A stretch of 64,000 nt of DNA from an uncultured Chloroflexia bacterium (lineage in GTDB: Bacteria; Chloroflexota; Dormibacteria; Aeolococcales; Aeolococcaceae), in the NCBI GenBank assembly GCA_963803165.1, contig CAWDLK010000008.1, positions 8,790-72,789 of the forward strand, read 5' to 3'. This document shows positions 1 through 64,000 of this stretch, one piece after another. Position 1 is the first letter of the stretch. Every line of letters begins with the position of its first letter. The notes under the pieces were generated by a model. The model was not told the DNA's origin. It saw only the letters and a program-made list of their open reading frames with translations, and searched no databases. Made by a program: the position numbers and the translations under genes.

Positions 1-567
1 GCAGCCCGCGATCAGGTCGAGCCGGGCCCCGAGCACCCCCAGCGCCGGCGCGAGCCGGGCGCCGTCGAGATATACCCAGAGCCCGCGGGCATGGGCATGG
101 GCGCAGATGGCCCCGAGCTCAGCAGCGGTGTAGACGGCGCCCGACTCGGTGGCCTGGGCGAGGAAGATCCCGGCCGGTCGCACGCTGTGCTCATCCTCGT
201 GCTGGGCAAGCGCCTGGTCGACGAGGCAGGGCTCGAGCTTGCCGGTGGGCGTGGGGATCTGCACGATGCGGTGGCCGGTGGCCTCGATGGCGCCCGTCTC
301 GTGGACGTTGATGTGTGCGGTCTGGGCGGCGACCACACCCTCGTGGGAGCGCAGGAAGGCGCCCAGGCAGGTGAGGTTGGCCTGGGTGCCGCCCACCAGC
401 AGGTGGACCTCGCAATCCCGTCTCACCTGGGCGGCGATCCGCGCGGCCGCGAGCTGCGAGTACCGGTCCTCCCCGTAGCCGAGCTCCTGCCCGGCGTTGT
501 GCGCCACGAGGGCCTCGAGCACCGCGGGGTGGGCACCTTCCGAGTAGTCGTCGAGGAACATCAGCAT
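1..567 (-). CDS. ltaE: Low-specificity L-threonine aldolase / beta-eliminating-lyase family PLP enzyme (C-terminus cut by window edge)
   Basis: Absent from the ORF track because it runs off the window. Manual reverse translation from ATG 567-565 gives MLMFLDDYSEGAHPAVLEALVAHNAGQELGYGEDRYSQLAAARIAAQV...HINVHETGAIE...LWVYLDGARLAPAL, with no in-frame stop down to base 1. Listed + ORF 91..684 is its antisense shadow. Confidence 0.7.
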   Translation of the reverse strand, partial: MLMFLDDYSEGAHPAVLEALVAHNAGQELGYGEDRYSQLAAARIAAQVRRDCEVHLLVGGTQANLTCLGAFLRSHEGVVAAQTAHINVHETGAIEATGHRIVQIPTPTGKLEPCLVDQALAQHEDEHSVRPAGIFLAQATESGAVYTAAELGAICAHAHARGLWVYLDGARLAPALGVLGARLDLIAGC

Positions 568-634
568 GGTGCGTATGGTCGCAGCCCATGGGGGCGGAGT
601 GTGTGGCGCCGGGCACCGCTCCCGGCCACGGCGC

Positions 635-1274
635 TCAGCCAGACGTGGCCGGCTGGAGCTGCAGCCCACGCAGCCCTCGGATGAACAGGACCCAGAAGGC
701 CAGCTGGAAGACCACCTGCGTCTGCAGCTCCAGGCCGCCCCGCGACTGCGGCAGGTAGTAGGCGGCCGCGAGGCCGCTTGCGACCATGACGCCAGTCAGC
801 AGAGGGATGTACCAGTCGCCGGCACCCAGCCGTCTGATGGCCAGACCAGCCAGGCCCAATTGGATCAAGAACAGGGTCGACCCGAAGAAGACGTGGGCGG
901 CGTCCAGGCGAGTATACGGGGTCAGCAGCAGGCCAACCATCTCGAAAGCCATGACCTTCATGGACCGCCCTATGAACACGCCGTGTTCGAGAGCGGTCAC
1001 CAGCTCCGAAGCCCGCCATGTGCAGTACGCGGCACCCAGGAGTCCGATTGCGTAGGGAACGATCGTGTCCGTGTGCACTCCCAGGTAACTGAGGCCGTAG
1101 TCGACGTTCAGAACTCTGGGGGCGGATCACGATGCACACGGCCAGCATGACTGCCATCAATGTCAGCCCATAGGCGACGTAGGCTATCGAGCGCTCGATA
1201 TCCGAACGCCCTCGCGCCAATCCCTGGGTCACGGCCAGGAAGTCCCTGCCCCTCATGCAGGCGATTGTAGCCAC
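635..1274 (-). pseudogene. Polytopic membrane protein whose frame is broken at a G5 run (1118-1122)
   Basis: ORF 561..1274 has a hydrophobic N-terminus (IAYVAYGLTLMAVMLAVCIVIRP). After the homopolymer, the membrane-like sequence continues in the frame of ORF 635..1078 (PRVLNVDYGLSYLGVHTDTIVPYAIGLLGAAY...). A 1-nt change would fuse the two. Confidence 0.4.
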
Positions 1275-1382
1275 ACTCAGGAAGGGTCAGCGCCAGCGCC
1301 TGCCGAGCTCAGCCATGGTGGAGGAGTCGGTGTCATGCCTGGAGCGGCGCGTCACGTCCGCGGCAGGTTGGCCCGTCCGCCG

Positions 1383-2225
1383 CTACACGGAGCCCCAGCG
1401 CGCGGCTCCGGCCTCCGTCCGCCAGGCCCAGGGCATGTCCCGGGTGTTGCAGGCCACGCCGGGACGGCCGGCGGCGTCGACGACGATGATCCCACCCTCA
1501 CCGCCCGCACGCTCGGCCAGCTCCTCGATGAGCCGGGCGGCGCAGGTCGGGGCGTCAAGCCCGGCCGCGAGCATCTCGACCGCCCGCCGGCAGCCGGCCA
1601 GGCGGATGAAGGCTTCGCCCTGCCCGGTGGCGCAGGCGGCGCCTGGGGCGTCGGCGTAGAAGCCGGCACCGCAGATGGCGCTGTCGCCCACCCGCCCGGG
1701 GTACTTCCCGCTGAGGCCGCCCGTCGAGACCGCGACCGCCAGGCCGCCGCGGTCGTCCCGGCAGACGGCGCCGACCGTCCCTCCGGCGCTTCCCGGCAGC
1801 GCTCTTGCCGACTCTCGGAGGCGTTCCCGGCCGACGAGGGGCAGGGCCCGCTCGGCGGCGAAGCGGGAGGCGCCGGCGCCGGTCAGCAGGGCATGGCGGC
1901 CGTCTTCCAGGACGGCCCGGGCCACGCTCACCGGACTGGCCGAGTCGCTCATGCCGGCGACGGCGCCCGTCCGCAGCCCTTCAGCCGTCATCACCCCGGC
2001 GTCCAGCTCGACCTCGCCGTCAGCGTTGCGAACCGCTCCGATGCCGGCGTTGAAGTGCGGATCGTCCTCGAGCGCGGTGACCGCGGCCACCACGGCGGAG
2101 AGCGCCCCGTCCTCGAGCGCACGCCAGCCCGCCTCCAGCGCGCGGTCCAAGCCGGCGTCGATCTCGGCACGCGGAATCCGCGGGTTCCACCGCCCGGCTC
2201 CGCCGTGGAGGATGAGGGTCGCCAT
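1383..2225 (-). CDS. Isoaspartyl peptidase / plant-type L-asparaginase (Ntn hydrolase)
   Basis: MATLILHGGAG... HFNAGIGAV... GTVGAV (autoprocessing Thr context) ... STGG... GRVGDS... in ORF 1383..2279. Start moved to the MATLILHGGAG Met. Confidence 0.85.
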   Translation of the reverse strand: MATLILHGGAGRWNPRIPRAEIDAGLDRALEAGWRALEDGALSAVVAAVTALEDDPHFNAGIGAVRNADGEVELDAGVMTAEGLRTGAVAGMSDSASPVSVARAVLEDGRHALLTGAGASRFAAERALPLVGRERLRESARALPGSAGGTVGAVCRDDRGGLAVAVSTGGLSGKYPGRVGDSAICGAGFYADAPGAACATGQGEAFIRLAGCRRAVEMLAAGLDAPTCAARLIEELAERAGGEGGIIVVDAAGRPGVACNTRDMPWAWRTEAGAARWGSV

Positions 2226-2392
2226 CGGCACATTGTGGACTGCAGAACGCGGCAGATACGCTCGACTCCCAGCGCTCACGGTGAGCGCCGGTGTACTGGG
2301 CCATCTCGGATGTCGGCCGTCGGGCTCGGCCCCCAGGGAAGCTTACACTCGTCCTTGGAGCCCCAACCCCCTCTCTCCGGAGGCGGCAAGAC

Positions 2393-2584
2393 GTGTTCGA
2401 CAAGCATCGGGCGAAGGTGGCGGCGGAGGCGTACGCGAAGGCCCTGAGCGAGTGGCAGGTCCAGAGGGACGGGATGGCCGAGCTGATCCAAACGGCCGAG
2501 ACATTCGCGGGAGCGCCTTCCAACGACGTGATGCTTCGCAACGGCGAGAAGCTCTTCCTGGCCGTGTCCTGTCAAGTGGTGTAA
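2393..2584 (+). CDS. Hypothetical protein fragment, apparently truncated by the IS insertion
   Basis: GTG 2393 lies 9 nt after GGAGG. VFDKHRAKVAAEAYAKALSEWQVQRDGMAELIQTAETFAGAPSNDVMLRNGEKLFLAVS reads like real coding sequence. It ends (CQVV stop) exactly at the left inverted repeat of the IS. Confidence 0.3.
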   Translation: MFDKHRAKVAAEAYAKALSEWQVQRDGMAELIQTAETFAGAPSNDVMLRNGEKLFLAVSCQVV

Positions 2585-3900
2585 GAGAGATCGACGCCAT
2601 CCGCGCGTCGTCCGGCTCGTTCACGCTGCTGCGGTGATCGCGGGCAGGCCCTCCGTGTCGATGGTGGTATAGGTCTTGGTGAGCGACTCGGCGCTCATGT
2701 AGCGGCGGGCCACGGCCCACTCGTCGTTCTGCTCGGCGAGCACGGCCCCGACCAGGCGGATGACGGCATCGCGGTTGGGGAAGATGCCGACGACGTCGGT
2801 CCGGCGGCGGAGCTCCTGTTGAGCCGCTCCTGGGGGTTGTTGGACCAGATCTGCCGCCAGTGCTCCTTGGGGAAGGCGGTGAAGGCCAGCAGGTCGGGCG
2901 TCGCCTCCTCGAGGAGATCGGCCGCCCGCGGGAAGCGTTCACGGAGCTGCTCCACGATCCGGCCGTGCTGGGCCCAGGTCGACGCGGCGTCAGGCTGGGC
3001 GAAGGTGGAGCGGACCAGGGTGGCCACCGCGGCCTGGGCGGATCGGGGCACCCGGCTCAGCAGGTTGCGCATGAAGTGGGTCCGGCACCGCTGCCAGCTG
3101 GCGCCGTCGAGGATGGCGGCGATGGCGTTCTTGAGCCCTTCGTGGGCGTCGGAGATCACCAGCCGGACCCCACGCAGTCCTCGGGCCACCAGGCCCCGCA
3201 GGAAGGCCGTCCAGGCGGCTCCATCCTCGGCGCTGACCACGTCGACGCCCAGGATCTCCCGCTTGCCCTCAGCGGTCACCCCGGTGGCAACGACGGCACA
3301 GACGTTGACGATCCGGCCGTCTTCGCGGACCCGCTGGGTCAGGGCGTCGACCCAGACGTAGGGGTAGCCGGCGGGGTCCAGCGGCCGGTTGCGGAAGCTC
3401 GCCACCATCGGGTCCAGCTCCTGGGTCATGGCGCTCACCTGGGACTTGCTCAGCCGCTCGATGCCGAGCGTCCGGACCAGACCCTCGACCCGGCGGGTGG
3501 AGACGCCGCGGACATAGCACTCGGCCACCACCGCCACCAGGGCCCGCTCCGATCGCCGGCGCTGCTCCAAGAGCCAGTCCGGGAAGTAGCTGCCCGAGCG
3601 CAGCTTGGGGATGGCCAGGTCGATCGTCCCCGTCCGGGTGTCCCAGGTCCGCTCCCGGTACCCGTTGCGGGAGTTCACCCGCTCCGGGGTCCGCTCGCCA
3701 TAGCCGGCCCCGCAGAGGCTGTCGACCTCCGCGTTCATCAGGGCGCCGGCGAAGGTCGTGATCATCTCCCGCAACAGGTCGGCGTCAGCCGCCTCCACCT
3801 GCTTGCGGAACCAGGTCAGGGCATCCATGCTGGGTGTGGCCACCGTCGTCTCCTCGAGGTTGGTGATGCTTCCTCAAAGGATGGCGGTGGTCTCTCTCTT
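2583..3900 (-). mobile_element. IS256-family insertion sequence (about 1.3 kb)
   Basis: Imperfect terminal inverted repeats: AAGAGAGATCGACGCCATCC (2583-2602) against the reverse complement of 3879-3900, AAGAGAGAGACCACCGCCATCC. They enclose a single Mutator/IS256-type transposase gene. Confidence 0.8.
2621..3843 (-). pseudogene. IS256-family (Mutator-type) transposase with a 1-nt frameshift near 2815
   Basis: ORF 2695..3843 matches the IS256 transposase pattern up to ...[10 protein letters not shown] and then goes out of frame. Shifting one base restores the conserved tail [46 protein letters not shown], ending at the stop at 2621-2623. Confidence 0.85.
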
Positions 3901-4131
3901 TGTGGGGACCCTCAGGTTCCTCGTACACCACGTCTCTGGACGCTAACGTGGGGCCCCGACGGCAGCCGGCGCTGACGCGAGGCCGGCGGTCCGGGCCTGT
4001 CTGCGATTCCGGTGGAAGTGATGGCACATCCGGCCGCATGTCGGTGACGTTCCGGTAGCGGACCGGTTACCGCGGCCGTCGCTGCCGATGCTGACGGTTG
4101 TCCGTTTCGGCGCATCCGGGAGTACGAGGCA

Positions 4132-7100
4132 ATGAGGCGCGGTAGCGTCCTGGCCGGTGGTCTGCTTCTCCTTCCCTCGCTGGCGGCGATCTTCGCCCTC
4201 TCGCCGAGGCCGGTCCTGGCCGATGAGGACACCACCACCACCATCACCGCGGCTGGCGAGACCGCCTACTCGATCCCCGCCGGCGCCTACGCCCTCCAGG
4301 TGACCGTGGTCGGTTCGACGGGCGGCACTGCCGCCTCGTCCGGCGCACCGGGCCAGGGCGCCCTGGTGCAGGCGACCATCCCAGTGCCTGATGGGCTGTC
4401 GACGCTCTACGTCGAGGTCGGCAACAGTAGTGGTGCCGGTGGCGGTGGCGCCTCCGCGGGTGGCGGAGCGGGAGGGGGTGCCTCCGACGTCCAGACCTGC
4501 TCGGTGGCCGAGCCCGGATGTGCGTACACCGCGGACCCGGCCAGCGATCCCCGCCTTGTGGTCGCCGGCGGTGGCGGCGGCGGCGGGCAGAACGACCCCA
4601 ACTCCGATTTCATCGATGGCGGAGCAGGGGGGAGCGCCGGCGCATCGGGGACTGCCGTCACCGGCCCGGGTGGCGGCGGCGGCTATGGCGAATTTGACGA
4701 TCCCTATGACGGCGCTCCCGGGGGTGACGCGGGTCTCGGTGCCGACGCGTCCACAGCCGCGCCGGGTGCGGGCTGCCCCGGCAATGGCACCGGCACGGCC
4801 GGATCTCCGGGCACTGGGGGCGCGGGACAGGAGCTGCCCGGCGTCGACTGGTTGGAGTTCGCGGCGGGAGGGAGCGGGGGTGGGGGCTGGGTCGGGGGTT
4901 CGGGTGGCGGCTCGGGAGGCTGCTACTACCCCAGCCTCCCTGACTTCGTCGTGGGTAGCGGCGGCGGTGGCGGCGCCGGGGCCAGCTTCCTTGAGAGCTC
5001 GGCCACCGACACGCGCGTGACCACGGCGGGGGACACGCCCGCTGAGGCCGTCATCACCCCCCTCTTCGCGATCGCGCCGTTGGTGATCAGCGCGGCGTCA
5101 ACCACGTTCACCGCGGGGTCGGGCGGTGCCTTCACGGTCACCACCAGTGGCGCGCCAACCGCCTCACTCAGCGATGGCAGCGCGACCTTGCCCAGCGGCG
5201 TCACCTTCACCGACAACGGCGACGGCACCGCCACCCTGGCGGGCACACCCGTGGCGGGCAGCGCCGGCACCTACGACTTCACCATCACCGCCAACAATGG
5301 GTTCTCCCTCGAGGCGACGCAGGATTTCACCCTGACCGTGGACAATCCCGCGTCCCCGGCGATCACCAGCGATGACGAGACCAGCTTCACGACCGGCACC
5401 TCGGACAGCTTCACGGTGACCACCAGCGGTGCGCCAACACCCACGCTGCGCGACGGCGACGCCACCCTGCCGAGCGGTGTCACCTTCACCGACGACGGCG
5501 ACGGCACCGCGACGATCGCGGGGACGCCCGCGCCGGGGAGCGGCGGCATCTACGAGCTCACCGTCACCGCCGGCAACGGCGTCTCCCCCGACGCCACCCA
5601 GGGCTTCAGCCTCACCGTCGACGAGGCCCCGGCGATCACCAGCGCCGAAACCACCACCTTCGCCTTCGGGGTGTACGAGTCCTTCACCGTGACGACCAGC
5701 GGGTATCCGACCTCCAGCCTCTCCTCCTCTGGATTGCCCGGCTGGATCACCTTCACGGACAACGGGAATGGCACCGCGACCATCTCGGGGACAGTGCTGG
5801 GGACCGGTATCAGCGACGTCGTCATCACGGCCAGCAACGGGATCTCGCCGGACGCCACTCAGGACTTCACCTTCTATGGGGCGGCGGCGCCGGCGTTCAC
5901 CAGCGTCCCCTTTGCGGGCTTCGTGGTCAGCAGGTCGAACAGCTTCACGGTGACCTCTCAGGGCGTCCCGGCCGCGAGCCTGTCCGATGGCGGCGCCATC
6001 CTGCCCAGCGGGGTCAGCTTCACCGACAACGGCGATGGCTCCGCCACCCTGGCGGGGACTCCAGCGGCCGGATCCGGCGGCACCTACGCCATCACCATCA
6101 CCGCCGACAACGGAGTCTCCCCCGATGGCGTGCAGGATTTCACCCTCACCGTGGGTGAAGCTGCAGCCCCGGCCATCACCAGCGATGACGGCGCCACCTT
6201 CACGGTTGGGGGTGCGGACAGCTTCACTGTGACCGCCACCGGACTCCCCTTCCCCAGCATCTCAGAGGTTGGCGACCTGCCCGAAGGGGTCACCTTCACC
6301 GACGAGGGGGAGGGCACCGCCACCCTGGAGGGCACCCCGGCGGCGGGAACCGGCGGCACCCACAGCTTCACCATCGGTGCCAGCAATGGCGTCAGCCCCG
6401 ACGCAGCCCAGGACTTCACCCTGACCGTCGACGCGGCGTCGACCCTCGTGTCGCTGACCTCCAGCGCCGACCCTGCGGTGGTGGGGGAGACGCTGACGCT
6501 CACCGCCTCGGTGGCGATCGATCCGTCAAGTCTGGTGACGCCCACCGGAACGGTCGCGTTCTTCGAGGGCAGCACGCTGGCTGACGTGGACACGCCGATT
6601 AGCGGTTGCACCGCTCAGCCGGTCGCCGAGGACGGCACTGCAACCTGCACGCTCAGCTTCGCCGCCGTGGCCGATCCCTACATCGGCGCCACGTACCCCG
6701 GCAATGACAGCTTCGTCGGGAGCAGCTCCGGGGAAATCGCCCAGGAGGTCGACCAGGCGGCCACCACGGTCACGGTGACCTCGTCCCCCAAACCCGCCAC
6801 CGCCGGCCAGGGGGTGACCATCACCGTGACCGTCGAGGCGGTGGCGCCCGGCGCCGGCAACCCCACCGGCCAAGTCACCGTCTACGTCGATGGCACAGGC
6901 TTCGCCACCCTGACCCTGGACAGCAGCATGGACAGCCAGGCGGTGCTGTCCACCGACGCCCTGGCGGCGGGGAACCGGAGCATCACGGCGAGCTACTCGG
7001 GTGATGCCAACTACGCGGCGAGCGCGACCTCCAGCGCGGACCCACTGCGGGTGACCTCCGAGCCAGCGGTGCCCACCACGGGTGTCGCGGCCCAGACCAT

Positions 7101-7176
7101 CGGCATCGTCCCCGGCATCCTCCTGATTCTCGCCGGGTTGAGCCTTCTGGGCTGGCGGCGTCGCGCAGTCAGCTAG
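4132..7176 (+). CDS. Large secreted surface protein: glycine-rich N-domain, six He_PIG-type Ig-like repeats, two Big_3-like domains, C-terminal sorting-signal-like anchor
   Basis: Signal peptide MRRGSVLAGGLLLLPSLAAIFAL. Long poly-Gly tracts. Six ~95-aa units ...SFTVTTSGAPTP.L.DG.ATLPSGVTFTD.GDGTATLAGTPA.GSGGTY.FTITA.NGVSPDATQDFTLTV. Tail VPTTG, then a TM helix, then RRR. Confidence 0.8.
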   Translation: MRRGSVLAGGLLLLPSLAAIFALSPRPVLADEDTTTTITAAGETAYSIPAGAYALQVTVVGSTGGTAASSGAPGQGALVQATIPVPDGLSTLYVEVGNSSGAGGGGASAGGGAGGGASDVQTCSVAEPGCAYTADPASDPRLVVAGGGGGGGQNDPNSDFIDGGAGGSAGASGTAVTGPGGGGGYGEFDDPYDGAPGGDAGLGADASTAAPGAGCPGNGTGTAGSPGTGGAGQELPGVDWLEFAAGGSGGGGWVGGSGGGSGGCYYPSLPDFVVGSGGGGGAGASFLESSATDTRVTTAGDTPAEAVITPLFAIAPLVISAASTTFTAGSGGAFTVTTSGAPTASLSDGSATLPSGVTFTDNGDGTATLAGTPVAGSAGTYDFTITANNGFSLEATQDFTLTVDNPASPAITSDDETSFTTGTSDSFTVTTSGAPTPTLRDGDATLPSGVTFTDDGDGTATIAGTPAPGSGGIYELTVTAGNGVSPDATQGFSLTVDEAPAITSAETTTFAFGVYESFTVTTSGYPTSSLSSSGLPGWITFTDNGNGTATISGTVLGTGISDVVITASNGISPDATQDFTFYGAAAPAFTSVPFAGFVVSRSNSFTVTSQGVPAASLSDGGAILPSGVSFTDNGDGSATLAGTPAAGSGGTYAITITADNGVSPDGVQDFTLTVGEAAAPAITSDDGATFTVGGADSFTVTATGLPFPSISEVGDLPEGVTFTDEGEGTATLEGTPAAGTGGTHSFTIGASNGVSPDAAQDFTLTVDAASTLVSLTSSADPAVVGETLTLTASVAIDPSSLVTPTGTVAFFEGSTLADVDTPISGCTAQPVAEDGTATCTLSFAAVADPYIGATYPGNDSFVGSSSGEIAQEVDQAATTVTVTSSPKPATAGQGVTITVTVEAVAPGAGNPTGQVTVYVDGTGFATLTLDSSMDSQAVLSTDALAAGNRSITASYSGDANYAASATSSADPLRVTSEPAVPTTGVAAQTIGIVPGILLILAGLSLLGWRRRAVS

Positions 7177-7182
7177 CCATTT

Positions 7183-7272
7183 TGGCGGAGGGAGAGGGAT
7201 TCGAACCCCCGAGGGCTTGGCGGCCCTTGCGGTTTTCAAGACCGCTCCGATCAACCACTCCGGCATCCCTCC
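7183..7272 (-). tRNA. tRNA-Ser (anticodon UGA), CCA encoded
   Basis: Reverse complement GGAGGGATGCCGGAGTGGTTGATCGGAGCGGTCTTGAAAACCGCAAGGGCCGCCAAGCCCTCGGGGGTTCGAATCCCTCTCCCTCCGCCA. It has a 7-bp acceptor stem, anticodon loop CTTGAAA, a long variable arm and a GTTCGAATC T-loop. Confidence 0.9.
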
Positions 7273-7320
7273 GTGGCGACCTTAGTTTCCCACTCCGTCC
7301 ACCCGGCGCCCGGGAAGTGC

Positions 7321-7812
7321 TCACCCGCGCCACATCCGCTCCAGCTGGGCGGCGTGCTCCTCCAGGTGGCCGATCAGCATCTGCTCGACGATCTGCGAGA
7401 TCGGCATCACGCCCTGGGTCGGATGGAGGCCCTTGGCCCGCCATCCCCGCTCGCTGATCTCGCCGAGGAAGGCGCGCAGGTCGTTGAGATCCTCCCGGAT
7501 GTCGTGCCAGAGGGCGGTGATCCCCCGGTGCCGGTCGCGCTCGATCGCCGCCAGGCGGTCGGGGTTGGCCCGGGTGCGCCCGAAGGCGACCGGCTCCGTC
7601 GAATCCTCGGCCAGCACCCTCTCGGCCTGGGAGATCCAGTACGGGAGGAACTCCGCGAGGTGCGCCCACACCTCCCCCGCTTCCCACCGCCCACCGGTCG
7701 CGGGGTCGGCCTCCGTCGTGCCCTCCAGGTGGCCCTGGGAGAGGATGCGCAGGCGTGCGCCGACGGCGGCGAGGCGGCGCTGGAACTCGGCTTCGGGATC
7801 AGGGGAGATCAT
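7321..7812 (-). CDS. DinB-family (DinB_2-like) protein
   Basis: MISPDPEAEF...WEAGEVWAHLAEFLPYW...MLIGHLEEHAAQLERM, showing the His-containing helices typical of DinB. Start moved from 8007 to 7812 because the longer ORF overlaps the tRNA-Ser gene on the other strand. Confidence 0.65.
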   Translation of the reverse strand: MISPDPEAEFQRRLAAVGARLRILSQGHLEGTTEADPATGGRWEAGEVWAHLAEFLPYWISQAERVLAEDSTEPVAFGRTRANPDRLAAIERDRHRGITALWHDIREDLNDLRAFLGEISERGWRAKGLHPTQGVMPISQIVEQMLIGHLEEHAAQLERMWRG

Positions 7813-7889
7813 GAGGGGTGGCGCGGACGGCGCGGTCGCAGGAGTGTGGATTCTGCATGATCCAGGGCTGGGGGCGCGCCCGCGCTCTC

Positions 7890-7895
7890 TATACT
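7890..7895 (+). promoter_or_regulatory. -10-like hexamer TATACT upstream of tRNA-Ser(GCU)
   Basis: TATACT ends 10 nt before the mature 5' end of the tRNA at 7906. Confidence 0.3.
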
Positions 7896-7905
7896 GGCCG
7901 GACCC

Positions 7906-7998
7906 GGGGAGGTGGCTGAGCGGCTGAAAGCGCCCGCCTGCTAAGCGGGTGAGGGGTGTTAAGCTCCTCCGAGGGTTCGAATCCCTCCCTTCCCGCCA
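7906..7998 (+). tRNA. tRNA-Ser (anticodon GCU), CCA encoded
   Basis: GGGGAGGTGGCTGAGCGGCTGAAAGCGCCCGCCTGCTAAGCGGGTGAGGGGTGTTAAGCTCCTCCGAGGGTTCGAATCCCTCCCTTCCCGCCA. Acceptor stem GGGGAGG/CCTTCCC (one G-U), anticodon loop CTGCTAA, long variable arm. Confidence 0.9.
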
Positions 7999-8179
7999 GG
8001 CCGACACCGTCCCACGGGGGTCGTCGGGCCGGCTGGCGTTCGACCGGGCCGCTTGCGCCCGCGCCGTGACGGTTTCTGCGGCATGCCGTCATGGAAACCG
8101 AACGGGTTGTGCACCGGAGGCGCGGCAACTCCCGCCTACCGTTCCTGGGGTCCCCGTCACCCCCTCGGAACGAGAGCGA

Positions 8180-11100
8180 ATGAACCGGTCACCCGCAGCA
8201 CGCGGCGTCTCAGCGGTGGGCGCCCTCGCCCTGCTGGCCGCTCTCGTCAGCAGGGGTGGGGTGGCATCGGTGCCGGTGCAGGCCGCGGCCGGCCCGTTCC
8301 AATGCCAGCCGGGCTTCTACCAGGTCATCTCGGGGCAGCTCTACGAGCTCAACCCGGTCACCAGCACCTACACGGCGATCGGCTCCAAGTACTCGACCAG
8401 CTACAACGCCATGGGCTTCAACGTGCTGGACGACTACCTGTACGCGATGGGCACCGGTACCTCCAACACAGGGGACCTGCTCAAGATCGCCGACGATGGG
8501 TCGGTCGCCGACCTGGGACGGCCCTCCGGGATGTCCTCGCACAGCTTCGTCAGCGGCGACATGGACGGCTCCGGTCACCTCCTGGTCCAGTACTCCAGCG
8601 CGACGTGGTACTCGATCGACGTCAGCACCGGTACCTGGACGTCCTTCACGGTGACCGGACAGCAGGGCAGCGGCAACGACGTCGTGTGGATCGACGGTTA
8701 CCTCTACTTCGCCAGCGGTACCACGCTCTACACGATCAACCTCTCCACCGACGTCGAGACCTCGGTGAACGTCAGCGGGCTCCCATCCGGCGGTGCGTAC
8801 GGGGCGGCCTGGTCGGACAAGCCCAGTGACCTCTTCCTCTCCAACAACTCGACCGGTGATATCTACCAGCTCGCCAACTTCACGGGGTCCAGCCCCTCGG
8901 CCACCCAGGTGGCGACCGGGGACAGCACGAGTGACAACGACGGGGCTGCCTGCAAGCAGGCGGCCAGCCCCTTCGTCCTCCCGGTGGCCAGCGCCGACAC
9001 CTATTCGGCGACCACCAACGTCACGCTGAGCGTGGACGCCGCGGACGGCGTCCTCGCCAACGACTCGGGTGCCGGGCTCACCGTCCTCTCCCACACCAAC
9101 CCCGCCGACGGTACTCTCTCCCTCGGCTCTGACGGCTCCTTCATCTACGTGCCGGAGACCGGCTTCCAGGGCACCGACTCCTTCACCTACAGCGTCCAGG
9201 ACGAGTACGGGCGTGACAGCGCCGGCTCCGCGACGGTCACCCTGGATGTCACCCTGCCGCCGGCGCCTCAGGCGCACGCCGACAGCTACTCCACGGTGGT
9301 GGGCACCACATTGAGCGTGGTCGCGGGCAGCGGGTTGCTCGCCAACGACACCGGGACCGGCATCGCGGTCGCCTCCAACACCTCCCCGGGCGCTGGCTCC
9401 CTGACCGTCAACTCCGACGGCTCGCTGAGCTACGTCCCGCCCGCCGACGCCTCCGCGGTCGAGACGTTCACCTACACCATCGAGGACAGCTTCTCGCGAA
9501 CGTCGACCGCCGGCGTCACCATCGACGTGACCCCGACCGTCGTCGCGGGCAGCGGCTCGACCGCCTACGCCACCCCCCTCGCCGAGGCGAGCCCCGGTGT
9601 GCTCTCGGGTGCCGTGGGCGCGGGAATGTCCATCGCCTCGTACGAGCAGCCCGGTCATGGGAGCGTCACCGTCAGTGCCGACGGCGCCTTCACCTACACG
9701 CCCGACGCCGGATTCGACGGGACCGACAGCTTCAGCTTCGTGGCCGAGGACGCCTACGACCAGGAGGTGGACGGGAGTTTCTCGATCGGGGTGGGAGCCC
9801 CGGCCCCGCCGGGTGCGGCCGATTACTCCTTCAGCATCCCGGCCGGCACGAGCCTGACCGAGACCGCGGCCTCCGGGCTGCTCTCCGACGATTCCGGGGC
9901 CTCGATCACCGTCACCGCGAACACCGCTCCCGCCTACGGCTCGGCCAGCGTGAGTGGCGACGGCGCCTTCACCTACACACCGCCCTCCACCTTCTCGGGG
10001 ATGGACAGCTTCTCGTACACCATCACCGACGCCGTGGGCCAATCGGCGACCGGCGAGGTGACCGTCCACGTGACCGTGGTGGCGGTGGACCAGACCTACA
10101 GCACGCCCTACATGACCACCATCAACGTCAACGTGCTCGCCGGCGACCTGGGCTCGGACCTCTCGCTCCAGTACGTGATCAGCGCTCCCGCAAGCGGCGA
10201 CTGGGGCGCGGACGAGGCGGGGGCGATCTGGTACGAGCCGCCGTACGGCTTCGCCGGACCGGCGCAGTTCACCTACGACTTCATGGATCCGACCCTCTCC
10301 TGGGCCGACGCCACGGTGACCTTCGACGTCGGTGACCCGCCGGCGCCGTCCGCCGCCGGCTACACCGAGACCACGACCTCCGGCCAGCCCCTGGACGTCG
10401 ACGCCGGCTCAGGGCTGCTCAGCGCATCCACCGGCTACTCGATCCAGGTTGACTCGAACACTGACCCCGCCGATGGGAGCGTCACCGCCGATCCCGACGG
10501 CAGCTTCGCCTACGTTCCCCAGGCCGGCTTCTCCGGCATGGACGGCTTCGAATACACCATCATCGACCCCTACGGGCAGACCAGCACGGGGAGCGTCCAG
10601 ATCACCGTCGACCCGGTCGCCACGGACGTCACCTACGCGTCGCCCTGTGGCAGCGCCCTCAGCGTAACGGCCGCCGCCGGGCTGCTGAGCCGCGACCTCG
10701 GCACGTCGCTCGCCGTCGAGAGCGTCGACAGCGATGCCTCCCTGGGCCGCCTGGACTGGCAGTCCGACGGCGCCTTCACCTTCACGCCGGCGGCCGGTGT
10801 CTGCGCGACGTCGGGGTGGACGAGCTACGCGATCGAGGACGTCAACGACCTCGAGACGTCGGCGACGGTGACCTTCACGATCGGACCGCCCTCCTCGACC
10901 CTCGACCTCGCCTACACGGTGGGCGAGGACGGGAAGTCTCGCGGTGGCCGCCGGGAGCGGCCTGCTCGGCTGGGACTCCGGCGCCGGTGTGACGGTCGTG
11001 TCGTACACGCAGCCGAGCCACGGTAGCGTCACCGCCGGCCCCGACGGCTCCTTCACCTACCTCCCGGAGCCTGGATACGTAGGGCCCGACAGCTTCACCT

Positions 11101-11312
11101 ACACCGCCGAGGAGGCGGGCGGTGTCCTCGGAACGGGGACCGTCGACATCTCCGTGGACCCGGCCGACGCGCCTCCGGGCGGGGACCCCGCCCCCACCCC
11201 GGACACCGGCGCGGGCGGGCTCTCGGCCGGCCCCGTGATGGGCGCCGCGATGATCGTGCTGGGTGTCCTGGGCGTCCTCGCCGTGAGGCGGAGAAGGCAG
11301 CCCGGGCGCTGA
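8180..11312 (+). CDS. Large surface protein: N-terminal globular (propeller-like) domain, about ten cadherin/VCBS-like repeats, sorting-signal-like anchor; frame broken by 1 nt near 10934
   Basis: Start MNRSPAARGVSAVGALALLAALV (signal peptide). Repeats of the type A.D.Y......L.V.A..G.L.ND.G....V.....P..G.....DGSF.Y.P..GF.G.DSF.Y...D. ORF 7949..11026 goes out of frame at GEDG. The repeat continues in ORF 10944..11312 (SLAVAAGSGLLGWDSGAGVTVVSYTQPSHGSVTAGPDGSFTYLPEPGYVGPDSFTY). Tail TPDTG, then TM, then RRRR. Confidence 0.7.
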
Positions 11313-11326
11313 CCCGCTGGCCCCGC

Positions 11327-12109
11327 TCAGAGCACCTTGGAGAGGAACTCCTTGGTGCGATCCTGCTGGGGGTTGCCGATCACGTCGCGGGGCCTGCCCG
11401 CCTCGACGATGGCCCCGCCGTCCATGAAGACCAGCGTGTCGCCGACCTCCCGGGCAAAGCCCATCTCGTGGGTGACCACGACCATGGTCATCCCCTCGTG
11501 GGCGAGGCCGCGCATGACGTCCAGGACGTCGCCCACCAGCTCCGGGTCGAGGGCGGAGGTCGGCTCGTCGAAGAGCATCAGCTTGGGCTGCATGGCCAGC
11601 GCCCGGGCGATCGCCACCCGCTGCTGCTGGCCGCCTGAGAGTTGCCGGGGATGGGAGTCGAGCCGGTCGCCGAGGCCGACCCGATCGAGCAGCGCCCGGC
11701 CGCGCTCTGAGGCCGTTGCCACCGACTCTCGCCTCACCCGCACCGGCGCCTCGATCACGTTCTCCAGGGCGGTCATGTGGGGGAAGAGGTTGAAGCTCTG
11801 GAACACCATCCCGATCTCGGCCCGCTTGCGGCAGACCTCGCGCTCGGGCAGCTCATGGAGCCGGCCGCCGCGCTCCCGGTAGCCGACCAGCTCGCCATCC
11901 ACCCACAGCCGGCCGGCATCGATCTTCTCCAGGTGGTTGATGCAGCGCAGGAAGGTGCTCTTGCCCGACCCCGAGGGGCCGATGATGCACATCACCTCCC
12001 TCGGCGCGACCTCGAGGTCGATGCCGAGCAGCACCTCGTTGCGTCCGAAGCTCTTGTGCACCGCCTCGGCGCGGACCATGGGGTGGGGCGTCACGGGAAC
12101 CATGCTCAC
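11327..12109 (-). CDS. Polar amino-acid ABC transporter ATP-binding protein
   Basis: Walker [25 protein letters not shown], Walker [13 protein letters not shown], GlnQ/HisP-like length. Confidence 0.9.
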
Positions 12110-13134
12110 ATTCCCGAGTGTGGCCTGCCGGGCTCGAGCCAGGGCTCGACCGGGCTCTCGAACGGCGGGCGTGCATGGAATTGGAAGACCATGCGGCGGA
12201 GACGCTGCATCGGCGTGGGAGGCAGCCCCCGCACCGAACCCCGCGCAAAGTGGCGCTCGACGTAGTACTGAAAGACGGTGAGCACCGAGGACATCGCCAG
12301 GTACCAGATGCTGGCGACGATCGCCAGGTCGATGATGTGGTAGTTGAAGTTGGAGATGTCCTGCTGGACGGTGAAGAGCTCGCGAAGGGTGACGATGTAG
12401 GCGAGCGACGTCGTCTTGAGCATCGAGATCGTCTCGTTGCCGGTGGGGGGGACGATCACCCGCATCGCCTGGGGGAGCACGATCCGGCGCATCACCTGAG
12501 CGCGCCTCATCCCGAGGGCGTGGGCGGCCTCAGTCTGCCCCTGGTCCACCGAGATGATGCCCGCGCGGACGATCTCGGCCATGTAGGCGGCCTCGTTGAG
12601 CCCGAGGCCGAGGATCGCCGCCACCAGCGGGGTGATGAGTGCATTGGTGGATGTCTGCCACACGATGTGGGTGAAGGGGATGCCGATTGACAGGTCGGGC
12701 AGGATGTTGGCGATGTTCCACCAGAAGAAGAGCTGGACCAGCACCGGGGTGCCCCGGAAGAACCAGATGTAGAACCAGCTCACCGAGGACATGACCCGGT
12801 TGGGGGAGAGCCGCATCACCGCCATCAGCACCCCCAAGCCGACGCCGACGACCATCGCGATGGCGGTGAGGTAGAGGGTCACCACCGCGGCTTGCAGGAT
12901 GCGGTCGTTGAAGAGGTACTGGCTGACCACTGACCATTGCAGCCCGGGCGCGGTGACGAAGGTGTCGACGACGCCGGCGAGGAAGAGCAGCACGACGAGG
13001 GCGGCGATCCACCGCCCGGGGTGGCGCAGGGGGACGGCTCGGATCGTCTCGGGGCGCCGCCTGCCGGTCACCGGTGGGATCAGCGGGTCCACGGTGAGTC
13101 CGGTCACCCCATCCTCCGCGTGGGGCCTCTCCAC
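12106..13134 (-). CDS. Polar amino-acid ABC transporter permease
   Basis: Multi-TM protein with an EAA-like loop ([27 protein letters not shown]). Its stop overlaps the ATPase start. Confidence 0.85.
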
Positions 13135-13189
13135 CGCGCCAGCTCCCCACCCACTCCCGGGTCAGCCCCCGGGTTGCCGGCCGGTGATC

Positions 13190-14185
13190 TCAGTACGAGG
13201 GTACACAGGTCGAGCCGACCGCGTTGTTGTTGTTGACCCCGACGTCCGAAGCGGCGACCCCGCCGTCCGTGACCCCCGCGCTGCCCAGGATCTTGCTGTA
13301 GTAGCCGTTGTTGATCAGATAGGTGAGGGCGTCCTCGATGGCCTTGTCGAATCCCAGCTTGTGGGCGACCGCCACCCCGTACGGGTAGATGCTGCAGGGC
13401 TGGCCGCTGACGCGCAGCTTGGTGGGCTCCAGCTTCACCTGGTAGTCGGCGACCGGCTGGTCGGCCCAGCCGAAGTCGGCTCGCCCGCTGGTCAGAGCCG
13501 CGTTCGCCTCGGTCTGGGTGCTGAAGCTCTCGACGTTGATGTCCTGAAGGCCCGCCGCGGTGCAGTTGTCCTTGTCACCCGAGATCGCGCCTCCGCCCGG
13601 CTTCTGGCCCATGTAGCCGTAGGCATCCGACTCCTCGACAGTCCCCAACTCGACCGCCACCGAGTGGCCGCACATCTGCGCGGCCGAGGTGATGCTCGGG
13701 CCGTTGACCGTGGTCAGCCAGGACTCCCCGGCCTGGTAGTAGGTGATGAAGTCGATCCCGGAGGCCTCGCGGGAAGCGGTGGGCGTGAAGCTGGAGAAGC
13801 TCATCACGTACTTGGGGTTCTTCTCCAGGAGCGCGGGGATGATGTCATCGAAGGTGATGTTGTCGATGGTGCAGGAGACCCCGAGGACGGAACAGACATC
13901 CTGAGCTAGCTCGAGATCCCACCCGACCACCTGACCGCTGCCGTTGACGTATTCGTTCGGCGCGTACGAAGCGTCGCTCGCGATCTGGAACGGCTCCATC
14001 GCCTTGACCGCCGCAGGTATCTCGCTGGCGATGCTGGACTGGGTGGCGGGCTGGGGGCTCGTCAGGATCGGGCTGGTGCTCCCGCAGGCGCTCAGCGCGA
14101 GCAGGGCCAGGGCCGGGACGGTGAAGGCGGCGCGGCGCCCACGGGCAGGTGTGAGTCGCGGGAGGTCGTGCATTTGGTGGGGCAT
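13190..14185 (-). CDS. Amino-acid ABC transporter substrate-binding lipoprotein
   Basis: Only the C-terminal 331 aa of ORF 13190..15397 are used. MPHQMHD...ALALLALSACGS lipobox, followed by an SBP_bac_3-like sequence (GWDLELAQDVC...FDDIIPALL...). Confidence 0.8.
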   Translation of the reverse strand: MPHQMHDLPRLTPARGRRAAFTVPALALLALSACGSTSPILTSPQPATQSSIASEIPAAVKAMEPFQIASDASYAPNEYVNGSGQVVGWDLELAQDVCSVLGVSCTIDNITFDDIIPALLEKNPKYVMSFSSFTPTASREASGIDFITYYQAGESWLTTVNGPSITSAAQMCGHSVAVELGTVEESDAYGYMGQKPGGGAISGDKDNCTAAGLQDINVESFSTQTEANAALTSGRADFGWADQPVADYQVKLEPTKLRVSGQPCSIYPYGVAVAHKLGFDKAIEDALTYLINNGYYSKILGSAGVTDGGVAASDVGVNNNNAVGSTCVPSY

Positions 14186-14241
14186 TGTGCGCCCGGTATG
14201 GGGTGCATGTCCATGTGCGCCGCGCACAAGGACTGTCAGTC

Positions 14242-15432
14242 CTACCTCTCTCCGGACGCCGTCGTCTCGGCGAGCGCCCGGGCCGCGATGGCGAGCGCCG
14301 GGCGGTCCACGCTGAAGCAGATGCGGAAGTGGTCGGGGACCCCGAAGGCCACGCCCGGCACCACCACCGCGCGCCGCTCCGCCAGCGCGGCGACGAAGTC
14401 CAGGGTCTCCTCCCAGGGGCAGCGCACCCAGAGGTAGAGGCCGCCCTGACACTCCGCCGCCTCCAGGCCCGCCGCCGCCGCCGCGCCGGCGATGAGGTCG
14501 CGACGCTCCCGGTAGGGGCTCGCGTCCGCCTCCCAGCTCTCCAGCTCGAGGAGCGCGAGCTGGGCCGTGGCCGGGGCGTTGACGTAGCCGAGGGCCCGCT
14601 GGCAGAGGGCCAGCCCCGCCTCGCTCTCGGCGCCGGTCAGCGAGGGGTGCAGCGCCAGGTAGCCGATGCGCTCGCCGGCCACCCCGAGGTCCTTGGAGAA
14701 GGAGCGGCAGAGCACGGTGTGCTCGTAGTGGTGGAAGGGCTCGGTCCTCCGGTGCGGGGGGTAGATGAGCCGCCGGTACACCTCGTCCACGACGAGGAGC
14801 ACAGGGCGGCCGCCCCGCCGCCGGTGCGCGTCGAGCAGCGACCCCAGGTCGCCCAGCTCCGCCTCGGTGGTGACGTGCCCGCTGGGGTTGCAGGGCGTGT
14901 TGAGGACGAGGGCGCCGGTCGCATCGGTGAGGGCGGCCTCGATGGCCTCGAGGTCGAGCGCGCCTCCATCGCCTGACCGCGCCACCCGCAGCCGGTGCCC
15001 GCACACCTCGCTGTAGAGCCGGAACTCGGAGAAGTAGGGGGCGATCACCACCACCTCGCTGCCCGCCTCCACGAAGGCTCGGAGCGCCATCGAGATCGCA
15101 CCCGCCGCACCCACGGTGACCGCCACCGACTGCGCGGTGACGCCCGGCACCTCGACGTCCTCGGCGATGCGCTCGCGCAGCTCGGGATAGCCGAGGTTGG
15201 GCATGTAGCCGAAGCGCCGCGGGCGGACCGCGGCCGCCGCCCTCGCGAACGCCTGGCGCACCGCGTCGGGGGCCTCGAGGGGCTGGCCGAGCGAGAGGTC
15301 GGCGACCGCGTCGGCTCCGTGGCGCTCTCGGAGCCGCTGGGCCGTCGCGGCACCGGCGCGCACCCAGCCCCCCGCCTCGACCTCCCCGCGCACCCACATG
15401 GTCAGGGCGCCGTCGCCGCCGACCGCGCTCAT
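14242..15432 (-). CDS. Class I/II PLP-dependent aminotransferase
   Basis: LNTPCNPSG, VVDEVY, SFSKDLGVAGERIGY (PLP lysine motif). Confidence 0.85.
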   Translation of the reverse strand: MSAVGGDGALTMWVRGEVEAGGWVRAGAATAQRLRERHGADAVADLSLGQPLEAPDAVRQAFARAAAAVRPRRFGYMPNLGYPELRERIAEDVEVPGVTAQSVAVTVGAAGAISMALRAFVEAGSEVVVIAPYFSEFRLYSEVCGHRLRVARSGDGGALDLEAIEAALTDATGALVLNTPCNPSGHVTTEAELGDLGSLLDAHRRRGGRPVLLVVDEVYRRLIYPPHRRTEPFHHYEHTVLCRSFSKDLGVAGERIGYLALHPSLTGAESEAGLALCQRALGYVNAPATAQLALLELESWEADASPYRERRDLIAGAAAAAGLEAAECQGGLYLWVRCPWEETLDFVAALAERRAVVVPGVAFGVPDHFRICFSVDRPALAIAARALAETTASGER

Positions 15433-15466
15433 CGGGCCGGCGCCGGGACCGCGCGTCTCTGCCGGC

Positions 15467-16648
15467 TCACCCCTTGGATCCCGACCGCCGGGTGCCGTCG
15501 ACGTGCCAGGAGAACGGGTAGGTGGCGTCGACCACCTGGCGGGCCACCTGGGTGCGGTGGAGGGGACGGAAGGTGTCGATCATCACGGCCACCTCGTCGG
15601 TCTCGGGTGGCTGCTTGGCCACCGGCTCGACCGCCTCCGGCTGCGGGCCGTGGGCGAGCCCGCTCACGTGGTGGGTGAGCGAGCCCGGCTGCAGCTCCGG
15701 GCGGGACGCGAAGGTGCCCTCGACGCGGTAGAGGACGAAGTCGTAGTCGAGGTTGGAATGGTGATAGGGGAGGACGGCGGCCTCCGGGTCCCAGCCCAGC
15801 TTCCGCGGCACGAAGGAGCAGATCACGCAGCCGGTGGCCTGGAAGGTCTGGTGGATCGAGGGTGGCAGGTGGAGGCTCCCCGCGCGCGCCTCGAAGTCGT
15901 GGATGTTGAAGGCGACCGGGTAGACGGTCCCGTCCCATCCCACCACGTCGAGGGGGTGATGGTCGAGCGAGTAGCAGGACATGTGCCCCGCGCGCTTGAG
16001 CCAGACCTGGGTGGGGCCCTCCCCCTGCTCCAGCGCCTCGGGGGCGCGGAAGTCGCGCTCGCTGTACGGGGCCAGCTCGGTGAGCTGGCCGTTGCCCGCC
16101 CGGTAGCGGTCCGGCAAGTCCACGGCGCCCGCGACCTCCAGGACCAGCACCCGGGTGTCCTCGAGGTGGTCGAATTCGACGCGGTACACGGTGCCCCGCG
16201 GGATCACCACGTAGTCGTGGTGTCCGAACCGGAGCCGGCCGAACTGGGTGTGGAGGGTCCCCGACCCCTGGTGGACGAAGAGGACGTCGTCGGCCGAGCC
16301 GTCGGTGAAGAACGCCTGCTGCTGCCGCTGCGGGATCAGCAGGCCGATCCGGATGTCCTCGTTGACGAGCAGCCACTGCCGGCCGGTGACGGCGTCGCCG
16401 TGGGCGGGCAGCCGGAACCCCTGGAGGAGGGCGTGCTCGTGGACCTTCTCGTTCTCCATGGAGATGTCGTCGCCCTCACCCTCGACGACGTCCTGCACCG
16501 CCTCCGGCAGGTGGCGGTGGTAGAGGAGGGACGATGGGCCGGCGTAGCCCCCGCGGCTGAACAGCTCCTCGTAGACCGGGGCGCCGTCGAGGCTGAAGCG
16601 CATGTGGCGCTTGCGGGGCAGCTCGCCGAGCCGCATGTAGGGCCGCAC
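15467..16648 (-). CDS. hmgA: Homogentisate 1,2-dioxygenase
   Basis: 393-aa cupin-type sequence: ...DYVVIPRGTVYRV...FEARAGSLHLPPSIHQTF...PYHHSNLDYDF...SLTHHVSGLAHGPQP. Confidence 0.85.
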   Translation of the reverse strand: MRPYMRLGELPRKRHMRFSLDGAPVYEELFSRGGYAGPSSLLYHRHLPEAVQDVVEGEGDDISMENEKVHEHALLQGFRLPAHGDAVTGRQWLLVNEDIRIGLLIPQRQQQAFFTDGSADDVLFVHQGSGTLHTQFGRLRFGHHDYVVIPRGTVYRVEFDHLEDTRVLVLEVAGAVDLPDRYRAGNGQLTELAPYSERDFRAPEALEQGEGPTQVWLKRAGHMSCYSLDHHPLDVVGWDGTVYPVAFNIHDFEARAGSLHLPPSIHQTFQATGCVICSFVPRKLGWDPEAAVLPYHHSNLDYDFVLYRVEGTFASRPELQPGSLTHHVSGLAHGPQPEAVEPVAKQPPETDEVAVMIDTFRPLHRTQVARQVVDATYPFSWHVDGTRRSGSKG

Positions 16649-16811
16649 CGCGCAAGGCTAGCAGGCGCGACGGAGCGAGGTGCGAGAGCCGAACTGTGGC
16701 CGGCGCGCGCGATCGGATGTAGGGTGTGGGTCGAGGGGGCAGCGCCATTCCCGCCCGGCGGCCGGCTGCCCTGGTGAGAGCCCGGCACTGCGGCGAAGGA
16801 GGACCTGGGCC

Positions 16812-17990
16812 ATGGCACGACGGACCGGTCTGCACCGGGGAGCGGCAGTCCCGGCCCTGGCGGCCCTCGGGGCGCTGCTCGCGTCCTGCGGCGGCACCTC
16901 GGCGAGCCCGACCCACACCCCGCGCACCAGCGCCAGCTCGACGGCGTCGCCGACGCCGACCGCCTCCGCCACCCCGTCCCCGGCCACCCCGGCGCCGACC
17001 CCGATCGCAGGCTTCCAAGCCGCCTCGGTGACCTTCGTCTCGTCCCAGGACGGCTGGGTCCTCGGCACGGCCGGCGGCGGCCTCGCGCTGGCCCGCACGC
17101 AGGACGGGGGTGCCTACTGGAACAGCGTCACCCCGCCCCCGACCGGCTTCTACAAGGGCCCGGGGACCAGCGGGGTGTCGGGCATCCGCTTCGCCAACCA
17201 GCAGGACGGCTGGGCATACGGCAGCCAGCTCTGGGCCACCCATGACGGGGGCGCCAGCTGGGCTCAGGTCACCCTGCCCGCTCTGAACTCCGGGGGCGGG
17301 ATGACCCCCATCCAGGACCTGGAGACGGCGGGGGGTCAGGTCTACGCCGTGTACTTCGGGTCCTCCGGCTTTGCCATCGCCGGCAGCCCGGTGGGCAGCA
17401 ACTCGTGGGTCGTGTCGTCCACCGGCATCTCCTTCGGCGCCGGGCCGATACCGGGTGCCCAGATGGTCATCCAGGGGTCGGGGGGATGGGTGCTGGAGAA
17501 CGACCGCACCGTCGCCGGCGGCGCCCGGCTCACCGGCGGCGCCTGGAGCTCGTGGACCCCGCCGTGCACCACCACGGGCGGACCGGCCGCCCTTGCCGCC
17601 TCCAGCGCTCAGGATCTGATCGCCGCCTGCGACGTCGGGCTGTACGGGTCGGGGCCACCGGCGGAGCGCGCCTACACCTCGACCGACGGCGGCGGCAGCT
17701 TCACCGAGCTGGCCACCGCCCTCCCCTCCAGCTGCCAGGGCAGCGCGACCATCGCCGGCCCCAGCCCCTCGGTCGCGGCCGCGGGCTGCGGAGGGCAGAT
17801 CGTGGCGACCTTCAATGGAGGCGGGAGCTGGAGCACCGTCTTCAGCGGCGGTGCCAGCACCACCATCGCCTACGTCGGGTTCACCACCAGCAGCCAGGGG
17901 GTCGCCATCTCCGCGGCCTCCGGGAGCAGCGCGGGCGCGCTGCTGATGACCTCCGACGGGGGCCACGCCTGGGGGACGGTCACCGTCTGA
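16812..17990 (+). CDS. Lipoprotein with BNR/Asp-box beta-propeller repeats
   Basis: MARRTGL...LLASCGG lipobox, Pro/Thr/Ser linker, repeated S/T-x-D-G-G-x-x-W motifs (TQDGGAYW, THDGGASW, STDGGGSF, FNGGGSW, TSDGGHAW). Paralogous to 37129..38373. Confidence 0.7.
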   Translation: MARRTGLHRGAAVPALAALGALLASCGGTSASPTHTPRTSASSTASPTPTASATPSPATPAPTPIAGFQAASVTFVSSQDGWVLGTAGGGLALARTQDGGAYWNSVTPPPTGFYKGPGTSGVSGIRFANQQDGWAYGSQLWATHDGGASWAQVTLPALNSGGGMTPIQDLETAGGQVYAVYFGSSGFAIAGSPVGSNSWVVSSTGISFGAGPIPGAQMVIQGSGGWVLENDRTVAGGARLTGGAWSSWTPPCTTTGGPAALAASSAQDLIAACDVGLYGSGPPAERAYTSTDGGGSFTELATALPSSCQGSATIAGPSPSVAAAGCGGQIVATFNGGGSWSTVFSGGASTTIAYVGFTTSSQGVAISAASGSSAGALLMTSDGGHAWGTVTV

Positions 17991-17996
17991 GCCGGA

Positions 17997-18983
17997 TCAG
18001 CGCGTGCTCACCAGGAGGGCCGCACCGATGGCCCCGCCCAGGTCGCCGAGCACGGCCACGTGCACCTCGGGTGCCCGCTCGGGGACGAAGAGGTGCGGGC
18101 TCATGGCGGCGGCGATCCGCTCGGCATACGGCTGGCCGAGCCGGATGCCCAGGCCGCCCTCGATGATCACGATGCCGACGTCCAGGAGGTTGATCGCGGA
18201 GGCGATGCCGGTTCCCAGCGCCCCGACCGCGCGGTCGATGAGGTCGCGGGCCATGGCGTCGCCCTCGTCGAGGGCCCGGGCCCAGACGCCGCTGGTCAGG
18301 CGGTTGCGCCCGAATTGCTTCATCAGCCGGAAGAGCACCGTCTTCTCGCCGCGGTCCGCGCGCTTGCGGGCGGTCAGCTCCATCGCGGCCCTGCCCGCGT
18401 AGGCCTCCAGGCAGCCGCGCCGGCCGCAGGTGCAGGGGGCACCCTCCCGGACCACCACGGTGTGCCCGATCTCGCCGGCGGCACCGCGCCCCAGCCAGAG
18501 ACGGCCGTCGAGGACCAGGCTCCCGCCGATCCCGGTGCCCCAGGCGACCCCGAGGAACGAGCCATGACCCTTGCCGGCGCCGAGGCGCATCTCGGCGCGG
18601 TTGGCGACCTGGACGTCGTTGCCGAGGCGGACCGGGCAGCCGAGCAGCTTGCCGAGTCGATCGCCCAGGGGAAACGTTCCGTCCCAGCCCGGGAGGTTGC
18701 CGGCCTGGGAGACCGTCCCCGCGACCGCATCGATGCTCCCCGGCGAGCCGACGCCGACCCCGGCCAGGGAGCGGGGGGCCACCCCGGCGGTCGCCGCCGC
18801 CTCGCCGATGGCCTCCGCGAGCGCCGCGGTCACCGCCTCGGGACCGCCCTCGAGCGGGGTCGGCAGCCGCGCCTCACCGAGCACGCGATGGGTGCGCGAG
18901 AGGATGACTGCCTGGATCTTGGTGCCCCCGAGGTCGAGCCCGCCCCGGAGGGTCCGGTTGTTGCGCGCCAGGCCAGTCGCCAT
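17997..18983 (-). CDS. ROK-family sugar kinase (glucokinase-like)
   Basis: LDLGGTKI N-terminal ATP motif, [17 protein letters not shown] zinc motif. Start moved to MATGLARN. Confidence 0.85.
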
Positions 18984-19093
18984 CGTCACTCCCACTGGGC
19001 GCCGCCGAGAACTCTCGCCTCTCAACCATACTGTTCCCAGGCCCGGCGGCGGCGGGGGAGCCGGGATCAGCGGGTCGCGGGGAGGAGCCGAGC

Positions 19094-20113
19094 ATGCAGT
19101 TGGGGATGGTCGGTCTCGGGCGCATGGGGGCCAACCTCGTCCGGCGCCTGATGCGTGACGGGCATGACTGCGTCGTCTACGACGTCGACGCGCAGGCGGT
19201 CGCGCGGCTGGCGTCCGAGGGCGCCACCGGCACCGGGTCGCCCGACGAGTTCGTGGCCGCGCTGACGGTGCCCCGGGCCGCGTGGGTGATGGTGCCCGCC
19301 GCTCTCACCGGTGACACCGTCGACGCGCTCGCCGTCCGGATGGCGGCCGGGGACGTCATCATCGACGGTGGCAACAGCTACTACCGCGACGACATCGAGC
19401 GGGCCGAGCGGCTCGCGCCGCGGGGCATCCACTACGTCGACGTCGGGACCAGCGGAGGCGTCTTTGGGCTGGAGCGCGGTTTCTGCCTGATGATCGGCGG
19501 TGAGACCCCGGTGGTGGCGCGGCTCGGCCCGATCTTCCGCAGCATAGCCCCGGGTGTCGCCGCCGCCGGGCGCACCCCCGGCCGCGAGGGGGAGCCCTCC
19601 CCGGCCGAGCAGGGCTACCTGCACTGCGGACCTCACGGGGCCGGACATTTTGTCAAGATGGTCCACAACGGGATCGAGTACGGGGTCATGGCCGCCTACG
19701 CGGAGGGTCTCAACATCCTCCACGGGGCCAATGCCGGCAACGCCGTCCAGTCGGCCAGCGCCGAGAGCACACCGCTCCGCGACCCGCAGTACTACCGCTA
19801 CGACCTGGCGCTGCCCGACGTCGCCGAGGTCTGGCGCCGGGGCAGCGTGATCGCGTCCTGGCTGCTCGACCTCACCGCCGGGGCCCTGCTGCGCTCACCG
19901 GATCTCGCCGATCTGGCCGGCCGGGTGTCGGACTCCGGGGAGGGGCGCTGGACGGTGCTCGCCGCCGTCGACGAGGGCGTCCCCGCCCACGTGCTGAGCG
20001 CCGCCCTCTACGACCGCTTCAGCTCGCGCGGCGAGGCCGACTTCGCCGATCGGCTGCTCTCGGCGATGCGCCGCGAGTTCGGCGGTCACGCGGAGCTTCC
20101 GACCGGAGGCTAG
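19094..20113 (+). CDS. gnd: 6-phosphogluconate dehydrogenase-like (decarboxylating, short Gnd/YqeC type)
   Basis: [19 protein letters not shown] Rossmann motif, [28 protein letters not shown]. Confidence 0.8.
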
Positions 20114-20129
20114 GCGGGGCCAGCCCTCT

Positions 20130-20159
20130 GGCCGGCTCGGCGCGCGGGCTGAGCCGGCC
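20130..20159. terminator. GC-rich hairpin between convergent gnd-like and htrA genes
   Basis: GGCCGGCTC (20130-20138) pairs with GAGCCGGCC (20151-20159). No clear U-tract. Confidence 0.3.
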
Positions 20160-20171
20160 GGGCGGAGGGGC

Positions 20172-21626
20172 TCAGCGGGGAGGACCGGAGGCGAGGGTGA
20201 TGGAGCTGGTGTGCTGCTGCCCGGAGCTGTCGACCCAGCCCAGCTGGACGGTGTCGCCGGGACGCAGGCTCCCCAGGGCGCTGCTCAGGTCGCCGCTCGA
20301 GGTGATCGTGTTCCCGTTGAGCGAGACGATCACGTCCCCGGACTGGAGGCCGGCGCTCGCGGCCGGCGTGTTGGGCTCGACGGTCTGGATGAGCGCCCCG
20401 GAGACGGAGGTGCTGTCGATGACGCCCACCCCGATGTAGGGGCCGCCGCCGACGACGATGTTGCCGCTGGAGTGGCCGGAGGCGATCTGCTGGGCGATCT
20501 GGTCGGCGGTGTTGATGGGGATCGCGAACCCCTGGGTGGAGACGAGCGGCCCGCCCACGCCGCCGCCGCCGCTCTGCGAGCCCGCGGTGTCCATGCCGAT
20601 CACCTTGCCGGCGGCGTTGACCAGCGGACCGCCGGAGTCACCCGAGACGATGGCGGCGTCCATCTGGATCATCCCGGTCAGGCTCTCCGTCGTGTCGCCG
20701 TCGCTGGCGGTGATCGACTGGTCGAGGCCGGTCACGGTGCCGGTCACCACCGCCGGTGTGCCGCCGCGCCCGAGGGCGTTGCCGATGGCCACCACGGTGT
20801 CCCCGACGTTGACCGTGTCGGAGTTGCCGAGCGGCGCCGGCTTGAGGTTGAGGCCGGAGGTGTTCTCGATCTGGACCAGGGAGACATCGTCGACGGCGTC
20901 GTAGCCGACGACCTTGGCGGCGAGCTGCGGGCCCTGGCCGTCGATCTGGACGGTCAGGCTCCCCGCGCCGTCGATGACGTGGTTGTTGGTGAGGATCTCA
21001 CCCGAGGAGCTGATGATGATCCCCGTCCCCTCGGCGAGCGAGTTGCTTCCGCCGGCCAGGGTGTTGATGATGTCGACCACCGAGGGGTCGAGCGCAGCGG
21101 CGATGGCGGTCTCGCTGACGCTGCCGCCGGTCGAGGAGCTGCCGTTCGCCGAGGGCTGCGTGGCACCCGAGTTCGAGGACGACGAGGTGGTGGTGGCGGG
21201 GCGCAGCGCCACGCCGACGAGCGCTCCGGTCACCCCGGAGGCGAGCGCGACCGCCAGCAGGGCGGAGACCACGACCACCCCCATGCGGCTGGTCCTGCGG
21301 GGCGGGGCCGGGGGGTAGTCGGTGGGCGACGTCGACGTCGGAGGGTAGGAGGCGTAGCCGGACCACGGGTCACCCGGCCAGCCGTAGCCGCTGCCGTAGG
21401 CGCTGGGCGGGGGTCCCCACTGCTGGGGTGGTCCCCAGCCGGGCGCGCCGCCGGGGCCGGGGCCCCACTGCTGGCCGCCCCATCCCCAGCCCGCCGCGGG
21501 GGCGGGCTGGTCGGGGGGCGCCGGGCTCTCCGGGGAGGGGTCGGGGGTGGAAGGCGAGGTCTCGGGGGCTCTCTGGTCGGGGTCAGGGGGTGGGGTCAGG
21601 TCGTCGTTCATCACGGTGAGGCCCAC
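20172..21626 (-). CDS. htrA: HtrA/DegP-family trypsin-like serine protease with PDZ domain
   Basis: Pro-rich N-terminus, TM segment, TNNHV, D...SLV, GDSGGPLV catalytic serine motif, C-terminal PDZ (GLQSGDVIVSLNG). Confidence 0.85.
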   Translation of the reverse strand: MGLTVMNDDLTPPPDPDQRAPETSPSTPDPSPESPAPPDQPAPAAGWGWGGQQWGPGPGGAPGWGPPQQWGPPPSAYGSGYGWPGDPWSGYASYPPTSTSPTDYPPAPPRRTSRMGVVVVSALLAVALASGVTGALVGVALRPATTTSSSSNSGATQPSANGSSSTGGSVSETAIAAALDPSVVDIINTLAGGSNSLAEGTGIIISSSGEILTNNHVIDGAGSLTVQIDGQGPQLAAKVVGYDAVDDVSLVQIENTSGLNLKPAPLGNSDTVNVGDTVVAIGNALGRGGTPAVVTGTVTGLDQSITASDGDTTESLTGMIQMDAAIVSGDSGGPLVNAAGKVIGMDTAGSQSGGGGVGGPLVSTQGFAIPINTADQIAQQIASGHSSGNIVVGGGPYIGVGVIDSTSVSGALIQTVEPNTPAASAGLQSGDVIVSLNGNTITSSGDLSSALGSLRPGDTVQLGWVDSSGQQHTSSITLASGPPR

Positions 21627-21715
21627 TCTACCCCCTGTGTCTTTCCAATCGATGACGCTCTCGCCCTGGTCGGAGGTGCCGTGCGGACTGCCTCAGAACG
21701 CGCCTCCGGGCCGCC

Positions 21716-22171
21716 TCACGCCAGCTCGAAGACGGCCTCCACCTCGAGGGCGGCGCCCATCGGCAGCTCGCTGACGCCGATGGCGCTGCGGGCGTGGCGT
21801 CCGGGCTCGCCGAAGATCTCCACCAGCAGGTCGGACGCGCCGTTCATCACGGCGGGCTGCCCGTCGAAGCCGGGGGCGCTGCGCACCAGCCCGAGCAGCT
21901 TGACCACCCCGGCGAGCCGGTCCACCCCGCCGGCCGCGGATGCGGCGGTTGCCACCAGGTCCAGGGCGACCTGCCGTGCCAGCTCGCGGGCGGTCTCCGG
22001 CCGGATGTCGGCGCCGACCCGTCCGGTGACCACCCGCCCCTCCCGCTTGGCCAGGTGGCCCGAGAGGTGGAGGAGGTCGCCGGAGCGCCGGGCCGGGACG
22101 TAGCTCCCCACCGGCGCGGTGGGGGGCGGGAGGGTGATGCCCAGCTCCGCCAGGCGCTGGCTGACGGTCAC
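21716..22171 (-). CDS. RidA/YjgF-family protein
   Basis: GTG start at 22171 overlaps the upstream stop (GTGA). Sequence ...LHLSGHLA...ARSAIGVSELPMGAALEVEAVFEL. Confidence 0.75.
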   Translation of the reverse strand: MTVSQRLAELGITLPPPTAPVGSYVPARRSGDLLHLSGHLAKREGRVVTGRVGADIRPETARELARQVALDLVATAASAAGGVDRLAGVVKLLGLVRSAPGFDGQPAVMNGASDLLVEIFGEPGRHARSAIGVSELPMGAALEVEAVFELA

Positions 22172-23064
22172 CGTCCGCGCCGCCTCAGGTAGCCGCAGTG
22201 CTCCGCGAAGCGCTGCGGGTCGAAGCCGAAGGCGGCCCGCACCGCGCCGGGCTGGGTGATGTTGTCGCGCCCCAGCAGATCGAGCTGGGCGGGGGTCACC
22301 AGCGGGTCGCGCATGACCGCGGCCATCACCGCCGCCACCGGCCGGATCGCGGGCACCGGCACGTGGACCTTGAGCCGGGGGAGGGAGACGACCTCGCGGC
22401 GGATGATGTCGATGATCTGCTCGTAGCTGAGGTGGTCGGGACCGCCGATCGCGACGATGCGGTCGCTCGGCCCGCGCTCGAGGGTCAGGCCGATGCAGCG
22501 GGCGACGTCCCCGGCGGCGATGGGCTGGAAGACGGTGCGGCCGCTGCCGGCGATGGGCAGGGGGGCGAAGGGAGGGGTGCGCCGGATCAGCGTGGCCAGC
22601 TTGACGAAGAAGCCGTCCCCGGGCCCGAACACCAGGCTCGACCGCAGGATGGTGTGGGGCACACCGCTCAGCCTGATCGCCTGCTCCCCGGCCCACTTGC
22701 TGGCCAGGTAGGCGTAGCGGGGGTCGGGGTCCGCCCCGAGGGCGCTGAGCTGGACGAGGTGGCGGACCCCCGCCGCTCTCACGGCCTGCGCGACGTGCGC
22801 GGTGCCCAGGTGATTGACCCTCTCGAAGCTCTGTCGCCGGCGCTCCACGATCACCGCGACCAGGTTGACCACCGCATCGCAGCCCGCGAACGCCTCGACC
22901 AGACCGGCGCCGCTGACCACGTCGCCGGCGGCGAGCCGGCCGGTGCCGGCGGCCGCGCGGCGGCGTCCCCGGGAGACCAGCACCAGGTCGTGCCCCTCCT
23001 CCGCGAGGTGGGCCGCGAGGCGCGAGCCGACGAAGCCGGTGCCGCCCGTGATCGCGATCCGCAT
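22168..23064 (-). CDS. NAD(P)-binding SDR-type oxidoreductase (NmrA/NDUFA9-like)
   Basis: MRIAITGGTGFVGSRL Rossmann motif, Y..SK motif (YLASKWAGE). Confidence 0.75.
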   Translation of the reverse strand: MRIAITGGTGFVGSRLAAHLAEEGHDLVLVSRGRRRAAAGTGRLAAGDVVSGAGLVEAFAGCDAVVNLVAVIVERRRQSFERVNHLGTAHVAQAVRAAGVRHLVQLSALGADPDPRYAYLASKWAGEQAIRLSGVPHTILRSSLVFGPGDGFFVKLATLIRRTPPFAPLPIAGSGRTVFQPIAAGDVARCIGLTLERGPSDRIVAIGGPDHLSYEQIIDIIRREVVSLPRLKVHVPVPAIRPVAAVMAAVMRDPLVTPAQLDLLGRDNITQPGAVRAAFGFDPQRFAEHCGYLRRRGR

Positions 23065-23176
23065 GGTGGCGACAGGTTATGCGACCGGTGGCGAGCTCCG
23101 CGATACCTGATAGAGTGTTCGCATGAATTGCATATCAGCTATCGCAACTTCCCCATCTCGGTGGCCTCGTCTGCGC

Positions 23177-23725
23177 ATGGGCGTTGCCGGTGGGGCGGCC
23201 CTTCTCTGCGCCGTCGCGCTGGCCGGATGCGGGGGCACGAGCAGCGGCCCGCCGGCCACCAGCGCAGCCGTGGGCAGCGCGACCCCGACCGTCGCGCCGA
23301 CCGCGACCCCGATCGGGTCCACCGCGGCCTCCTGTCCCACCGCCAGCGAGGTCGGCTCGGCCCTGGGCCTGTCACTCCCGGCGCCCACCACCATCGGGAC
23401 GAGCGCCGCGGGCGTGGCGTGCAACTACCTGAGCACGTCACCCGCGCTCGACGTGGAGGTCAGCATCGTCCACGGGATCCCCGCGGGCTACCTCTCCACC
23501 GCCGAGTCGACCCTGCAGTCCAGCGCGGCCACCAGCGGGTTCAGCTTCACCGCAGTGTCGGGGCTGGGGGACCAGGCGTACTCGTACGACTACACCCTCT
23601 CTCCCTCGGGGACGGCGCTGGGCATCATCGCGGTCAAGGGGACGACCTTCGTGGGCATCGCGTGCACCATGACCAGCACGACGCTGTCCAAAGTGGAGGC
23701 GTACGCCAAGCAGCTGCTGGGGTAG
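23177..23725 (+). CDS. Hypothetical lipoprotein
   Basis: MGVAGGAALLCAVALAGCGG lipobox (alternative upstream ATG at 23123). No recognisable domain. Confidence 0.5.
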   Translation: MGVAGGAALLCAVALAGCGGTSSGPPATSAAVGSATPTVAPTATPIGSTAASCPTASEVGSALGLSLPAPTTIGTSAAGVACNYLSTSPALDVEVSIVHGIPAGYLSTAESTLQSSAATSGFSFTAVSGLGDQAYSYDYTLSPSGTALGIIAVKGTTFVGIACTMTSTTLSKVEAYAKQLLG

Positions 23726-23891
23726 GCAGCCGGCCCCACCCCGGGGGTTTGAACCACCCGTACCACGGGGCGTTCCCCGATACCATGCGGGGACCGGGGT
23801 TCTCGTCCGCTGAGCGGCACGCGCCCTCGGGACGGGCGATCGGACGGCCCCTCCCGGCACCACGTTCACGATCGGATCAGGAGAACGTCAG

Positions 23892-24656
23892 ATGGATGCT
23901 CAGATCGTCGGCACCACCATGCCGGTCCTCGAGGTGGCCCTCAACCCGGGTGACGTGGTCTTCTCGGAGTCGGGCGAGCTCTCCTGGATGACCGCGTCCA
24001 TCCAGATGCGCACCTCCACCCAGGCGGGCGGCGGCGGGGGGCTCGGCGGCGTCTTCAAGCGGGCGATCGCCGGCGGCTCGATCTTCATGACCGAGTACAC
24101 CGCCGCGGGCAGCCCGGGCATGGTGGCCTTCGCCTCCAAGCTGCCCGGGACCATCTTCCCCGTCGAGGTGGCGCCCCAGCCGGGGATGACCTTCCTGGCC
24201 CACCGCCACGGCTTCCTCTGCGGCATGCAGGGCGTGAACCTGGGGATCGGATTCCAGCAGAGCCTGGGCGCCGGCATCTTCGGCGGCGACGGCTTCATCC
24301 TCCAGAAGATCGGCGGGCAGGGCCGCGCCTGGATCGAGCTCTCCGGCGAGATCATCACCTTCGACCTGGCCCAGGGCGAGGTCATGCGGGTCCATCCCGG
24401 TCACGTCGGGCTCTTCCAGGACACCGTGCAGTTCGGCATCACCACCGTCCCCGGCATCAAGAACAAGCTCTTCGGCGGTGACGGCTTCTTCCTCGCCCAG
24501 CTGACCGGTCCCGGCCGCGTCTGGCTGCAGTCGATGACCATGCCGATCCTCGCCCACTCGATCGGCGAGTACCTCCGCGGCCAGACCGCCGAGGCGGGCG
24601 TGGCCGGCGGTGCCGCCGGTGGGCTGATGGGCGGCCTGCTCGGCCGCGGGCTCTGA
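23892..24656 (+). CDS. AIM24/TIGR00266-family protein
   Basis: GGAGAA SD. MDAQIVGTTMPVLEVALNPGDVVFSESGELSWM...GDGFILQKI.G.G.AWIE..GEI....L..GE...V.PGH. Confidence 0.75.
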   Translation: MDAQIVGTTMPVLEVALNPGDVVFSESGELSWMTASIQMRTSTQAGGGGGLGGVFKRAIAGGSIFMTEYTAAGSPGMVAFASKLPGTIFPVEVAPQPGMTFLAHRHGFLCGMQGVNLGIGFQQSLGAGIFGGDGFILQKIGGQGRAWIELSGEIITFDLAQGEVMRVHPGHVGLFQDTVQFGITTVPGIKNKLFGGDGFFLAQLTGPGRVWLQSMTMPILAHSIGEYLRGQTAEAGVAGGAAGGLMGGLLGRGL

Positions 24657-24764
24657 TCCCCACCAGCAGCCGCGGGGGTGGGGTCACTCGATCCTGATCC
24701 GGTGCGGCGGGGGGCGCGCCCGCGGTGGGCGCGCTCCCCGGTCCGTGCCGGGCGCCGCCTCCCC

Positions 24765-26375
24765 CTAGGTGGTGGCGGCCGCCGCTCGCGCCGCCGGCGG
24801 CGAGCCCTCGGACTGGCGCCGGCGCTCCACGATGGCGTACTCGAAGGCGTCGGCGAGGGCGATCCAGGAGGCTTCGATGACGTTGGTGCTGCAGCCGACC
24901 GTGCTCCAGCGCCGCCGGTGGTCGCCGCTCTCGATGAGCACCCGCACCCCGGCGGCGGTGCCGTCCTGGCCGTCGAGGACGCGCACCTTGTAGTCGAAGA
25001 GCTGGGTGTCCCCGATCTCCGGGAAGGCGGGGGTCAGGGCCTTGCGCAGGGCGGCGTCGAGCGCGTTGACCGGGCCGTTGCCCTCCGCCGCGGTGTGCAC
25101 CGCGGTGCCGTCGATCTGCACCTTGACGGTGGCCTCGCAGACCATCGCCCGGCCCTCGCGCTGCTCGACCAGGGTGATGTAGTCGATGAGGGTGAACGGC
25201 GGCTGGTGTCCCCGGGCGCGGTGCACCAGCAGCTCGAAGGAGGCCTCCGCGCCCTCGAACGAGTAGCCGCGGTGCTCGAGCTGCTTGACCTGGTCGGCGA
25301 CCCGGCGCACCAGGGCCTGGTCGTCGCCGAGGTCGACGCCGAAGTCGGCCGCCTTGGTGAGCACGGTCGCCCGGCCCGAGAGCTCGCTGACCACGGTCTG
25401 GCGATGGTTGCCCACCACCTCGGGGTCGATGTGCTGGTAGGTGTAGATCGCCTTGGCCATGGCGTCCACGTGCTGGCCGCCCTTGTGGGTGAAGGCCGAG
25501 GTGCCGATGTAGGGGGTCGAGTGGGGCGGTGCCACGTTGGCGATCTCGGCGACGTCGCGCGCGATGACGGTGAGGTGGCGGAGCTGCTCGTCGCTCACCA
25601 CCGCCGTGTCCATCTTCAGCTGGAGGTCGGGGATGAGGGTGCAGAGGTTGGCGTTGCCGGTGCGCTCGCCATACCCGTTGACACAGCCCTGGACCTGGAC
25701 CGCACCGGCGCGCACCGCCGCCAGGCTGTTGGCCACCGCGCAGCCCGAGTCGTCGTGGCAGTGGATGCCGGCCACCGCCCCGAAGCGGGCCGTGACCTCG
25801 GCCACCACGGCCTGCACGTGGTCGGGCAGCATCCCGCCCCGGGTGTCGCAGAGCGCGACCGCCTCCGCGCCGGCGTCGAGCGCGGCCTCCAGGCAGCTCA
25901 GCGCGTAGTCGCGGTCGCTGAGGTGGCCGTCGAAGAAGTGCTCGGCGTCGAAGACGACCCGGCGGCCCTGCTCGGTGAGCCAGCGCACCGAGTCGCCGAT
26001 CATCAGCAGGTTCTCCTGGTTGGTGGTGCGGAGCACGTCGGCGACCTGCCGGTCCCAGGTCTTCCCCACGAGGGTCACCATCGGGGTCGCCGCGTCGAGG
26101 AGGGCGCGCAGCTGGGCGTCGTCCTCGGGCCGCACGCGAGCCCGGCGGGTGGCGCCGAACGCGGCCAGCACGGCGTTGTGGAGGCGATGGCCGCGCATCT
26201 CGGCGAAGAACTCGGTGTCGGTGGGGTTGGATCCCGGCCAGCCGCCCTCGATGACCGCGACGCCGAGCTGGTCGAGCTGCTCGGCGATGCGCAGCTTGTC
26301 GGACACCGAGAAGTTGATGCCCACGCCCTGCGCACCGTCGCGCAGGGTGGTGTCGTAGATCTGCAGGCCGCTCAT
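24765..26375 (-). CDS. cimA: (R)-citramalate synthase (LeuA-family)
   Basis: IYDTTLRDGAQG, HCHDD, 536 aa with a C-terminal LeuA-dimer-like regulatory domain. Last gene of the ilv-leu operon. Confidence 0.8.
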   Translation of the reverse strand: MSGLQIYDTTLRDGAQGVGINFSVSDKLRIAEQLDQLGVAVIEGGWPGSNPTDTEFFAEMRGHRLHNAVLAAFGATRRARVRPEDDAQLRALLDAATPMVTLVGKTWDRQVADVLRTTNQENLLMIGDSVRWLTEQGRRVVFDAEHFFDGHLSDRDYALSCLEAALDAGAEAVALCDTRGGMLPDHVQAVVAEVTARFGAVAGIHCHDDSGCAVANSLAAVRAGAVQVQGCVNGYGERTGNANLCTLIPDLQLKMDTAVVSDEQLRHLTVIARDVAEIANVAPPHSTPYIGTSAFTHKGGQHVDAMAKAIYTYQHIDPEVVGNHRQTVVSELSGRATVLTKAADFGVDLGDDQALVRRVADQVKQLEHRGYSFEGAEASFELLVHRARGHQPPFTLIDYITLVEQREGRAMVCEATVKVQIDGTAVHTAAEGNGPVNALDAALRKALTPAFPEIGDTQLFDYKVRVLDGQDGTAAGVRVLIESGDHRRRWSTVGCSTNVIEASWIALADAFEYAIVERRRQSEGSPPAARAAAATT

Positions 26376-27463
26376 CGGGGCGAGCCCGCCGCGGCCAGCC
26401 GCCGCTCCACGCTCTGGCGCACCGCCGACCCGATCTCCCGGGTGCCCGCCGACCCGCCGAGGTCGGGGGAGAGCACCCCCTCAGCGATGCACTGATCCAC
26501 CGACGCCTCCAGCGCCACGGCGAGGTCGTCGCGGTCCAGTGAGTGGCGGAGCAGCAGCGCGGTCGAGAGGATCGCGCCGTAGGGGTTGGCCAGACCACGC
26601 CCGGCGATGTCGGGTGCGCTGCCGTGGATCGGCTCGTAGAGGCCGGCGCCGCTCTCGCCCAGGGAGGCCGAGGGCAGCATCCCCAGCGACCCGGCGAGCA
26701 CCCCGGCCTCGTCGCTCAAGATGTCGCCGAAGAGGTTCTCGGTGACCACCACGTCGACGTCGGCGGGACGCTGCACCAGCCGCATCGCGAAGGAGTCCAC
26801 GAGCTGGTGCTCGAGGGCCACCCGCGGGTATTCCGGCGCCAGCCGGTTGACCGTGTCCCTCCAGAGCTGGCTGGTGATGAGCACGTTGGCCTTGTCGACC
26901 GAGGTGAGCCGCTGCCGCCGCCGATCGGCCAGGGCAAAGGCCACCCGGGCCACCCGCTCGATCTCGGCCGCCGTGTAGACGGTGCTGTCACGGGCGGTCT
27001 CCTGAGGACCGCTCCCGGAGCGCTCCCGCGGCTCGCCGAAGTAGGCGCCGCCGGTCAGCTCCCGGACGATCACCATGTCGGTGCCCCGTACCACCTCGGG
27101 ACGGATCGTGGTCCGGTCGGCGAGGCGGGGATGGACACGCACCGGGCGGAGGTTGGCGAAGACGCCCATGCCCCGGCGCAGCCCGAGCAGGCCGGCCTCG
27201 CAGCGCTGGGAGCCGCGGAGGTGATCCCACCGGGGCCCGCCCACGGCTCCGAGCAATACCGCGTCGGCGCCGCGGCAGGCCTCCAGGGTGGCCGCGGGCA
27301 GCGGGGTCCCGCTCTCGTCGATGGCGCAGCCGCCGATGGGCCGCTCCTCGACCGTCAGGTCGATGCCGGCCTCGGCGCAGACCGCCGACAGCACCTCCAG
27401 GGCGACCTCGATGACCTCGGGTCCGACCCCGTCACCGGGCAGTGAGACGACGTGCGCTCCCAT
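26372..27463 (-). CDS. leuB: 3-isopropylmalate dehydrogenase
   Basis: LPGDGVGPEV, NLFGDILSDEA, GSAPDIAG. Start ATG shares a base with the leuD stop (ATGA). Confidence 0.9.
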   Translation of the reverse strand: MGAHVVSLPGDGVGPEVIEVALEVLSAVCAEAGIDLTVEERPIGGCAIDESGTPLPAATLEACRGADAVLLGAVGGPRWDHLRGSQRCEAGLLGLRRGMGVFANLRPVRVHPRLADRTTIRPEVVRGTDMVIVRELTGGAYFGEPRERSGSGPQETARDSTVYTAAEIERVARVAFALADRRRQRLTSVDKANVLITSQLWRDTVNRLAPEYPRVALEHQLVDSFAMRLVQRPADVDVVVTENLFGDILSDEAGVLAGSLGMLPSASLGESGAGLYEPIHGSAPDIAGRGLANPYGAILSTALLLRHSLDRDDLAVALEASVDQCIAEGVLSPDLGGSAGTREIGSAVRQSVERRLAAAGSPR

Positions 27464-28085
27464 CAGCCGGCCTCCGTGCCGCGCGCGAGGTCCGGCATCC
27501 ACGCCGGCCGCAGCGCCTCGAAGGCGCTGATCGCCGGCTCGTGGATCAGGGTCAGCCCGATGTCGTCGAGGCCGTCGAGCAGGCAGCGGCGTTCGAACCC
27601 GTCCATCTCGAAGCGGAAGGTGAGGTCCCCGACCCTGACCGTTTGATCCTCGAGATCGACGATGCCCGCCACCCCCGGCTCCTCGGCGGCGAGGTCGAGG
27701 ATCTGGCGGACCTGGGCCTCGGGAAGGATCACGGGCAGCAGCCCCGTCTTGAGCGCGTTGTTGCGGAAGATGTCGGCGAAGGAGGGCGCGATCACCGCCC
27801 GGAAGCCCTGGTCGTTGAGGGCCCAGACGGCGTGCTCCCGGGACGAGCCGCAGGCGAAGTTGCGTCCCGCCACCAGCAGCGTGCCGCTGCGATACTCGGG
27901 CCGGCTGAGGACAAAGTCCGGACGCTCGGCGCCGGCCTCGTCGTAGCGCCAGTCATTGAAGAGGAACTCCCCGTAGCCGGCGCGCTCCACCCGCTTGAGG
28001 AACTGCTTGGGGATGATCTGGTCGGTGTCGACGTCGGAGCGGTCGAGGGGGACGACCACCCCGTGCTCGCAACGGAAGGGTCTCA

Positions 28086-28086
<1 letters not shown>
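27463..28086 (-). CDS. leuD: 3-isopropylmalate dehydratase small subunit
   Basis: MRPFRCEHGVVVPLDRSDVDTDQIIPKQFLK...GRNFACGSSREHA. ATGA overlaps at both ends. Confidence 0.9.
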
Positions 28087-29516
<1,430 letters not shown>

Positions 29517-29520
29517 CCCG

Positions 29521-31224
29521 TCATCGTGCGGCCTCGGTGGTGGCTCGCTCCGCGCCCATCCGCTCCGGGGTCAACCGGGGGCCGGCGCCCTGGGTGGCGA
29601 CCACCCGGTTGAGCGCCTGGACGTAGGCCTTGGCCGCGGCCACGATGATGTCGGTGTCGGCCCCGTGCCCGCTGCTCAGCCTGCCCTCGTGGCGGAGCCG
29701 CACGGTGACCTCGCCGACCGCGTCCATCCCGGCGGTGATCGCCTGGATGGCGAACTCGTCCAGCTCACCGTCGACGTGGGCCAGCGCGTCGATGGCCCGG
29801 TAGGTGGCGTCGATGGGGCCGTCACCCAGTGCCACCGTCTCACGGCTCTGGCCGTCGGGGAGCAGCATCCGCACCGTGGCCGTCGGCCTCAGGCTGGTGC
29901 CGCAGCTGACCTGGAGGTGCTCGAGACGGAAGGTCTCGGTGGTCCCCGGGCGCTCGTCGGCGACGATCGCCTCGAGGTCGCGGTCGGTCACCTCACGCTT
30001 GCGGTCGGCCAGCTCCTTGAAGCGGACGAAGGCGCGCTTCAGCTCCTCGTCGTCCAGCTCGTATCCGAGCTGGGCGAGCCGCTCGCGGAGCGCGTGACGG
30101 CCGCTCAGCTTGCCCAGCACCAGGCTGGAGCCGGCCCCCACCTCGCCCGGCTCCATGATCTCGAAGGTGCGCCGGTCCTTGAGCATCCCGTCCTGGTGGA
30201 TGCCCGACTGGTGGGCAAAGGCGTTGGCCCCCACCACCGCCTTGTTGGGCTGGACCAGCATCCCGGTGAGCTGAGAGACCATCCGCGAGCTGCGGTAGAG
30301 CTGGGAGTGGTCGAGCCCGGTGGCGACGCCGTAGACCTCGGGGTGGAGGCGGAGCGCCATGGCCACCTCCTCGAGGCTGGCGTTGCCGGCACGCTCGCCG
30401 ATGCCGTTGACGCAGGTCTCGATCTGACGGGCACCGGCGAGGACGCTGACCAGGGAGTTGGCGGTGGCCAGGCCGAGGTCGTTGTGGCAGTGAACCGAGA
30501 GGGTCACCCCCCGCATCGCCGGGACCCGCTGGTAGAGCCACGCGATGAGCTGGCGCCACTCGTCGGGGGTGGCGTAGCCGACGCTGTCGGGGAGGTTGAT
30601 GGTGGTCGCCCCGGCCTCGATGCAGCCGTTGACGATGTCGGCGAGGTAGTCGGGCTCGGTGCGGCTCGCGTCCATCGGCGAGTACTCGACGTCCTGCTGG
30701 AACGACTTGGCCAGCCGGACCATGCTCACCGAGCGCTCGTAGACCTCCTTCTGGGTCATCCGCAGCTGCCCCTCGCGGTGGATCGGCGAGGTGCCGATGA
30801 AGACGTGGATCCGGGCCCGCCTGGCCGGCGCCAGCGCCTCAGCGCAGGCGCGGACGTCGTTCTCGAAGCAGCGCGCGAGTCCGGCGATGACCGGGCCCTC
30901 GACCTGCTCGGCGATGGCCTTGACCGCGGCGAAGTCGCCGGGGGAGCTGTAGGGAAAGCCGGCCTCGACGATGTCCACCTGCAGCCGTGCCAGCTGGCGG
31001 GCGATGGCCAGCTTGTCCTCCGCGGTGAGGGTCACGCCGGGTGACTGCTCGCCGTCGCGCAGGGTGGTGTCGAGGATGACCAAGGGCTCCGGGTTCTCCG
31101 GCGCCTGGCGGTCGAGGAGGGGGTTGCCCAGGCTGACCGAATCACCGCCTCCGGCTCCTCGCGATACCCCCCCGCCGGGTACGTCGCCAGCACCCCCGCC
31201 AGTTCCGCTCGCGTGTGCGCTCAT
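29521..31224 (-). CDS. leuA: 2-isopropylmalate synthase
   Basis: [24 protein letters not shown]-terminal regulatory domain. The Gly-rich first ~48 aa are doubtful; an alternative TTG start lies at 31083. Confidence 0.85.
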
Positions 31225-32285
31225 GCCCCTGTCCTCTGTGCGGTTCCGTGACCCTCGGAGGCGAGCACCTCCTCCATCCCCGGCGCGGTCTTGGCCCCCA
31301 GCCAGCTCATCTTGGAGCGCAGCTCGGCCCCGACCCTCTCCACCGGGTGGTGGCGATCCTCGTCGCGGTACTCCAGGAAGTTGGGCAGCCCCTGGGCGTT
31401 CTCCTCGATCCAGCGCTTGGCGAAGCTGCCGTCCTGGATGTCCTTGAGCAACGCCCGCATCGCCTGCCGGCTGGTCTCGTTGACGACCTTGGGGCCGCTC
31501 ACGTAGTCGCCGTACTCGGCGGTGTCGCTCACCGAGTAGCGCATGTAGGAGAGCCCGCCCTGGTACATGAGGTCGACGATGAGCTTGAGCTCGTGCATCA
31601 CCTCGAAGTAGGCGAGCTCGGGCTGGTAGCCGGCCTCCACCAGGGTCTCGAAGCCGGCCTTGACCAGCGAGGACACCCCGCCGCAGAGCACGGCCTGCTC
31701 CCCGAAGAGGTCGGTCTCCGTCTCCTCGGCGAAGGTGGTCTCGAGCACCCCGGCGCGGGTGCCACCGATGCCCCGGGCGTAGGCCAGGGTGCGGGCGCGC
31801 GCCCTGCCGGTGGCGTCCTGGTGCACCGCGAAGAGGCAGGGCACGCCCTGACCGTCGGCGTAGGTGCGGCGGACCAGGTGTCCGGGACCCTTGGGTGCCA
31901 CCATGCTGACGTCGACGCCCGCGGGCGGCTGGATCAGCTCGTAGCGGATGTTGAACCCGTGGGCGAACATCAGCATGTCGCCCGGCTTGAGGCTGGGCGC
32001 GATGGCGGTGTCGTAGAGCTCTCGCTGGCGGGTGTCGGGGATCAGCACCATGATCACGTCGGCCTCGGCGGAGGCCTCCGCGGGGGTGAGCACCCGCAGC
32101 CCCTCGGCCGCGGCCGCCTCCCGGCTCCGGCTCGTCTCCGGCAGCCCGACCCGGACGTCGAACCCGGAGTCGCGCAGGTTGAGGGCGTGGGCGTGGCCCT
32201 GCGAGCCATAGCCAAGGATGGCGATCCTCTGCCCCTCCAGGGCCCCCGGGTCGGCGTCGGCGTCGTAGTACATGCGGGCGGTCAT
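31221..32285 (-). CDS. ilvC: Ketol-acid reductoisomerase
   Basis: [11 protein letters not shown]...[21 protein letters not shown]...[10 protein letters not shown]. Start moved from 32450 to 32285. Confidence 0.9.
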
Positions 32286-32376
32286 TGCGGGAGTGGTCCT
32301 CCGGGTGCCTGGGACGCGGTCGCCGGGGTCGGGTGACCGCCGGTGGATCTGATCACGGCGTGGATTCTGCCTTGCA

Positions 32377-32961
32377 CTAGATGTCCCCTGTCGTGTCGCC
32401 GCCGCTGGCGGCGAGGGCCAGGGCAGGGCGGCTGCCGCCCGCCAACTCACCGTCCAGGTCGGGGAGGCTGATTCCGACCTGATCGCCCCGGACCAGGGCG
32501 ACCGCCCCGCTCCGGGCGACCTCCTTGATCCCGAATGGGCGCATCAGCTCCACGAAGTTGTCGATCTTCTCGGTGGTCCCGGTCACCTCGATGATCATGG
32601 AGCTCGAGGCGATGTCCACGATCCGTCCCAAAAAGACGTTGACCACTTGAAGGAGCTCGGTCCGCTGCCCCAGCGGCGCGTTCATCCGGATCAGGAGCAG
32701 CTCGTGGGACACGTTGCGCAGCTCGGTGATGTCCTCGATGCTGATCACGTCGATCAGCTTGGACAGCTGTTTGGTGGCCTGCTCGGCCTGCTGGCGGCCG
32801 ACGTGGACGGCGATGGTCATCCGCGAGACCGGGTCGTCCTCGGTGGGTCCGACCGAGAGGGAGTCGATGTTGAAGCCGCGCCGGCGGATCATCGAGGCGA
32901 CCCGGTTGAGCACGCCCGGCCGGTTCTCGACCAGCACGGAGAGGAGGCGGCTGGGGTTCAT
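32377..32961 (-). CDS. ilvN: Acetolactate synthase small (regulatory) subunit
   Basis: [32 protein letters not shown] (ACT domain). Confidence 0.9.
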
Positions 32962-34715
32962 CAGCTCGCCTCCACGAAGTCGAGCATCCCCTTGCCCAGG
33001 GGCACGATGGGGTAGACGTTGGCGCGCGGGTCGATGTCGAAGGCGAGCAGCACCGGACCCCGGTGGGCGAGCGCCTCGTCGAGCATGCGTCCCACGTCCT
33101 CACGGCGGTCGGTGCGCAGCGCCTTCATGCCGAAGGCCTCGCCCAGCTTGACGAAGTCGGGGGTGCAGGTGAGCTGGACGGCGCTCTGCACGCCGTCGTA
33201 GAAGTCGTCCTGGAACTGGCGCACCATGCCCAGCGAGTTGTTGTTGAGGATGACGACGTTGACGTCGATCTGGTTCTCCACCATGGTCGCCATCTCCTGC
33301 ATGTTCATCAGGAAGCCACCGTCGCCGGTGACGCAGAAGACGGAGCGGTCGGGGTTGCTGAGCTTGACTCCCATGGAGGCGGGGAAGGCGTAGCCCATGG
33401 TGCCCATGCCCCCGGAGTTGAGGAAGCGACCGGGCTTGGCGTAGTTGAACCAGAGTGCGGACCAGATCTGGTTGTTGCCGACGTCGGCGATCACGATCGC
33501 CTCGTCGTGGCAGCGCGCGTACATCTCCTCGAGCACCTCCTGGGGCTGCAGGAAGCCCTCGCGCTTGACGTAGTGGACCGGGTGCTCCTCCCGCCACTGG
33601 TCGATCTGGGTCAGCCATTCGTGCTCGCGCTTGGGCTCGACCATGGGGAGGAGCTCGCGGAGTGCGGTCCTGGCGTCGGCGACCACGGAGACGTGGGGGA
33701 CCACGCTCTTGCCGATCTCGGCGGGGTCGATGTCGATGTGGATCAGGTGCTCGACGCGGGGTGCGAAGGAGTCCAGCCGGGTGGTCACCCGGTCGTCGCA
33801 GCGCATCCCCACCATCATCAGCACGTCCGCGTCGCAGACCGCCTTGTTGGTGTAGCCGGCGCCCATGAAGCCGACCATCTGGAGCGCCATCGGATCCTGG
33901 AGTGGGAAGGCCCCGGTGCCGAGCAGGGTCCAGCCGACCGGGATGCTGGCGCGGTGGGCCAGCTCGAGCACCTCCTCCTCGGCCCCGGAGATGATCACGC
34001 CGCGCCCGATCAGCATCACCGGCCGCTTGGCCTGCTTGATCAGCTCGGCGATGCGCTGGAGCTTGGCGGTGTCCGGGGCCGGCGGCGCCGGGAAGGAGCG
34101 CAGCCGCACCGGCTCCTCCGGGTAGTTGAACTCGGTCACGGCGGCCTGGAGGTCCTTGGGGAAGTCGATCACCACCGGGCCGGGACGGCCGGAGCGGGCG
34201 ACGTGAAAGGCCTCCTTGATGGTGGGGGCGATGTCCTCGGCCCGGGTCACCAGGTAGGAGTGCTTGACCACCGACATGGTGGAGCCGATGACGTCCGACT
34301 CCTGGAAGCTGTCGGTGCCGATGGCGGCGACCGCCACCTGGCCGGTGATGGCCACCACCGGCACCGAGTCGGCGTAGGCGGTGCCGAGCCCGGTGACCAG
34401 GTTGAGGGCCCCCGGGCCGCTGGTGGCGAAGCACACCCCCACGGCGCCGCGCCGGCTGCGCGCGTAGCCGTCGGCGGCGTGGGCGGCGGCCTGCTCGTGC
34501 CGGACCAGGATGTGGTGCAGCTGCGGGTACTCGGGGAGGCGGCGGTAGATCCAGAGGTTGGCCCCGCCCGGGTAGCCGAAGATGGTGTCGACGCCCTCGC
34601 GGATCAGCGACTCGAGGCAGATCTCGGCACCGCTGAGGCGCCGGGGGGCGGAGCCTCCCGGCCTCTCCAGCGAGGGGGCGGGGGCGGGCGCGGGCTGGGG
34701 TCGGGCGCCGATCAC
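32961..34715 (-). CDS. ilvB: Acetolactate synthase large subunit
   Basis: GVDTIFGYPGGA, TPP motif GGMGTMGYAFPASMG...GDGGFLMN. GTG 34715 chosen because GAGGG lies 8 nt upstream and it gives a normal-length N-terminus. Confidence 0.85.
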   Translation of the reverse strand: MIGARPQPAPAPAPSLERPGGSAPRRLSGAEICLESLIREGVDTIFGYPGGANLWIYRRLPEYPQLHHILVRHEQAAAHAADGYARSRRGAVGVCFATSGPGALNLVTGLGTAYADSVPVVAITGQVAVAAIGTDSFQESDVIGSTMSVVKHSYLVTRAEDIAPTIKEAFHVARSGRPGPVVIDFPKDLQAAVTEFNYPEEPVRLRSFPAPPAPDTAKLQRIAELIKQAKRPVMLIGRGVIISGAEEEVLELAHRASIPVGWTLLGTGAFPLQDPMALQMVGFMGAGYTNKAVCDADVLMMVGMRCDDRVTTRLDSFAPRVEHLIHIDIDPAEIGKSVVPHVSVVADARTALRELLPMVEPKREHEWLTQIDQWREEHPVHYVKREGFLQPQEVLEEMYARCHDEAIVIADVGNNQIWSALWFNYAKPGRFLNSGGMGTMGYAFPASMGVKLSNPDRSVFCVTGDGGFLMNMQEMATMVENQIDVNVVILNNNSLGMVRQFQDDFYDGVQSAVQLTCTPDFVKLGEAFGMKALRTDRREDVGRMLDEALAHRGPVLLAFDIDPRANVYPIVPLGKGMLDFVEAS

Positions 34716-34951
34716 TGGAACGCCCTCTGCATGGCCTGGAGGACGAAGTCGGCGCCGGCGTCGTCGCGGCGGGCCCGCGCCGATCGCGCGGCCGCGGCCG
34801 CCGGTGCGGTGCCGCGACCCCGGTGGGAGGCTGCCGCGAGCAGACCCCACTGCGAGCCGACGTCGCGCCGGCGCGCGTCGACCCCCCGGCCGTGCCGGCG
34901 CTGCGCGCCGCCCCGGGGCCGTGGGCTCGGTCCCTGTCCGTTGCTCGCCAT
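34712..34951 (-). CDS. Possible 79-aa upstream ORF translationally coupled to ilvB
   Basis: AGGAGG lies 5 nt before ATG 34951. Its stop TGA overlaps the ilvB GTG (GTGA). The product is Arg/Ala/Gly-rich and unrecognisable, so coding status is uncertain. Confidence 0.2.
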   Translation of the reverse strand: MASNGQGPSPRPRGGAQRRHGRGVDARRRDVGSQWGLLAAASHRGRGTAPAAAAARSARARRDDAGADFVLQAMQRAFQ

Positions 34952-34970
34952 GTCTGCCTCCTGCTCGGAC

Positions 34971-35013
34971 CCGGACACAAAAGAAGGGGCCCCCTCCTGG
35001 GAGGGGGCCCCTT
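34971..35013 (-). terminator. Intrinsic terminator / attenuator hairpin between the leader peptide and ilvB
   Basis: Minus-strand RNA reads AAGGGGCCCCCUCC-CA-GGAGGGGGCCCCUU (14-nt perfectly complementary arms, 34984-35013), followed by CUUUUGUGU. Confidence 0.6.
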
Positions 35014-35040
35014 GGCTTGTTCCGGTCTGGTTCTGGTGGC

Positions 35041-35133
35041 CTACGTGCGCACCCACCCGGCCTGAAGCCTGGAAGCCCCGCTCCTAATCAGGAGCAGGCC
35101 CAGCAGCAGTACCAGGGCGGCGGCGTAGGTCAT
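35041..35133 (-). CDS. Leu/Val/Ile-rich leader peptide of the ilv-leu operon (30 aa)
   Basis: Below the track's size cut-off. ATG 35133 gives MTYAAALVLLLGLLLIRSGASRLQAGWVRT and then a stop. There are 9 branched-chain residues in positions 7-16. It sits between a sigma70-like promoter and the terminator hairpin. Confidence 0.55.
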   Translation of the reverse strand: MTYAAALVLLLGLLLIRSGASRLQAGWVRT

Positions 35134-35144
35134 CGTGGCCCCGG

Positions 35145-35174
35145 AGCATACCGTGGGGGCGGTTGCGGCGTCAA
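35145..35174 (-). promoter_or_regulatory. Sigma70-like promoter for the ilv-leu leader
   Basis: Minus strand reads TTGACG (35174-35169), an 18-nt spacer, then TATGCT (35150-35145). The -10 ends 11 nt before the leader ATG. Confidence 0.45.
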
Positions 35175-35289
35175 CCGAGCCGAGGTGACGATCGTGATAC
35201 GTCGTCGGCCGCACCCCTGCGAGTGCCACCCTCTCCCCGCGGGCGCCGGCTCTGGAGGTGGGCGGCGGAGCCCTGTATCCTTGCAGGCC

Positions 35290-37005
35290 ATGACCCAGAA
35301 CGGACACTCCCGCCGCAGCGCCGTGATGCTCCACGGCCCCGACCGCGCCCCCGCCCGGGCGATGCTCCACGCCATCGGATTCAGCCGCGAGGACCTGGAG
35401 CGACCCATCATCGGGGTCGGACACGCATGGATCGAGACCATGCCGTGCAACTGGAACCATCGGGCCCTGGCCGAGCAGGTGAAGGCCGGCATCCGCGCCG
35501 CCGGCGGGACCCCGATGGAGTTCAACACCATCGCGGTGAGCGACGGCGTCTCCATGGGGACCGAGGGGATGAAGGCGTCGCTGGTCTCGCGCGAGGTGAT
35601 CGCCGACTCCATCGAGGTGGTGACCCGCGGCCACAGCTTCGACGGCCTCGCCCTCATCGTCGGCTGCGACAAGACCATCCCGGCGGCGGCCATGGCCCTC
35701 TGCCGCATGGACCTCCCCGGGCTCGTCCTCTACGGCGGCACCATCGCCCCGGGGCGGCTCCGCGACCGTGACGACCTCACCGTGCAGGACGTCTTCGAGG
35801 CCGTCGGCGCCTTCAACGCGGGGCGGATCGACGATCGGGAGCTGCGCGCGGTGGAGGAGGCGGCCTGCCCGGGCGCGGGTGCCTGCGGAGGTCAGTACAC
35901 GGCCAACACCATGAGCGGTGCGCTCGAGTTCCTCGGCCTCAGCCCCGCCGGGGCCAACGGCGTCCCCGCCGTCCACGCCGAGAAGGCCCGGGCCGCCGAG
36001 GCGGCCGGCCGGCTGGCGGTGCGGCTGGTCACCGAGGACGTCCGACCCCGTTCCATCGTGACCCGGGCGGCCCTGGAGAACGCCATCGCCTACTTCTCGG
36101 CCACCGGTGGGTCGACCAACGCGGTGCTGCACCTGCTCGCCATCGCCGCCGAGGCCGAGGTGGCCCTGGACATCGAGGACTTCCAGGCGATCTGCGCCCG
36201 CACCCCGATCCTCGCCGACCTCCGGCCCGGGGGACGCTTCGTCGCCACCGACATCCACCGCGCCGGCGGTCTGGCGGTGCTGATGCAGCGCCTGCTCAGC
36301 CTCGGGCTGCTCCACGGCGACGCCCGCAACGTGGAGGGGCGGACCCTCGCCGAGATCGCCGCCGCCGCCCACGAGACCCCGGGCCAGCAGGTGTTCCGGC
36401 CCGCCGACAACCCGGTCCGCGCCCACGGCGGCATCGCCATCTTGCGTGGCAACCTGGCCGCCGGCGGCAGCGTCATCAAGCTGGCCGGACACGACAAGAC
36501 CACCCACCGAGGTCCCGCCCGCGTCTTCGACTCCGAGAACCAGGCCTTTGCCGGGGTGCGCGAGGGGAGGGTGCAGGCCGGCGACGTGGTGGTCATCCGC
36601 TACGAGGGCCCGGTGGGCGGTCCGGGGATGCAGGAGATGCTCTCGGTCACCGGCGCGCTCGCCGGCGCCGGCCTCGACGACTTCGTGGCCCTGGTCACCG
36701 ACGGCCGCTTCTCCGGCGCGACCCACGGTTTCATGGTCGCCCACGTGGTGCCGGAGGCCGCCCTCGGCGGTCCGCTGGCGGTGCTGCGCGATGGTGACAT
36801 CGTGCGCATCGACGTAGCCGCGCGGGAGCTCTCGGTCGAGCTGCCCGACGCGGAGATCGCCGAGCGGCTGCGCGCCTGGACGCCGCCCCAGCCCCGCTAC
36901 CGCACCGGTGCCTTCGCCAAGTACGCCGCCATGGTCTCCTCGGCGAGCCAGGGCGCCGTCACCCGGCCGGCGGGCACCGAGGTGAGCGCACCGGCGCGGG
37001 TCTGA
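35290..37005 (+). CDS. ilvD: Dihydroxy-acid dehydratase
   Basis: MTQNGHSRRSAVMLHGPDRAPARAMLHAIGF..., CDKTIPAAAM, GACGGQYTANTM, ATGGSTNAVLHL. Start moved from 34582 to 35290. Confidence 0.9.
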   Translation: MTQNGHSRRSAVMLHGPDRAPARAMLHAIGFSREDLERPIIGVGHAWIETMPCNWNHRALAEQVKAGIRAAGGTPMEFNTIAVSDGVSMGTEGMKASLVSREVIADSIEVVTRGHSFDGLALIVGCDKTIPAAAMALCRMDLPGLVLYGGTIAPGRLRDRDDLTVQDVFEAVGAFNAGRIDDRELRAVEEAACPGAGACGGQYTANTMSGALEFLGLSPAGANGVPAVHAEKARAAEAAGRLAVRLVTEDVRPRSIVTRAALENAIAYFSATGGSTNAVLHLLAIAAEAEVALDIEDFQAICARTPILADLRPGGRFVATDIHRAGGLAVLMQRLLSLGLLHGDARNVEGRTLAEIAAAAHETPGQQVFRPADNPVRAHGGIAILRGNLAAGGSVIKLAGHDKTTHRGPARVFDSENQAFAGVREGRVQAGDVVVIRYEGPVGGPGMQEMLSVTGALAGAGLDDFVALVTDGRFSGATHGFMVAHVVPEAALGGPLAVLRDGDIVRIDVAARELSVELPDAEIAERLRAWTPPQPRYRTGAFAKYAAMVSSASQGAVTRPAGTEVSAPARV

Positions 37006-37128
37006 GCCCGGTCCGTCGGTCCGACGAGATCAGCCTTGGCCATAGGAGGATGCCCTCACTTCGCCTGAGGGATGTAAGCTCGAAGCCTGCAAGGGGTTGG
37101 CGGTGGCCGGGCCGCCCGGGATCGCCTG

Positions 37129-38373
37129 CTACTCGATTACGAACGGGCGCGCCGTCCAGTCCGTCCCACCGTCGGTTGTGGTCCAGATCGTCTGATCATC
37201 ACCCACCCAGCGGCCGGTCATCGGGTCCTCGAAGCCGAGCCAGAGACTGGCGCCGACCGGCGCCGCGCTCAGGTTCAGCTGGTCGGTGGCGACGGCGGAC
37301 CAGCTCTCGCCGCCGTTGCTGGAGATCCAGAGGGTGGTGGTGTCCGGGCCTCCCCCGCCCACCGAGGCGGAGCCGATCACCAGCGTGCCGGCGCCAGGTG
37401 TGGCGAGCAGACCGACGTACGACCCGGGAACCGGGATCAGGGACCCCCAGGCGGAGCCCTCGTCGGAGGAGGTGAGCACCGCCCAACCCGGCGCCCCCTC
37501 GCAGAGAGCGGCGAGGTAGCCCATCGGCGTCACGGCGAAGGCGATCGTGCCCGCACGGTCGCCACCGGCGTCGGCACAGGGGTCGGAAAACTGCTGCCAG
37601 TTCTGGCCGCTGTTCAGAGAGCGGTACAGGGCGGCCTCCTGATCGCCGATGCCACCCCCCGCCGGGTTGCCGTAGATGGGCAGGTAGATGGTCTGGCTGC
37701 CCTGGAGGATGAGGGTGGCCGTGTCGAGGTCGCCCTGCTCGGGAATCTGGAGCAGCGTCCGCCAGGTGTCGGAGCCGGCCGGGGCCTCCTCCACGGTGCG
37801 ATTACAGGGCCCGGGACAGCCCGTGTTGTTGTAGACGACGCGAAAGACGTCTCCACCCGTCGCCTCCAGGGTCTCGACCGGCGGGCTGACCAGCTCCTGC
37901 CAGCTTTCGCCGCCGTCCACGGTCATGAAGAGGGACGGACCGAAGAGGTAGCCGATCTTCGAGGTGGCGAAGCGGATATGGCTCACGCAGGCCTCCTGCT
38001 GGCAGTCGGCAGTCTGGGGCGGGTTGGGGCCGTAGAACGAAACGGACGGGCTGGGCAGACCCTGCCAGGTGAGGCCGCCGTCGGTGGTCTCCGCCACTGC
38101 CGGGCAGAGCTGGCCTGCGCAGGGAACCGCGGCCAGGGCCCACCCCATCGAGTTGGTGACCCAGGTGAGGTCGACCACGTACGGCCCGGCCGAGGCGGGA
38201 ATGGGTGTCGGCGTCGCGACGTTCTTGCCCGGGGGAGGCGTCGAGGTGGGCGAGGCGCTCGGGGAGCTGACCAGGGCGCCCGACCGCGCCGGCGTGGAGG
38301 ATGTCAACGGGTGGATCCCCGGCCCGCAGGCGGCCGTGATCATCGCGATGCCGACCAGCCATTGGAGCCTCAC
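37129..38373 (-). CDS. Lipoprotein with BNR/Asp-box beta-propeller repeats
   Basis: MRLQWLVGIAMITAACG lipobox. TTDGGLTW, TVDGGESW, SLNSGQNW, SSDEGSAW, SSNGGESW, TTDGGTDW. Confidence 0.7.
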   Translation of the reverse strand: MRLQWLVGIAMITAACGPGIHPLTSSTPARSGALVSSPSASPTSTPPPGKNVATPTPIPASAGPYVVDLTWVTNSMGWALAAVPCAGQLCPAVAETTDGGLTWQGLPSPSVSFYGPNPPQTADCQQEACVSHIRFATSKIGYLFGPSLFMTVDGGESWQELVSPPVETLEATGGDVFRVVYNNTGCPGPCNRTVEEAPAGSDTWRTLLQIPEQGDLDTATLILQGSQTIYLPIYGNPAGGGIGDQEAALYRSLNSGQNWQQFSDPCADAGGDRAGTIAFAVTPMGYLAALCEGAPGWAVLTSSDEGSAWGSLIPVPGSYVGLLATPGAGTLVIGSASVGGGGPDTTTLWISSNGGESWSAVATDQLNLSAAPVGASLWLGFEDPMTGRWVGDDQTIWTTTDGGTDWTARPFVIE

Positions 38374-38436
38374 CCATCGCCCTCGAGAGCCCGGGACGAA
38401 CGCAGCCCCTCATCATGATCTACGTCCGTGGCGCTC

Positions 38437-38498
38437 CTCCGGTGACATGCCCCAACACTCACCCAGGCGAGGGTCCGCTTACCGTCACTGGAGCAGAC
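38437..38498 (+). repeat. Structured repeat copy A
   Basis: CTCCGGTGACATGCCCCAACACTCACCCAGGCGAGGGTCCGCTTACCGTCACTGGAGCAGAC. Outer stem 38437-38446 / 38484-38493. Confidence 0.8.
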
Positions 38499-38610
38499 GC
38501 TGCGGATGGACCAAACACCCAAGGAACTGGCGCCGGCCGAGGCTGGTCGAACATCTGAGCCGACTGAAGCGATTGAGCGGCCGAAAGCGAGCGGAACCGC
38601 TGGTGCCTGC

Positions 38611-38616
38611 TAGCGT
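38611..38616 (+). promoter_or_regulatory. -10-like TAGCGT, 9 nt before GTG 38626
   Basis: TAnnnT hexamer immediately upstream of the start codon with no SD. Short-leader or leaderless pattern. Confidence 0.3.
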
Positions 38617-38625
38617 CTCACCAGA

Positions 38626-39693
38626 GTGAAACCGCAAGCGACCACCGTCGCGGTGTTCGTCTTCTGTGTTGCAGTTGCTTTGTGCGGCTCCTCCCCGCTA
38701 GCCCTGCACGCGAGCCCACGGCCCCCAACCCCGTCGTCCAGCCCTTACCCAGGCGGGCTGAGCTCATCGGAGGCTGGCGGCCTGGGTGCTACCCCCAGCA
38801 CAGAACTCGTCGCGGTCCTTGGGGACAGCGTCGAGGTTCTGTCTGCCTCGACGGGGGCGGTGCTGCACAGCGTCACCATCGCCCCGACGTTGGGAACCGC
38901 AATCGAGGCGCAGATCGCTGTCGACCCCGCGGGGGACACGATGTATGCGTCGACGGCAGTCGGGACGAGCTGCGCTTCGAACCTGGTGGTCGACGTCGAC
39001 CTGCAGTCAGGGTCCGTGGGGGTCGTCGCGGAATTCGCGTCGGCGCCGACGATCAGCCCCGACGGGACCCAGCTCGCCTACATCACCTACTCGGGGCCCG
39101 CCTGCTCGGCGGACACGGTCACAGTCGAGGATCTCGCCTCAGGCGCGCGCCGCTCGTGGGACGTCATCACTACGGCCGCGGTCGCGAGTTGGGCGCCGCC
39201 GGAGCTGCTCAGCCTGGAGTGGGCGCCAGATGGCCGCCACCTTCTGCTGGGAAGCGTCTACGGGAACTTCAGTGGCGTCCAGATCCTCGACACCGACCAG
39301 GCGGTCGGACCCGCGAACCCTCGAGATGTCGGGCCGGCCAGCAGCGACGACCTACCCGGCGGCCGGTACAGCGATCCGGAGATGCGGCCCGACGGCGGAG
39401 TCGTCGCCCTCGAGCCGTACTTGTGGGCGGGGATCAGCGACCCGGACGTCACTGCTGGAACCGCTGTGGTGGTGCTCGATGCCATGACCGGGGACGTCAC
39501 CTCCACCCTGCTCAGCCAGCCCAACCCTGATGCGGCAGTGGGCATCGACGCCCTGGCGATCGACCCGTCGGGGACCCAGGTGGCGCTGGTGGGCGGAACA
39601 GCGCAGCAGGCTGGTCTCTATCTGGTCACCTCCGGGGCGCTGCGGCTCGTGGTACCCGACGTCGTCGCCGCCGATTGGCTCCCCGGCGGCTGA
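38626..39693 (+). CDS. Secreted protein with TolB/PD40-like beta-propeller repeats
   Basis: Hydrophobic signal VAVFVFCVAVALCGSS. ISPDGTQLAY, WAPDGRHLLL and IDPSGTQVAL repeats. Confidence 0.55.
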   Translation: MKPQATTVAVFVFCVAVALCGSSPLALHASPRPPTPSSSPYPGGLSSSEAGGLGATPSTELVAVLGDSVEVLSASTGAVLHSVTIAPTLGTAIEAQIAVDPAGDTMYASTAVGTSCASNLVVDVDLQSGSVGVVAEFASAPTISPDGTQLAYITYSGPACSADTVTVEDLASGARRSWDVITTAAVASWAPPELLSLEWAPDGRHLLLGSVYGNFSGVQILDTDQAVGPANPRDVGPASSDDLPGGRYSDPEMRPDGGVVALEPYLWAGISDPDVTAGTAVVVLDAMTGDVTSTLLSQPNPDAAVGIDALAIDPSGTQVALVGGTAQQAGLYLVTSGALRLVVPDVVAADWLPGG

Positions 39694-39723
39694 CAAGCGG
39701 TTGGCGGCCGTGGCACGGACCTA

Positions 39724-39787
39724 GCCTGAAAGGACATACCCCGACACTGGGTCGGCGGAGTGAGCTCTTACTCACACTTGAGCAGAC
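39724..39787 (+). repeat. Structured repeat copy B
   Basis: GCCTGAAAGGACATACCCCGACACTGGGTCGGCGGAGTGAGCTCTTACTCACACTTGAGCAGAC. Begins 31 nt after the stop of 38626..39693. Confidence 0.8.
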
Positions 39788-39832
39788 CGCCCGAGCGAAC
39801 CAATGGCGCCACGACAGGGGATCTCATCCCGT

Positions 39833-39838
39833 TAAGCT
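39833..39838 (+). promoter_or_regulatory. -10-like TAAGCT, 6 nt before ATG 39845
   Basis: Spacing fits transcription starting at the A of the ATG (leaderless mRNA). No SD. Confidence 0.35.
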
Positions 39839-39844
39839 GGCGGC

Positions 39845-40408
39845 ATGGTCAGGCGGGCCGGGGATGACCGTACCTGGCGCATCGGGACAGATGCCGAGGT
39901 CGCGTGGATCGCCAGCGGAACATCCATAGGCCGGACCATCACCGCCGCCATCCCGCCTACCTTCGAGGCCTACGCCACGGTGGTCTTCCCGCACGGCCGT
40001 GAAGAGTGGGGCAGGCATGATCGGGCGATCCTGGCCCTGCTCAGCGAGCAGTCGGCAGACCAGCCGTGGTGGCTTGGCTATCTCGACATCGGTGCCGACA
40101 ACTTCGCCTTCCCCGACGCGCCGAAGGTGACCTTGTACCCGTCGTGGCAGTACGTGCTGGTCGAGGCGCTGCCGGCGCAGGCCGCTACGTGGCCCTGGCC
40201 CCGGAGTGGCCCGGGGTCGGGTTTCTTGCCCAACCTGATGTTCCCTGGCGACCGCTCCTGGCTCGTCAACACGCTGTGGGACGACGACTGGACGTGTATC
40301 GGCGGACCGGCCGAGCTCGTCAACAGATTCGCGTCCCACCCCGATCTGGAGGCGAGGCTGGTGGCCCTCGGCGAGGACGCCACACCACCAGGTCATCAGG
40401 CTCTGTGA
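39845..40408 (+). CDS. Hypothetical cytoplasmic protein
   Basis: 187-aa ORF with protein-like composition (IPPTFEAYATVVFPHG...WWLGYLDIG...). No signal peptide and no recognised domain. Confidence 0.5.
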   Translation: MVRRAGDDRTWRIGTDAEVAWIASGTSIGRTITAAIPPTFEAYATVVFPHGREEWGRHDRAILALLSEQSADQPWWLGYLDIGADNFAFPDAPKVTLYPSWQYVLVEALPAQAATWPWPRSGPGSGFLPNLMFPGDRSWLVNTLWDDDWTCIGGPAELVNRFASHPDLEARLVALGEDATPPGHQAL

Positions 40409-40413
40409 CGGGC

Positions 40414-40475
40414 GCCTCATGTGTGATAGCCCAACACTGGGCCAGCGGAGAGTGTTGTCACTCACATCCGAATCG
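40414..40475 (+). repeat. Structured repeat copy C
   Basis: GCCTCATGTGTGATAGCCCAACACTGGGCCAGCGGAGAGTGTTGTCACTCACATCCGAATCG. Begins 6 nt after the stop of 39845..40408. Confidence 0.8.
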
Positions 40476-40561
40476 CGGCCTGGCGCCGCTCATGGGCCAG
40501 AGTCAACATGTAACATCTACGAGCCCCGGTAGGTTCTCGCGAGGTACGGGAACTTCCGCTG

Positions 40562-40567
40562 CATAAT
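40562..40567 (+). promoter_or_regulatory. -10-like CATAAT, 8 nt before ATG 40576
   Basis: AT-rich hexamer directly upstream of the start. No SD. Confidence 0.3.
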
Positions 40568-40575
40568 CGAGTCGA

Positions 40576-41049
40576 ATGGAGATGTTCGGGCGCCGGATGG
40601 CCTGTGGCGGCATGGCTGCGGTGCTGCTGGGGCTTGCCGGATGCTCCGGTCCGGGGCCAAACACAGCTCCGAGGGTCACCCATAGCCTCGGCTACCCGCG
40701 GGGGGTGAGCCTGCAGCCTGCCCAGGGAGCCGAACGAGTTGGCTGGGAGAACGCTCACCAGCTGGCGGTCGTGACCTACGGCAGCTCCGGCTGTCCCCTG
40801 CTTCCCGTGTCGGTGGGAGCGGCGGGCAACCTTGTGGTGATCATCGTGGGCGCGACGGTGTCTGCAGACAGCCCTTGCCTCGCCGACAATGCCGCCTCCA
40901 CGAGCCTGGTCCCCGTGCCCAAGACGATCGACGTGAGCCAGCCGGTGGTCGTCGTGATCCATATCGCCCCCGGTGAGCCTGCCGTCTACCCCAGCTTGGG
41001 TGCGAATGAGCACACCATGGTCACGCTCCCGCCTTTCGGGAGTCCTTAG
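40576..41049 (+). CDS. Hypothetical lipoprotein
   Basis: MEMFGRRMACGGMAAVLLGLAGCSG lipobox. 157 aa. Confidence 0.5.
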   Translation: MEMFGRRMACGGMAAVLLGLAGCSGPGPNTAPRVTHSLGYPRGVSLQPAQGAERVGWENAHQLAVVTYGSSGCPLLPVSVGAAGNLVVIIVGATVSADSPCLADNAASTSLVPVPKTIDVSQPVVVVIHIAPGEPAVYPSLGANEHTMVTLPPFGSP

Positions 41050-41070
41050 CCCACCCCTCCAAATGCCCGG

Positions 41071-41133
41071 GCCTCAAGGGACATTCCCCAACACTGGGCC
41101 AGGCGAGTGTGCTGTGTCTTGTCCCTTGAGGTC
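41071..41133 (+). repeat. Structured repeat copy D (best-formed copy)
   Basis: GCCTCAAGGGACATTCCCCAACACTGGGCCAGGCGAGTGTGCTGTGTCTTGTCCCTTGAGGTC. Perfect 12-bp closing stem 41072-41083 / 41120-41131. Confidence 0.85.
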
Positions 41134-41213
41134 GGCGTCCGGTACCCGGGGTAGGCAGCGGCCGAACCAGGTCTGTGCCCCGCACGGTTCCGGCGGGCTT
41201 CGTGAGATCGAGG

Positions 41214-42608
41214 TCAGACGGTCGCCGCCTGAAGCCGGCGCCGTCGCCAGATCACCAGCGCGATGAGAGCGACGACAATCACCACGAGCGGCACCAACCA
41301 GGCGACGATGGGAACGCCCCCCGCCGCAGATGAAGGAGGCGTGAAACTCAGGGTCAAAGTCATCAGCGCGTACGGTGGGCTCTGACCCTGGGGGCTGGCC
41401 GCCCAATAGGCAGCGTCCGCCGCCTTCACCTGCTCCAGCAGGGAACGTCCGGCGGCGGTGAGGGGCAGCGCCAGGGTGTGGCTCCCCGTGGTCATGTACG
41501 CTGCCTCGCCGGCGGCGACCTGGGTGCCCACCGGGACCGGCGTGGGGCTGGCCGCGGTGAGACGGGCGGCCGGCTGGCGGGTGACGTCGAGGGTTGAGTT
41601 GGGCGCGCCACCCGGCAGGAAGGCGACGGCGCTGCCCGAGCCGGTGCCGCCGTCGAAGTCGAAGCCGCACCCTGAGGCGGCATCCAGACGTGGTGTCCCC
41701 GGACTGTCACCTGGGTAGAAGCCGATGGCGCTGCCATTGCCGCCGCCGCCCTCGAAGGCCACAACGCAGGGGTCGGAGCAGCTGAAGGCCGGTGCCGAGC
41801 CGGCGGGGTAGCCCGTGGCCCCCGGGCCGTCGAGCAGTGTGATCCGAGGGGTGTCGGGGCGGAACGCGATGGCGCTGCCATTGCCGCCGCTGCCATCGAA
41901 GGCCAGCACCCCGCTCAGCGTTCCCGGCTGGCCGACGTCCAGGGTCACCGTGGCCTGACCGGCGCTCAGCAGGTCGGTGGCGCTGCTCTGGAAGTTCTGG
42001 ATGGTGTCCTGGATCGTCCCGCTCTGCTCCTTGTAGCAGCCCTCCAGGAACCATGCGGGGGCGCTGGGGTCGGGGGTCGGCAGTGCCACGGACGAGGACG
42101 GGCCGCCGGGTGTGGGGGTGGCCGAGGTCACCAGGGTGAGTCCCGTGCCGGCCAGGGTAAGCGTATCCGCGATGCCGGGGAAGGTGGTCCCGTTCGGTGT
42201 GATGTTGGTATGGGTCCCCGCGAAATGGGAGCCGCTGCCGGTGAGGTCCCAATCGGTGTCGAAGGAGCCGTTGCCACTCGCCTGGGCGGCGCTCGAGACC
42301 AACTGCAGCTGATCGGCTCCGGCCTGCACCACCGAGAGCGATTGCGTGTAGCCGTTCGGAAGCGTGATGACCAGGAGCGCCCCCGAAGGACCGGCGGTGA
42401 GGGCGACGGACACGGTCCTGCTGACTCCTGGCGACTCTGTCCAGGTGGCTCCGGACTGGTCCAGGTGGAGCTCGGCCAGGGGCACCGGGGTTTCCGGCCC
42501 GGGGGTCTGGGCCGCAGCCGGCTGGCCCAGCGCCGCCGCCCCGAGGAGAAGAGCCACCCCGACCGGGCCGACCTTGAGGAGCCGGCGCGCCCATTCCCCA
42601 ACTCTCAT
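41214..42608 (-). CDS. Secreted protein with C-terminal TM anchor and three Gly-rich internal repeats
   Basis: Start moved to MRVGEWARRLLKVGPVGVALLLGAAALGQPAAAQ (signal peptide). Repeats AFDGSGGNGSAIAF / AFEGGGGNGSAIGF / DFDGGTGSGSAVAF. Tail is a TM helix followed by RRRR. Confidence 0.55.
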   Translation of the reverse strand: MRVGEWARRLLKVGPVGVALLLGAAALGQPAAAQTPGPETPVPLAELHLDQSGATWTESPGVSRTVSVALTAGPSGALLVITLPNGYTQSLSVVQAGADQLQLVSSAAQASGNGSFDTDWDLTGSGSHFAGTHTNITPNGTTFPGIADTLTLAGTGLTLVTSATPTPGGPSSSVALPTPDPSAPAWFLEGCYKEQSGTIQDTIQNFQSSATDLLSAGQATVTLDVGQPGTLSGVLAFDGSGGNGSAIAFRPDTPRITLLDGPGATGYPAGSAPAFSCSDPCVVAFEGGGGNGSAIGFYPGDSPGTPRLDAASGCGFDFDGGTGSGSAVAFLPGGAPNSTLDVTRQPAARLTAASPTPVPVGTQVAAGEAAYMTTGSHTLALPLTAAGRSLLEQVKAADAAYWAASPQGQSPPYALMTLTLSFTPPSSAAGGVPIVAWLVPLVVIVVALIALVIWRRRRLQAATV

Positions 42609-42748
42609 GCCATCAGCATGACGGCGGCTCTCCGGGTGAGCAAGCCTGCGGACACGCTCGCTTTCGCTGGTGCCCTCCTCACCTGAGCCCGCGGCCACCT
42701 CACCCCCCCTGATCCGCAGCCTCGTGCCCGGCGTCTGGAGGGAGGCGG

Positions 42749-42812
42749 CCCTCAAGCGACATTCGCCATTTCTGGGCCAGCCCAGGGTACTGTTACTGCC
42801 ACTGCAGCAAAG
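42749..42812 (+). repeat. Structured repeat copy E
   Basis: CCCTCAAGCGACATTCGCCATTTCTGGGCCAGCCCAGGGTACTGTTACTGCCACTGCAGCAAAG. A better closing partner for the 5' arm (GTCGACTTAG) may lie at 42837-42846. Confidence 0.75.
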
Positions 42813-42849
42813 CGCTCAACCCGGTCAGCCGGCGCGTCGACTTAGCCGA

Positions 42850-42855
42850 TAATCT
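42850..42855 (+). promoter_or_regulatory. -10-like TAATCT, 7 nt before GTG 42863
   Basis: TAnnnT hexamer with no SD. Leaderless pattern. Confidence 0.35.
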
Positions 42856-42862
42856 GCCCGAC

Positions 42863-43204
42863 GTGAACCCCGTCGAGGCCTGGCGCCGCGCTCACAACAC
42901 TCTCCGGACAGACCGGTCCGGCGAGCCCATCCCCATGTTCCGCAACTACGCGCTTCACTATGCCTACACGGGTACCGGATTCATCCTTGCTGGACTTGTG
43001 CTACTGCTCCTCCTTCAGGTTGCAGGATTCGGCCTCATCTTATTCGGGCTGATCGGTTACGTCTTTTGCGATACTACTACTACTACTACTACAACTTCGT
43101 CGCACCCCGATGGCGGTAGTGCCGCCCTCAGCTACCGGCGGGCCTCGGCCTCGCCTCAAGGGTCATTCCCCAACGCTGGGCCACGCCAGGATGCAGTCGT
43201 CTGA
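42863..43204 (+). CDS. Small membrane protein containing a poly-Thr tract
   Basis: One or two TM segments (FILAGLVLLLLLQVAGFGLILFGLIGYVF), then T8 encoded by the trinucleotide repeat. Visibly AT-richer than its surroundings. Confidence 0.45.
   Translation: MNPVEAWRRAHNTLRTDRSGEPIPMFRNYALHYAYTGTGFILAGLVLLLLLQVAGFGLILFGLIGYVFCDTTTTTTTTSSHPDGGSAALSYRRASASPQGSFPNAGPRQDAVV
43072..43092 (+). repeat. Trinucleotide microsatellite (TAC)7
   Basis: TACTACTACTACTACTACTAC read directly. In frame it is (ACT)6-ACA-ACT, encoding Thr8. Confidence 0.9.
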
Positions 43205-43220
43205 CGCCCTACCCTCGAGC
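43153..43220 (+). repeat. Structured repeat copy F (more degenerate)
   Basis: GCCTCAAGGGTCATTCCCCAACGCTGGGCCACGCCAGGATGCAGTCGTCTGACGCCCTACCCTCGAGC. Overlaps the last codons of 42863..43204. Confidence 0.7.
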
Positions 43221-43284
43221 GCGAAGGTCCATGCGGTTGCGCAGGAGGCGTGGTGGAGCCTGGCATCCCGGCATCCGTTCCAGG

Positions 43285-43926
43285 TCACCGTACCCTCGGA
43301 CGCCGCACCATGCCCACCCAGGTGAACGGCTGCTCGGTCCCGCCCGGGGTGTGGTGCTCGTCCCGCCGGTGCTCGACCAACTCGAACTCGGCTCCGAAGA
43401 CAGAGGCCAGGTCACCCGGCTCGTAGCGTCGAACGGGCAGGCCGGAGCACCGCTGGGGCCCGTCTCCGGCGAAGGTGCCGATCACCACTCGAGCCTCCGG
43501 GGTGAGCGCCGCCCGCAGGGCGGCCAGGTAAGCCGTGCGCTGATCCTCCTCCACGAGAAAGTGGAACACCGCGCGGTCATGCCAGATTTCGTAGCGTCGC
43601 TCTGGCCGCCAGGCGAGCACATCGTCACGGAGCCAGTGGACGTGTGGGGCTCGCTCCCCCAGGCGATGCCTTGCGTGTGCGAGTGCGGCAGCCGACACGT
43701 CGAGCACGCTGACATCGCCGAAGCCGCGGTCGAGCAGACGGTCGACCAGCACCGACGCCCCGCCCCCGACGTCGATGATCGGCTCCTCGGGGGTGACACC
43801 GAGCGCGTCGAGCAATGCCAGTGACACCGTGGGCTCGTCCTGGTACCAGCTCACCTCGGTGGGAGGCCGCCGGCGGTAGATCTCGTCCCAGTGCCCGGCC
43901 GCCTCGAGTGCTCCAGTCTCCATCAT
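43285..43926 (-). CDS. Class I SAM-dependent methyltransferase
   Basis: IIDVGGGASVLVDRLL (motif I), VLDVS, HDRAVFHFL. Confidence 0.75.
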   Translation of the reverse strand: MMETGALEAAGHWDEIYRRRPPTEVSWYQDEPTVSLALLDALGVTPEEPIIDVGGGASVLVDRLLDRGFGDVSVLDVSAAALAHARHRLGERAPHVHWLRDDVLAWRPERRYEIWHDRAVFHFLVEEDQRTAYLAALRAALTPEARVVIGTFAGDGPQRCSGLPVRRYEPGDLASVFGAEFELVEHRRDEHHTPGGTEQPFTWVGMVRRPRVR

Positions 43927-44072
43927 CCACAGACTACGACGCCCCATCTCCACGGGCGCTGCCGGGGTCAGCCCTCCGCCAGGAAGTGGCACACGGTGTC
44001 GGAGAACCGCACTCCGGCCTCAACCTCGACCGTTCCGCCCCCGCCGCCTGGACTCGTCGTCCATCTAGCCGG

Positions 44073-44561
44073 CTAGCGGTGACGGCGAAGCTGCCCCGGA
44101 CTGAATCCGTAGCCTTCGCTCCCCTGGTGTGCCGCCGCGCGCCGCTGCGCCCTCCGCCGGCGCTCCCATCCCACCGCGAGGCAGAGCGCGGCGAGCACAA
44201 AGGGGGTGAGCACGAAGGTCGCGTCGAAGATCCGCGTGGAGAGCTTGTCCTCGACGGCGACCGGGGGATCGCTGGGGTCGAGGTAGACCGTGACCCGCTC
44301 GGGCGGGGCGTCCTGGGAGCGGTCATGAGCCTCGAAGGTGTAGGAGGTGCCGCGATACTGGTAGTTGACGCTGCCGCCGAGGTCCAGCCCTGGCACTGCA
44401 CGTCCCGTCCAGAGCAGGAAGCTGGGGGACACGACCTCCGCGCACACCGCGAGGGCGCCGACGAGCACGAGGATCAGCGCGCAGCCGCCGGACCAACCCG
44501 CGACGCCGGCGAGCCGCTGCGCCGATGCCTGGAGCCGCCTGCTCACCAGCCGGCGACCCAC
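44073..44561 (-). CDS. Hypothetical two-TM membrane protein
   Basis: 162-aa ORF with an N-terminal TM (CALILVLVGALAVCA) and a C-proximal TM (FVLTPFVLAALCLAV), followed by a basic tail. Confidence 0.45.
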   Translation of the reverse strand: MGRRLVSRRLQASAQRLAGVAGWSGGCALILVLVGALAVCAEVVSPSFLLWTGRAVPGLDLGGSVNYQYRGTSYTFEAHDRSQDAPPERVTVYLDPSDPPVAVEDKLSTRIFDATFVLTPFVLAALCLAVGWERRRRAQRRAAAHQGSEGYGFSPGQLRRHR

Positions 44562-44609
44562 ATTCCACGCGACCCCGTCGGAGACAGCCCGCGGCCTGCC
44601 GATCCCACC

Positions 44610-46289
44610 TCAGCACTCCGGGTCGGAGCCGCTGACCACCTGCCAGGTGCCGTCGGTACCCTGGAGAGCCTGCAGCGTCATCGAGCCGGACTGGACGTCC
44701 GTGGTCGGCCCCGGGCTGCCGGTCACGCGCCAGCCGGTCGTCGGGACGTCCGACCAGACATCCCCGTGAACGGCGAACCACTCCGCAGCCGTCGTGGGGG
44801 AGCTCTCCCCACCGGTGTCCCGGGCGAGGGAGAGGCTGAATCCCCGGCCATGCGAGCACGGGGAGCAGGCGGCGGTTCCGGCGAGAGCCAGCGCTAACGC
44901 CCCAACGATCAGGCGCGAGGGAGGCGGCAACGTGGCATCCATTATCTCGGCGACCGAGCCAGCGAGTTCGACCGAGCGGAGCGCGCTGCGGGCAGACGGC
45001 GCACTCGGCTCAGCGTGAGCGGGGTCAGCTTGGCGAGACAGGTCGTCCCGTCTGAGGCGTTGCGACCGTTCATCCGGCGCCCGGACCTTCCAGCCGAGCA
45101 GATCGGCGAGCAGCAGGGCCATGCCGCCGGCGATCGGCAGCGCCACGCACACGGTGGGGGCGCCGGCCAGCCGGGCGACGGCGGCGACGGAGAACGCGAC
45201 GGGGACGTAGAGCCGCCAGTTGTCCACCCTCCCCGGCCGGGCGAGCCACCAGATCGTCGCGAAGGTGCAGGGACCGACGAGGTAGTAGGGCCAGACCGAC
45301 TTGGCGAGGAGCGGCAGGCCCGCCGTGGACAGGGCAATGAGGGCGTGGATACGGGGTGGGCCCGGGAGCGTCGCCCCGCCGCCCCGCACCGCCAGCCAGG
45401 TCAGGACGACCGCCGCCATGCCGAAGAGGAGGGCGTCGCCATGCTGGATGAAGGTTGCGACCGGGCCCTCCGGGAAGAGCGTCCAGAGCGATCCCCCGAG
45501 GGCGGGCACCCGACCGCGATAGGTGACCATCGACGCGACCACATCGCGACCGTCGGCGAGGACGAAGGGAAGCAGCCCGGCGGCTGCGACGATCGCCGAC
45601 GTGCCGAGCAGGATGGCGGCCGACCGCAGGCGCCGTCCCGCGAGGAGGGCGAGGACGAGCGGGAGGGCGGCGAGCAGCGCGGCGGTCTGGGTGAGCAGGG
45701 CGAGCCCCAGGAGGCATCCGGCCACGGTGGTGCGGCCGCGGCCGAGCTGTCGCACCGCCACCAGGATGAGCCAGAGCTCGAGGGGGAGCTCGGCATGGCC
45801 GTAGACGACCATGCCGATCCAGAGCGGCGGTGCGAGCAGGAATGCCGACCAGGTGACGGACGCGGGGAGTGGCTGGTCCCGCGCGCTCCCCACGACCCTG
45901 ACGGCCTCGCGCGCGAAGGCCAGTGCGAAGAGGCCGAAGACGCCCATGACGACCGCGTCTCGAAGTGGGGCGTCGGCCTCCCAGCCCAGGGCGTTGACGG
46001 TCGCGACCACTGCGGTGAGGGGTACGAGGCTGAGGGGCCCGTTGTCGCTTCGCCAGACACCGGCGTGGACGCTGTAGACGAGGAGCGGGCGGCCGTGGAG
46101 GGCGAGCTCGGCCATGGGCCAGCGAAAGAGGTCGAGATCGCTCCGGCTCCAGAACGCGAAGGTGGCGAGCGCCAGCCCGGCCAGGAATGCCGAGGCGAGC
46201 ACGCGGGGCGTCGCCAGCCGGCCGGCGCGACGTGTGGTTGCAGCGAGCGACGCGATGACGGTTCTCCTGACCTCAGACGCCGGGGACAC
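44610..46289 (-). CDS. Polytopic membrane protein (GT-C/DUF2029-like glycosyltransferase candidate), in frame with a lipoprotein-like C-terminal module
   Basis: About 430 aa with many TM helices. From ATG 44942 onward there is a self-contained signal plus lipobox (LALALAGTAAC) and a soluble ~85-aa domain. This may be one fusion protein or two genes. Confidence 0.5.
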   Translation of the reverse strand: MSPASEVRRTVIASLAATTRRAGRLATPRVLASAFLAGLALATFAFWSRSDLDLFRWPMAELALHGRPLLVYSVHAGVWRSDNGPLSLVPLTAVVATVNALGWEADAPLRDAVVMGVFGLFALAFAREAVRVVGSARDQPLPASVTWSAFLLAPPLWIGMVVYGHAELPLELWLILVAVRQLGRGRTTVAGCLLGLALLTQTAALLAALPLVLALLAGRRLRSAAILLGTSAIVAAAGLLPFVLADGRDVVASMVTYRGRVPALGGSLWTLFPEGPVATFIQHGDALLFGMAAVVLTWLAVRGGGATLPGPPRIHALIALSTAGLPLLAKSVWPYYLVGPCTFATIWWLARPGRVDNWRLYVPVAFSVAAVARLAGAPTVCVALPIAGGMALLLADLLGWKVRAPDERSQRLRRDDLSRQADPAHAEPSAPSARSALRSVELAGSVAEIMDATLPPPSRLIVGALALALAGTAACSPCSHGRGFSLSLARDTGGESSPTTAAEWFAVHGDVWSDVPTTGWRVTGSPGPTTDVQSGSMTLQALQGTDGTWQVVSGSDPEC

Positions 46290-46400
46290 TCAGAGCATCC
46301 ACCAGCAGGTCGGCGTCGCGGTGGCTCGCCATGGCTTCGGGCGTCAGCCGGCCGGCGGGCGCGCCAGCGATCCTGCGTCGGTGTCGCGCGGCCCGGGTGG

Positions 46401-46425
46401 TTCGTCACGAAATGTTCGTGACGAA
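46401..46425. promoter_or_regulatory. 25-bp palindromic operator candidate
   Basis: TTCGTCACGAA-ATG-TTCGTGACGAA. The two 11-nt arms are exact reverse complements, and each arm is itself a TTCGT-N-ACGAA palindrome. It lies in the 341-bp divergent intergenic region. Confidence 0.45.
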
Positions 46426-46630
46426 ATATCGGCAATCTCCGCAAAGGACAGGCACCCGTGACTGCAGGGGGTCGGGTGGAATGGTGCGTTCTTGCCCGAT
46501 GGTCGGATCAGGGGGGCCGTCCGAGCCTCTTCGTCACCCTGGCCCGGGTACCAAAGCCCCTTGCAGACGGAGGACCGGCCGCTCTAAAGCGGGAGCCTGG
46601 ACCGCCCGCCCACCGAGCGAAGGGACTCTC

Positions 46631-46912
46631 ATGAGCGTGACCCCCGACAGCGTGACCCCCGACGACCTGCGCCAGGTCGCCCTGAAGCAGCTTCAGGAGC
46701 GGCGGGACTTCATGCCCCACCTGCTCGCCTACGTCCTGGTGAACGCCGGACTGGTACTGGTCTGGGCTCTCGTCTCCCACGGCGTGTTCTGGCCGGGGTT
46801 CGTGCTCCTCTTCTGGGGCTGCGGCCTGGTGATCCACGCCTGGACCGCCTTCTTCCGGAAGCCGATCACCGAGGCCGAGGTCGAGCGCTACATGGCGCGC
46901 CTGCACGGCTGA
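46631..46912 (+). CDS. 2TM-domain small membrane protein
   Basis: AAGGGA SD. MSVTPDS...RRDFMPHLLAYVLVNAGLVLVWAL...WPGFVLLFWGCGLVIHAW. Confidence 0.6.
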   Translation: MSVTPDSVTPDDLRQVALKQLQERRDFMPHLLAYVLVNAGLVLVWALVSHGVFWPGFVLLFWGCGLVIHAWTAFFRKPITEAEVERYMARLHG

Positions 46913-46961
46913 GACCCGGGCGAGGGGCCGGGCGCTCCCCCTTCGAGCAGCGGTTCCCGGA

Positions 46962-46967
46962 TAAGCT
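46962..46967 (+). promoter_or_regulatory. -10-like TAAGCT, 7 nt before GTG 46975
   Basis: Same hexamer and spacing as at 39833. No SD. Confidence 0.3.
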
Positions 46968-46974
46968 CTGGGAT

Positions 46975-47457
46975 GTGCGCTGGGACGAGTTCGCGCGGCA
47001 GTGCCCCGAGCTTGCCCAGCACGGGGAGGAGCGTCTGCGCGGCCGCGAGCTCTGCCTGATCGGGACCCTGCGGCGAGACGGGAGGCCTCGCATCAGCCCG
47101 GTCGAGCCGGACTTCGTGGACGGCGAGCTGATGGTCGGGATGATGTGGCGGTCGCGCAAGGCCCTCGACCTGCTCCGCGATCCCCGCTGCACCGTCCACA
47201 GCGTCGTCTCCGACCGCAAGGGCACCGAAGGCGACTTCAAGCTGCACGGCCGTGCCCTCGAGGTCGCCGATCCGGGGCGGCGCGCCCGCTACCGCGCGAC
47301 CATCCGGGCGCGGATCGACTGGGAGCCCACCGAGCCCGACTACCACTGTTTCGCCATCGACGTCGATTCGGCGGGGTTCGTCATCTTCGGGGACGCCCGG
47401 TACGGCCTCGCCTGGACCCCGTCCGCCGGCCTGAGGCGCTGGCAGCTGCCCGGGTGA
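46975..47457 (+). CDS. Pyridoxamine 5'-phosphate oxidase-family (split beta-barrel) protein
   Basis: LCLIGTLRRDGRPRISPVEPDFVDGELMVG...LLRDPRCTVHS. Confidence 0.65.
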   Translation: MRWDEFARQCPELAQHGEERLRGRELCLIGTLRRDGRPRISPVEPDFVDGELMVGMMWRSRKALDLLRDPRCTVHSVVSDRKGTEGDFKLHGRALEVADPGRRARYRATIRARIDWEPTEPDYHCFAIDVDSAGFVIFGDARYGLAWTPSAGLRRWQLPG

Positions 47458-47475
47458 GGATCCCGGAGCGTCCGC

Positions 47476-48297
47476 TCAGCCGTCCCGCCGCTTGCGGGCG
47501 GTGACCAGCCTGTGCTGGGGCAGCGCCCGCGCGGCCACGGAGTCAACCGGTAGCGGCCAGCGGCCGTAGTGGGCATCGGCGGCTCCGCACTGGCTCAGGG
47601 TGGCCTCCCAACCCAGAGCGTCCAGGTAGGCCCCGGGGTCGTCGATGGTGCCGATCCAGGGGGCGTCGGCAGCGGCCTGCATCTCGATCCAGGGCCGGGT
47701 CACCGGGTGGGTGAACACGGCCCGGTCCGGGATGTCGAACCCCAGCACGCTCCCCCGCGCCGCCAGCCCTGATACCCGTCCCAGCAGGGCGGCGATCGCC
47801 TTGGCGTCGAGATAGAAGAGGAATCCCTCGGCCAGCCAAGCGGCAGGGACATGGGGGTCGAGACCCGCGCCGACCAGCTGGTCCGGCCAGCGGTCCTCAC
47901 TCAGGTCCGTGCAGAGGCGGACGAGTCGGGCGCAGCGCGCGGCCGTGCCACCGAGCACCTTCTCCTTCTGATGGATCACCTCGGGCTGGTCCACCTCGAA
48001 GACCGAGGTGCCACCCGACCAGGCCAACCGGAAGGCGCGGGTGTCCAGGCCGGCGCCGAGCAGCACCACCTGGGGGACTCCACCGGCGGTGGTGGCGCGC
48101 AACAGGAAGTCGTCGAAGTAGCGGGTGCGCACGATCATCGGAGCAAGCCCCTCGGGGGCGCGCGCCTCCGCCCACCGGCAGCCCTCCTCACCGGCGAGGT
48201 CGGCCGCCCACGGATCGCTGAAGAGAGCGTCCTTGCGGCTCGTCTCGACCGCGCGAGCCGCCGCGGTCCAGCGCGCCGTCGCTCCGATGTCCGTCAT
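47476..48297 (-). CDS. SAM-dependent methyltransferase (TIGR00027 / leucine carboxyl methyltransferase-like)
   Basis: ARWTAAARA.E..R.DALF.DPWA, RTRYFDDFL, VVLLGAGLDTRAFRL, FEVDQPEV. Confidence 0.8.
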   Translation of the reverse strand: MTDIGATARWTAAARAVETSRKDALFSDPWAADLAGEEGCRWAEARAPEGLAPMIVRTRYFDDFLLRATTAGGVPQVVLLGAGLDTRAFRLAWSGGTSVFEVDQPEVIHQKEKVLGGTAARCARLVRLCTDLSEDRWPDQLVGAGLDPHVPAAWLAEGFLFYLDAKAIAALLGRVSGLAARGSVLGFDIPDRAVFTHPVTRPWIEMQAAADAPWIGTIDDPGAYLDALGWEATLSQCGAADAHYGRWPLPVDSVAARALPQHRLVTARKRRDG

Positions 48298-48310
48298 GGC
48301 TCGCTCCTCC

Positions 48311-48964
48311 TCAGATCATCCGGCGGTCCATGGCCCAGCGGGTCAGCTCGTAGCGGCTGCTGAGCTGGAGCTTGCGCAGCACCGAGGAGACGTGGGTCTC
48401 CACCGTCTTGGCGGAGAGATTGAGCCGCACCCCGATCTCCTTGTAGGTGAAGCCGCGGGCGATGTGGCGGAGCACCTCGCGCTCGCGCGGGGTGAGCTGA
48501 TCCATCTCGGGATCGATGCTGGTGGGCAGCTCGCCCCGGAACGCGTCGAGGACGAAGCCCGCCAGGCGGGGCGAGAAGACCGCGTCACCGCCGTGGACGC
48601 GCCGGATGGCGTCGGCGAGTTCGGTGGGGGAGATCGACTTGGTGACGTATCCATGGGCCCCCGCCCGGATCACCCCGATCACGTCCTCGGGCGCGTCGGA
48701 GACCGAGATGGCCAAGAAGCGGGTCCCTCCGGCTCCCCGCCGGGTGATCGCGTCCGCCACCGTGGCACCCCCGCCGCCGGGGAGGTGCACGTCGAGGAGG
48801 ACGACCTCGGGCTGGAGGGCCACGATGCCCGCCACCGCCTGGTCCACGTCCCCGGCCTCGCCGACGATCTCGAACTCGTCCTCCAGCTCGGCCCGGAGCC
48901 CACTGCGGAAGAGCTGGTGATCGTCGACGATGAAGACGCGCGTGCGCGGCGCCGTGGATCTCAT
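48311..48964 (-). CDS. LuxR/NarL-family response regulator
   Basis: RVFIVDDHQLFRSG, LLDVHLPGGGG, C-terminal HTH (LTPREREVLRHIARGFTYKEIGVRLNLSAKTVETHV). The ATG overlaps the kinase stop (ATGA). Confidence 0.9.
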   Translation of the reverse strand: MRSTAPRTRVFIVDDHQLFRSGLRAELEDEFEIVGEAGDVDQAVAGIVALQPEVVLLDVHLPGGGGATVADAITRRGAGGTRFLAISVSDAPEDVIGVIRAGAHGYVTKSISPTELADAIRRVHGGDAVFSPRLAGFVLDAFRGELPTSIDPEMDQLTPREREVLRHIARGFTYKEIGVRLNLSAKTVETHVSSVLRKLQLSSRYELTRWAMDRRMI

Positions 48965-50239
48965 GGGGCCGATCTGGGCAGCTCGAGGTGGACCTCGGTG
49001 CCCGTGCCGGGCTTGCTGGTGATCGTCGCGGTGCCCCCGTGGCGGCGCATCCGCCCGATCACCGACTGGGCGATGCCGCGGCGATCGGCGGGCACTGTGT
49101 CGACGTCGAAGCCGGAGCCCTCGTCGCGGACGTAGGCGGTGATGCCGTCGGTGTCGGCCTCCACGTAGATCGACACCCGCGGCGCGCCGGAATGCCGGGC
49201 GGCGTTGACCGCCGCCTCCTGGCAGGCGAGCAGGAGCGCCTCCTCGTGCTCGCCCACGACACCGTCGCCCACCACCACCGTGTCGACGGCGACGTGATGG
49301 AGCTGCTCGACCCGGGAGGCGAGGGCGTCGACCGCGCCGCGCAGGTCCTGGGGCTCGGAGGGGGTCGGCCGGTGGTCGAGCCAGGCGCGCAGCTCCCGCT
49401 CCTGGCGCCGGGCCAGCGCGGCGACATCGGCGGGGTCGTCGCTGCGCTGGATGAGGGCCAGGGTGTGGAGCACCGAGTTCGTGCAGGTGGGCGGCGATCT
49501 CCGCCCGCTCCTCGGAGCGGACCCGCTGGCGGCGCTCCTCACCGGCATCACGGGCGAGGCGGAGGATCCACGGGCCGAAGATCAGGCCCAGGCCGGCGGC
49601 GGTCACCAGGACCGCCAGCAGCGCGGTCCGGGCGGAGGCCAGGGCCTGGTTGGCGACCAGGAAGATCGCCATGCCGGCGGCGATGAGCAGCGCGCCACCG
49701 GCGATGCGGAGCGGGGAGACCTGGCTGCCGAGGACGGTGATCGCCGAGCTGCCGGGGAGCCGCTCGCTGAGCCGGCTCCAGCGCTGCCGGTCCACCGGGT
49801 CGGTGCGAGCCCAGATCAGGGCGGAGCCGGCGGCGGCCAGCGCGACCGGCCAGGCGACCGCGTCAGCGAACCAGATCCCGGCGCCCCGCAGGAACAGCAT
49901 GCTGCCCGCCACGATGCAGGCCACCGCGGCGATCTGGCGGTTGCGCGGCCGTCTCCGGACGGGCGTGGGCGGTGCCGAGGCGTCAGGCTCGCTGCTCACT
50001 GCCCACAGCACCAGGTAGAGGACGACCCCGGTGCCCCCCGCCACGGTGAGGACGGCCAGGCTGAGCCGGATCAGCAGCGGGTCGAGCCCCAGCGCCTCGG
50101 CCAGCCCTCCTGCGGTGCCGGTCAGGACCCGGTCGCTGCGGCTGCGGGCCAGGAAGCGGTAGCTGTGCGGCCCGGACGGGCGGGTCCCGGCGCGATGGCC
50201 GGACCCTCCGCGGGCGTCGTGCGTGGCGGTCGCGCTCAC
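48961..50239 (-). CDS. PspC-domain sensor histidine kinase (HisKA_3/HATPase_c), frame broken by 1 nt at 49478-49479
   Basis: The N-terminal part (PspC motif RSRSDRVLTGTAGGLAEALGLDP, TM helices, ...EERAEIAAHLH) is in the frame of ORF 48311..50239. The H-box continues as (D)SVLHTLALIQR... plus an ATPase domain in ORF 48961..49551. Confidence 0.75.
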
Positions 50240-50445
50240 CGTGCCAAGCGTGACACGCGGCGTGGCGGATGCACATCGGGCCCTCCCCGGAGAGATCCCG
50301 GAGGAGGTGAGGGATTCTCCAGGGACTCCCCGGATGGCGCACCCGCATCGAGAGGTTCACCGTGGACGGCGACCGGAAGGCGCGGGCGACGGTGTCACCG
50401 CCGCAGGCCCGCCCCTGGAGGGTCGCAAGATCCAGGAGACCGACG

Positions 50446-52134
50446 ATGGAGCAGACACCCGGCCAGCAGGACCCCGCCCCGCCCGGCGCACCGCCGGTGG
50501 GGGAGGCGCCACCCGGCGGAGCCGTGCCGCCTCCTCCCTGGGACGTCCCCCCGGCCGGTGGAGCGGTGCCGCCGCCGTACGGGCGCCGCCTCTACCGCCC
50601 GCGCAACGACCGGGTGGTGGCCGGTGTCGCCGCCGGGCTTGCCGTGCACATGGAGCTGGACCCCATCTGGGTCCGGCTGGCCTTCGTCCTCTTCACCTTC
50701 TTCGGAGGTCTGGGCGTCGTCCTCTACATCATCGGCTGGGTGCTCATGCCCTCCGTCGACAGCTATCCGGTGGGGGCGATGCCGCCGCCGCCCCTCGGCC
50801 GGCTCCACCGGCTGCGGAGCGACCGCGTCGTCGCCGGCGTCGCCTCCGGCCTGGGCGCCCACATGGGCGTGGACCCGGTCTGGATCCGGCTCGGCTTCGT
50901 GGTCCTCACCTTCTTCGGGGGCATCGGGCTCATTGCCTACATCGCCCTCTGGGTGCTGATGCCCTCCGCCGACGGCGTCCCCGTGGTCGGAGCCTCCCCC
51001 GGAGGACGCGGGACGGGCGCCGACCTGCGCATCATCGCCGGGGCCTTCTTCCTGATCGCGGCCGTGCTGGTCCTGGCCGGCAACTTCGACTTCCACGACT
51101 CGGGGCTGGTCTGGGGCGCGGCCCTGATCGGCATCGGCCTGCTCTTCCTGGTCGGCGACAGCTGGCCGGGCCGGGAACCGGCCGGAGCTCCCGCCGGTCC
51201 CCTCGACGGCGGCCCCGGGAGCGGGTTCACCCCGGCTGCCTCGGGCACGGGGACGGCCACCTCCGCGACCCCACCCACGCCCCCCATCGGCCAGGCGTAC
51301 TCGACCGCGGCCCCGTACTCGTACGCGCCGCCCGCCTACACGCCGCCCGCCTACACGCCACCCGCCTACCGCCCCTACGCCTCCCCGTACGGGTACGCGG
51401 CGCAGCCCTACGCCGCGCCGGCCGCCTGGACCGGGAGCGCGGTGCGGTCCCGCGGCCCCCGGCTCGGGACCCTGGGGATCGCCGCCGCGGTCCTCGCGAT
51501 CGGCGTCGCCCTCCTCCTCCAGAGCGCCGGGGCCATCCATCTCACCCTGGCGATCGCCTTCGGGATCGTCTTCGTGGTGCTCGGCGCCACCCTCGTCCTC
51601 GGGGCGCGGTTCGGACGCGCTCCGCTCCTCGTCGTCCTCGGCGTCTGCCTGCTCCCCTTCGCGGCCGCGGCGGTGCTCGTCCCCGAGCCGCTGAGCGGGG
51701 GGGCGGGGAGCATCCGCTTCGCGCCCCAGACCCTCTCCACGCTCCGGCCGACGTACCGGCTGGCCGCCGGGCAGCTGACCGTCGACCTCAGCGGGGTGGA
51801 CCTCGGCGGGGGCAGCGCCACCGTCACCTCGAGCGTGGCGCTCGGCCAGCTGGTGGTCGTCGTCCCGGCGAACGCCACCGTGGACGTGACCACCAAGGTC
51901 GGAGCGGGGGAGACCAGCGTGCTGGGTCGGATCGTCTCGGGCGTGCAGATCTCCTCCAGTGTCGAGACGGCGACCGGCTACACCCCCACCGGCACCCTCA
52001 CCCTCAACCTGAGCGTGGGCTGCGGGCAGATCACCGTCGAGACCGGCAGCGCGGACGTGCAGACGCAGGCCGGCGGCGGGCCGGCGTCGGTGGCCGACGC
52101 CGGGAGCTTCCGCCGTCTCTCGGGAGGACACTGA
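50446..52134 (+). CDS. Membrane protein with two PspC domains and a LiaF-like C-terminal domain
   Basis: AGGAG lies 8 nt before ATG 50446. RNDRVVAGVAAGLAVHMELDP and RSDRVVAGVASGLGAHMGVDP motifs, several TM helices, a PPAYTPPAYTPPAY tract and a beta-rich tail. Confidence 0.75.
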   Translation: MEQTPGQQDPAPPGAPPVGEAPPGGAVPPPPWDVPPAGGAVPPPYGRRLYRPRNDRVVAGVAAGLAVHMELDPIWVRLAFVLFTFFGGLGVVLYIIGWVLMPSVDSYPVGAMPPPPLGRLHRLRSDRVVAGVASGLGAHMGVDPVWIRLGFVVLTFFGGIGLIAYIALWVLMPSADGVPVVGASPGGRGTGADLRIIAGAFFLIAAVLVLAGNFDFHDSGLVWGAALIGIGLLFLVGDSWPGREPAGAPAGPLDGGPGSGFTPAASGTGTATSATPPTPPIGQAYSTAAPYSYAPPAYTPPAYTPPAYRPYASPYGYAAQPYAAPAAWTGSAVRSRGPRLGTLGIAAAVLAIGVALLLQSAGAIHLTLAIAFGIVFVVLGATLVLGARFGRAPLLVVLGVCLLPFAAAAVLVPEPLSGGAGSIRFAPQTLSTLRPTYRLAAGQLTVDLSGVDLGGGSATVTSSVALGQLVVVVPANATVDVTTKVGAGETSVLGRIVSGVQISSSVETATGYTPTGTLTLNLSVGCGQITVETGSADVQTQAGGGPASVADAGSFRRLSGGH

Positions 52135-52448
52135 TGGGCGGCCATCGGACCAGCTGGGGCTCACTCGCCTTCGGCCTCGTCTTCGTCGGGGTCGGCGCTC
52201 TGCTGCTCACCAACGGGGTGAACCTCGCCACCCGTCTCGACTGGGTCGGGCCGATCTTCCTCATCGTGGTGGCCTTCTGTCTGATCGCCTCCGCGGTGGC
52301 CGACCGGCCCCGTCCGGCGGCCGGCGCGCCATGGTCGTCTCCCGCCCCCGTGCCGACACCGGCGGCGTTCCCTGCCCCCGGCTCCGCGCCCGAGACGCAC
52401 GACCCCGTGTCTCCGCCCGCCGAGGACGCGGACTGGCCCTCGAGCTGA
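52134..52448 (+). CDS. Small two-TM membrane protein
   Basis: ATG shares a base with the upstream stop (TGATG). MGGHRTSWGSLAFGLVFVGVGALLL...IFLIVVAFCLIASAV. Confidence 0.5.
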   Translation: MGGHRTSWGSLAFGLVFVGVGALLLTNGVNLATRLDWVGPIFLIVVAFCLIASAVADRPRPAAGAPWSSPAPVPTPAAFPAPGSAPETHDPVSPPAEDADWPSS

Positions 52449-52470
52449 TCCCCACTCTCGCTCCCCATCC

Positions 52471-52479
52471 TGGTACGAT
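52471..52479 (+). promoter_or_regulatory. Extended -10 (TGGTACGAT), 8 nt before the aro leader ATG
   Basis: TGnTAnnnT pattern. The spacing suggests a leaderless or near-leaderless leader-peptide transcript. Confidence 0.35.
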
Positions 52480-52487
52480 CCCTCGCG

Positions 52488-52574
52488 ATGTTCGCGATCG
52501 CGTCGCGGTTCTACTTCTACTTCGAGTACGCCACATCGGCCCCAGGGCCGGTGCGGGTGCTGCTGAGCAAGTAG
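52488..52574 (+). CDS. Phe/Tyr-rich leader peptide upstream of DAHP synthase (28 aa)
   Basis: Below the track's size cut-off. ATG 52488 gives MFAIASRFYFYFEYATSAPGPVRVLLSK and then TAG. Six of the seven residues 8-14 are Phe or Tyr. Confidence 0.5.
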   Translation: MFAIASRFYFYFEYATSAPGPVRVLLSK

Positions 52575-52586
52575 TCCCTGCGCCGA

Positions 52587-52617
52587 GATCCGGGAGGCCG
52601 AGAGGCCGTTCCGGATC
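52587..52617 (+). promoter_or_regulatory. GC-rich hairpin (candidate attenuator) between the leader peptide and aroG-CM
   Basis: GATCCGGGAGGCC-GAGA-GGCCGTTCCGGATC: outer 7 bp plus inner 4 bp with a small internal loop. No U-tract. Confidence 0.35.
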
Positions 52618-52660
52618 CGAGCGAGCCGGGCCGGTCCTCACACAACCCCTGGAGGCACCG

Positions 52661-53767
52661 ATGCTCACCGATCTGCTCAAGCCCATAACCTCGTCGCCGG
52701 TGCGGCGGCGGGTCGCCATCGGCGACGTGGTGTTCGGCGGTCCGGCGGTCCCCGTCATCGCCGGTCCCTGCGCCGTGGAGCCCGGCTACCTCGGCCACGC
52801 CCAGGCCATGCGCGACGCCGGCGCGTCGGCGCTCCGGGCCAGCATCTTCAAGCCCCGCACCCGGCCGGACGCCTTCCAGGGGATGGGGGAGGAGGGTCTC
52901 GCCCTGGTGGAGAGCGCGCGCGCCCTGACCGGCAAGCCGATCCTGGTCGAGCCGCTCTCCGTCGAGCACGTGGAGATGCTCACCGGCCGCGTCGACGCCT
53001 TCATGATCGGCGCGCGCTCGATGCAGAACACCCCGCTGCTGCGGGCGGCCGGCCGTTCCGGTCTCCCGGTCGTGCTCAAGCGGGGCATGGCGGCCACCTA
53101 CGACGAGTGGCTGGCGGCGGCCGAGTACATCCTCGCCGAGGACAACCCCAAGGTGATCCTCTGCGAGCGGGGGATCCGCACCTTCGAGACGGCGACCCGC
53201 AACACCCTCGACGTCTCCGCGGTCCCGGTCCTGCGCGAGCGCACCCCACTGCCGGTGATCGTCGACCCGAGCCATGCGGCCGGTCGCGCGGACTGGGTCC
53301 CCGCCCTGGCGCTGGCGGCGGTCGCCGCCGGCGCTGACGGGCTCCTGATCGAATCCCACCCGGTGCCCGCCGAGTCCTGGAGCGATGCCGCCCAGGCCAT
53401 CACCCCTGAGACCCTGGAGGCGATCATCGCCGGGGCGGCCGTGCTCGCGCCGATGCTGCGCGGGCATCAGGCCGCCGAGCTCGCCGAGCATCGCCAGATC
53501 ATCAACTCCCTGGACCTCGCACTGGGCGCCGTGCTCCAGAGCCGTGCCGCGGCGGTCGACGCCGTGCAGCGGGACAAGCGGCGGACCGGCCTGGCCGTCC
53601 GCGATCCGGGGCGCGAGCAGGAGGTGATCGCCCACGTCGCGAGCCGGGTCCCCCGGCTCACCGGCGATGCCGTCGGCCGGGTGATGACCGCGGTGATCGA
53701 CGGCTGCGTCGAGGCCGCCGAGCGCTCCGCGGCCGCCGAGGGGGTGGCGGAGGCGGTGCCCGGCTGA
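52661..53767 (+). CDS. Bifunctional 3-deoxy-7-phosphoheptulonate (DAHP) synthase (type I-beta) with C-terminal chorismate-mutase-like domain
   Basis: GGAGG lies 5 nt before the ATG. VIAGPCAVE, KPRT, VIVDPSHA. The last ~90 aa (LAEHRQIINSLDLALGAVLQSRAAAVDAVQRDKRRTGLAVRDPGREQEVI) look like an AroQ-type mutase. Confidence 0.8.
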   Translation: MLTDLLKPITSSPVRRRVAIGDVVFGGPAVPVIAGPCAVEPGYLGHAQAMRDAGASALRASIFKPRTRPDAFQGMGEEGLALVESARALTGKPILVEPLSVEHVEMLTGRVDAFMIGARSMQNTPLLRAAGRSGLPVVLKRGMAATYDEWLAAAEYILAEDNPKVILCERGIRTFETATRNTLDVSAVPVLRERTPLPVIVDPSHAAGRADWVPALALAAVAAGADGLLIESHPVPAESWSDAAQAITPETLEAIIAGAAVLAPMLRGHQAAELAEHRQIINSLDLALGAVLQSRAAAVDAVQRDKRRTGLAVRDPGREQEVIAHVASRVPRLTGDAVGRVMTAVIDGCVEAAERSAAAEGVAEAVPG

Positions 53768-54675
53768 TGGGAGGGGAGGCGCCGCCGCCGGCCATCGCCG
53801 TCGAGGACCTGCGCAAGTCCTACGGCTCGGTGCAGGCGGTGCGCGGCGTGAGCTTTCGCGTGGAGCCGGGCGAGGTGTTCGGCCTGCTCGGTCCCAACGG
53901 CGCCGGCAAGACCACCATCGTGGAGATCCTCGAGGGCTACCGCCATCGCAACTCGGGGAGGGTGGAGGTGCTGGGCGAGGACCCGCAGAGCGCAGGCCGC
54001 GGCCTCCGGCAGCGGGTGGGGATGGTCCTCCAGGAGTGCGCGGTCGAGCCCTATCTCACCGTGCGCGAGGTGGTCGACCTCCACCGCGGCTACTACCCCG
54101 CGCCGCTCGTCACCGGTGACGTGGTGGAGCTGGTCGGCCTGGCCGAGAAGGCGGATGTCCGGGTCAAGAAGCTCTCCGGCGGCCAGCAGCGCCGCCTCGA
54201 TCTCGCCCTGGGGCTGATCGGGGACCCGGTGCTGCTCTTCCTCGACGAGCCGACCACCGGATTCGACCCGTCGGCGCGGCGCAACGCCTGGGAGGTGGTG
54301 CGCAGCATGAGGAGCCTGGGCAAGACCATCCTGCTGACCACCCATTACATGGACGAGGCCCAGAACCTCACCGACCGCGTCTGCGTGGTCAGCGCGGGGG
54401 AGGTGGTCCGCATCGGCACCCCCTCCAGCCTGCGCGCGGAACGGGCCGAGACCAGGATCCAGTTCGTCCGGCCCGCCGGGGTGGACGTCCCCGCGGTGGG
54501 CGAGGTCGTCCCCGGTGCCGAGGACGGAATGCTGGCGATGCTGACCGACACCCCCACCCGGGCCCTCCAGGAGCTGACCGCATGGGCCGTGGCGCGGGGC
54601 CTCGATCTGGAGCGGTTGGAGGTCAGCCAGCCGTCGCTGGAGGACGTCTACCTGGAGCTGACCGGCGGTGAGTGA
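53767..54675 (+). CDS. ABC-2-type exporter ATP-binding protein
   Basis: GPNGAGKTT, LSGGQQRRLDLA, LLFLDEPTTGFD. ATG overlaps the upstream stop (TGATG). Confidence 0.85.
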   Translation: MGGEAPPPAIAVEDLRKSYGSVQAVRGVSFRVEPGEVFGLLGPNGAGKTTIVEILEGYRHRNSGRVEVLGEDPQSAGRGLRQRVGMVLQECAVEPYLTVREVVDLHRGYYPAPLVTGDVVELVGLAEKADVRVKKLSGGQQRRLDLALGLIGDPVLLFLDEPTTGFDPSARRNAWEVVRSMRSLGKTILLTTHYMDEAQNLTDRVCVVSAGEVVRIGTPSSLRAERAETRIQFVRPAGVDVPAVGEVVPGAEDGMLAMLTDTPTRALQELTAWAVARGLDLERLEVSQPSLEDVYLELTGGE

Positions 54676-55468
54676 CCTGACCATCAGCCTCCACCAGGTG
54701 CGCGCCGAGCAGCGCGGCTTCTGGCGCAACCCCACCGCGGCGTTCTTCGGCTTCGCCTTCCCGATCATGTTCCTGCTCATCTTCGGCACCATCTTCAAAG
54801 GGCAGAGGGAGTGCATCGACGGAACCTTCGACGCGAGGGGTCAGTGCGTCGGAGGCTCCCTGGTCCCCTACAACACCTTCTTCGTCCCGGCCATGGCGGC
54901 CTGGGGCGTGATCACCACCTGCTACGTCAACCTTTCCATGGGCCTCTGCATCCGCCGCGATGCCGGGCTGCTCAAGCGGATGCGCGGCACGCCGATGCCG
55001 GTCGCGGCGATGGTGGTCGGAGTGGTCGTCTCCGCGCTGGTCACCGCGGTTATCCTGGTGGCGCTGACCGCGGCGGCCGGGCACGTCCTCTACGCCGCCC
55101 CCTGGCCGGTGCACTGGCTGCCCACCGCCGTCACCGTGATCCTGGGCGGCGTCGTCTTCTGCGTGCTGGGCATGGCCATCACGGTGGTGATCCCCAACGC
55201 CGATGCCGCCATCGCCGTGATCAACATCAGCTACCTGCCGCTGCTCTTCATCTCCGGTTTCTTCTTCAGCTTCCGCAACACCGTCCTCAACGACATCGCA
55301 ACCGTCTTCCCCATCTACTGGTTCAAGGAGGCGATGGTCACCGCCTTCGGCGCCAAGCCGTCCGCGGGCGGGTGGGACGATGAGGACCTGCTGGTGCTGC
55401 TGGCCTGGGGGGCGGGCGCCCTCCTGGTGGCGCTCCGCTTCTTCCGCTGGATGCCGCGCCGGGCCTGA
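54668..55468 (+). CDS. ABC-2-type exporter permease
   Basis: Six-TM protein. Overlaps the ATPase gene by 8 nt. Confidence 0.75.
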   Translation: MSDLTISLHQVRAEQRGFWRNPTAAFFGFAFPIMFLLIFGTIFKGQRECIDGTFDARGQCVGGSLVPYNTFFVPAMAAWGVITTCYVNLSMGLCIRRDAGLLKRMRGTPMPVAAMVVGVVVSALVTAVILVALTAAAGHVLYAAPWPVHWLPTAVTVILGGVVFCVLGMAITVVIPNADAAIAVINISYLPLLFISGFFFSFRNTVLNDIATVFPIYWFKEAMVTAFGAKPSAGGWDDEDLLVLLAWGAGALLVALRFFRWMPRRA

Positions 55469-55480
55469 CCCGCCGGTGGG

Positions 55481-56083
55481 TCAGACGCCGCTCGGGACCC
55501 GCCTGAGCCCCTCGTACAGGGCCCGCCGGGCCCGTCCCCAGACCGCGTCGGCGGAGTCGCCGGCCGGCAGCCAGCCCAACAGCTCGAGGCTGGTCAGGCC
55601 GTGGACCTGACCGAAGAAGATGGTGGCCAGGCTGAGCGGGTCACCCTCCAGCTCGCCCGCGTCGACGCACCGCCCCACCGCCTCGACCAGCGCGCCGAAG
55701 GTGCCCATGGCGATGGTCCGGGTCTCCTCACCGGGGACGAACTCGGGGAACGGCTCGCCGAACATCAGGTCGTACAGGTGCGGGTTGGCCCGGGCGTTGG
55801 CCTTGAAGGCGTCCCCGAGGGCGCTGAGGTCGGCGAGCGGGTCGTCCGTCCGCCCCAGCCTGGCGATGCGCCCGGCGAAGCGCCGGAAGCCCTCCCGGAA
55901 CATCTCGTCGACCAGCCCCCACTTGTCCCCGAAGAGGCTGTAGACGGCGGAGGGGGAGGTGCCCGCCCGCTCGGCCAGGCGGCGGACGGTCAGTGCCGCG
56001 GGGCCCTCCTCGGCCAGCAGCCGGCCGCCCTCGTCGAGCAGGCGGAGGCGGAGCTTGTCGTCATGGGTCCTCGGTCTGGCCAC
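55481..56083 (-). CDS. TetR/AcrR-family transcriptional regulator
   Basis: N-terminal HTH LTVRRLAERAGTSPSAVYSLFGDKWGL. GTG start at 56083. Confidence 0.85.
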   Translation of the reverse strand: MARPRTHDDKLRLRLLDEGGRLLAEEGPAALTVRRLAERAGTSPSAVYSLFGDKWGLVDEMFREGFRRFAGRIARLGRTDDPLADLSALGDAFKANARANPHLYDLMFGEPFPEFVPGEETRTIAMGTFGALVEAVGRCVDAGELEGDPLSLATIFFGQVHGLTSLELLGWLPAGDSADAVWGRARRALYEGLRRVPSGV

Positions 56084-56142
56084 TTGACACAGTGTATCCG
56101 AACGTGGTTCTATAACGACGTTTCAAATCATTGTTCTGAAAC
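56084..56142. promoter_or_regulatory. AT-rich divergent promoter/operator region between the TetR gene and the ABC-2 exporter
   Basis: TACACT (minus strand, 56096-56091) ends 7 nt before the TetR GTG. Inverted repeat GTTTCA (56120-56125) / TGAAAC (56137-56142). GAAC-GTG-GTTC at 56100-56110. Confidence 0.35.
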
Positions 56143-56260
56143 CCCGCCCACCCCTCAGGAGGCGTCGATGGCCAGCCCGGTTCCCGCGGTCCGACCCCAT
56201 GCATCACCCCCTATGATTCGCCCCGAGCCGATGCCCGCCGGATCGAGGCTGGGAGGAGAT

Positions 56261-57205
56261 ATGGCAGACATCGACGTCGAGGGCCTGGTCAAGAGGTACG
56301 GCGAGCTGGTCGCCGTCGACGGCGTGAGCTTTGCCGTGGAGAGGGGCGAGATCTTCGGCATGCTCGGCCCCAACGGGGCGGGCAAGACCACCACCCTGGA
56401 GATCATCGAGGGGCTCCGCTTCCCCGACGCGGGGCGGGTGAGCGTCCTCGGCACCGACGTGCTCGCCCATCCGGGGACGGTCAAGGAGCGGATCGGGGTG
56501 CAGCTCCAGGCCACCGCCCTCCCCGAGTTCACCCGGGTCCACGAGGCGATCGAGCTCTTCAGCGCCCTCTTCCGGCGAGCGCGGCCCACCGCCGAGGTGA
56601 TCGAGGAGTTCAACCTCGGGGAGAAGGTCGACGCCTACACGGACAAGCTGAGTGGCGGCCAGATGCAGCGGCTGAGCATCGCGCTGGCGCTGATCAACGA
56701 CCCCGACCTGGTCTTCCTCGACGAGCCGACCACCGGGCTCGACCCCCAGGCCCGGCTCAACATCTGGGAGATCGTCGAGGGGGTCCGCAAACGCGGCAAG
56801 ACGGTGGTGCTCACCACCCACTACATGGAGGAGGCCGAGCGGCTCTGCGACCGCGTCGCGGTCATCGACCGCGGACGGATCGTCGCCCTCGACACGCCCC
56901 GGCACCTCATCGCGGCGCACGCGCCCGGGACCACCGTCGAGTTCGCCGGGGTGCCGGGGCTCGACGCCGACACGCTGAGGCGCCTTCCCGGTGTGGAGCG
57001 CGTGGTCGTGGACGGCCGGATCAGCATCTCCACCCGCACCCCGGAGAGCGTCCTCCACGCGCTCCTCGACCCCGAGGCCTCGTGGGCGATGACCGCGAGC
57101 GACGGTGGCGACGAGACCGAGAACACGATCAAGGACCTGATGGTCCGGCACGGGACCCTCGAGGACGTATTCCTCAGCCTGACCGGCAGGAGCCTGCGCG
57201 AATGA
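56261..57205 (+). CDS. ABC-2-type exporter ATP-binding protein
   Basis: GGGAGGAG SD. GPNGAGKTTT, LSGGQMQRLSIA, LVFLDEPTTGLD. Confidence 0.85.
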   Translation: MADIDVEGLVKRYGELVAVDGVSFAVERGEIFGMLGPNGAGKTTTLEIIEGLRFPDAGRVSVLGTDVLAHPGTVKERIGVQLQATALPEFTRVHEAIELFSALFRRARPTAEVIEEFNLGEKVDAYTDKLSGGQMQRLSIALALINDPDLVFLDEPTTGLDPQARLNIWEIVEGVRKRGKTVVLTTHYMEEAERLCDRVAVIDRGRIVALDTPRHLIAAHAPGTTVEFAGVPGLDADTLRRLPGVERVVVDGRISISTRTPESVLHALLDPEASWAMTASDGGDETENTIKDLMVRHGTLEDVFLSLTGRSLRE

Positions 57206-58284
57206 AGGCCTTCCGCGCCCTCACCCTCAACCGGGTGCGCGCCTCGGTGCGCGACCGGACCGCCCTCATCTTCACGCTCGGCCTGGCGGTGCTCTTCATG
57301 GTCATCTTCGGCCTGCTCTTCGGGGGCAGCGGCGTCTCACTCACCTTGGACGCCGTCAACAACGACCACACGGGTGCGTCAGCCGGCTACCTCGCGGCGC
57401 TTCGCTCGGTCCCCGGCGTCGCCGTCGACGTGAAGCCGCACGCCGCCGCCTTCACCGACCTGAAGGACAACTCGGTCGTCGCGGTGCTCGTGATCCCCAA
57501 CGGTTTCGGCGCCGCCTACGCGGGTTCCGGACCATCTCAGAAGGTGGAGATCTACCAGGCCGGGGGCAGCTCCGCGTCCACCGCCATCGCGGATGACGTG
57601 GTGGCCAACGTGACCGCCGGTTTCGCCGCCGGCCAGGGCCACCCGACCATAACCCTGGGCACACCCCAGGCCTCCGCGGTGAATCAGGTCACCGAGATGG
57701 ACTACATCCTGCCCTCGATGATCGCCTACATCATCCTGTTCTCGGGGGTCAACTACGTCGCCATCGGCCTGGTCGAGATGCGCGTCAAGCAGGTCCTCCG
57801 CCGCTTCCGGGCCACCCCCGTCCGCTCCCGCACCATCCTCGCCGCCCAGGTGGTGGGCGGAGGGCTCATCGTCCTGCTCCAGATATTCGTCCTGGTGCTG
57901 ATCGGGATCTGGGCGTTCGGGGCCAGGAACTACGGCAGCTGGCTGCTCGTCATCCCGCCCATCCTGCTCGGGACCGCCGCCTTCGTCGGCATCGGATTCC
58001 TGATCACCAGCATCGCCAAGACCAGCGAGGCGGCGCGTGCCCTGGCGGCGATGATCACCTTCCCCCTGATGTTCCTGAGCGGCATCTTCTTCCCGATGAC
58101 GGGCCTGCCCGAGGTGGTGCAGGTCATCTCCCGCATCCTTCCCCTCGCCTGGGCGAGCGACGCGCTCCACCAGATCATGAACAACGGGGCCGGCTTCAGC
58201 GCCATCACCACCGACTGCCTGGTGATGGCCGCCTGGGCCGTGGGAGCGATCACCCTCGCCACTTGGAGGTTCCGCTGGGATTGA
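57202..58284 (+). CDS. ABC-2-type exporter permease
   Basis: ATGA overlap with the ATPase gene. It has an N-terminal TM, a large extracytoplasmic loop and five more TM helices. Confidence 0.8.
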   Translation: MKAFRALTLNRVRASVRDRTALIFTLGLAVLFMVIFGLLFGGSGVSLTLDAVNNDHTGASAGYLAALRSVPGVAVDVKPHAAAFTDLKDNSVVAVLVIPNGFGAAYAGSGPSQKVEIYQAGGSSASTAIADDVVANVTAGFAAGQGHPTITLGTPQASAVNQVTEMDYILPSMIAYIILFSGVNYVAIGLVEMRVKQVLRRFRATPVRSRTILAAQVVGGGLIVLLQIFVLVLIGIWAFGARNYGSWLLVIPPILLGTAAFVGIGFLITSIAKTSEAARALAAMITFPLMFLSGIFFPMTGLPEVVQVISRILPLAWASDALHQIMNNGAGFSAITTDCLVMAAWAVGAITLATWRFRWD

Positions 58285-58322
58285 GCCGCTGGCGCACGCC
58301 CCTGCGTCCGGCCCATAATCGC

Positions 58323-58500
58323 GGTCACACCTGAATACACGCCCCGGGTGACGGGAAGCCGGTGAGATTCCGGCACTGTCGCGCAACTGTGAGCGGGGAG
58401 CCGAGGTCAGCGTGCCACTGCGAGACGCATGTCTCGTGGGAAGGCGACCGATGGCGACGATCCGCAAGCCAGGAGACCGGCTCGAGGCGGGACTCCACCC
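58323..58500 (+). promoter_or_regulatory. Cobalamin (B12) riboswitch
   Basis: GGTGACGGGAAGCCGGTGAGATTCCGGCACTGTCGCGCAACTGTGAGCGGGGAGCC ... B12 box GTGCCACTG (58412-58420) ... GGGAAGGCG ... GCAAGCCAGGAGACCGGC. Lies upstream of 58585..60819. Confidence 0.8.
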
Positions 58501-58584
58501 CCGCGCGTGACGGGAGGACGGCCTCATGGCGGCGAGGATGCCTTCGGCGAGGTGGAGCACCATCGCCGCCTGAGGAGCAGTGGG

Positions 58585-60819
58585 ATGACGGGATCCCGCA
58601 GGTGCGCCGGCGTGGTGGCGGCATTGGGCCTGATCTCGGCATGTCTCGCGCTGGGGCTGCATCCAGGCGGCGTCGTGCAGGCCCAGCAGGACCCGGCGTC
58701 ACGCGCGATCGCCTACCTGGAGGCGCAGCAGCAGGGGGACGGGTCGATCCCGGAGTCGGGAGGCGGCTACGCGGACAGCGAGCTGTACGCGATCAGCGCG
58801 GCGGCCGACGGTTACGACCCCGGCGCGCTGACCGCGTCGTCGGGGGTGTCGGTGATGAGCTACCTGGCGAGCAGCGCCGCCAGCGCCTGCACCGCCGCCG
58901 ACCCGGGCGGCTGCGGGGAGCTGATCCAGGCGGTGGTCGCCGCCGGGGACGACCCCGCGAGCTTCGGGGGCGAGGACCTGCTCACCACCCTGGGATCCGC
59001 CTACGACGCGGCCACCGGTGAGTACGGCAAGGGCGAGGCGTTCACCGAGGCGCTGGCCATCCAGGGGCTGGTGGCCGCCGGCCAGCCGGTGCCCGCCGCC
59101 GCCGTGGCATTCCTGGTGAACGCGCAGGACAGTGACGGGGGCTGGGACTACCAGGACCACGCCGACGACCCGGACGCGGCCGCCGACTACGACCTGAGCG
59201 ACACCAACTCGACGGCGATGGTGCTGATGGCGCTGGACGCGGCCGGGGACCACGCCCTGGACGCGGGCGGGCTGGCCTGGCTGGCGACCCAGCAGGACGG
59301 CGACGGCGGCTTCCCCTACCAGGCGGGGGCGGGCAGCGACCCGGACTCGACGGGGCTGGTGGTGCAGGCGATCGTCGCCACCGGAGACGACCCCTACGCG
59401 GCGGCATGGACGGTGGGAGGGGGCACGCCGCTCGGCTTCCTGGAGGCGACCCAGGACGCGGACGGCGGCTGGACCTTCCCGGGTGGCGCAGGCCCCGACC
59501 CCTTCACGACCAGTGAGGTCCCCCTCGCGCTGCTCCTTCAGCCCTACCCCGTGCGGGCCACCTTCACGGCCGGTCACACCCCTGGCCGGGAGGACCGGTC
59601 GATCCTCAACTCCCTCCTCTACCTGGAGGCGCAGCAGCAGGGGGACGGGTCGATCCCGGAGTCGGGAGGCGGCTACGCGGACAGCGAGCTGTACGCGATC
59701 AGCGCGGCGGCCGACGGTTACGACCCCGGCGCGCTGACCGCGTCGTCGGGGGTGTCGGTGATGAGCTACCTGGCGAGCAGCGCCGCCAGCGCCTGCACCG
59801 CCGCCGACCCGGGCGGCTGCGGGGAGCTGATCCAGGCGGTGGTCGCCGCCGGGGACGACCCCGCGAGCTTCGGGGGCGAGGACCTGCTCACCACCCTGGG
59901 ATCCGCCTACGACGCGGCCACCGGTGAGTACGGCAAGGGCGAGGCGTTCACCGAGGCGCTGGCCATCCAGGGGCTGGTGGCCGCCGGCCAGCCGGTGCCC
60001 GCCGCCGCCGTGGCATTCCTGGTGAACGCGCAGGACAGTGACGGGGGCTGGGACTACCAGGACCACGCCGACGACCCGGACGCGGCCGCCGACTACGACC
60101 TGAGCGACACCAACTCGACGGCGATGGTGCTGATGGCGCTGGACGCGGCCGGGGACCACGCCCTGGACGCGGGCGGGCTGGCCTGGCTGGCGACCCAGCA
60201 GGACGGCGACGGCGGCTTCCCCTACCAGGCGGGGGCGGGCAGCGACCCGGACTCGACGGGGCTGGTGGTGCAGGCGATCGTCGCCACCGGAGACGACCCC
60301 TACGCGGCGGCATGGACGGTGGGAGGGGGCACGCCGCTCGGCTTCCTGGAGGCGACCCAGGACGCGGACGGCGGCTGGACCTTCCCGGGTGGCGCAGGCC
60401 CCGACCCCTTCACGACCAGTGAGGTCCCGCTCGCGCTCGAGCGGCTGGCCTTCCCGGTCGCCTTCGCCAGCCGGGAGTGGTACACGCCCGGAGCCGCCCT
60501 GGGCAGCTCCCCCGCCGCCTCGCCCAGCCCCACCGCCATGCCGTCGTCCGGCCCCCCGGCCGGGGTGATCACGGCCTCGCCGCCCTCCAGCGCCACCGCC
60601 ACCCCCTCGCCGTCGTCGCAGGTCCAGGCGGTGGCGACCACACCCGCGCCGGTGGCGGCGGCCTCGCCGTCCCCTGATGCCACGTCGATCCGACCCATCG
60701 CCGCCACGCCCGCGCCGCACCCCGGCGGCCTGCCCGCCGCCCTCGTCTACGCGCTGGTGGCCCTCGCCGTCGCGGCCGCGGTCGGCGGCGGCGGGATGGT
60801 GATGGCGGCGCGGCGATGA
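58585..60819 (+). CDS. Surface-anchored protein with two tandem prenyltransferase/squalene-oxidase-type alpha/alpha-toroid modules (candidate cobalamin-capture protein)
   Basis: GAGGAG lies 7 nt before ATG 58585. Signal peptide MTGSRRCAGVVAALGLISACLAL. QW-like repeats (AQQQGDGSIPE, NAQDSDGGWDYQ, TQQDGDGGFPYQ, ATQDADGGWTFP) occur twice. Pro/Ser/Ala linker and a C-terminal TM followed by RR. Confidence 0.7.
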   Translation: MTGSRRCAGVVAALGLISACLALGLHPGGVVQAQQDPASRAIAYLEAQQQGDGSIPESGGGYADSELYAISAAADGYDPGALTASSGVSVMSYLASSAASACTAADPGGCGELIQAVVAAGDDPASFGGEDLLTTLGSAYDAATGEYGKGEAFTEALAIQGLVAAGQPVPAAAVAFLVNAQDSDGGWDYQDHADDPDAAADYDLSDTNSTAMVLMALDAAGDHALDAGGLAWLATQQDGDGGFPYQAGAGSDPDSTGLVVQAIVATGDDPYAAAWTVGGGTPLGFLEATQDADGGWTFPGGAGPDPFTTSEVPLALLLQPYPVRATFTAGHTPGREDRSILNSLLYLEAQQQGDGSIPESGGGYADSELYAISAAADGYDPGALTASSGVSVMSYLASSAASACTAADPGGCGELIQAVVAAGDDPASFGGEDLLTTLGSAYDAATGEYGKGEAFTEALAIQGLVAAGQPVPAAAVAFLVNAQDSDGGWDYQDHADDPDAAADYDLSDTNSTAMVLMALDAAGDHALDAGGLAWLATQQDGDGGFPYQAGAGSDPDSTGLVVQAIVATGDDPYAAAWTVGGGTPLGFLEATQDADGGWTFPGGAGPDPFTTSEVPLALERLAFPVAFASREWYTPGAALGSSPAASPSPTAMPSSGPPAGVITASPPSSATATPSPSSQVQAVATTPAPVAAASPSPDATSIRPIAATPAPHPGGLPAALVYALVALAVAAAVGGGGMVMAARR
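58713..60437 (+). repeat. 819-bp near-perfect direct duplication (58713-59531 and 59619-60437, period 906 nt)
   Basis: The two copies translate identically on both strands; for example, antisense ORFs 59042..59407 and 59948..60313 are identical and offset by 906. One mismatch was seen near the 3' edge (59523 c versus 60429 g). Confidence 0.85.
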
Positions 60820-61613
60820 CGGCGCGCCCGCTGCTCCACGCCCTCGCCATCGCCGTCCTCGGCGCGGCGGTCGGCCTGGGCGGCAGCGCGGCCCGGCTGT
60901 TCCCCGCGGCCTCGACGTGCACGGCCGCCGCCTACAGCGGCCACGTGACCCTGGTCGTCGAGCACGGTGACGCGCGGGTGATCGGGCTGTGCATCGGCTT
61001 CGACGGCTCGAGCATCACCGGCGAGGAGATCCTCCAGGCGAGCGGCCTCGAGTACGCGACCGCCGGCTACGCCACGCTCGGCGACGCCGTCTGCCAGATC
61101 GACGACGAGCCGGCGGCCTACACCTCCTGCCTGCCGTCGAGCGGCCCCTACTGGGTGGTCTTCGTCGCCCGCGGGGGAGGCGCGTGGCAGGCGGGCGGCA
61201 ACGGCATCTCGACCGAGACCTTCGCGAGCGGCGACGCCGAGGGCTTCCGCTACGACCCGCAGGAGGGCGCCGACCCGCCGCCCGCCTCGCCGGCCGGGAT
61301 CTGCGCCGCCGCCCTGGGCGGGTCATCCACCAGCCCTGCCGGCTCGCAGAGCGGGGGCGCGTCGGGATCGGGAGGCGGCGCGGGATCCGGTGGCGCTCCG
61401 TCCCCCGCCTCCACCCCGACACCGGCCGGCAGCGCGGTCGCGGTGGGGAGTGGTGAGCCGTCCGCCGCCGTCATCGCCCCCGTCACCGGCTCCACGGCGC
61501 TGGCCTCGGCGAGCTCGGGCGTGAGCCCCGGGCTGATCGTGGTCGCCGCGGTCTTCGGCGCGCTCGTCGGGCTGCTCGTGGTCCAGCTCTGGCTTCGGCG
61601 GCGACGGACGTGA
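60816..61613 (+). CDS. Secreted and anchored DUF4430-like (transcobalamin beta-domain-like) protein
   Basis: ATGA overlap with the upstream gene. Signal peptide. GHVTLVVEHGD...ITGEEILQASGLEY...GPYWVVFVARGGGAWQAGGNGISTETFASGDAEGFRY. Low-complexity linker, APVTG, TM, RRRR. Confidence 0.6.
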   Translation: MTARPLLHALAIAVLGAAVGLGGSAARLFPAASTCTAAAYSGHVTLVVEHGDARVIGLCIGFDGSSITGEEILQASGLEYATAGYATLGDAVCQIDDEPAAYTSCLPSSGPYWVVFVARGGGAWQAGGNGISTETFASGDAEGFRYDPQEGADPPPASPAGICAAALGGSSTSPAGSQSGGASGSGGGAGSGGAPSPASTPTPAGSAVAVGSGEPSAAVIAPVTGSTALASASSGVSPGLIVVAAVFGALVGLLVVQLWLRRRRT

Positions 61614-62434
61614 ACACCCGCGCCCTGGCGGCGTGGTCGGGAGCGGGGCTGGTGATCGTGCTCTCGACCAGCAACCCCGTGTACCGAGGCGTGGTCCTGC
61701 TCTGTGCCCTCAACCTCCTGCTCGCCCGGGCGCGCCGCGGCGTGGGACCCCGCCTGCTCCTCACGGGGATCGGGATCGCCGCGCTCACGGCCACCGCGAT
61801 CACGCTGCTGCTCAGCCACACCGGAGAGCACGTCCTCGCCCGGCTGCCGTCGGGAATCCCGGCGATCGGAGGCACCCTCACCCTCGAGGCACTGGCCTTC
61901 GGGCTCGCCACCGGCCTGGGCATCGCCGCGGCGATGCTGGCGGTGGCGCCGCTCACCCTGATCAGCCAGACCCACGAGCTGGTCGACGCACTGCCCCCGG
62001 CGCTGGCGCGCACCGGCGCCGCGATCGGCGCGGCGCTCAACATGATCCCCGGCACGGTGCGCAGCGCCGCCGAGATCCGCGACGCTCAGCGGATGCGGGG
62101 ATGGCGGGCTCGCCGGGTGGTCGACTGGCCGGCGGTCGCGGTGCCGGTGGTGCTCACCGCCATCGAGGGCTCGGTGACGCTCGCGGAGGCGATGGAGTCG
62201 CGTGCCTACGGAGCGGTGGCGCGCACGCATTTCGGCGTCGAGCGCTGGAGCGGCTTCGACACGCTGGTTGCGCTGGGAGCCCTGCTCGCCGCCGCCGGGT
62301 TTCTCGCCCTCACCCTCAGCGGCCAGGCGCCGGGCTGGTTCCCCTTCCCGGTGCTCACGCTCCCCACCGTCAGCGTCCCCGCGGTGCTCTGCTGCGCGCT
62401 GCTGGTCCTGCCCTCGCTGGGTGCGCGCCGCTAG
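61610..62434 (+). CDS. ECF-transporter T component (CbiQ/EcfT family)
   Basis: GTGA overlap. Multi-TM protein with conserved C-terminal ...RSAAEIRDAQRMRG...IEGSVTLAEAMESRAYG. Confidence 0.75.
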   Translation: MNTRALAAWSGAGLVIVLSTSNPVYRGVVLLCALNLLLARARRGVGPRLLLTGIGIAALTATAITLLLSHTGEHVLARLPSGIPAIGGTLTLEALAFGLATGLGIAAAMLAVAPLTLISQTHELVDALPPALARTGAAIGAALNMIPGTVRSAAEIRDAQRMRGWRARRVVDWPAVAVPVVLTAIEGSVTLAEAMESRAYGAVARTHFGVERWSGFDTLVALGALLAAAGFLALTLSGQAPGWFPFPVLTLPTVSVPAVLCCALLVLPSLGARR

Positions 62435-63790
62435 ATGGAGACGGTCGCCTTCACCGGTCTCCGCTACGCCTACCCGGGCAGTGCGGCGCGCGTGCTCGAC
62501 GGAGTGGACCTCCTGATCAACTCCGGGCTGGTGCTGCTGGCCGGTGCCTCGGGGAGCGGCAAGTCAACGCTGCTGCGCGTCTGCAACGGGCTCATCCCGC
62601 ACTTCCACGGCGGGGTGATCGGCGGCGGCGCGCGGGTGCTGGGCCGGGACGTGCTGCGCACCCCCACCCGCGAGCTCGCCCGGGACGTCGGCTTCGTCTT
62701 CCAGGACCCGGAGCTCCAGGCGGTCTATCCCAGCGTCGAGCGTGACGCCGCCTTCGGCCTGGAGAACCTCGGCATCGGGCGCGCCGAGATGCTGCGCCGT
62801 GTCGACGGTGCGCTCGAGATGTGCGGGATCGCGCCGCTCCGCGGCCGGGCGGTCGCCACCCTCTCCGGCGGCGAACGCCAGCGCCTCGCGCTCGCCGGCG
62901 TCCTCGCCATGCGTCCGCGCCTGCTGGTCCTCGACGAGCCCTTCTCGCAGCTCGATCCGGACGGGGCGCGGGCGCTGCTCGCCGCGCTCGAGGCCGCGGT
63001 CGGAGCGGGCACCACCGTCCTGGTCGCCGAGCACCGCCAGCACCTGCTCGCGCACCGCGCCGACCGCCGGCTCCTGATGGCGGGCGGCCGGGTCGAGGAC
63101 TGGGCGGCGCCGGCATCGGAGGGCTCGCCCGCCGTGCCATCGCGCCGCGCTGCGCCGGTGTCCGAACCAAGCTGGAGCCTTCACCACGTCAGCGCCGGCC
63201 ACGCTGGCGTGCCGGTCCTCCACGACCTCGACCTGGCGGGCGGGCGTGGCGAGGTGGTGGCGCTCACCGGCGCCAACGGCAGTGGCAAGACCACCCTGCT
63301 GCGCACCATCGCCGGGCTGCTGACGCCGCTCTCCGGGCGGGTGGAGCGGTTTCCCGGACGGATCGCCTATCTGCCCCAGAACCCGGCGGCGCTGCTCCAC
63401 CGGGCGACGGTGCGCTCCGAGGTCGCCTGGACCCTGCGGCGCACCCGCTCCGAGGGCACACCCGAGACGGTGCTCGGCGAGCTGGGTCTGAGTGCCGTCG
63501 CCGGCCGTGATCCGCGGGACCTCAGCACCGGCCAGCGGCAGCGCGCCGCGCTCGCCTGCGTGCTCGCCGGGGAGCCGTCGCTGGCGCTGCTCGACGAGCC
63601 GACCCGGGGGATGGACGATGCCGCGCGCCGCGCCCTCATCGCGGCGGTGGGCCGCATCACCGAGCGCGGCGGGGGCGCGGTGGTGGCCACCCACGACCGG
63701 GCGCTGGTGGCGGCGGTGGCCACCCGCGTGGTCGAGCTGCGGGGCGGCGGCGCCCGCGAGCGATCGCCGCAGCTCGCGGTGTCCCGATGA
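62435..63790 (+). CDS. Fused double ABC ATPase (EcfA-EcfA'/CbiO-like)
   Basis: Two ABC cassettes: GASGSGKST...LSGGERQRLALA...LVLDEPFSQLD, then GANGSGKTT...LSTGQRQRAALA...ALLDEPTRGMD. Confidence 0.85.
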   Translation: METVAFTGLRYAYPGSAARVLDGVDLLINSGLVLLAGASGSGKSTLLRVCNGLIPHFHGGVIGGGARVLGRDVLRTPTRELARDVGFVFQDPELQAVYPSVERDAAFGLENLGIGRAEMLRRVDGALEMCGIAPLRGRAVATLSGGERQRLALAGVLAMRPRLLVLDEPFSQLDPDGARALLAALEAAVGAGTTVLVAEHRQHLLAHRADRRLLMAGGRVEDWAAPASEGSPAVPSRRAAPVSEPSWSLHHVSAGHAGVPVLHDLDLAGGRGEVVALTGANGSGKTTLLRTIAGLLTPLSGRVERFPGRIAYLPQNPAALLHRATVRSEVAWTLRRTRSEGTPETVLGELGLSAVAGRDPRDLSTGQRQRAALACVLAGEPSLALLDEPTRGMDDAARRALIAAVGRITERGGGAVVATHDRALVAAVATRVVELRGGGARERSPQLAVSR

Positions 63791-64000
63791 TGCTGGCGGG
63801 GGCGTCGCTGCTCGGAGCCGCGCTCTTCCTCTGGCCCTTCCTCGCCTCCGGCGCGCCCACGCCGGTGGTCACGCTCTCCCTGGCGCTCGGCACCCTGGCC
63901 GCGCTCGCGGCGGTGGAGGTGGCGGCGCGCCGTCTCGACGCGCGCCGCTTCGCGCTGCTCGCCGCCATCGCCGGCATCGACGCCGCCCTGCGGCTGGTGC
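63787..64000 (+). CDS. Membrane protein, candidate ECF S component (partial, runs off window)
   Basis: ATGA overlap with the ATPase stop. Manual translation gives MMLAGASLLGAALFLWPFLASGAPTPVVTLSLALGTLAALAAVEVAARRL..., with no stop before the window ends. Confidence 0.4.
   Translation, partial: MMLAGASLLGAALFLWPFLASGAPTPVVTLSLALGTLAALAAVEVAARRLDARRFALLAAIAGIDAALRLV

Follow-up and report, generated by a model that had tools for sequence, protein, structure and literature searches.

A co-oriented repeat array in peat-associated Candidatus Dormibacteria, probably formed by joints between mobile gene cassettes

Insertion sequences of the IS30, IS21 and IS3 families form circle or dimer junctions in which element ends abut. 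Integron arrays without an adjacent integrase are known as CALINs (PMC4889954), and integron attC sites are targeted by IS1111-attC elements (PMC11187229); as far as the reference list of the latter paper goes, IS621 is an example of an IS110-family element that targets REPs. Here, we analyzed a stretch of 64 kb (the window) in which co-oriented repeats separate small gene units. The six repeats probably join mobile gene cassettes into a chromosomal array of a type specific to peat-associated Candidatus Dormibacteria, and our best reading is a new, integron-like site-specific cassette system. The first-pass annotation had read the block as a site-specific array other than a canonical integron, which stands in view of the co-oriented Dormibacteria arrays with swapped neighbours, but its unit model, its claim on recombinases and its copy count had to be revised.

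Six repeats in the 64-kb window

All six copies of the repeat lie on the + strand, starting at about 38432, 39721, 40411, 41068, 42746 and 43150 in the repeat search; over 48 nt, they are 73-81% identical to copy D. When 146 copies, all from outside the window, were used to build a profile, it returned the same six, all on the + strand (E 1.2e-16 to 4.3e-11), in agreement with the first-pass annotation, and no seventh match in the 64 kb at E<=10; the real copies score 39-57, against 8.8 for the best of 20 block-shuffled windows. The 36-nt core that had been quoted as common to all copies is matched within 3 mismatches by copy D only. The copies and the units between them are as follows.

38437..38512, + strand: repeat A, joint of cassettes 1 and 2; the crossover CA aligns with 38464-38465 (E 7.6e-12)
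39726..39801, + strand: repeat B, joint of cassettes 2 and 3; mutated core CTGGGTCGG (E 3.2e-11)
40415..40491, + strand: repeat C, joint of cassettes 3 and 4; crossover CA 40443-40444 (E 2.8e-12)
41072..41148, + strand: repeat D, joint of cassettes 4 and 5; crossover CA 41100-41101 (E 1.2e-16)
42750..42826, + strand: repeat E, joint of cassettes 5 and 6; partly mutated core CGCCATTTCTGGGCCA (E 4.3e-11)
43154..43230, + strand: repeat F, last recognisable joint; crossover CA 43182-43183 (E 1.4e-11)

37043..38465, + strand: cassette 1, BNR/PSII_BNR-like beta-propeller gene (Pfam) at 37129-38373, minus strand
38466..39754, + strand: cassette 2, PD40/TolB-like propeller gene from 38626 or 38860 to 39693, + strand
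39755..40444, + strand: cassette 3, gene for a 187-aa hypothetical protein at 39845-40408, + strand
40445..41101, + strand: cassette 4, putative lipoprotein gene at 40576-41049, + strand
41102..42779, + strand: cassette 5, reversed surface-protein gene at 41214-42608, minus strand
42780..43183, + strand: cassette 6, 404 nt; its only ORF (42863-43204), small and doubtful, would encode a membrane protein and extends into repeat F

Repeat A has the core CTCACCCA, mutated from CTGGGCCA, as judged from locus L163, where the homologous joint is intact. Repeat D is the best copy of the window and has a perfect 13-bp stem between its outer arms. Folding predicts long hairpins for copies A and D; for most window copies the fold z-scores are unremarkable (-0.2 to -1.6). 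Repeats B, C and D begin 31, 6 and 22 nt past stop codons and repeat F overlaps the ORF 42863-43204, as had been noted before. The block is also less GC-rich than its flanks, as previously described (0.667-0.706 against ~0.72-0.75, or 2-6 GC points below most flanks), and the GC3 codon bias is weaker in its genes. The lipoprotein of cassette 4 gave no family match, and the ORF of cassette 6 was not called by the GC3-based gene finder.

Co-oriented arrays, composite joints and reused cassettes

The repeat family comprises ~250 copies in ~140 loci and was seen only in peat-associated Candidatus Dormibacteria (Dormibacteria MAGs and peat metagenomes), the comparison loci being mostly short-read metagenome contigs. 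There are many copies per genome, spread over several contigs. In all 86 loci with at least two copies, every copy points in one direction and no inverted pair occurs; four seeming exceptions are matches to both strands at one identical spot. The units have a median length of 1.7 kb, and 43 of the 72 non-redundant ones hold a single gene. Relative to the repeat, genes of these 72 units lie on the same strand in 52 cases and on the opposite strand in 43.

This independence of repeat and gene direction bears on the idea that the repeat is a transcribed element of its neighbouring genes, be it a terminator, a 3'- or 5'-UTR structure or a small RNA. Such an element would fit the position of repeats B, C and D at 6-31 nt past stop codons as well as the long hairpins of copies A and D. 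However, the stems are not followed by a T-run, the fold z-scores of most copies are unremarkable and the arms show no covariation. Because of the 52:43 orientation ratio and the lack of any Rfam match at E<=1, we consider a transcribed element, including the shared 3'-UTR or terminator proposed in the first-pass annotation, excluded for practical purposes.

Each repeat is a composite joint, with one half in each of the units that it separates. The left half (28 nt, TCAAGnGnCATTCCCCAACACTGGGC) belongs to the upstream cassette as its right end and appears near-invariant, although this conservation looks inflated, as the seed patterns of the collection scan demanded the core. The right half is variable (35-80 nt, roughly SSSSAGnGTGCTnTCACT..CACTnGAGCAAA) and belongs to the downstream cassette as its left end. 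The switch lies at the central CA of the imperfect palindrome ACACTGGGC-CA-GCCCAGnGT, in which CA is flanked on either side by 9-10 nt that form an imperfect inverted repeat; the outer arms, too, are approximate inverted copies of one another. CA marks the centre of the palindrome and is itself invariant (97-99%), and the information content falls from 1.75 to 0.79 bits exactly past it. The earlier layout, in which each unit was a gene followed by its repeat, is therefore replaced by one with the crossover at the repeat centre. Covariation tests found no covariation between the two arms, so that the palindrome is not kept by compensatory change and the analogy with the folded hairpin of attC is unsupported.

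The crossover point follows from copies that have one flank in common. The upstream flank alone is common to 33 copy pairs and the downstream flank alone to 19. In the upstream-sharing pairs, the sequences part right after CA: of 15 non-redundant pairs, seven diverge at +16, and four others follow at +17 to +19. Since a SNP at +11 goes with the upstream unit (L037_1453 against L041_3962), the crossover is bracketed to GCCA, an interval whose narrowness depends on one informative downstream-sharing pair; without that pair, the invariant core of 20-28 nt could in principle allow rare homologous exchange.

Cassettes of the window recur in other contexts. Cassette 1 (window 37055-38477) corresponds to L166 4005-2580 with 85.4% identity over 1431 nt, where it lies internal to an array, exactly between two repeats and with unrelated flanks, and it is also bounded by two repeats in L163-L165. 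Cassette 3 (window 39833-40465) matches L011 3375-2740 (84.6%), which also ends in a repeat but has different downstream neighbours. Cassette 5 (window 41074-42578) matches L010 2631-4107 (68% over 1564 nt), and this comparison shows that the right half of repeat D moves with the surface-protein gene. Likewise, unit M3 is followed by M7, M11, M14 or M70, unit M7 by M26 or M45, and unit M1 is preceded by M33, M2 or M8. Units swap neighbours exactly at the repeats; neither a clean insertion/deletion polymorphism (A-B against A-X-B) nor a circular cassette junction was found among the comparison loci, and the seven contigs available for the population of the window all have the same cassette order. 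With core mutations in three of its joints (A, B and E), the window array of six cassettes (37043-43183) looks old and sedentary.

Alternatively, the repeats could be selfish intergenic elements of a lineage-specific REP/REPIN or MITE type, strand-biased and accumulating in dispensable DNA, with cassette shuffling as a by-product of homologous recombination between copies. An intergenic imperfect palindrome with many copies on several contigs of a genome is in keeping with this view, as are the hairpins of copies A and D, a core that could allow rare homologous exchange and the known targeting of REPs by IS110-family elements such as IS621. Against it stand the uniform orientation without inverted pairs, the clustering (all six copies of the window inside 5 kb, with the remaining 59 kb free of them), the arms without covariation and the absence of a RAYT or Y1 transposase from ~1.1 Mb of array-flanking sequence. 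Moreover, at no locus was the bare element seen as a simple insertion; unrelated DNA is joined on its two sides each time. With co-oriented copies, no inverted pairs and no RAYT in these flanks, this explanation, which covers the REP/BIME alternative of the first-pass annotation, is unlikely. Scattering of copies in both orientations had been named as contrary to an array; in the sequence covered, every copy sits at a unit boundary, and copies occur in co-oriented clusters.

Edges of the array

The features to the left and right of the six repeats are as follows.

37021..37071, + strand: left edge, a seventh, cryptic half-joint, 15 nt past the ilvD stop codon
43184..46975, no strand assigned: variable region right of F, with no recognisable joints
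43285-43992, minus strand: SAM methyltransferase, variable region right of F
44073-44561, minus strand: 162-aa gene, variable region right of F
44610-46202, minus strand: 530-aa membrane protein, variable region right of F
2TM protein, also in the variable region right of F

At the left-edge site, the left half is of type 2 (CCGACGAGATCAGCCTTGGCCA) and the right half is normal (TAGGAGGATGCCCTCACTTCGCCTGAGGG); the crossover CA occupies 37041-37042. The earlier count of six agrees with the profile search in the 64 kb, but this half-joint has to be added to it. Alone, the site is weak (E=0.36 with the LE-only profile, at rank 7 straight after the six copies); a clear homologous site is found at the same spot after ilvD in L010 (E 9e-7), and another after ilvD in L051. 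The left edges of other arrays carry the same type-2 left-half motif, CCAGCGAGGTCAGCCTGGGC-CA, and arrays start with it beside a core gene. All five arrays checked have the left-edge joint as their leftmost site, adjacent to a high-scoring core-like gene. Left-edge and ordinary joints have only ~8 nt (CTGGGCCA) in common, yet the right half is normal; this is too little for homologous recombination and again speaks against shuffling between REP- or MITE-like copies. The left-edge site, with its different left half, is probably the chromosomal attachment site. No empty palindromic attachment site was seen among the loci.

The array may end on its right side with repeat F, which has an atypical right half (the LE part of F scores E=0.19); examples of left edges are many, whereas right edges are represented by one family. 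Homologues of two genes right of F sit within or beside arrays of other genomes: window 44069-44541 matches L020 4411-4883, internal to an array, and window 44599-44937 and 44604-44956 match L024 6338-6003 and L166 12206-11856, respectively, both adjoining repeats. The syntenic locus L149 lacks the entire 37.0-48.3 kb stretch, and the post-ilvD region is empty or variable in related lineages.

Recombinases and comparison with known systems

No recombinase adjoins any array in the ~1.1 Mb of flanks probed with XerD, Hin, RayT, IS30, IS5, IS1, rve, resolvase and RT, the only matches being a weak tyrosine-recombinase fragment (L065) and one IS30 (L124). A DDE_3 transposase is present in L163. No transposase family recurs with the arrays, and the genes that recur beside them are ordinary cargo; the idea that a recombinase or RAYT-type transposase might accompany other clusters was therefore not borne out in these flanks. 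The window itself had been described as free of recombinases but holds an IS256-family transposase gene at 2695-3843 (Pfam PF00872, 4e-119), which lies 33 kb from the array with no link to it seen. In related genomes, an IS1111-family element specifically targets the repeat: in at least six contexts it has gone into the left half at a single fixed position and in a single orientation, in the manner in which IS1111-attC elements use integron attC sites (PMC11187229).

The units might be non-autonomous transposons (mobile insertion cassettes, MITE-like) mobilized by a transposase, of the DDE or another type, that is encoded elsewhere. In this reading, the right half of one joint and the left half of the following one would serve as the imperfect terminal inverted repeats of a unit, and preferred insertion beside an existing element end would give head-to-tail arrays 2 bp apart, as in IS30 or IS21 tandem dimers. 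The unit ends are indeed mutually inverted (inner 9-10 nt and outer 8-10 nt), their abutment with 2 bp between recalls IS circle or dimer junctions, and the IS30, DDE_3 and IS256 transposases lie in or near arrays. However, the spacer is the invariant CA, whereas variable flanking DNA supplies that of IS dimers. There are no visible target-site duplications, and no transposase family recurs. The IS256 element ends are unlike the joints, save for a 7-nt coincidence (TCAAGTG), and the left- and right-edge sites look like a short palindromic attachment site and not like random targets. We regard transposons as a rather unlikely explanation.

For the favoured site-specific cassette system, we infer a conservative mechanism. 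A conservative site-specific recombinase, supplied in trans, would cut and join cassettes of ~0.4-6 kb, mostly with one gene on either strand and without a recombinase, at the centre of the joint. The central 2-bp crossover would fit serine-type or IS110-type chemistry best, with a tyrosine recombinase or an end-targeting transposase as possible alternatives. The asymmetry of CA would explain why every array site points one way. The array points to an undescribed way of gene trading among uncultured Dormibacteria.

Could the locus be a true integron array without integrase, that is, a CALIN with highly divergent attC sites and IntI encoded elsewhere? Similar co-oriented sites of 60-100 nt between units that mostly hold a single gene and whose functions are diverse and for the most part unknown would agree with this, as would the lack of an adjacent integrase, the targeting by an IS1111-family element as in the IS1111-attC group (PMC11187229) and the outer arms cCTCAAg...cTTGAGg, which match the inner 5 of 7 positions of each R box. 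However, the RYYYAAC...GTTRRRY pair is absent from either strand of the window, as had been stated before, the crossover is central and not in the 3' R' box, and the left half including the 'loop' is conserved, whereas attC sites conserve structure and not sequence. Furthermore, the arms do not covary, the cassette genes are divided 52:43 between the two strands, and no tyrosine recombinase lies near the ~140 loci, save the weak L065 fragment. An integron was rejected on its hallmarks, as attC R boxes, arm covariation and IntI were not found in the sequence covered and the crossover is central, and a CALIN is highly improbable. As in integrons, cassettes are swappable here, but the joint sequence is different. 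The left-edge site would be rebuilt at each insertion and could thus be the entry point, an attI-like role, as attI is the entry point of integrons.

Repeat copies in the window and in other genomes

The window holds six copies of one repeat family, all on the + strand, at the places that the first-pass annotation had listed from the sequence alone:

38432, + strand, repeat copy A
39721, + strand, repeat copy B
40411, + strand, repeat copy C
41068, + strand, repeat copy D
42746, + strand, repeat copy E
43150, + strand, repeat copy F

In a search for the repeat family, the window copies were 73-81% identical to copy D over 48 nt. The 36-nt stretch previously described as their shared core is the sequence of copy D itself, to which the other copies showed no match within 3 mismatches. 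That there are six copies and no more was borne out by a nucleotide profile for which 146 non-redundant copies were drawn solely from other genomes, and which found exactly these six sites on the + strand (E 1.2e-16 to 4.3e-11) and nothing beyond them at E<=10 in the scan of the 64-kb window. The best profile score in 20 block-shuffled windows was 8.8, as against 39-57 for the real copies. The distances between repeats and stop codons and the overlap of copy F with the ORF at 42863-43204 had been given correctly, and the block is indeed AT-richer, with a GC content of 0.667-0.706 versus about 0.72-0.75 in most flanking kilobases; the third-position GC bias of its genes is weaker.

Long contigs from metagenomes (374 kb and 864 kb; ENA samples ERZ25039473 and ERZ25039540) also encode the window's proteins, in identical gene order, and the order of the cassettes is the same in all seven contigs from the window's population. 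The cores of copies A, B and E are mutated, which for copy A is clear by comparison with the intact homologous joint in L163, one of the comparison loci from MAGs and metagenomes. Because of these mutated cores and the constant order in seven contigs, the window's array looks old.

Outside the array block, a cobalamin riboswitch (58329-58499; Rfam RF00174, 104.9 bits) is located upstream of a gene for a 755-aa protein with a squalene-hopene-cyclase-like domain, which is followed by CbiQ-like and ABC ATPase genes. The same gene set is present in L161/L162 and is probably an ECF-type cobalt or cobalamin uptake operon. Two divergent tRNA-Ser genes, at 7183-7272 (minus strand, anticodon TGA) and 7906-7998 (+ strand, anticodon GCT), flank a 163-aa ORF and stand between two very large genes for Ig/cadherin-repeat surface proteins (5017-7176 and 8216-11026).

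The window's ilvD product shares as much as 92% identity with proteins that carry the name Candidatus Dormibacteria. A search with a degenerate core pattern in one genome per species returned 23 stretches, and those truly matching the whole repeat came from Dormibacterota MAGs from peat or from evidently mislabelled MAGs. A scan of JGI metagenomes added 118 further stretches, again from peatland samples, and the core pattern had no match in viral contigs. Profile searches over all loci yielded about 250 repeat copies, which were co-oriented in 86 of the 86 loci with at least two copies, the four seeming exceptions in orientation being one spot matched on both strands. As judged by a GC3-based gene caller, whose calls are approximate, 43 of the 72 non-redundant units (the DNA between neighbouring copies; median 1.7 kb) contain a single gene, and the enclosed genes lie on the strand of the repeat in 52 cases and on the opposite strand in 43.

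The commonest cargo of the arrays consists of secreted BNR/Sortilin-Vps10/PSII_BNR-like beta-propeller proteins, one of them encoded in the window (37129-38373). Of two clusters of beta-propeller proteins, one has 16 members in 15 loci and the other 10 members in 10 loci, and a homologue with 65% identity is also found outside any array (L161/L162). Annotation of the most recurrent neighbouring gene clusters with Pfam, NCBIfam and PHROGs showed these genes to be cargo-like or of no assigned function (among them BNR/Sortilin-like propellers, MFS transporters, a glyoxalase, a methyltransferase and an ECF sigma factor).

Two other explanations of the repeat had been offered. The independence of its orientation from that of the genes, together with the lack of an Rfam match to it at gathering score in the whole window or at E<=1 in the block, rules out a terminator, UTR or small RNA. 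REP/BIME/REPIN families resemble it in being intergenic imperfect palindromes that are lineage-specific, multi-copy and natural targets of IS110-family elements. However, REPs measure 20-40 nt and are dispersed, often as inverted pairs, with a RAYT gene, whereas the Dormibacteria repeat is 75-100 nt long, clustered (6 copies in 5 kb, 0 in the other 59 kb of the window), strictly direct within a locus and always joins unrelated DNA. No RAYT matched the E. coli RayT probe in all loci and the window, in a single-sequence search that distant RAYTs could escape. The REP/BIME alternative is accordingly disfavoured.

Anatomy of the joint and position of the exchange

Homology between the copies spans about 75-100 nt. 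The left 28 nt, TCAAGnGnCATTCCCCAACACTGGGC, and the CA that follows them are near-invariant; this central CA is conserved in 97-99%. The conservation of the core is somewhat overstated in the large set because the seed patterns demanded part of it. The six window copies, which were found without the core-seed pattern, show the same conservation pattern. Directly past the CA the information content is down to 0.79 bits, after 1.75 bits before it, and conservation of the right half is only moderate (SSSS-AG-n-GTGCT-n-TCACT..CACTnGAGCAAA, at times with CCAATCG about 20 nt further on). The repeat is an imperfect palindrome around the CA, ACACTGGGC-CA-GCCCAGnGT, with its centre between positions +14 and +15, and has an outer, roughly inverted pair of arms, TCAAGTG...CACTTGA.

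A hairpin hypothesis was considered for these arms and rejected, as single-strand DNA folds were strong for copies A and D only and permutation tests at the joint and the cassette level detected no covariation of the arms within sites. The complementarity of a site's own arms was 6.05/10, compared with 6.00 +/- 0.07 for permuted partners (p=0.23; p=0.11 at the cassette level), and near-perfect stems showed a slight excess over the family, with 7 observed and 3.5 expected. The outer stems of copies A (38437-38512) and D (41072-41148) are almost perfect (9/10 and 10/10, respectively) and are formed from different sequences. This pair of stems looks compensatory, the family as a whole being without arm covariation.

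The flanks of anchored copies were then compared with one another. In 33 pairs the upstream DNA was nearly identical and the downstream DNA unrelated, and in 19 pairs the reverse was observed. Identity in the upstream-sharing pairs runs through the left half and stops just past the CA. Of 15 non-redundant pairs, 7 first diverge at +16 and 4 others at +17 to +19. Where the downstream DNA is shared, the left arm's variable bases travel with the upstream DNA. The bracket on the crossover comes from one informative downstream-sharing pair, the repeat copies L037_1453 and L041_3962, in which a SNP at +11 keeps to the upstream unit while the bases from +16 onward keep to the downstream unit. The exchange is thereby bracketed to GCCA (+12..+15), and flank identity switches right after CTGGGC-CA. 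Because flank identity switches at the CA and the variable left-arm bases follow the upstream DNA, each half belongs to a different unit: the upstream unit ends on its right with the left half, and the downstream unit begins on its left with the right half.

Units labelled by sequence similarity (M1, M3 and so on) recur with differing neighbours. M3 is followed by M7, M11, M14 or M70 and M7 by M26 or M45, and the unit ahead of M1 is M33, M2 or M8. Several of the joints between such units recur in at least two independent samples. Assembly artefacts are unlikely to lie behind the alternative joints, because the 28-nt repeat is too short for chimeric joins at the usual assembly k-mer sizes. Cassettes of the window were likewise found in other contexts. 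The BNR beta-propeller unit (37055-38477) corresponds to positions 4005-2580 of L166 (85.4% over 1431 nt), where it exactly fills the space between two repeats, out of at least six that are co-oriented, and has neighbours unrelated to those in the window, and it is also found between two repeats in L163-L165. The 187-aa gene with copy C (39833-40465) matches L011 (84.6%), and copy D with the reversed surface-protein gene (41074-42578) matches L010 (68%). A 187-aa gene beside the BNR cassette in L163 was rejected as a homologue of window cassette 3, to which it is unrelated by BLASTP. Strict ungapped flank matching revealed no clean polymorphism of two units with and without a third between them (A-B versus A-X-B).

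The proposal of a gene-capture array therefore stands as regards the co-oriented arrays and the units with differing neighbours. Its layout of a gene followed by a complete repeat does not, since the flank-sharing pairs show the repeat to be split between both neighbouring units, and neither does the claim that no recombinase is in view, which is addressed below.

Array edges, recombinases and IS1111-family insertions

Shortly past the stop codon of ilvD, the window carries CCGACGAGATCAGCCTTGGCCA and then a right half of the usual type (37021-37071). The same edge arrangement is found after the ilvD genes of L010 and L051, and the same left-half motif follows other core-like genes in L057 and L026. 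This edge motif, CC(A/G)GCGAG(G/A)TCAGCCTGGGCCA, has a right half of the normal kind after it in more than 10 distinct contexts and is the leftmost site, beside a high-scoring core-like gene, in 5 of the 5 arrays in which this could be checked. It has only CTGGGCCA in common with the ordinary left half, plus CATTCC in some copies, which is too little for homologous recombination to have made the edge joints. The right edge of L025, L080 and L058, beside a uracil-DNA glycosylase gene, consists of an ordinary left half, CA and the reverse complement of the edge motif, and three different last units abut this flank. In a loose search for right edges, which was swamped by chance matches, only this family was convincing, and no empty palindromic attachment site was found among the collected comparison loci. 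From these arrangements and partly by inference, we take the edge motif, with one right-edge family behind it, to be a chromosomal attachment site; the BNR gene, which lies outside the coordinates first given for the array, would then be its cassette 1.

A similar motif is kept after ilvD in the array-less related lineages L151 and L154. In L149 (11719-12365), whose ilvD is 88% identical, ilvD is directly followed by a response-regulator and histidine-kinase pair, which in the window stands at 48.3 kb, 11.3 kb further on (37005-48311). L148, L150, L151 and L154 each have differing genes and no repeats after ilvD, and six look-ups of ilvD in closer relatives (L148-L159) showed a variable region without repeats. 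L148/L162, from the same sample, had no repeat in the two 21-kb stretches covered. Variability at this place thus does not depend on the repeats, and the region downstream of ilvD is a general hotspot of variation.

Recombinases were searched for with probes against ORFs translated in six frames from the window and from every locus, which amounts to about 1.1 Mb of array-flanking sequence. The XerD and Hin probe sequences were approximate and used as search probes only, and the other probes (RayT, IS30, IS5, IS1, rve, resolvase, RT) were from E. coli K-12. Over all loci, the only matches were to part of a tyrosine recombinase, which in L065 lies 9 kb away from a repeat, and to a single IS30, in L124, and the Hin and YagL resolvase probes gave nothing convincing for serine recombinases in the 1.1 Mb. 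The earlier statement that the window is free of recombinases has to be corrected, as a gene for an IS256-family transposase is located on the minus strand at 2695-3843 (Pfam PF00872, E 4e-119). According to Pfam it is the sole recombinase-type gene among all called window genes, and it lies 33 kb from the array. The IS256-family (Mutator-type) element extends over 2566-3941, and its terminal inverted repeats, which are imperfect, lie at about 2566-2602 and 3879-3941. It was rejected as a source of the joints, its ends being unlike them and no link to the array being seen. The following elements were found in the comparison loci, the last three of them in or beside arrays:

L096, 1-1400, as well as L064, L095, L062/L067/L024, L104, L124, L046 and L054 among others: IS1111-family element of about 1.36 kb
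L079, 5852-7618: IS3-like element interrupting an IS1111 copy, read from the translated sequence only
L124, 7933-8964: transposase of the IS30 family (E 2e-75 against E. coli InsI)
L163, 4988-6067: DDE_3 (IS630-type) transposase

The IS1111-family element is present in 12 loci and at least 6 flanking contexts, and absent from the window. Its 338-aa DEDD_Tnp_IS110 / Transposase_20 protein (Pfam PF01548, 1.7e-19; PF02371, 1.3e-25) is encoded in the orientation of the repeat, and the tnp stop codon lies 237-240 nt ahead of the repeat core in at least 6 contexts. The non-coding region downstream of tnp, about 240 nt in length, had no match in Rfam. Insertion occurs in one orientation at one fixed position of the left half of the repeat, TCAAG/TG/TCATT, with TG on both sides of the element at the junctions (...TCAAG TG/ATGCCATGAAGAGG...CCTCTTCATAGA/TG TCATTCCCC), and L091 represents the empty site for the insertion in L064/L095. 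The element has the subterminal inverted repeats CATGAAGAGG and CCTCTTCATAG.

Members of the IS1111 family have subterminal repeats and, downstream of tnp, a non-coding region, and they insert into a specific target in a specific orientation (PMC11187229). The Dormibacteria element combines all of these with a DEDD transposase that has a PF02371 C-terminal domain. Within its non-coding region, GAATGACA is complementary to the target TGTCATTC, and this complementarity suggests that a guide (seek/bridge) RNA is involved. The targets of some IS1111 members are integron attC sites and those of others REPs (PMC11187229). Like the attC-targeting group, the element enters a repeat that resembles a recombination site, always at one position and in one orientation; unlike that group, its target is the Dormibacteria joint TCAAG/TG/TCATT and not attC. 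Homing of this kind would be a natural case in which a guide RNA directs an element to the recombination site of another mobile system.

Fragments of about 340 nt that are homologous (80%) to the 3' end of the window's gene for a 530-aa membrane protein (gene at 44610-46202, matching part at 44599-44956) recur right beside repeats in other arrays, the repeat being absent at this position in the window itself:

L024, 6003-6338: homologous fragment adjoining a repeat
L166, 11856-12206: homologous fragment adjoining a repeat
L062/L067: homologous fragment adjoining a repeat

Proposed mechanism and comparison with known systems

The inverted repeat around an invariant asymmetric dinucleotide, the exchange at that dinucleotide, the strict co-orientation and the recombinase-free units fit conservative site-specific recombination. 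In our judgement it is fairly probable that cassettes are exchanged site-specifically by an enzyme acting in trans, whereby recombination would take place at the centre of a dimer-type site between units that themselves lack the recombinase. Serine recombinases typically derive polarity from an asymmetric centre of 2 bp. Such a centre is also typical, in a different way, of IS110-type enzymes (PMC11208160). A tyrosine recombinase with its overlap region inside TGGGCCA is a possible alternative; none was found in the 64-kb window or adjoining about 140 arrays. Equally, a transposase that targets the ends of the elements is possible.

Building on a trans-acting site-specific exchange, we tentatively suggest that the arrays may form a gene-capture platform of Dormibacteria, undescribed so far, that would parallel integrons in function and be independent of them. 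It would comprise a site of about 60-100 bp with a central CA, a trans-acting enzyme unrelated to IntI (serine, IS110/Piv or a new family), an entry site beside core genes and the guide-RNA-dependent homing of an IS1111-family element. Full-text searches of the literature on Dormibacterota brought up no account of integrons, of cassette arrays or of repeats of this type. To our knowledge, integrons are the only well-understood bacterial system that stockpiles and shuffles recombinase-free single-gene cassettes. If the same architecture exists here on another site and probably with another enzyme, cassette platforms would have evolved more than once, and there is a substantial chance of such an independent invention. 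The host phylum is uncultured and abundant in peat and permafrost soils, and the system would give a handle on the exchange of its accessory genes, the cargo seen being mainly secreted beta-propeller proteins, lipoproteins and surface proteins. With a compact, sharply defined site and a mapped crossover, the missing recombinase should be findable and testable in vitro, and it could become a new tool for site-specific recombination.

Small recombinase-free modules with short sites and an enzyme encoded elsewhere are shared with the pdif/Xer modules of Acinetobacter plasmids and with IMEX. The pdif sites are 28-bp XerC/XerD sites (11-6-11) of alternating orientation, whereas the Dormibacteria site is larger, always direct and without the ATAA...TTAT signature of dif. 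Judged by the dif consensus, an identity of the site with dif/Xer was tentatively rejected.

The sites of serine recombinases (att of large serine integrases, res/gix-type) are similar in that they are imperfect inverted repeats with a core of about 40-60 bp in total and an asymmetric central dinucleotide, here CA, which alone is able to set polarity and directly after which the switch occurs. In contrast to these systems, no serine recombinase gene was found near the arrays and the units carry no integrase. Moreover, serine integrases normally perform one attP x attB event, the products of which are inert without a directionality factor, whereas every joint described here keeps a full site.

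The closest parallels are with integron arrays, above all those of sedentary chromosomal integrons and CALINs (attC clusters without an integrase), which likewise consist of co-oriented, mutually similar sites of 60-100 nt between mostly single-gene, recombinase-free cassettes. Also alike are the diverse or unassigned functions of the cargo, the reuse of cassettes in other orders in related genomes, a distinct end site beside conserved DNA that is comparable to attI, an integrase that is often not adjacent and the targeting of the sites by IS1111-family elements. The Dormibacteria joint differs from attC in that it has no R''/R' core boxes and conserves its primary sequence rather than a fold, and its crossover lies at the centre of the palindrome, with one half in the upstream and one in the downstream cassette, and not near the 3' end. 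Unlike in integrons, the cassette genes lie on either strand, and no IntI was found in the window or beside the arrays. In agreement with the first-pass annotation, the pair RYYYAAC...GTTRRRY is absent from both strands of the whole window at gaps of 35-130 nt, and where RYYYAAC or GTTRRRY boxes occur singly in the block, their positions are not those of the repeats. In view of the missing core-box pair, the central crossover, the lack of arm covariation and the genes on both strands, we rejected a reading of the repeat as an integron attC. Taken together, the shuffling of recombinase-free cassettes at short sites is known from integrons, and what differs in Dormibacteria is the site, the crossover position, the freedom of the cargo to lie on either strand and, presumably, also the enzyme.
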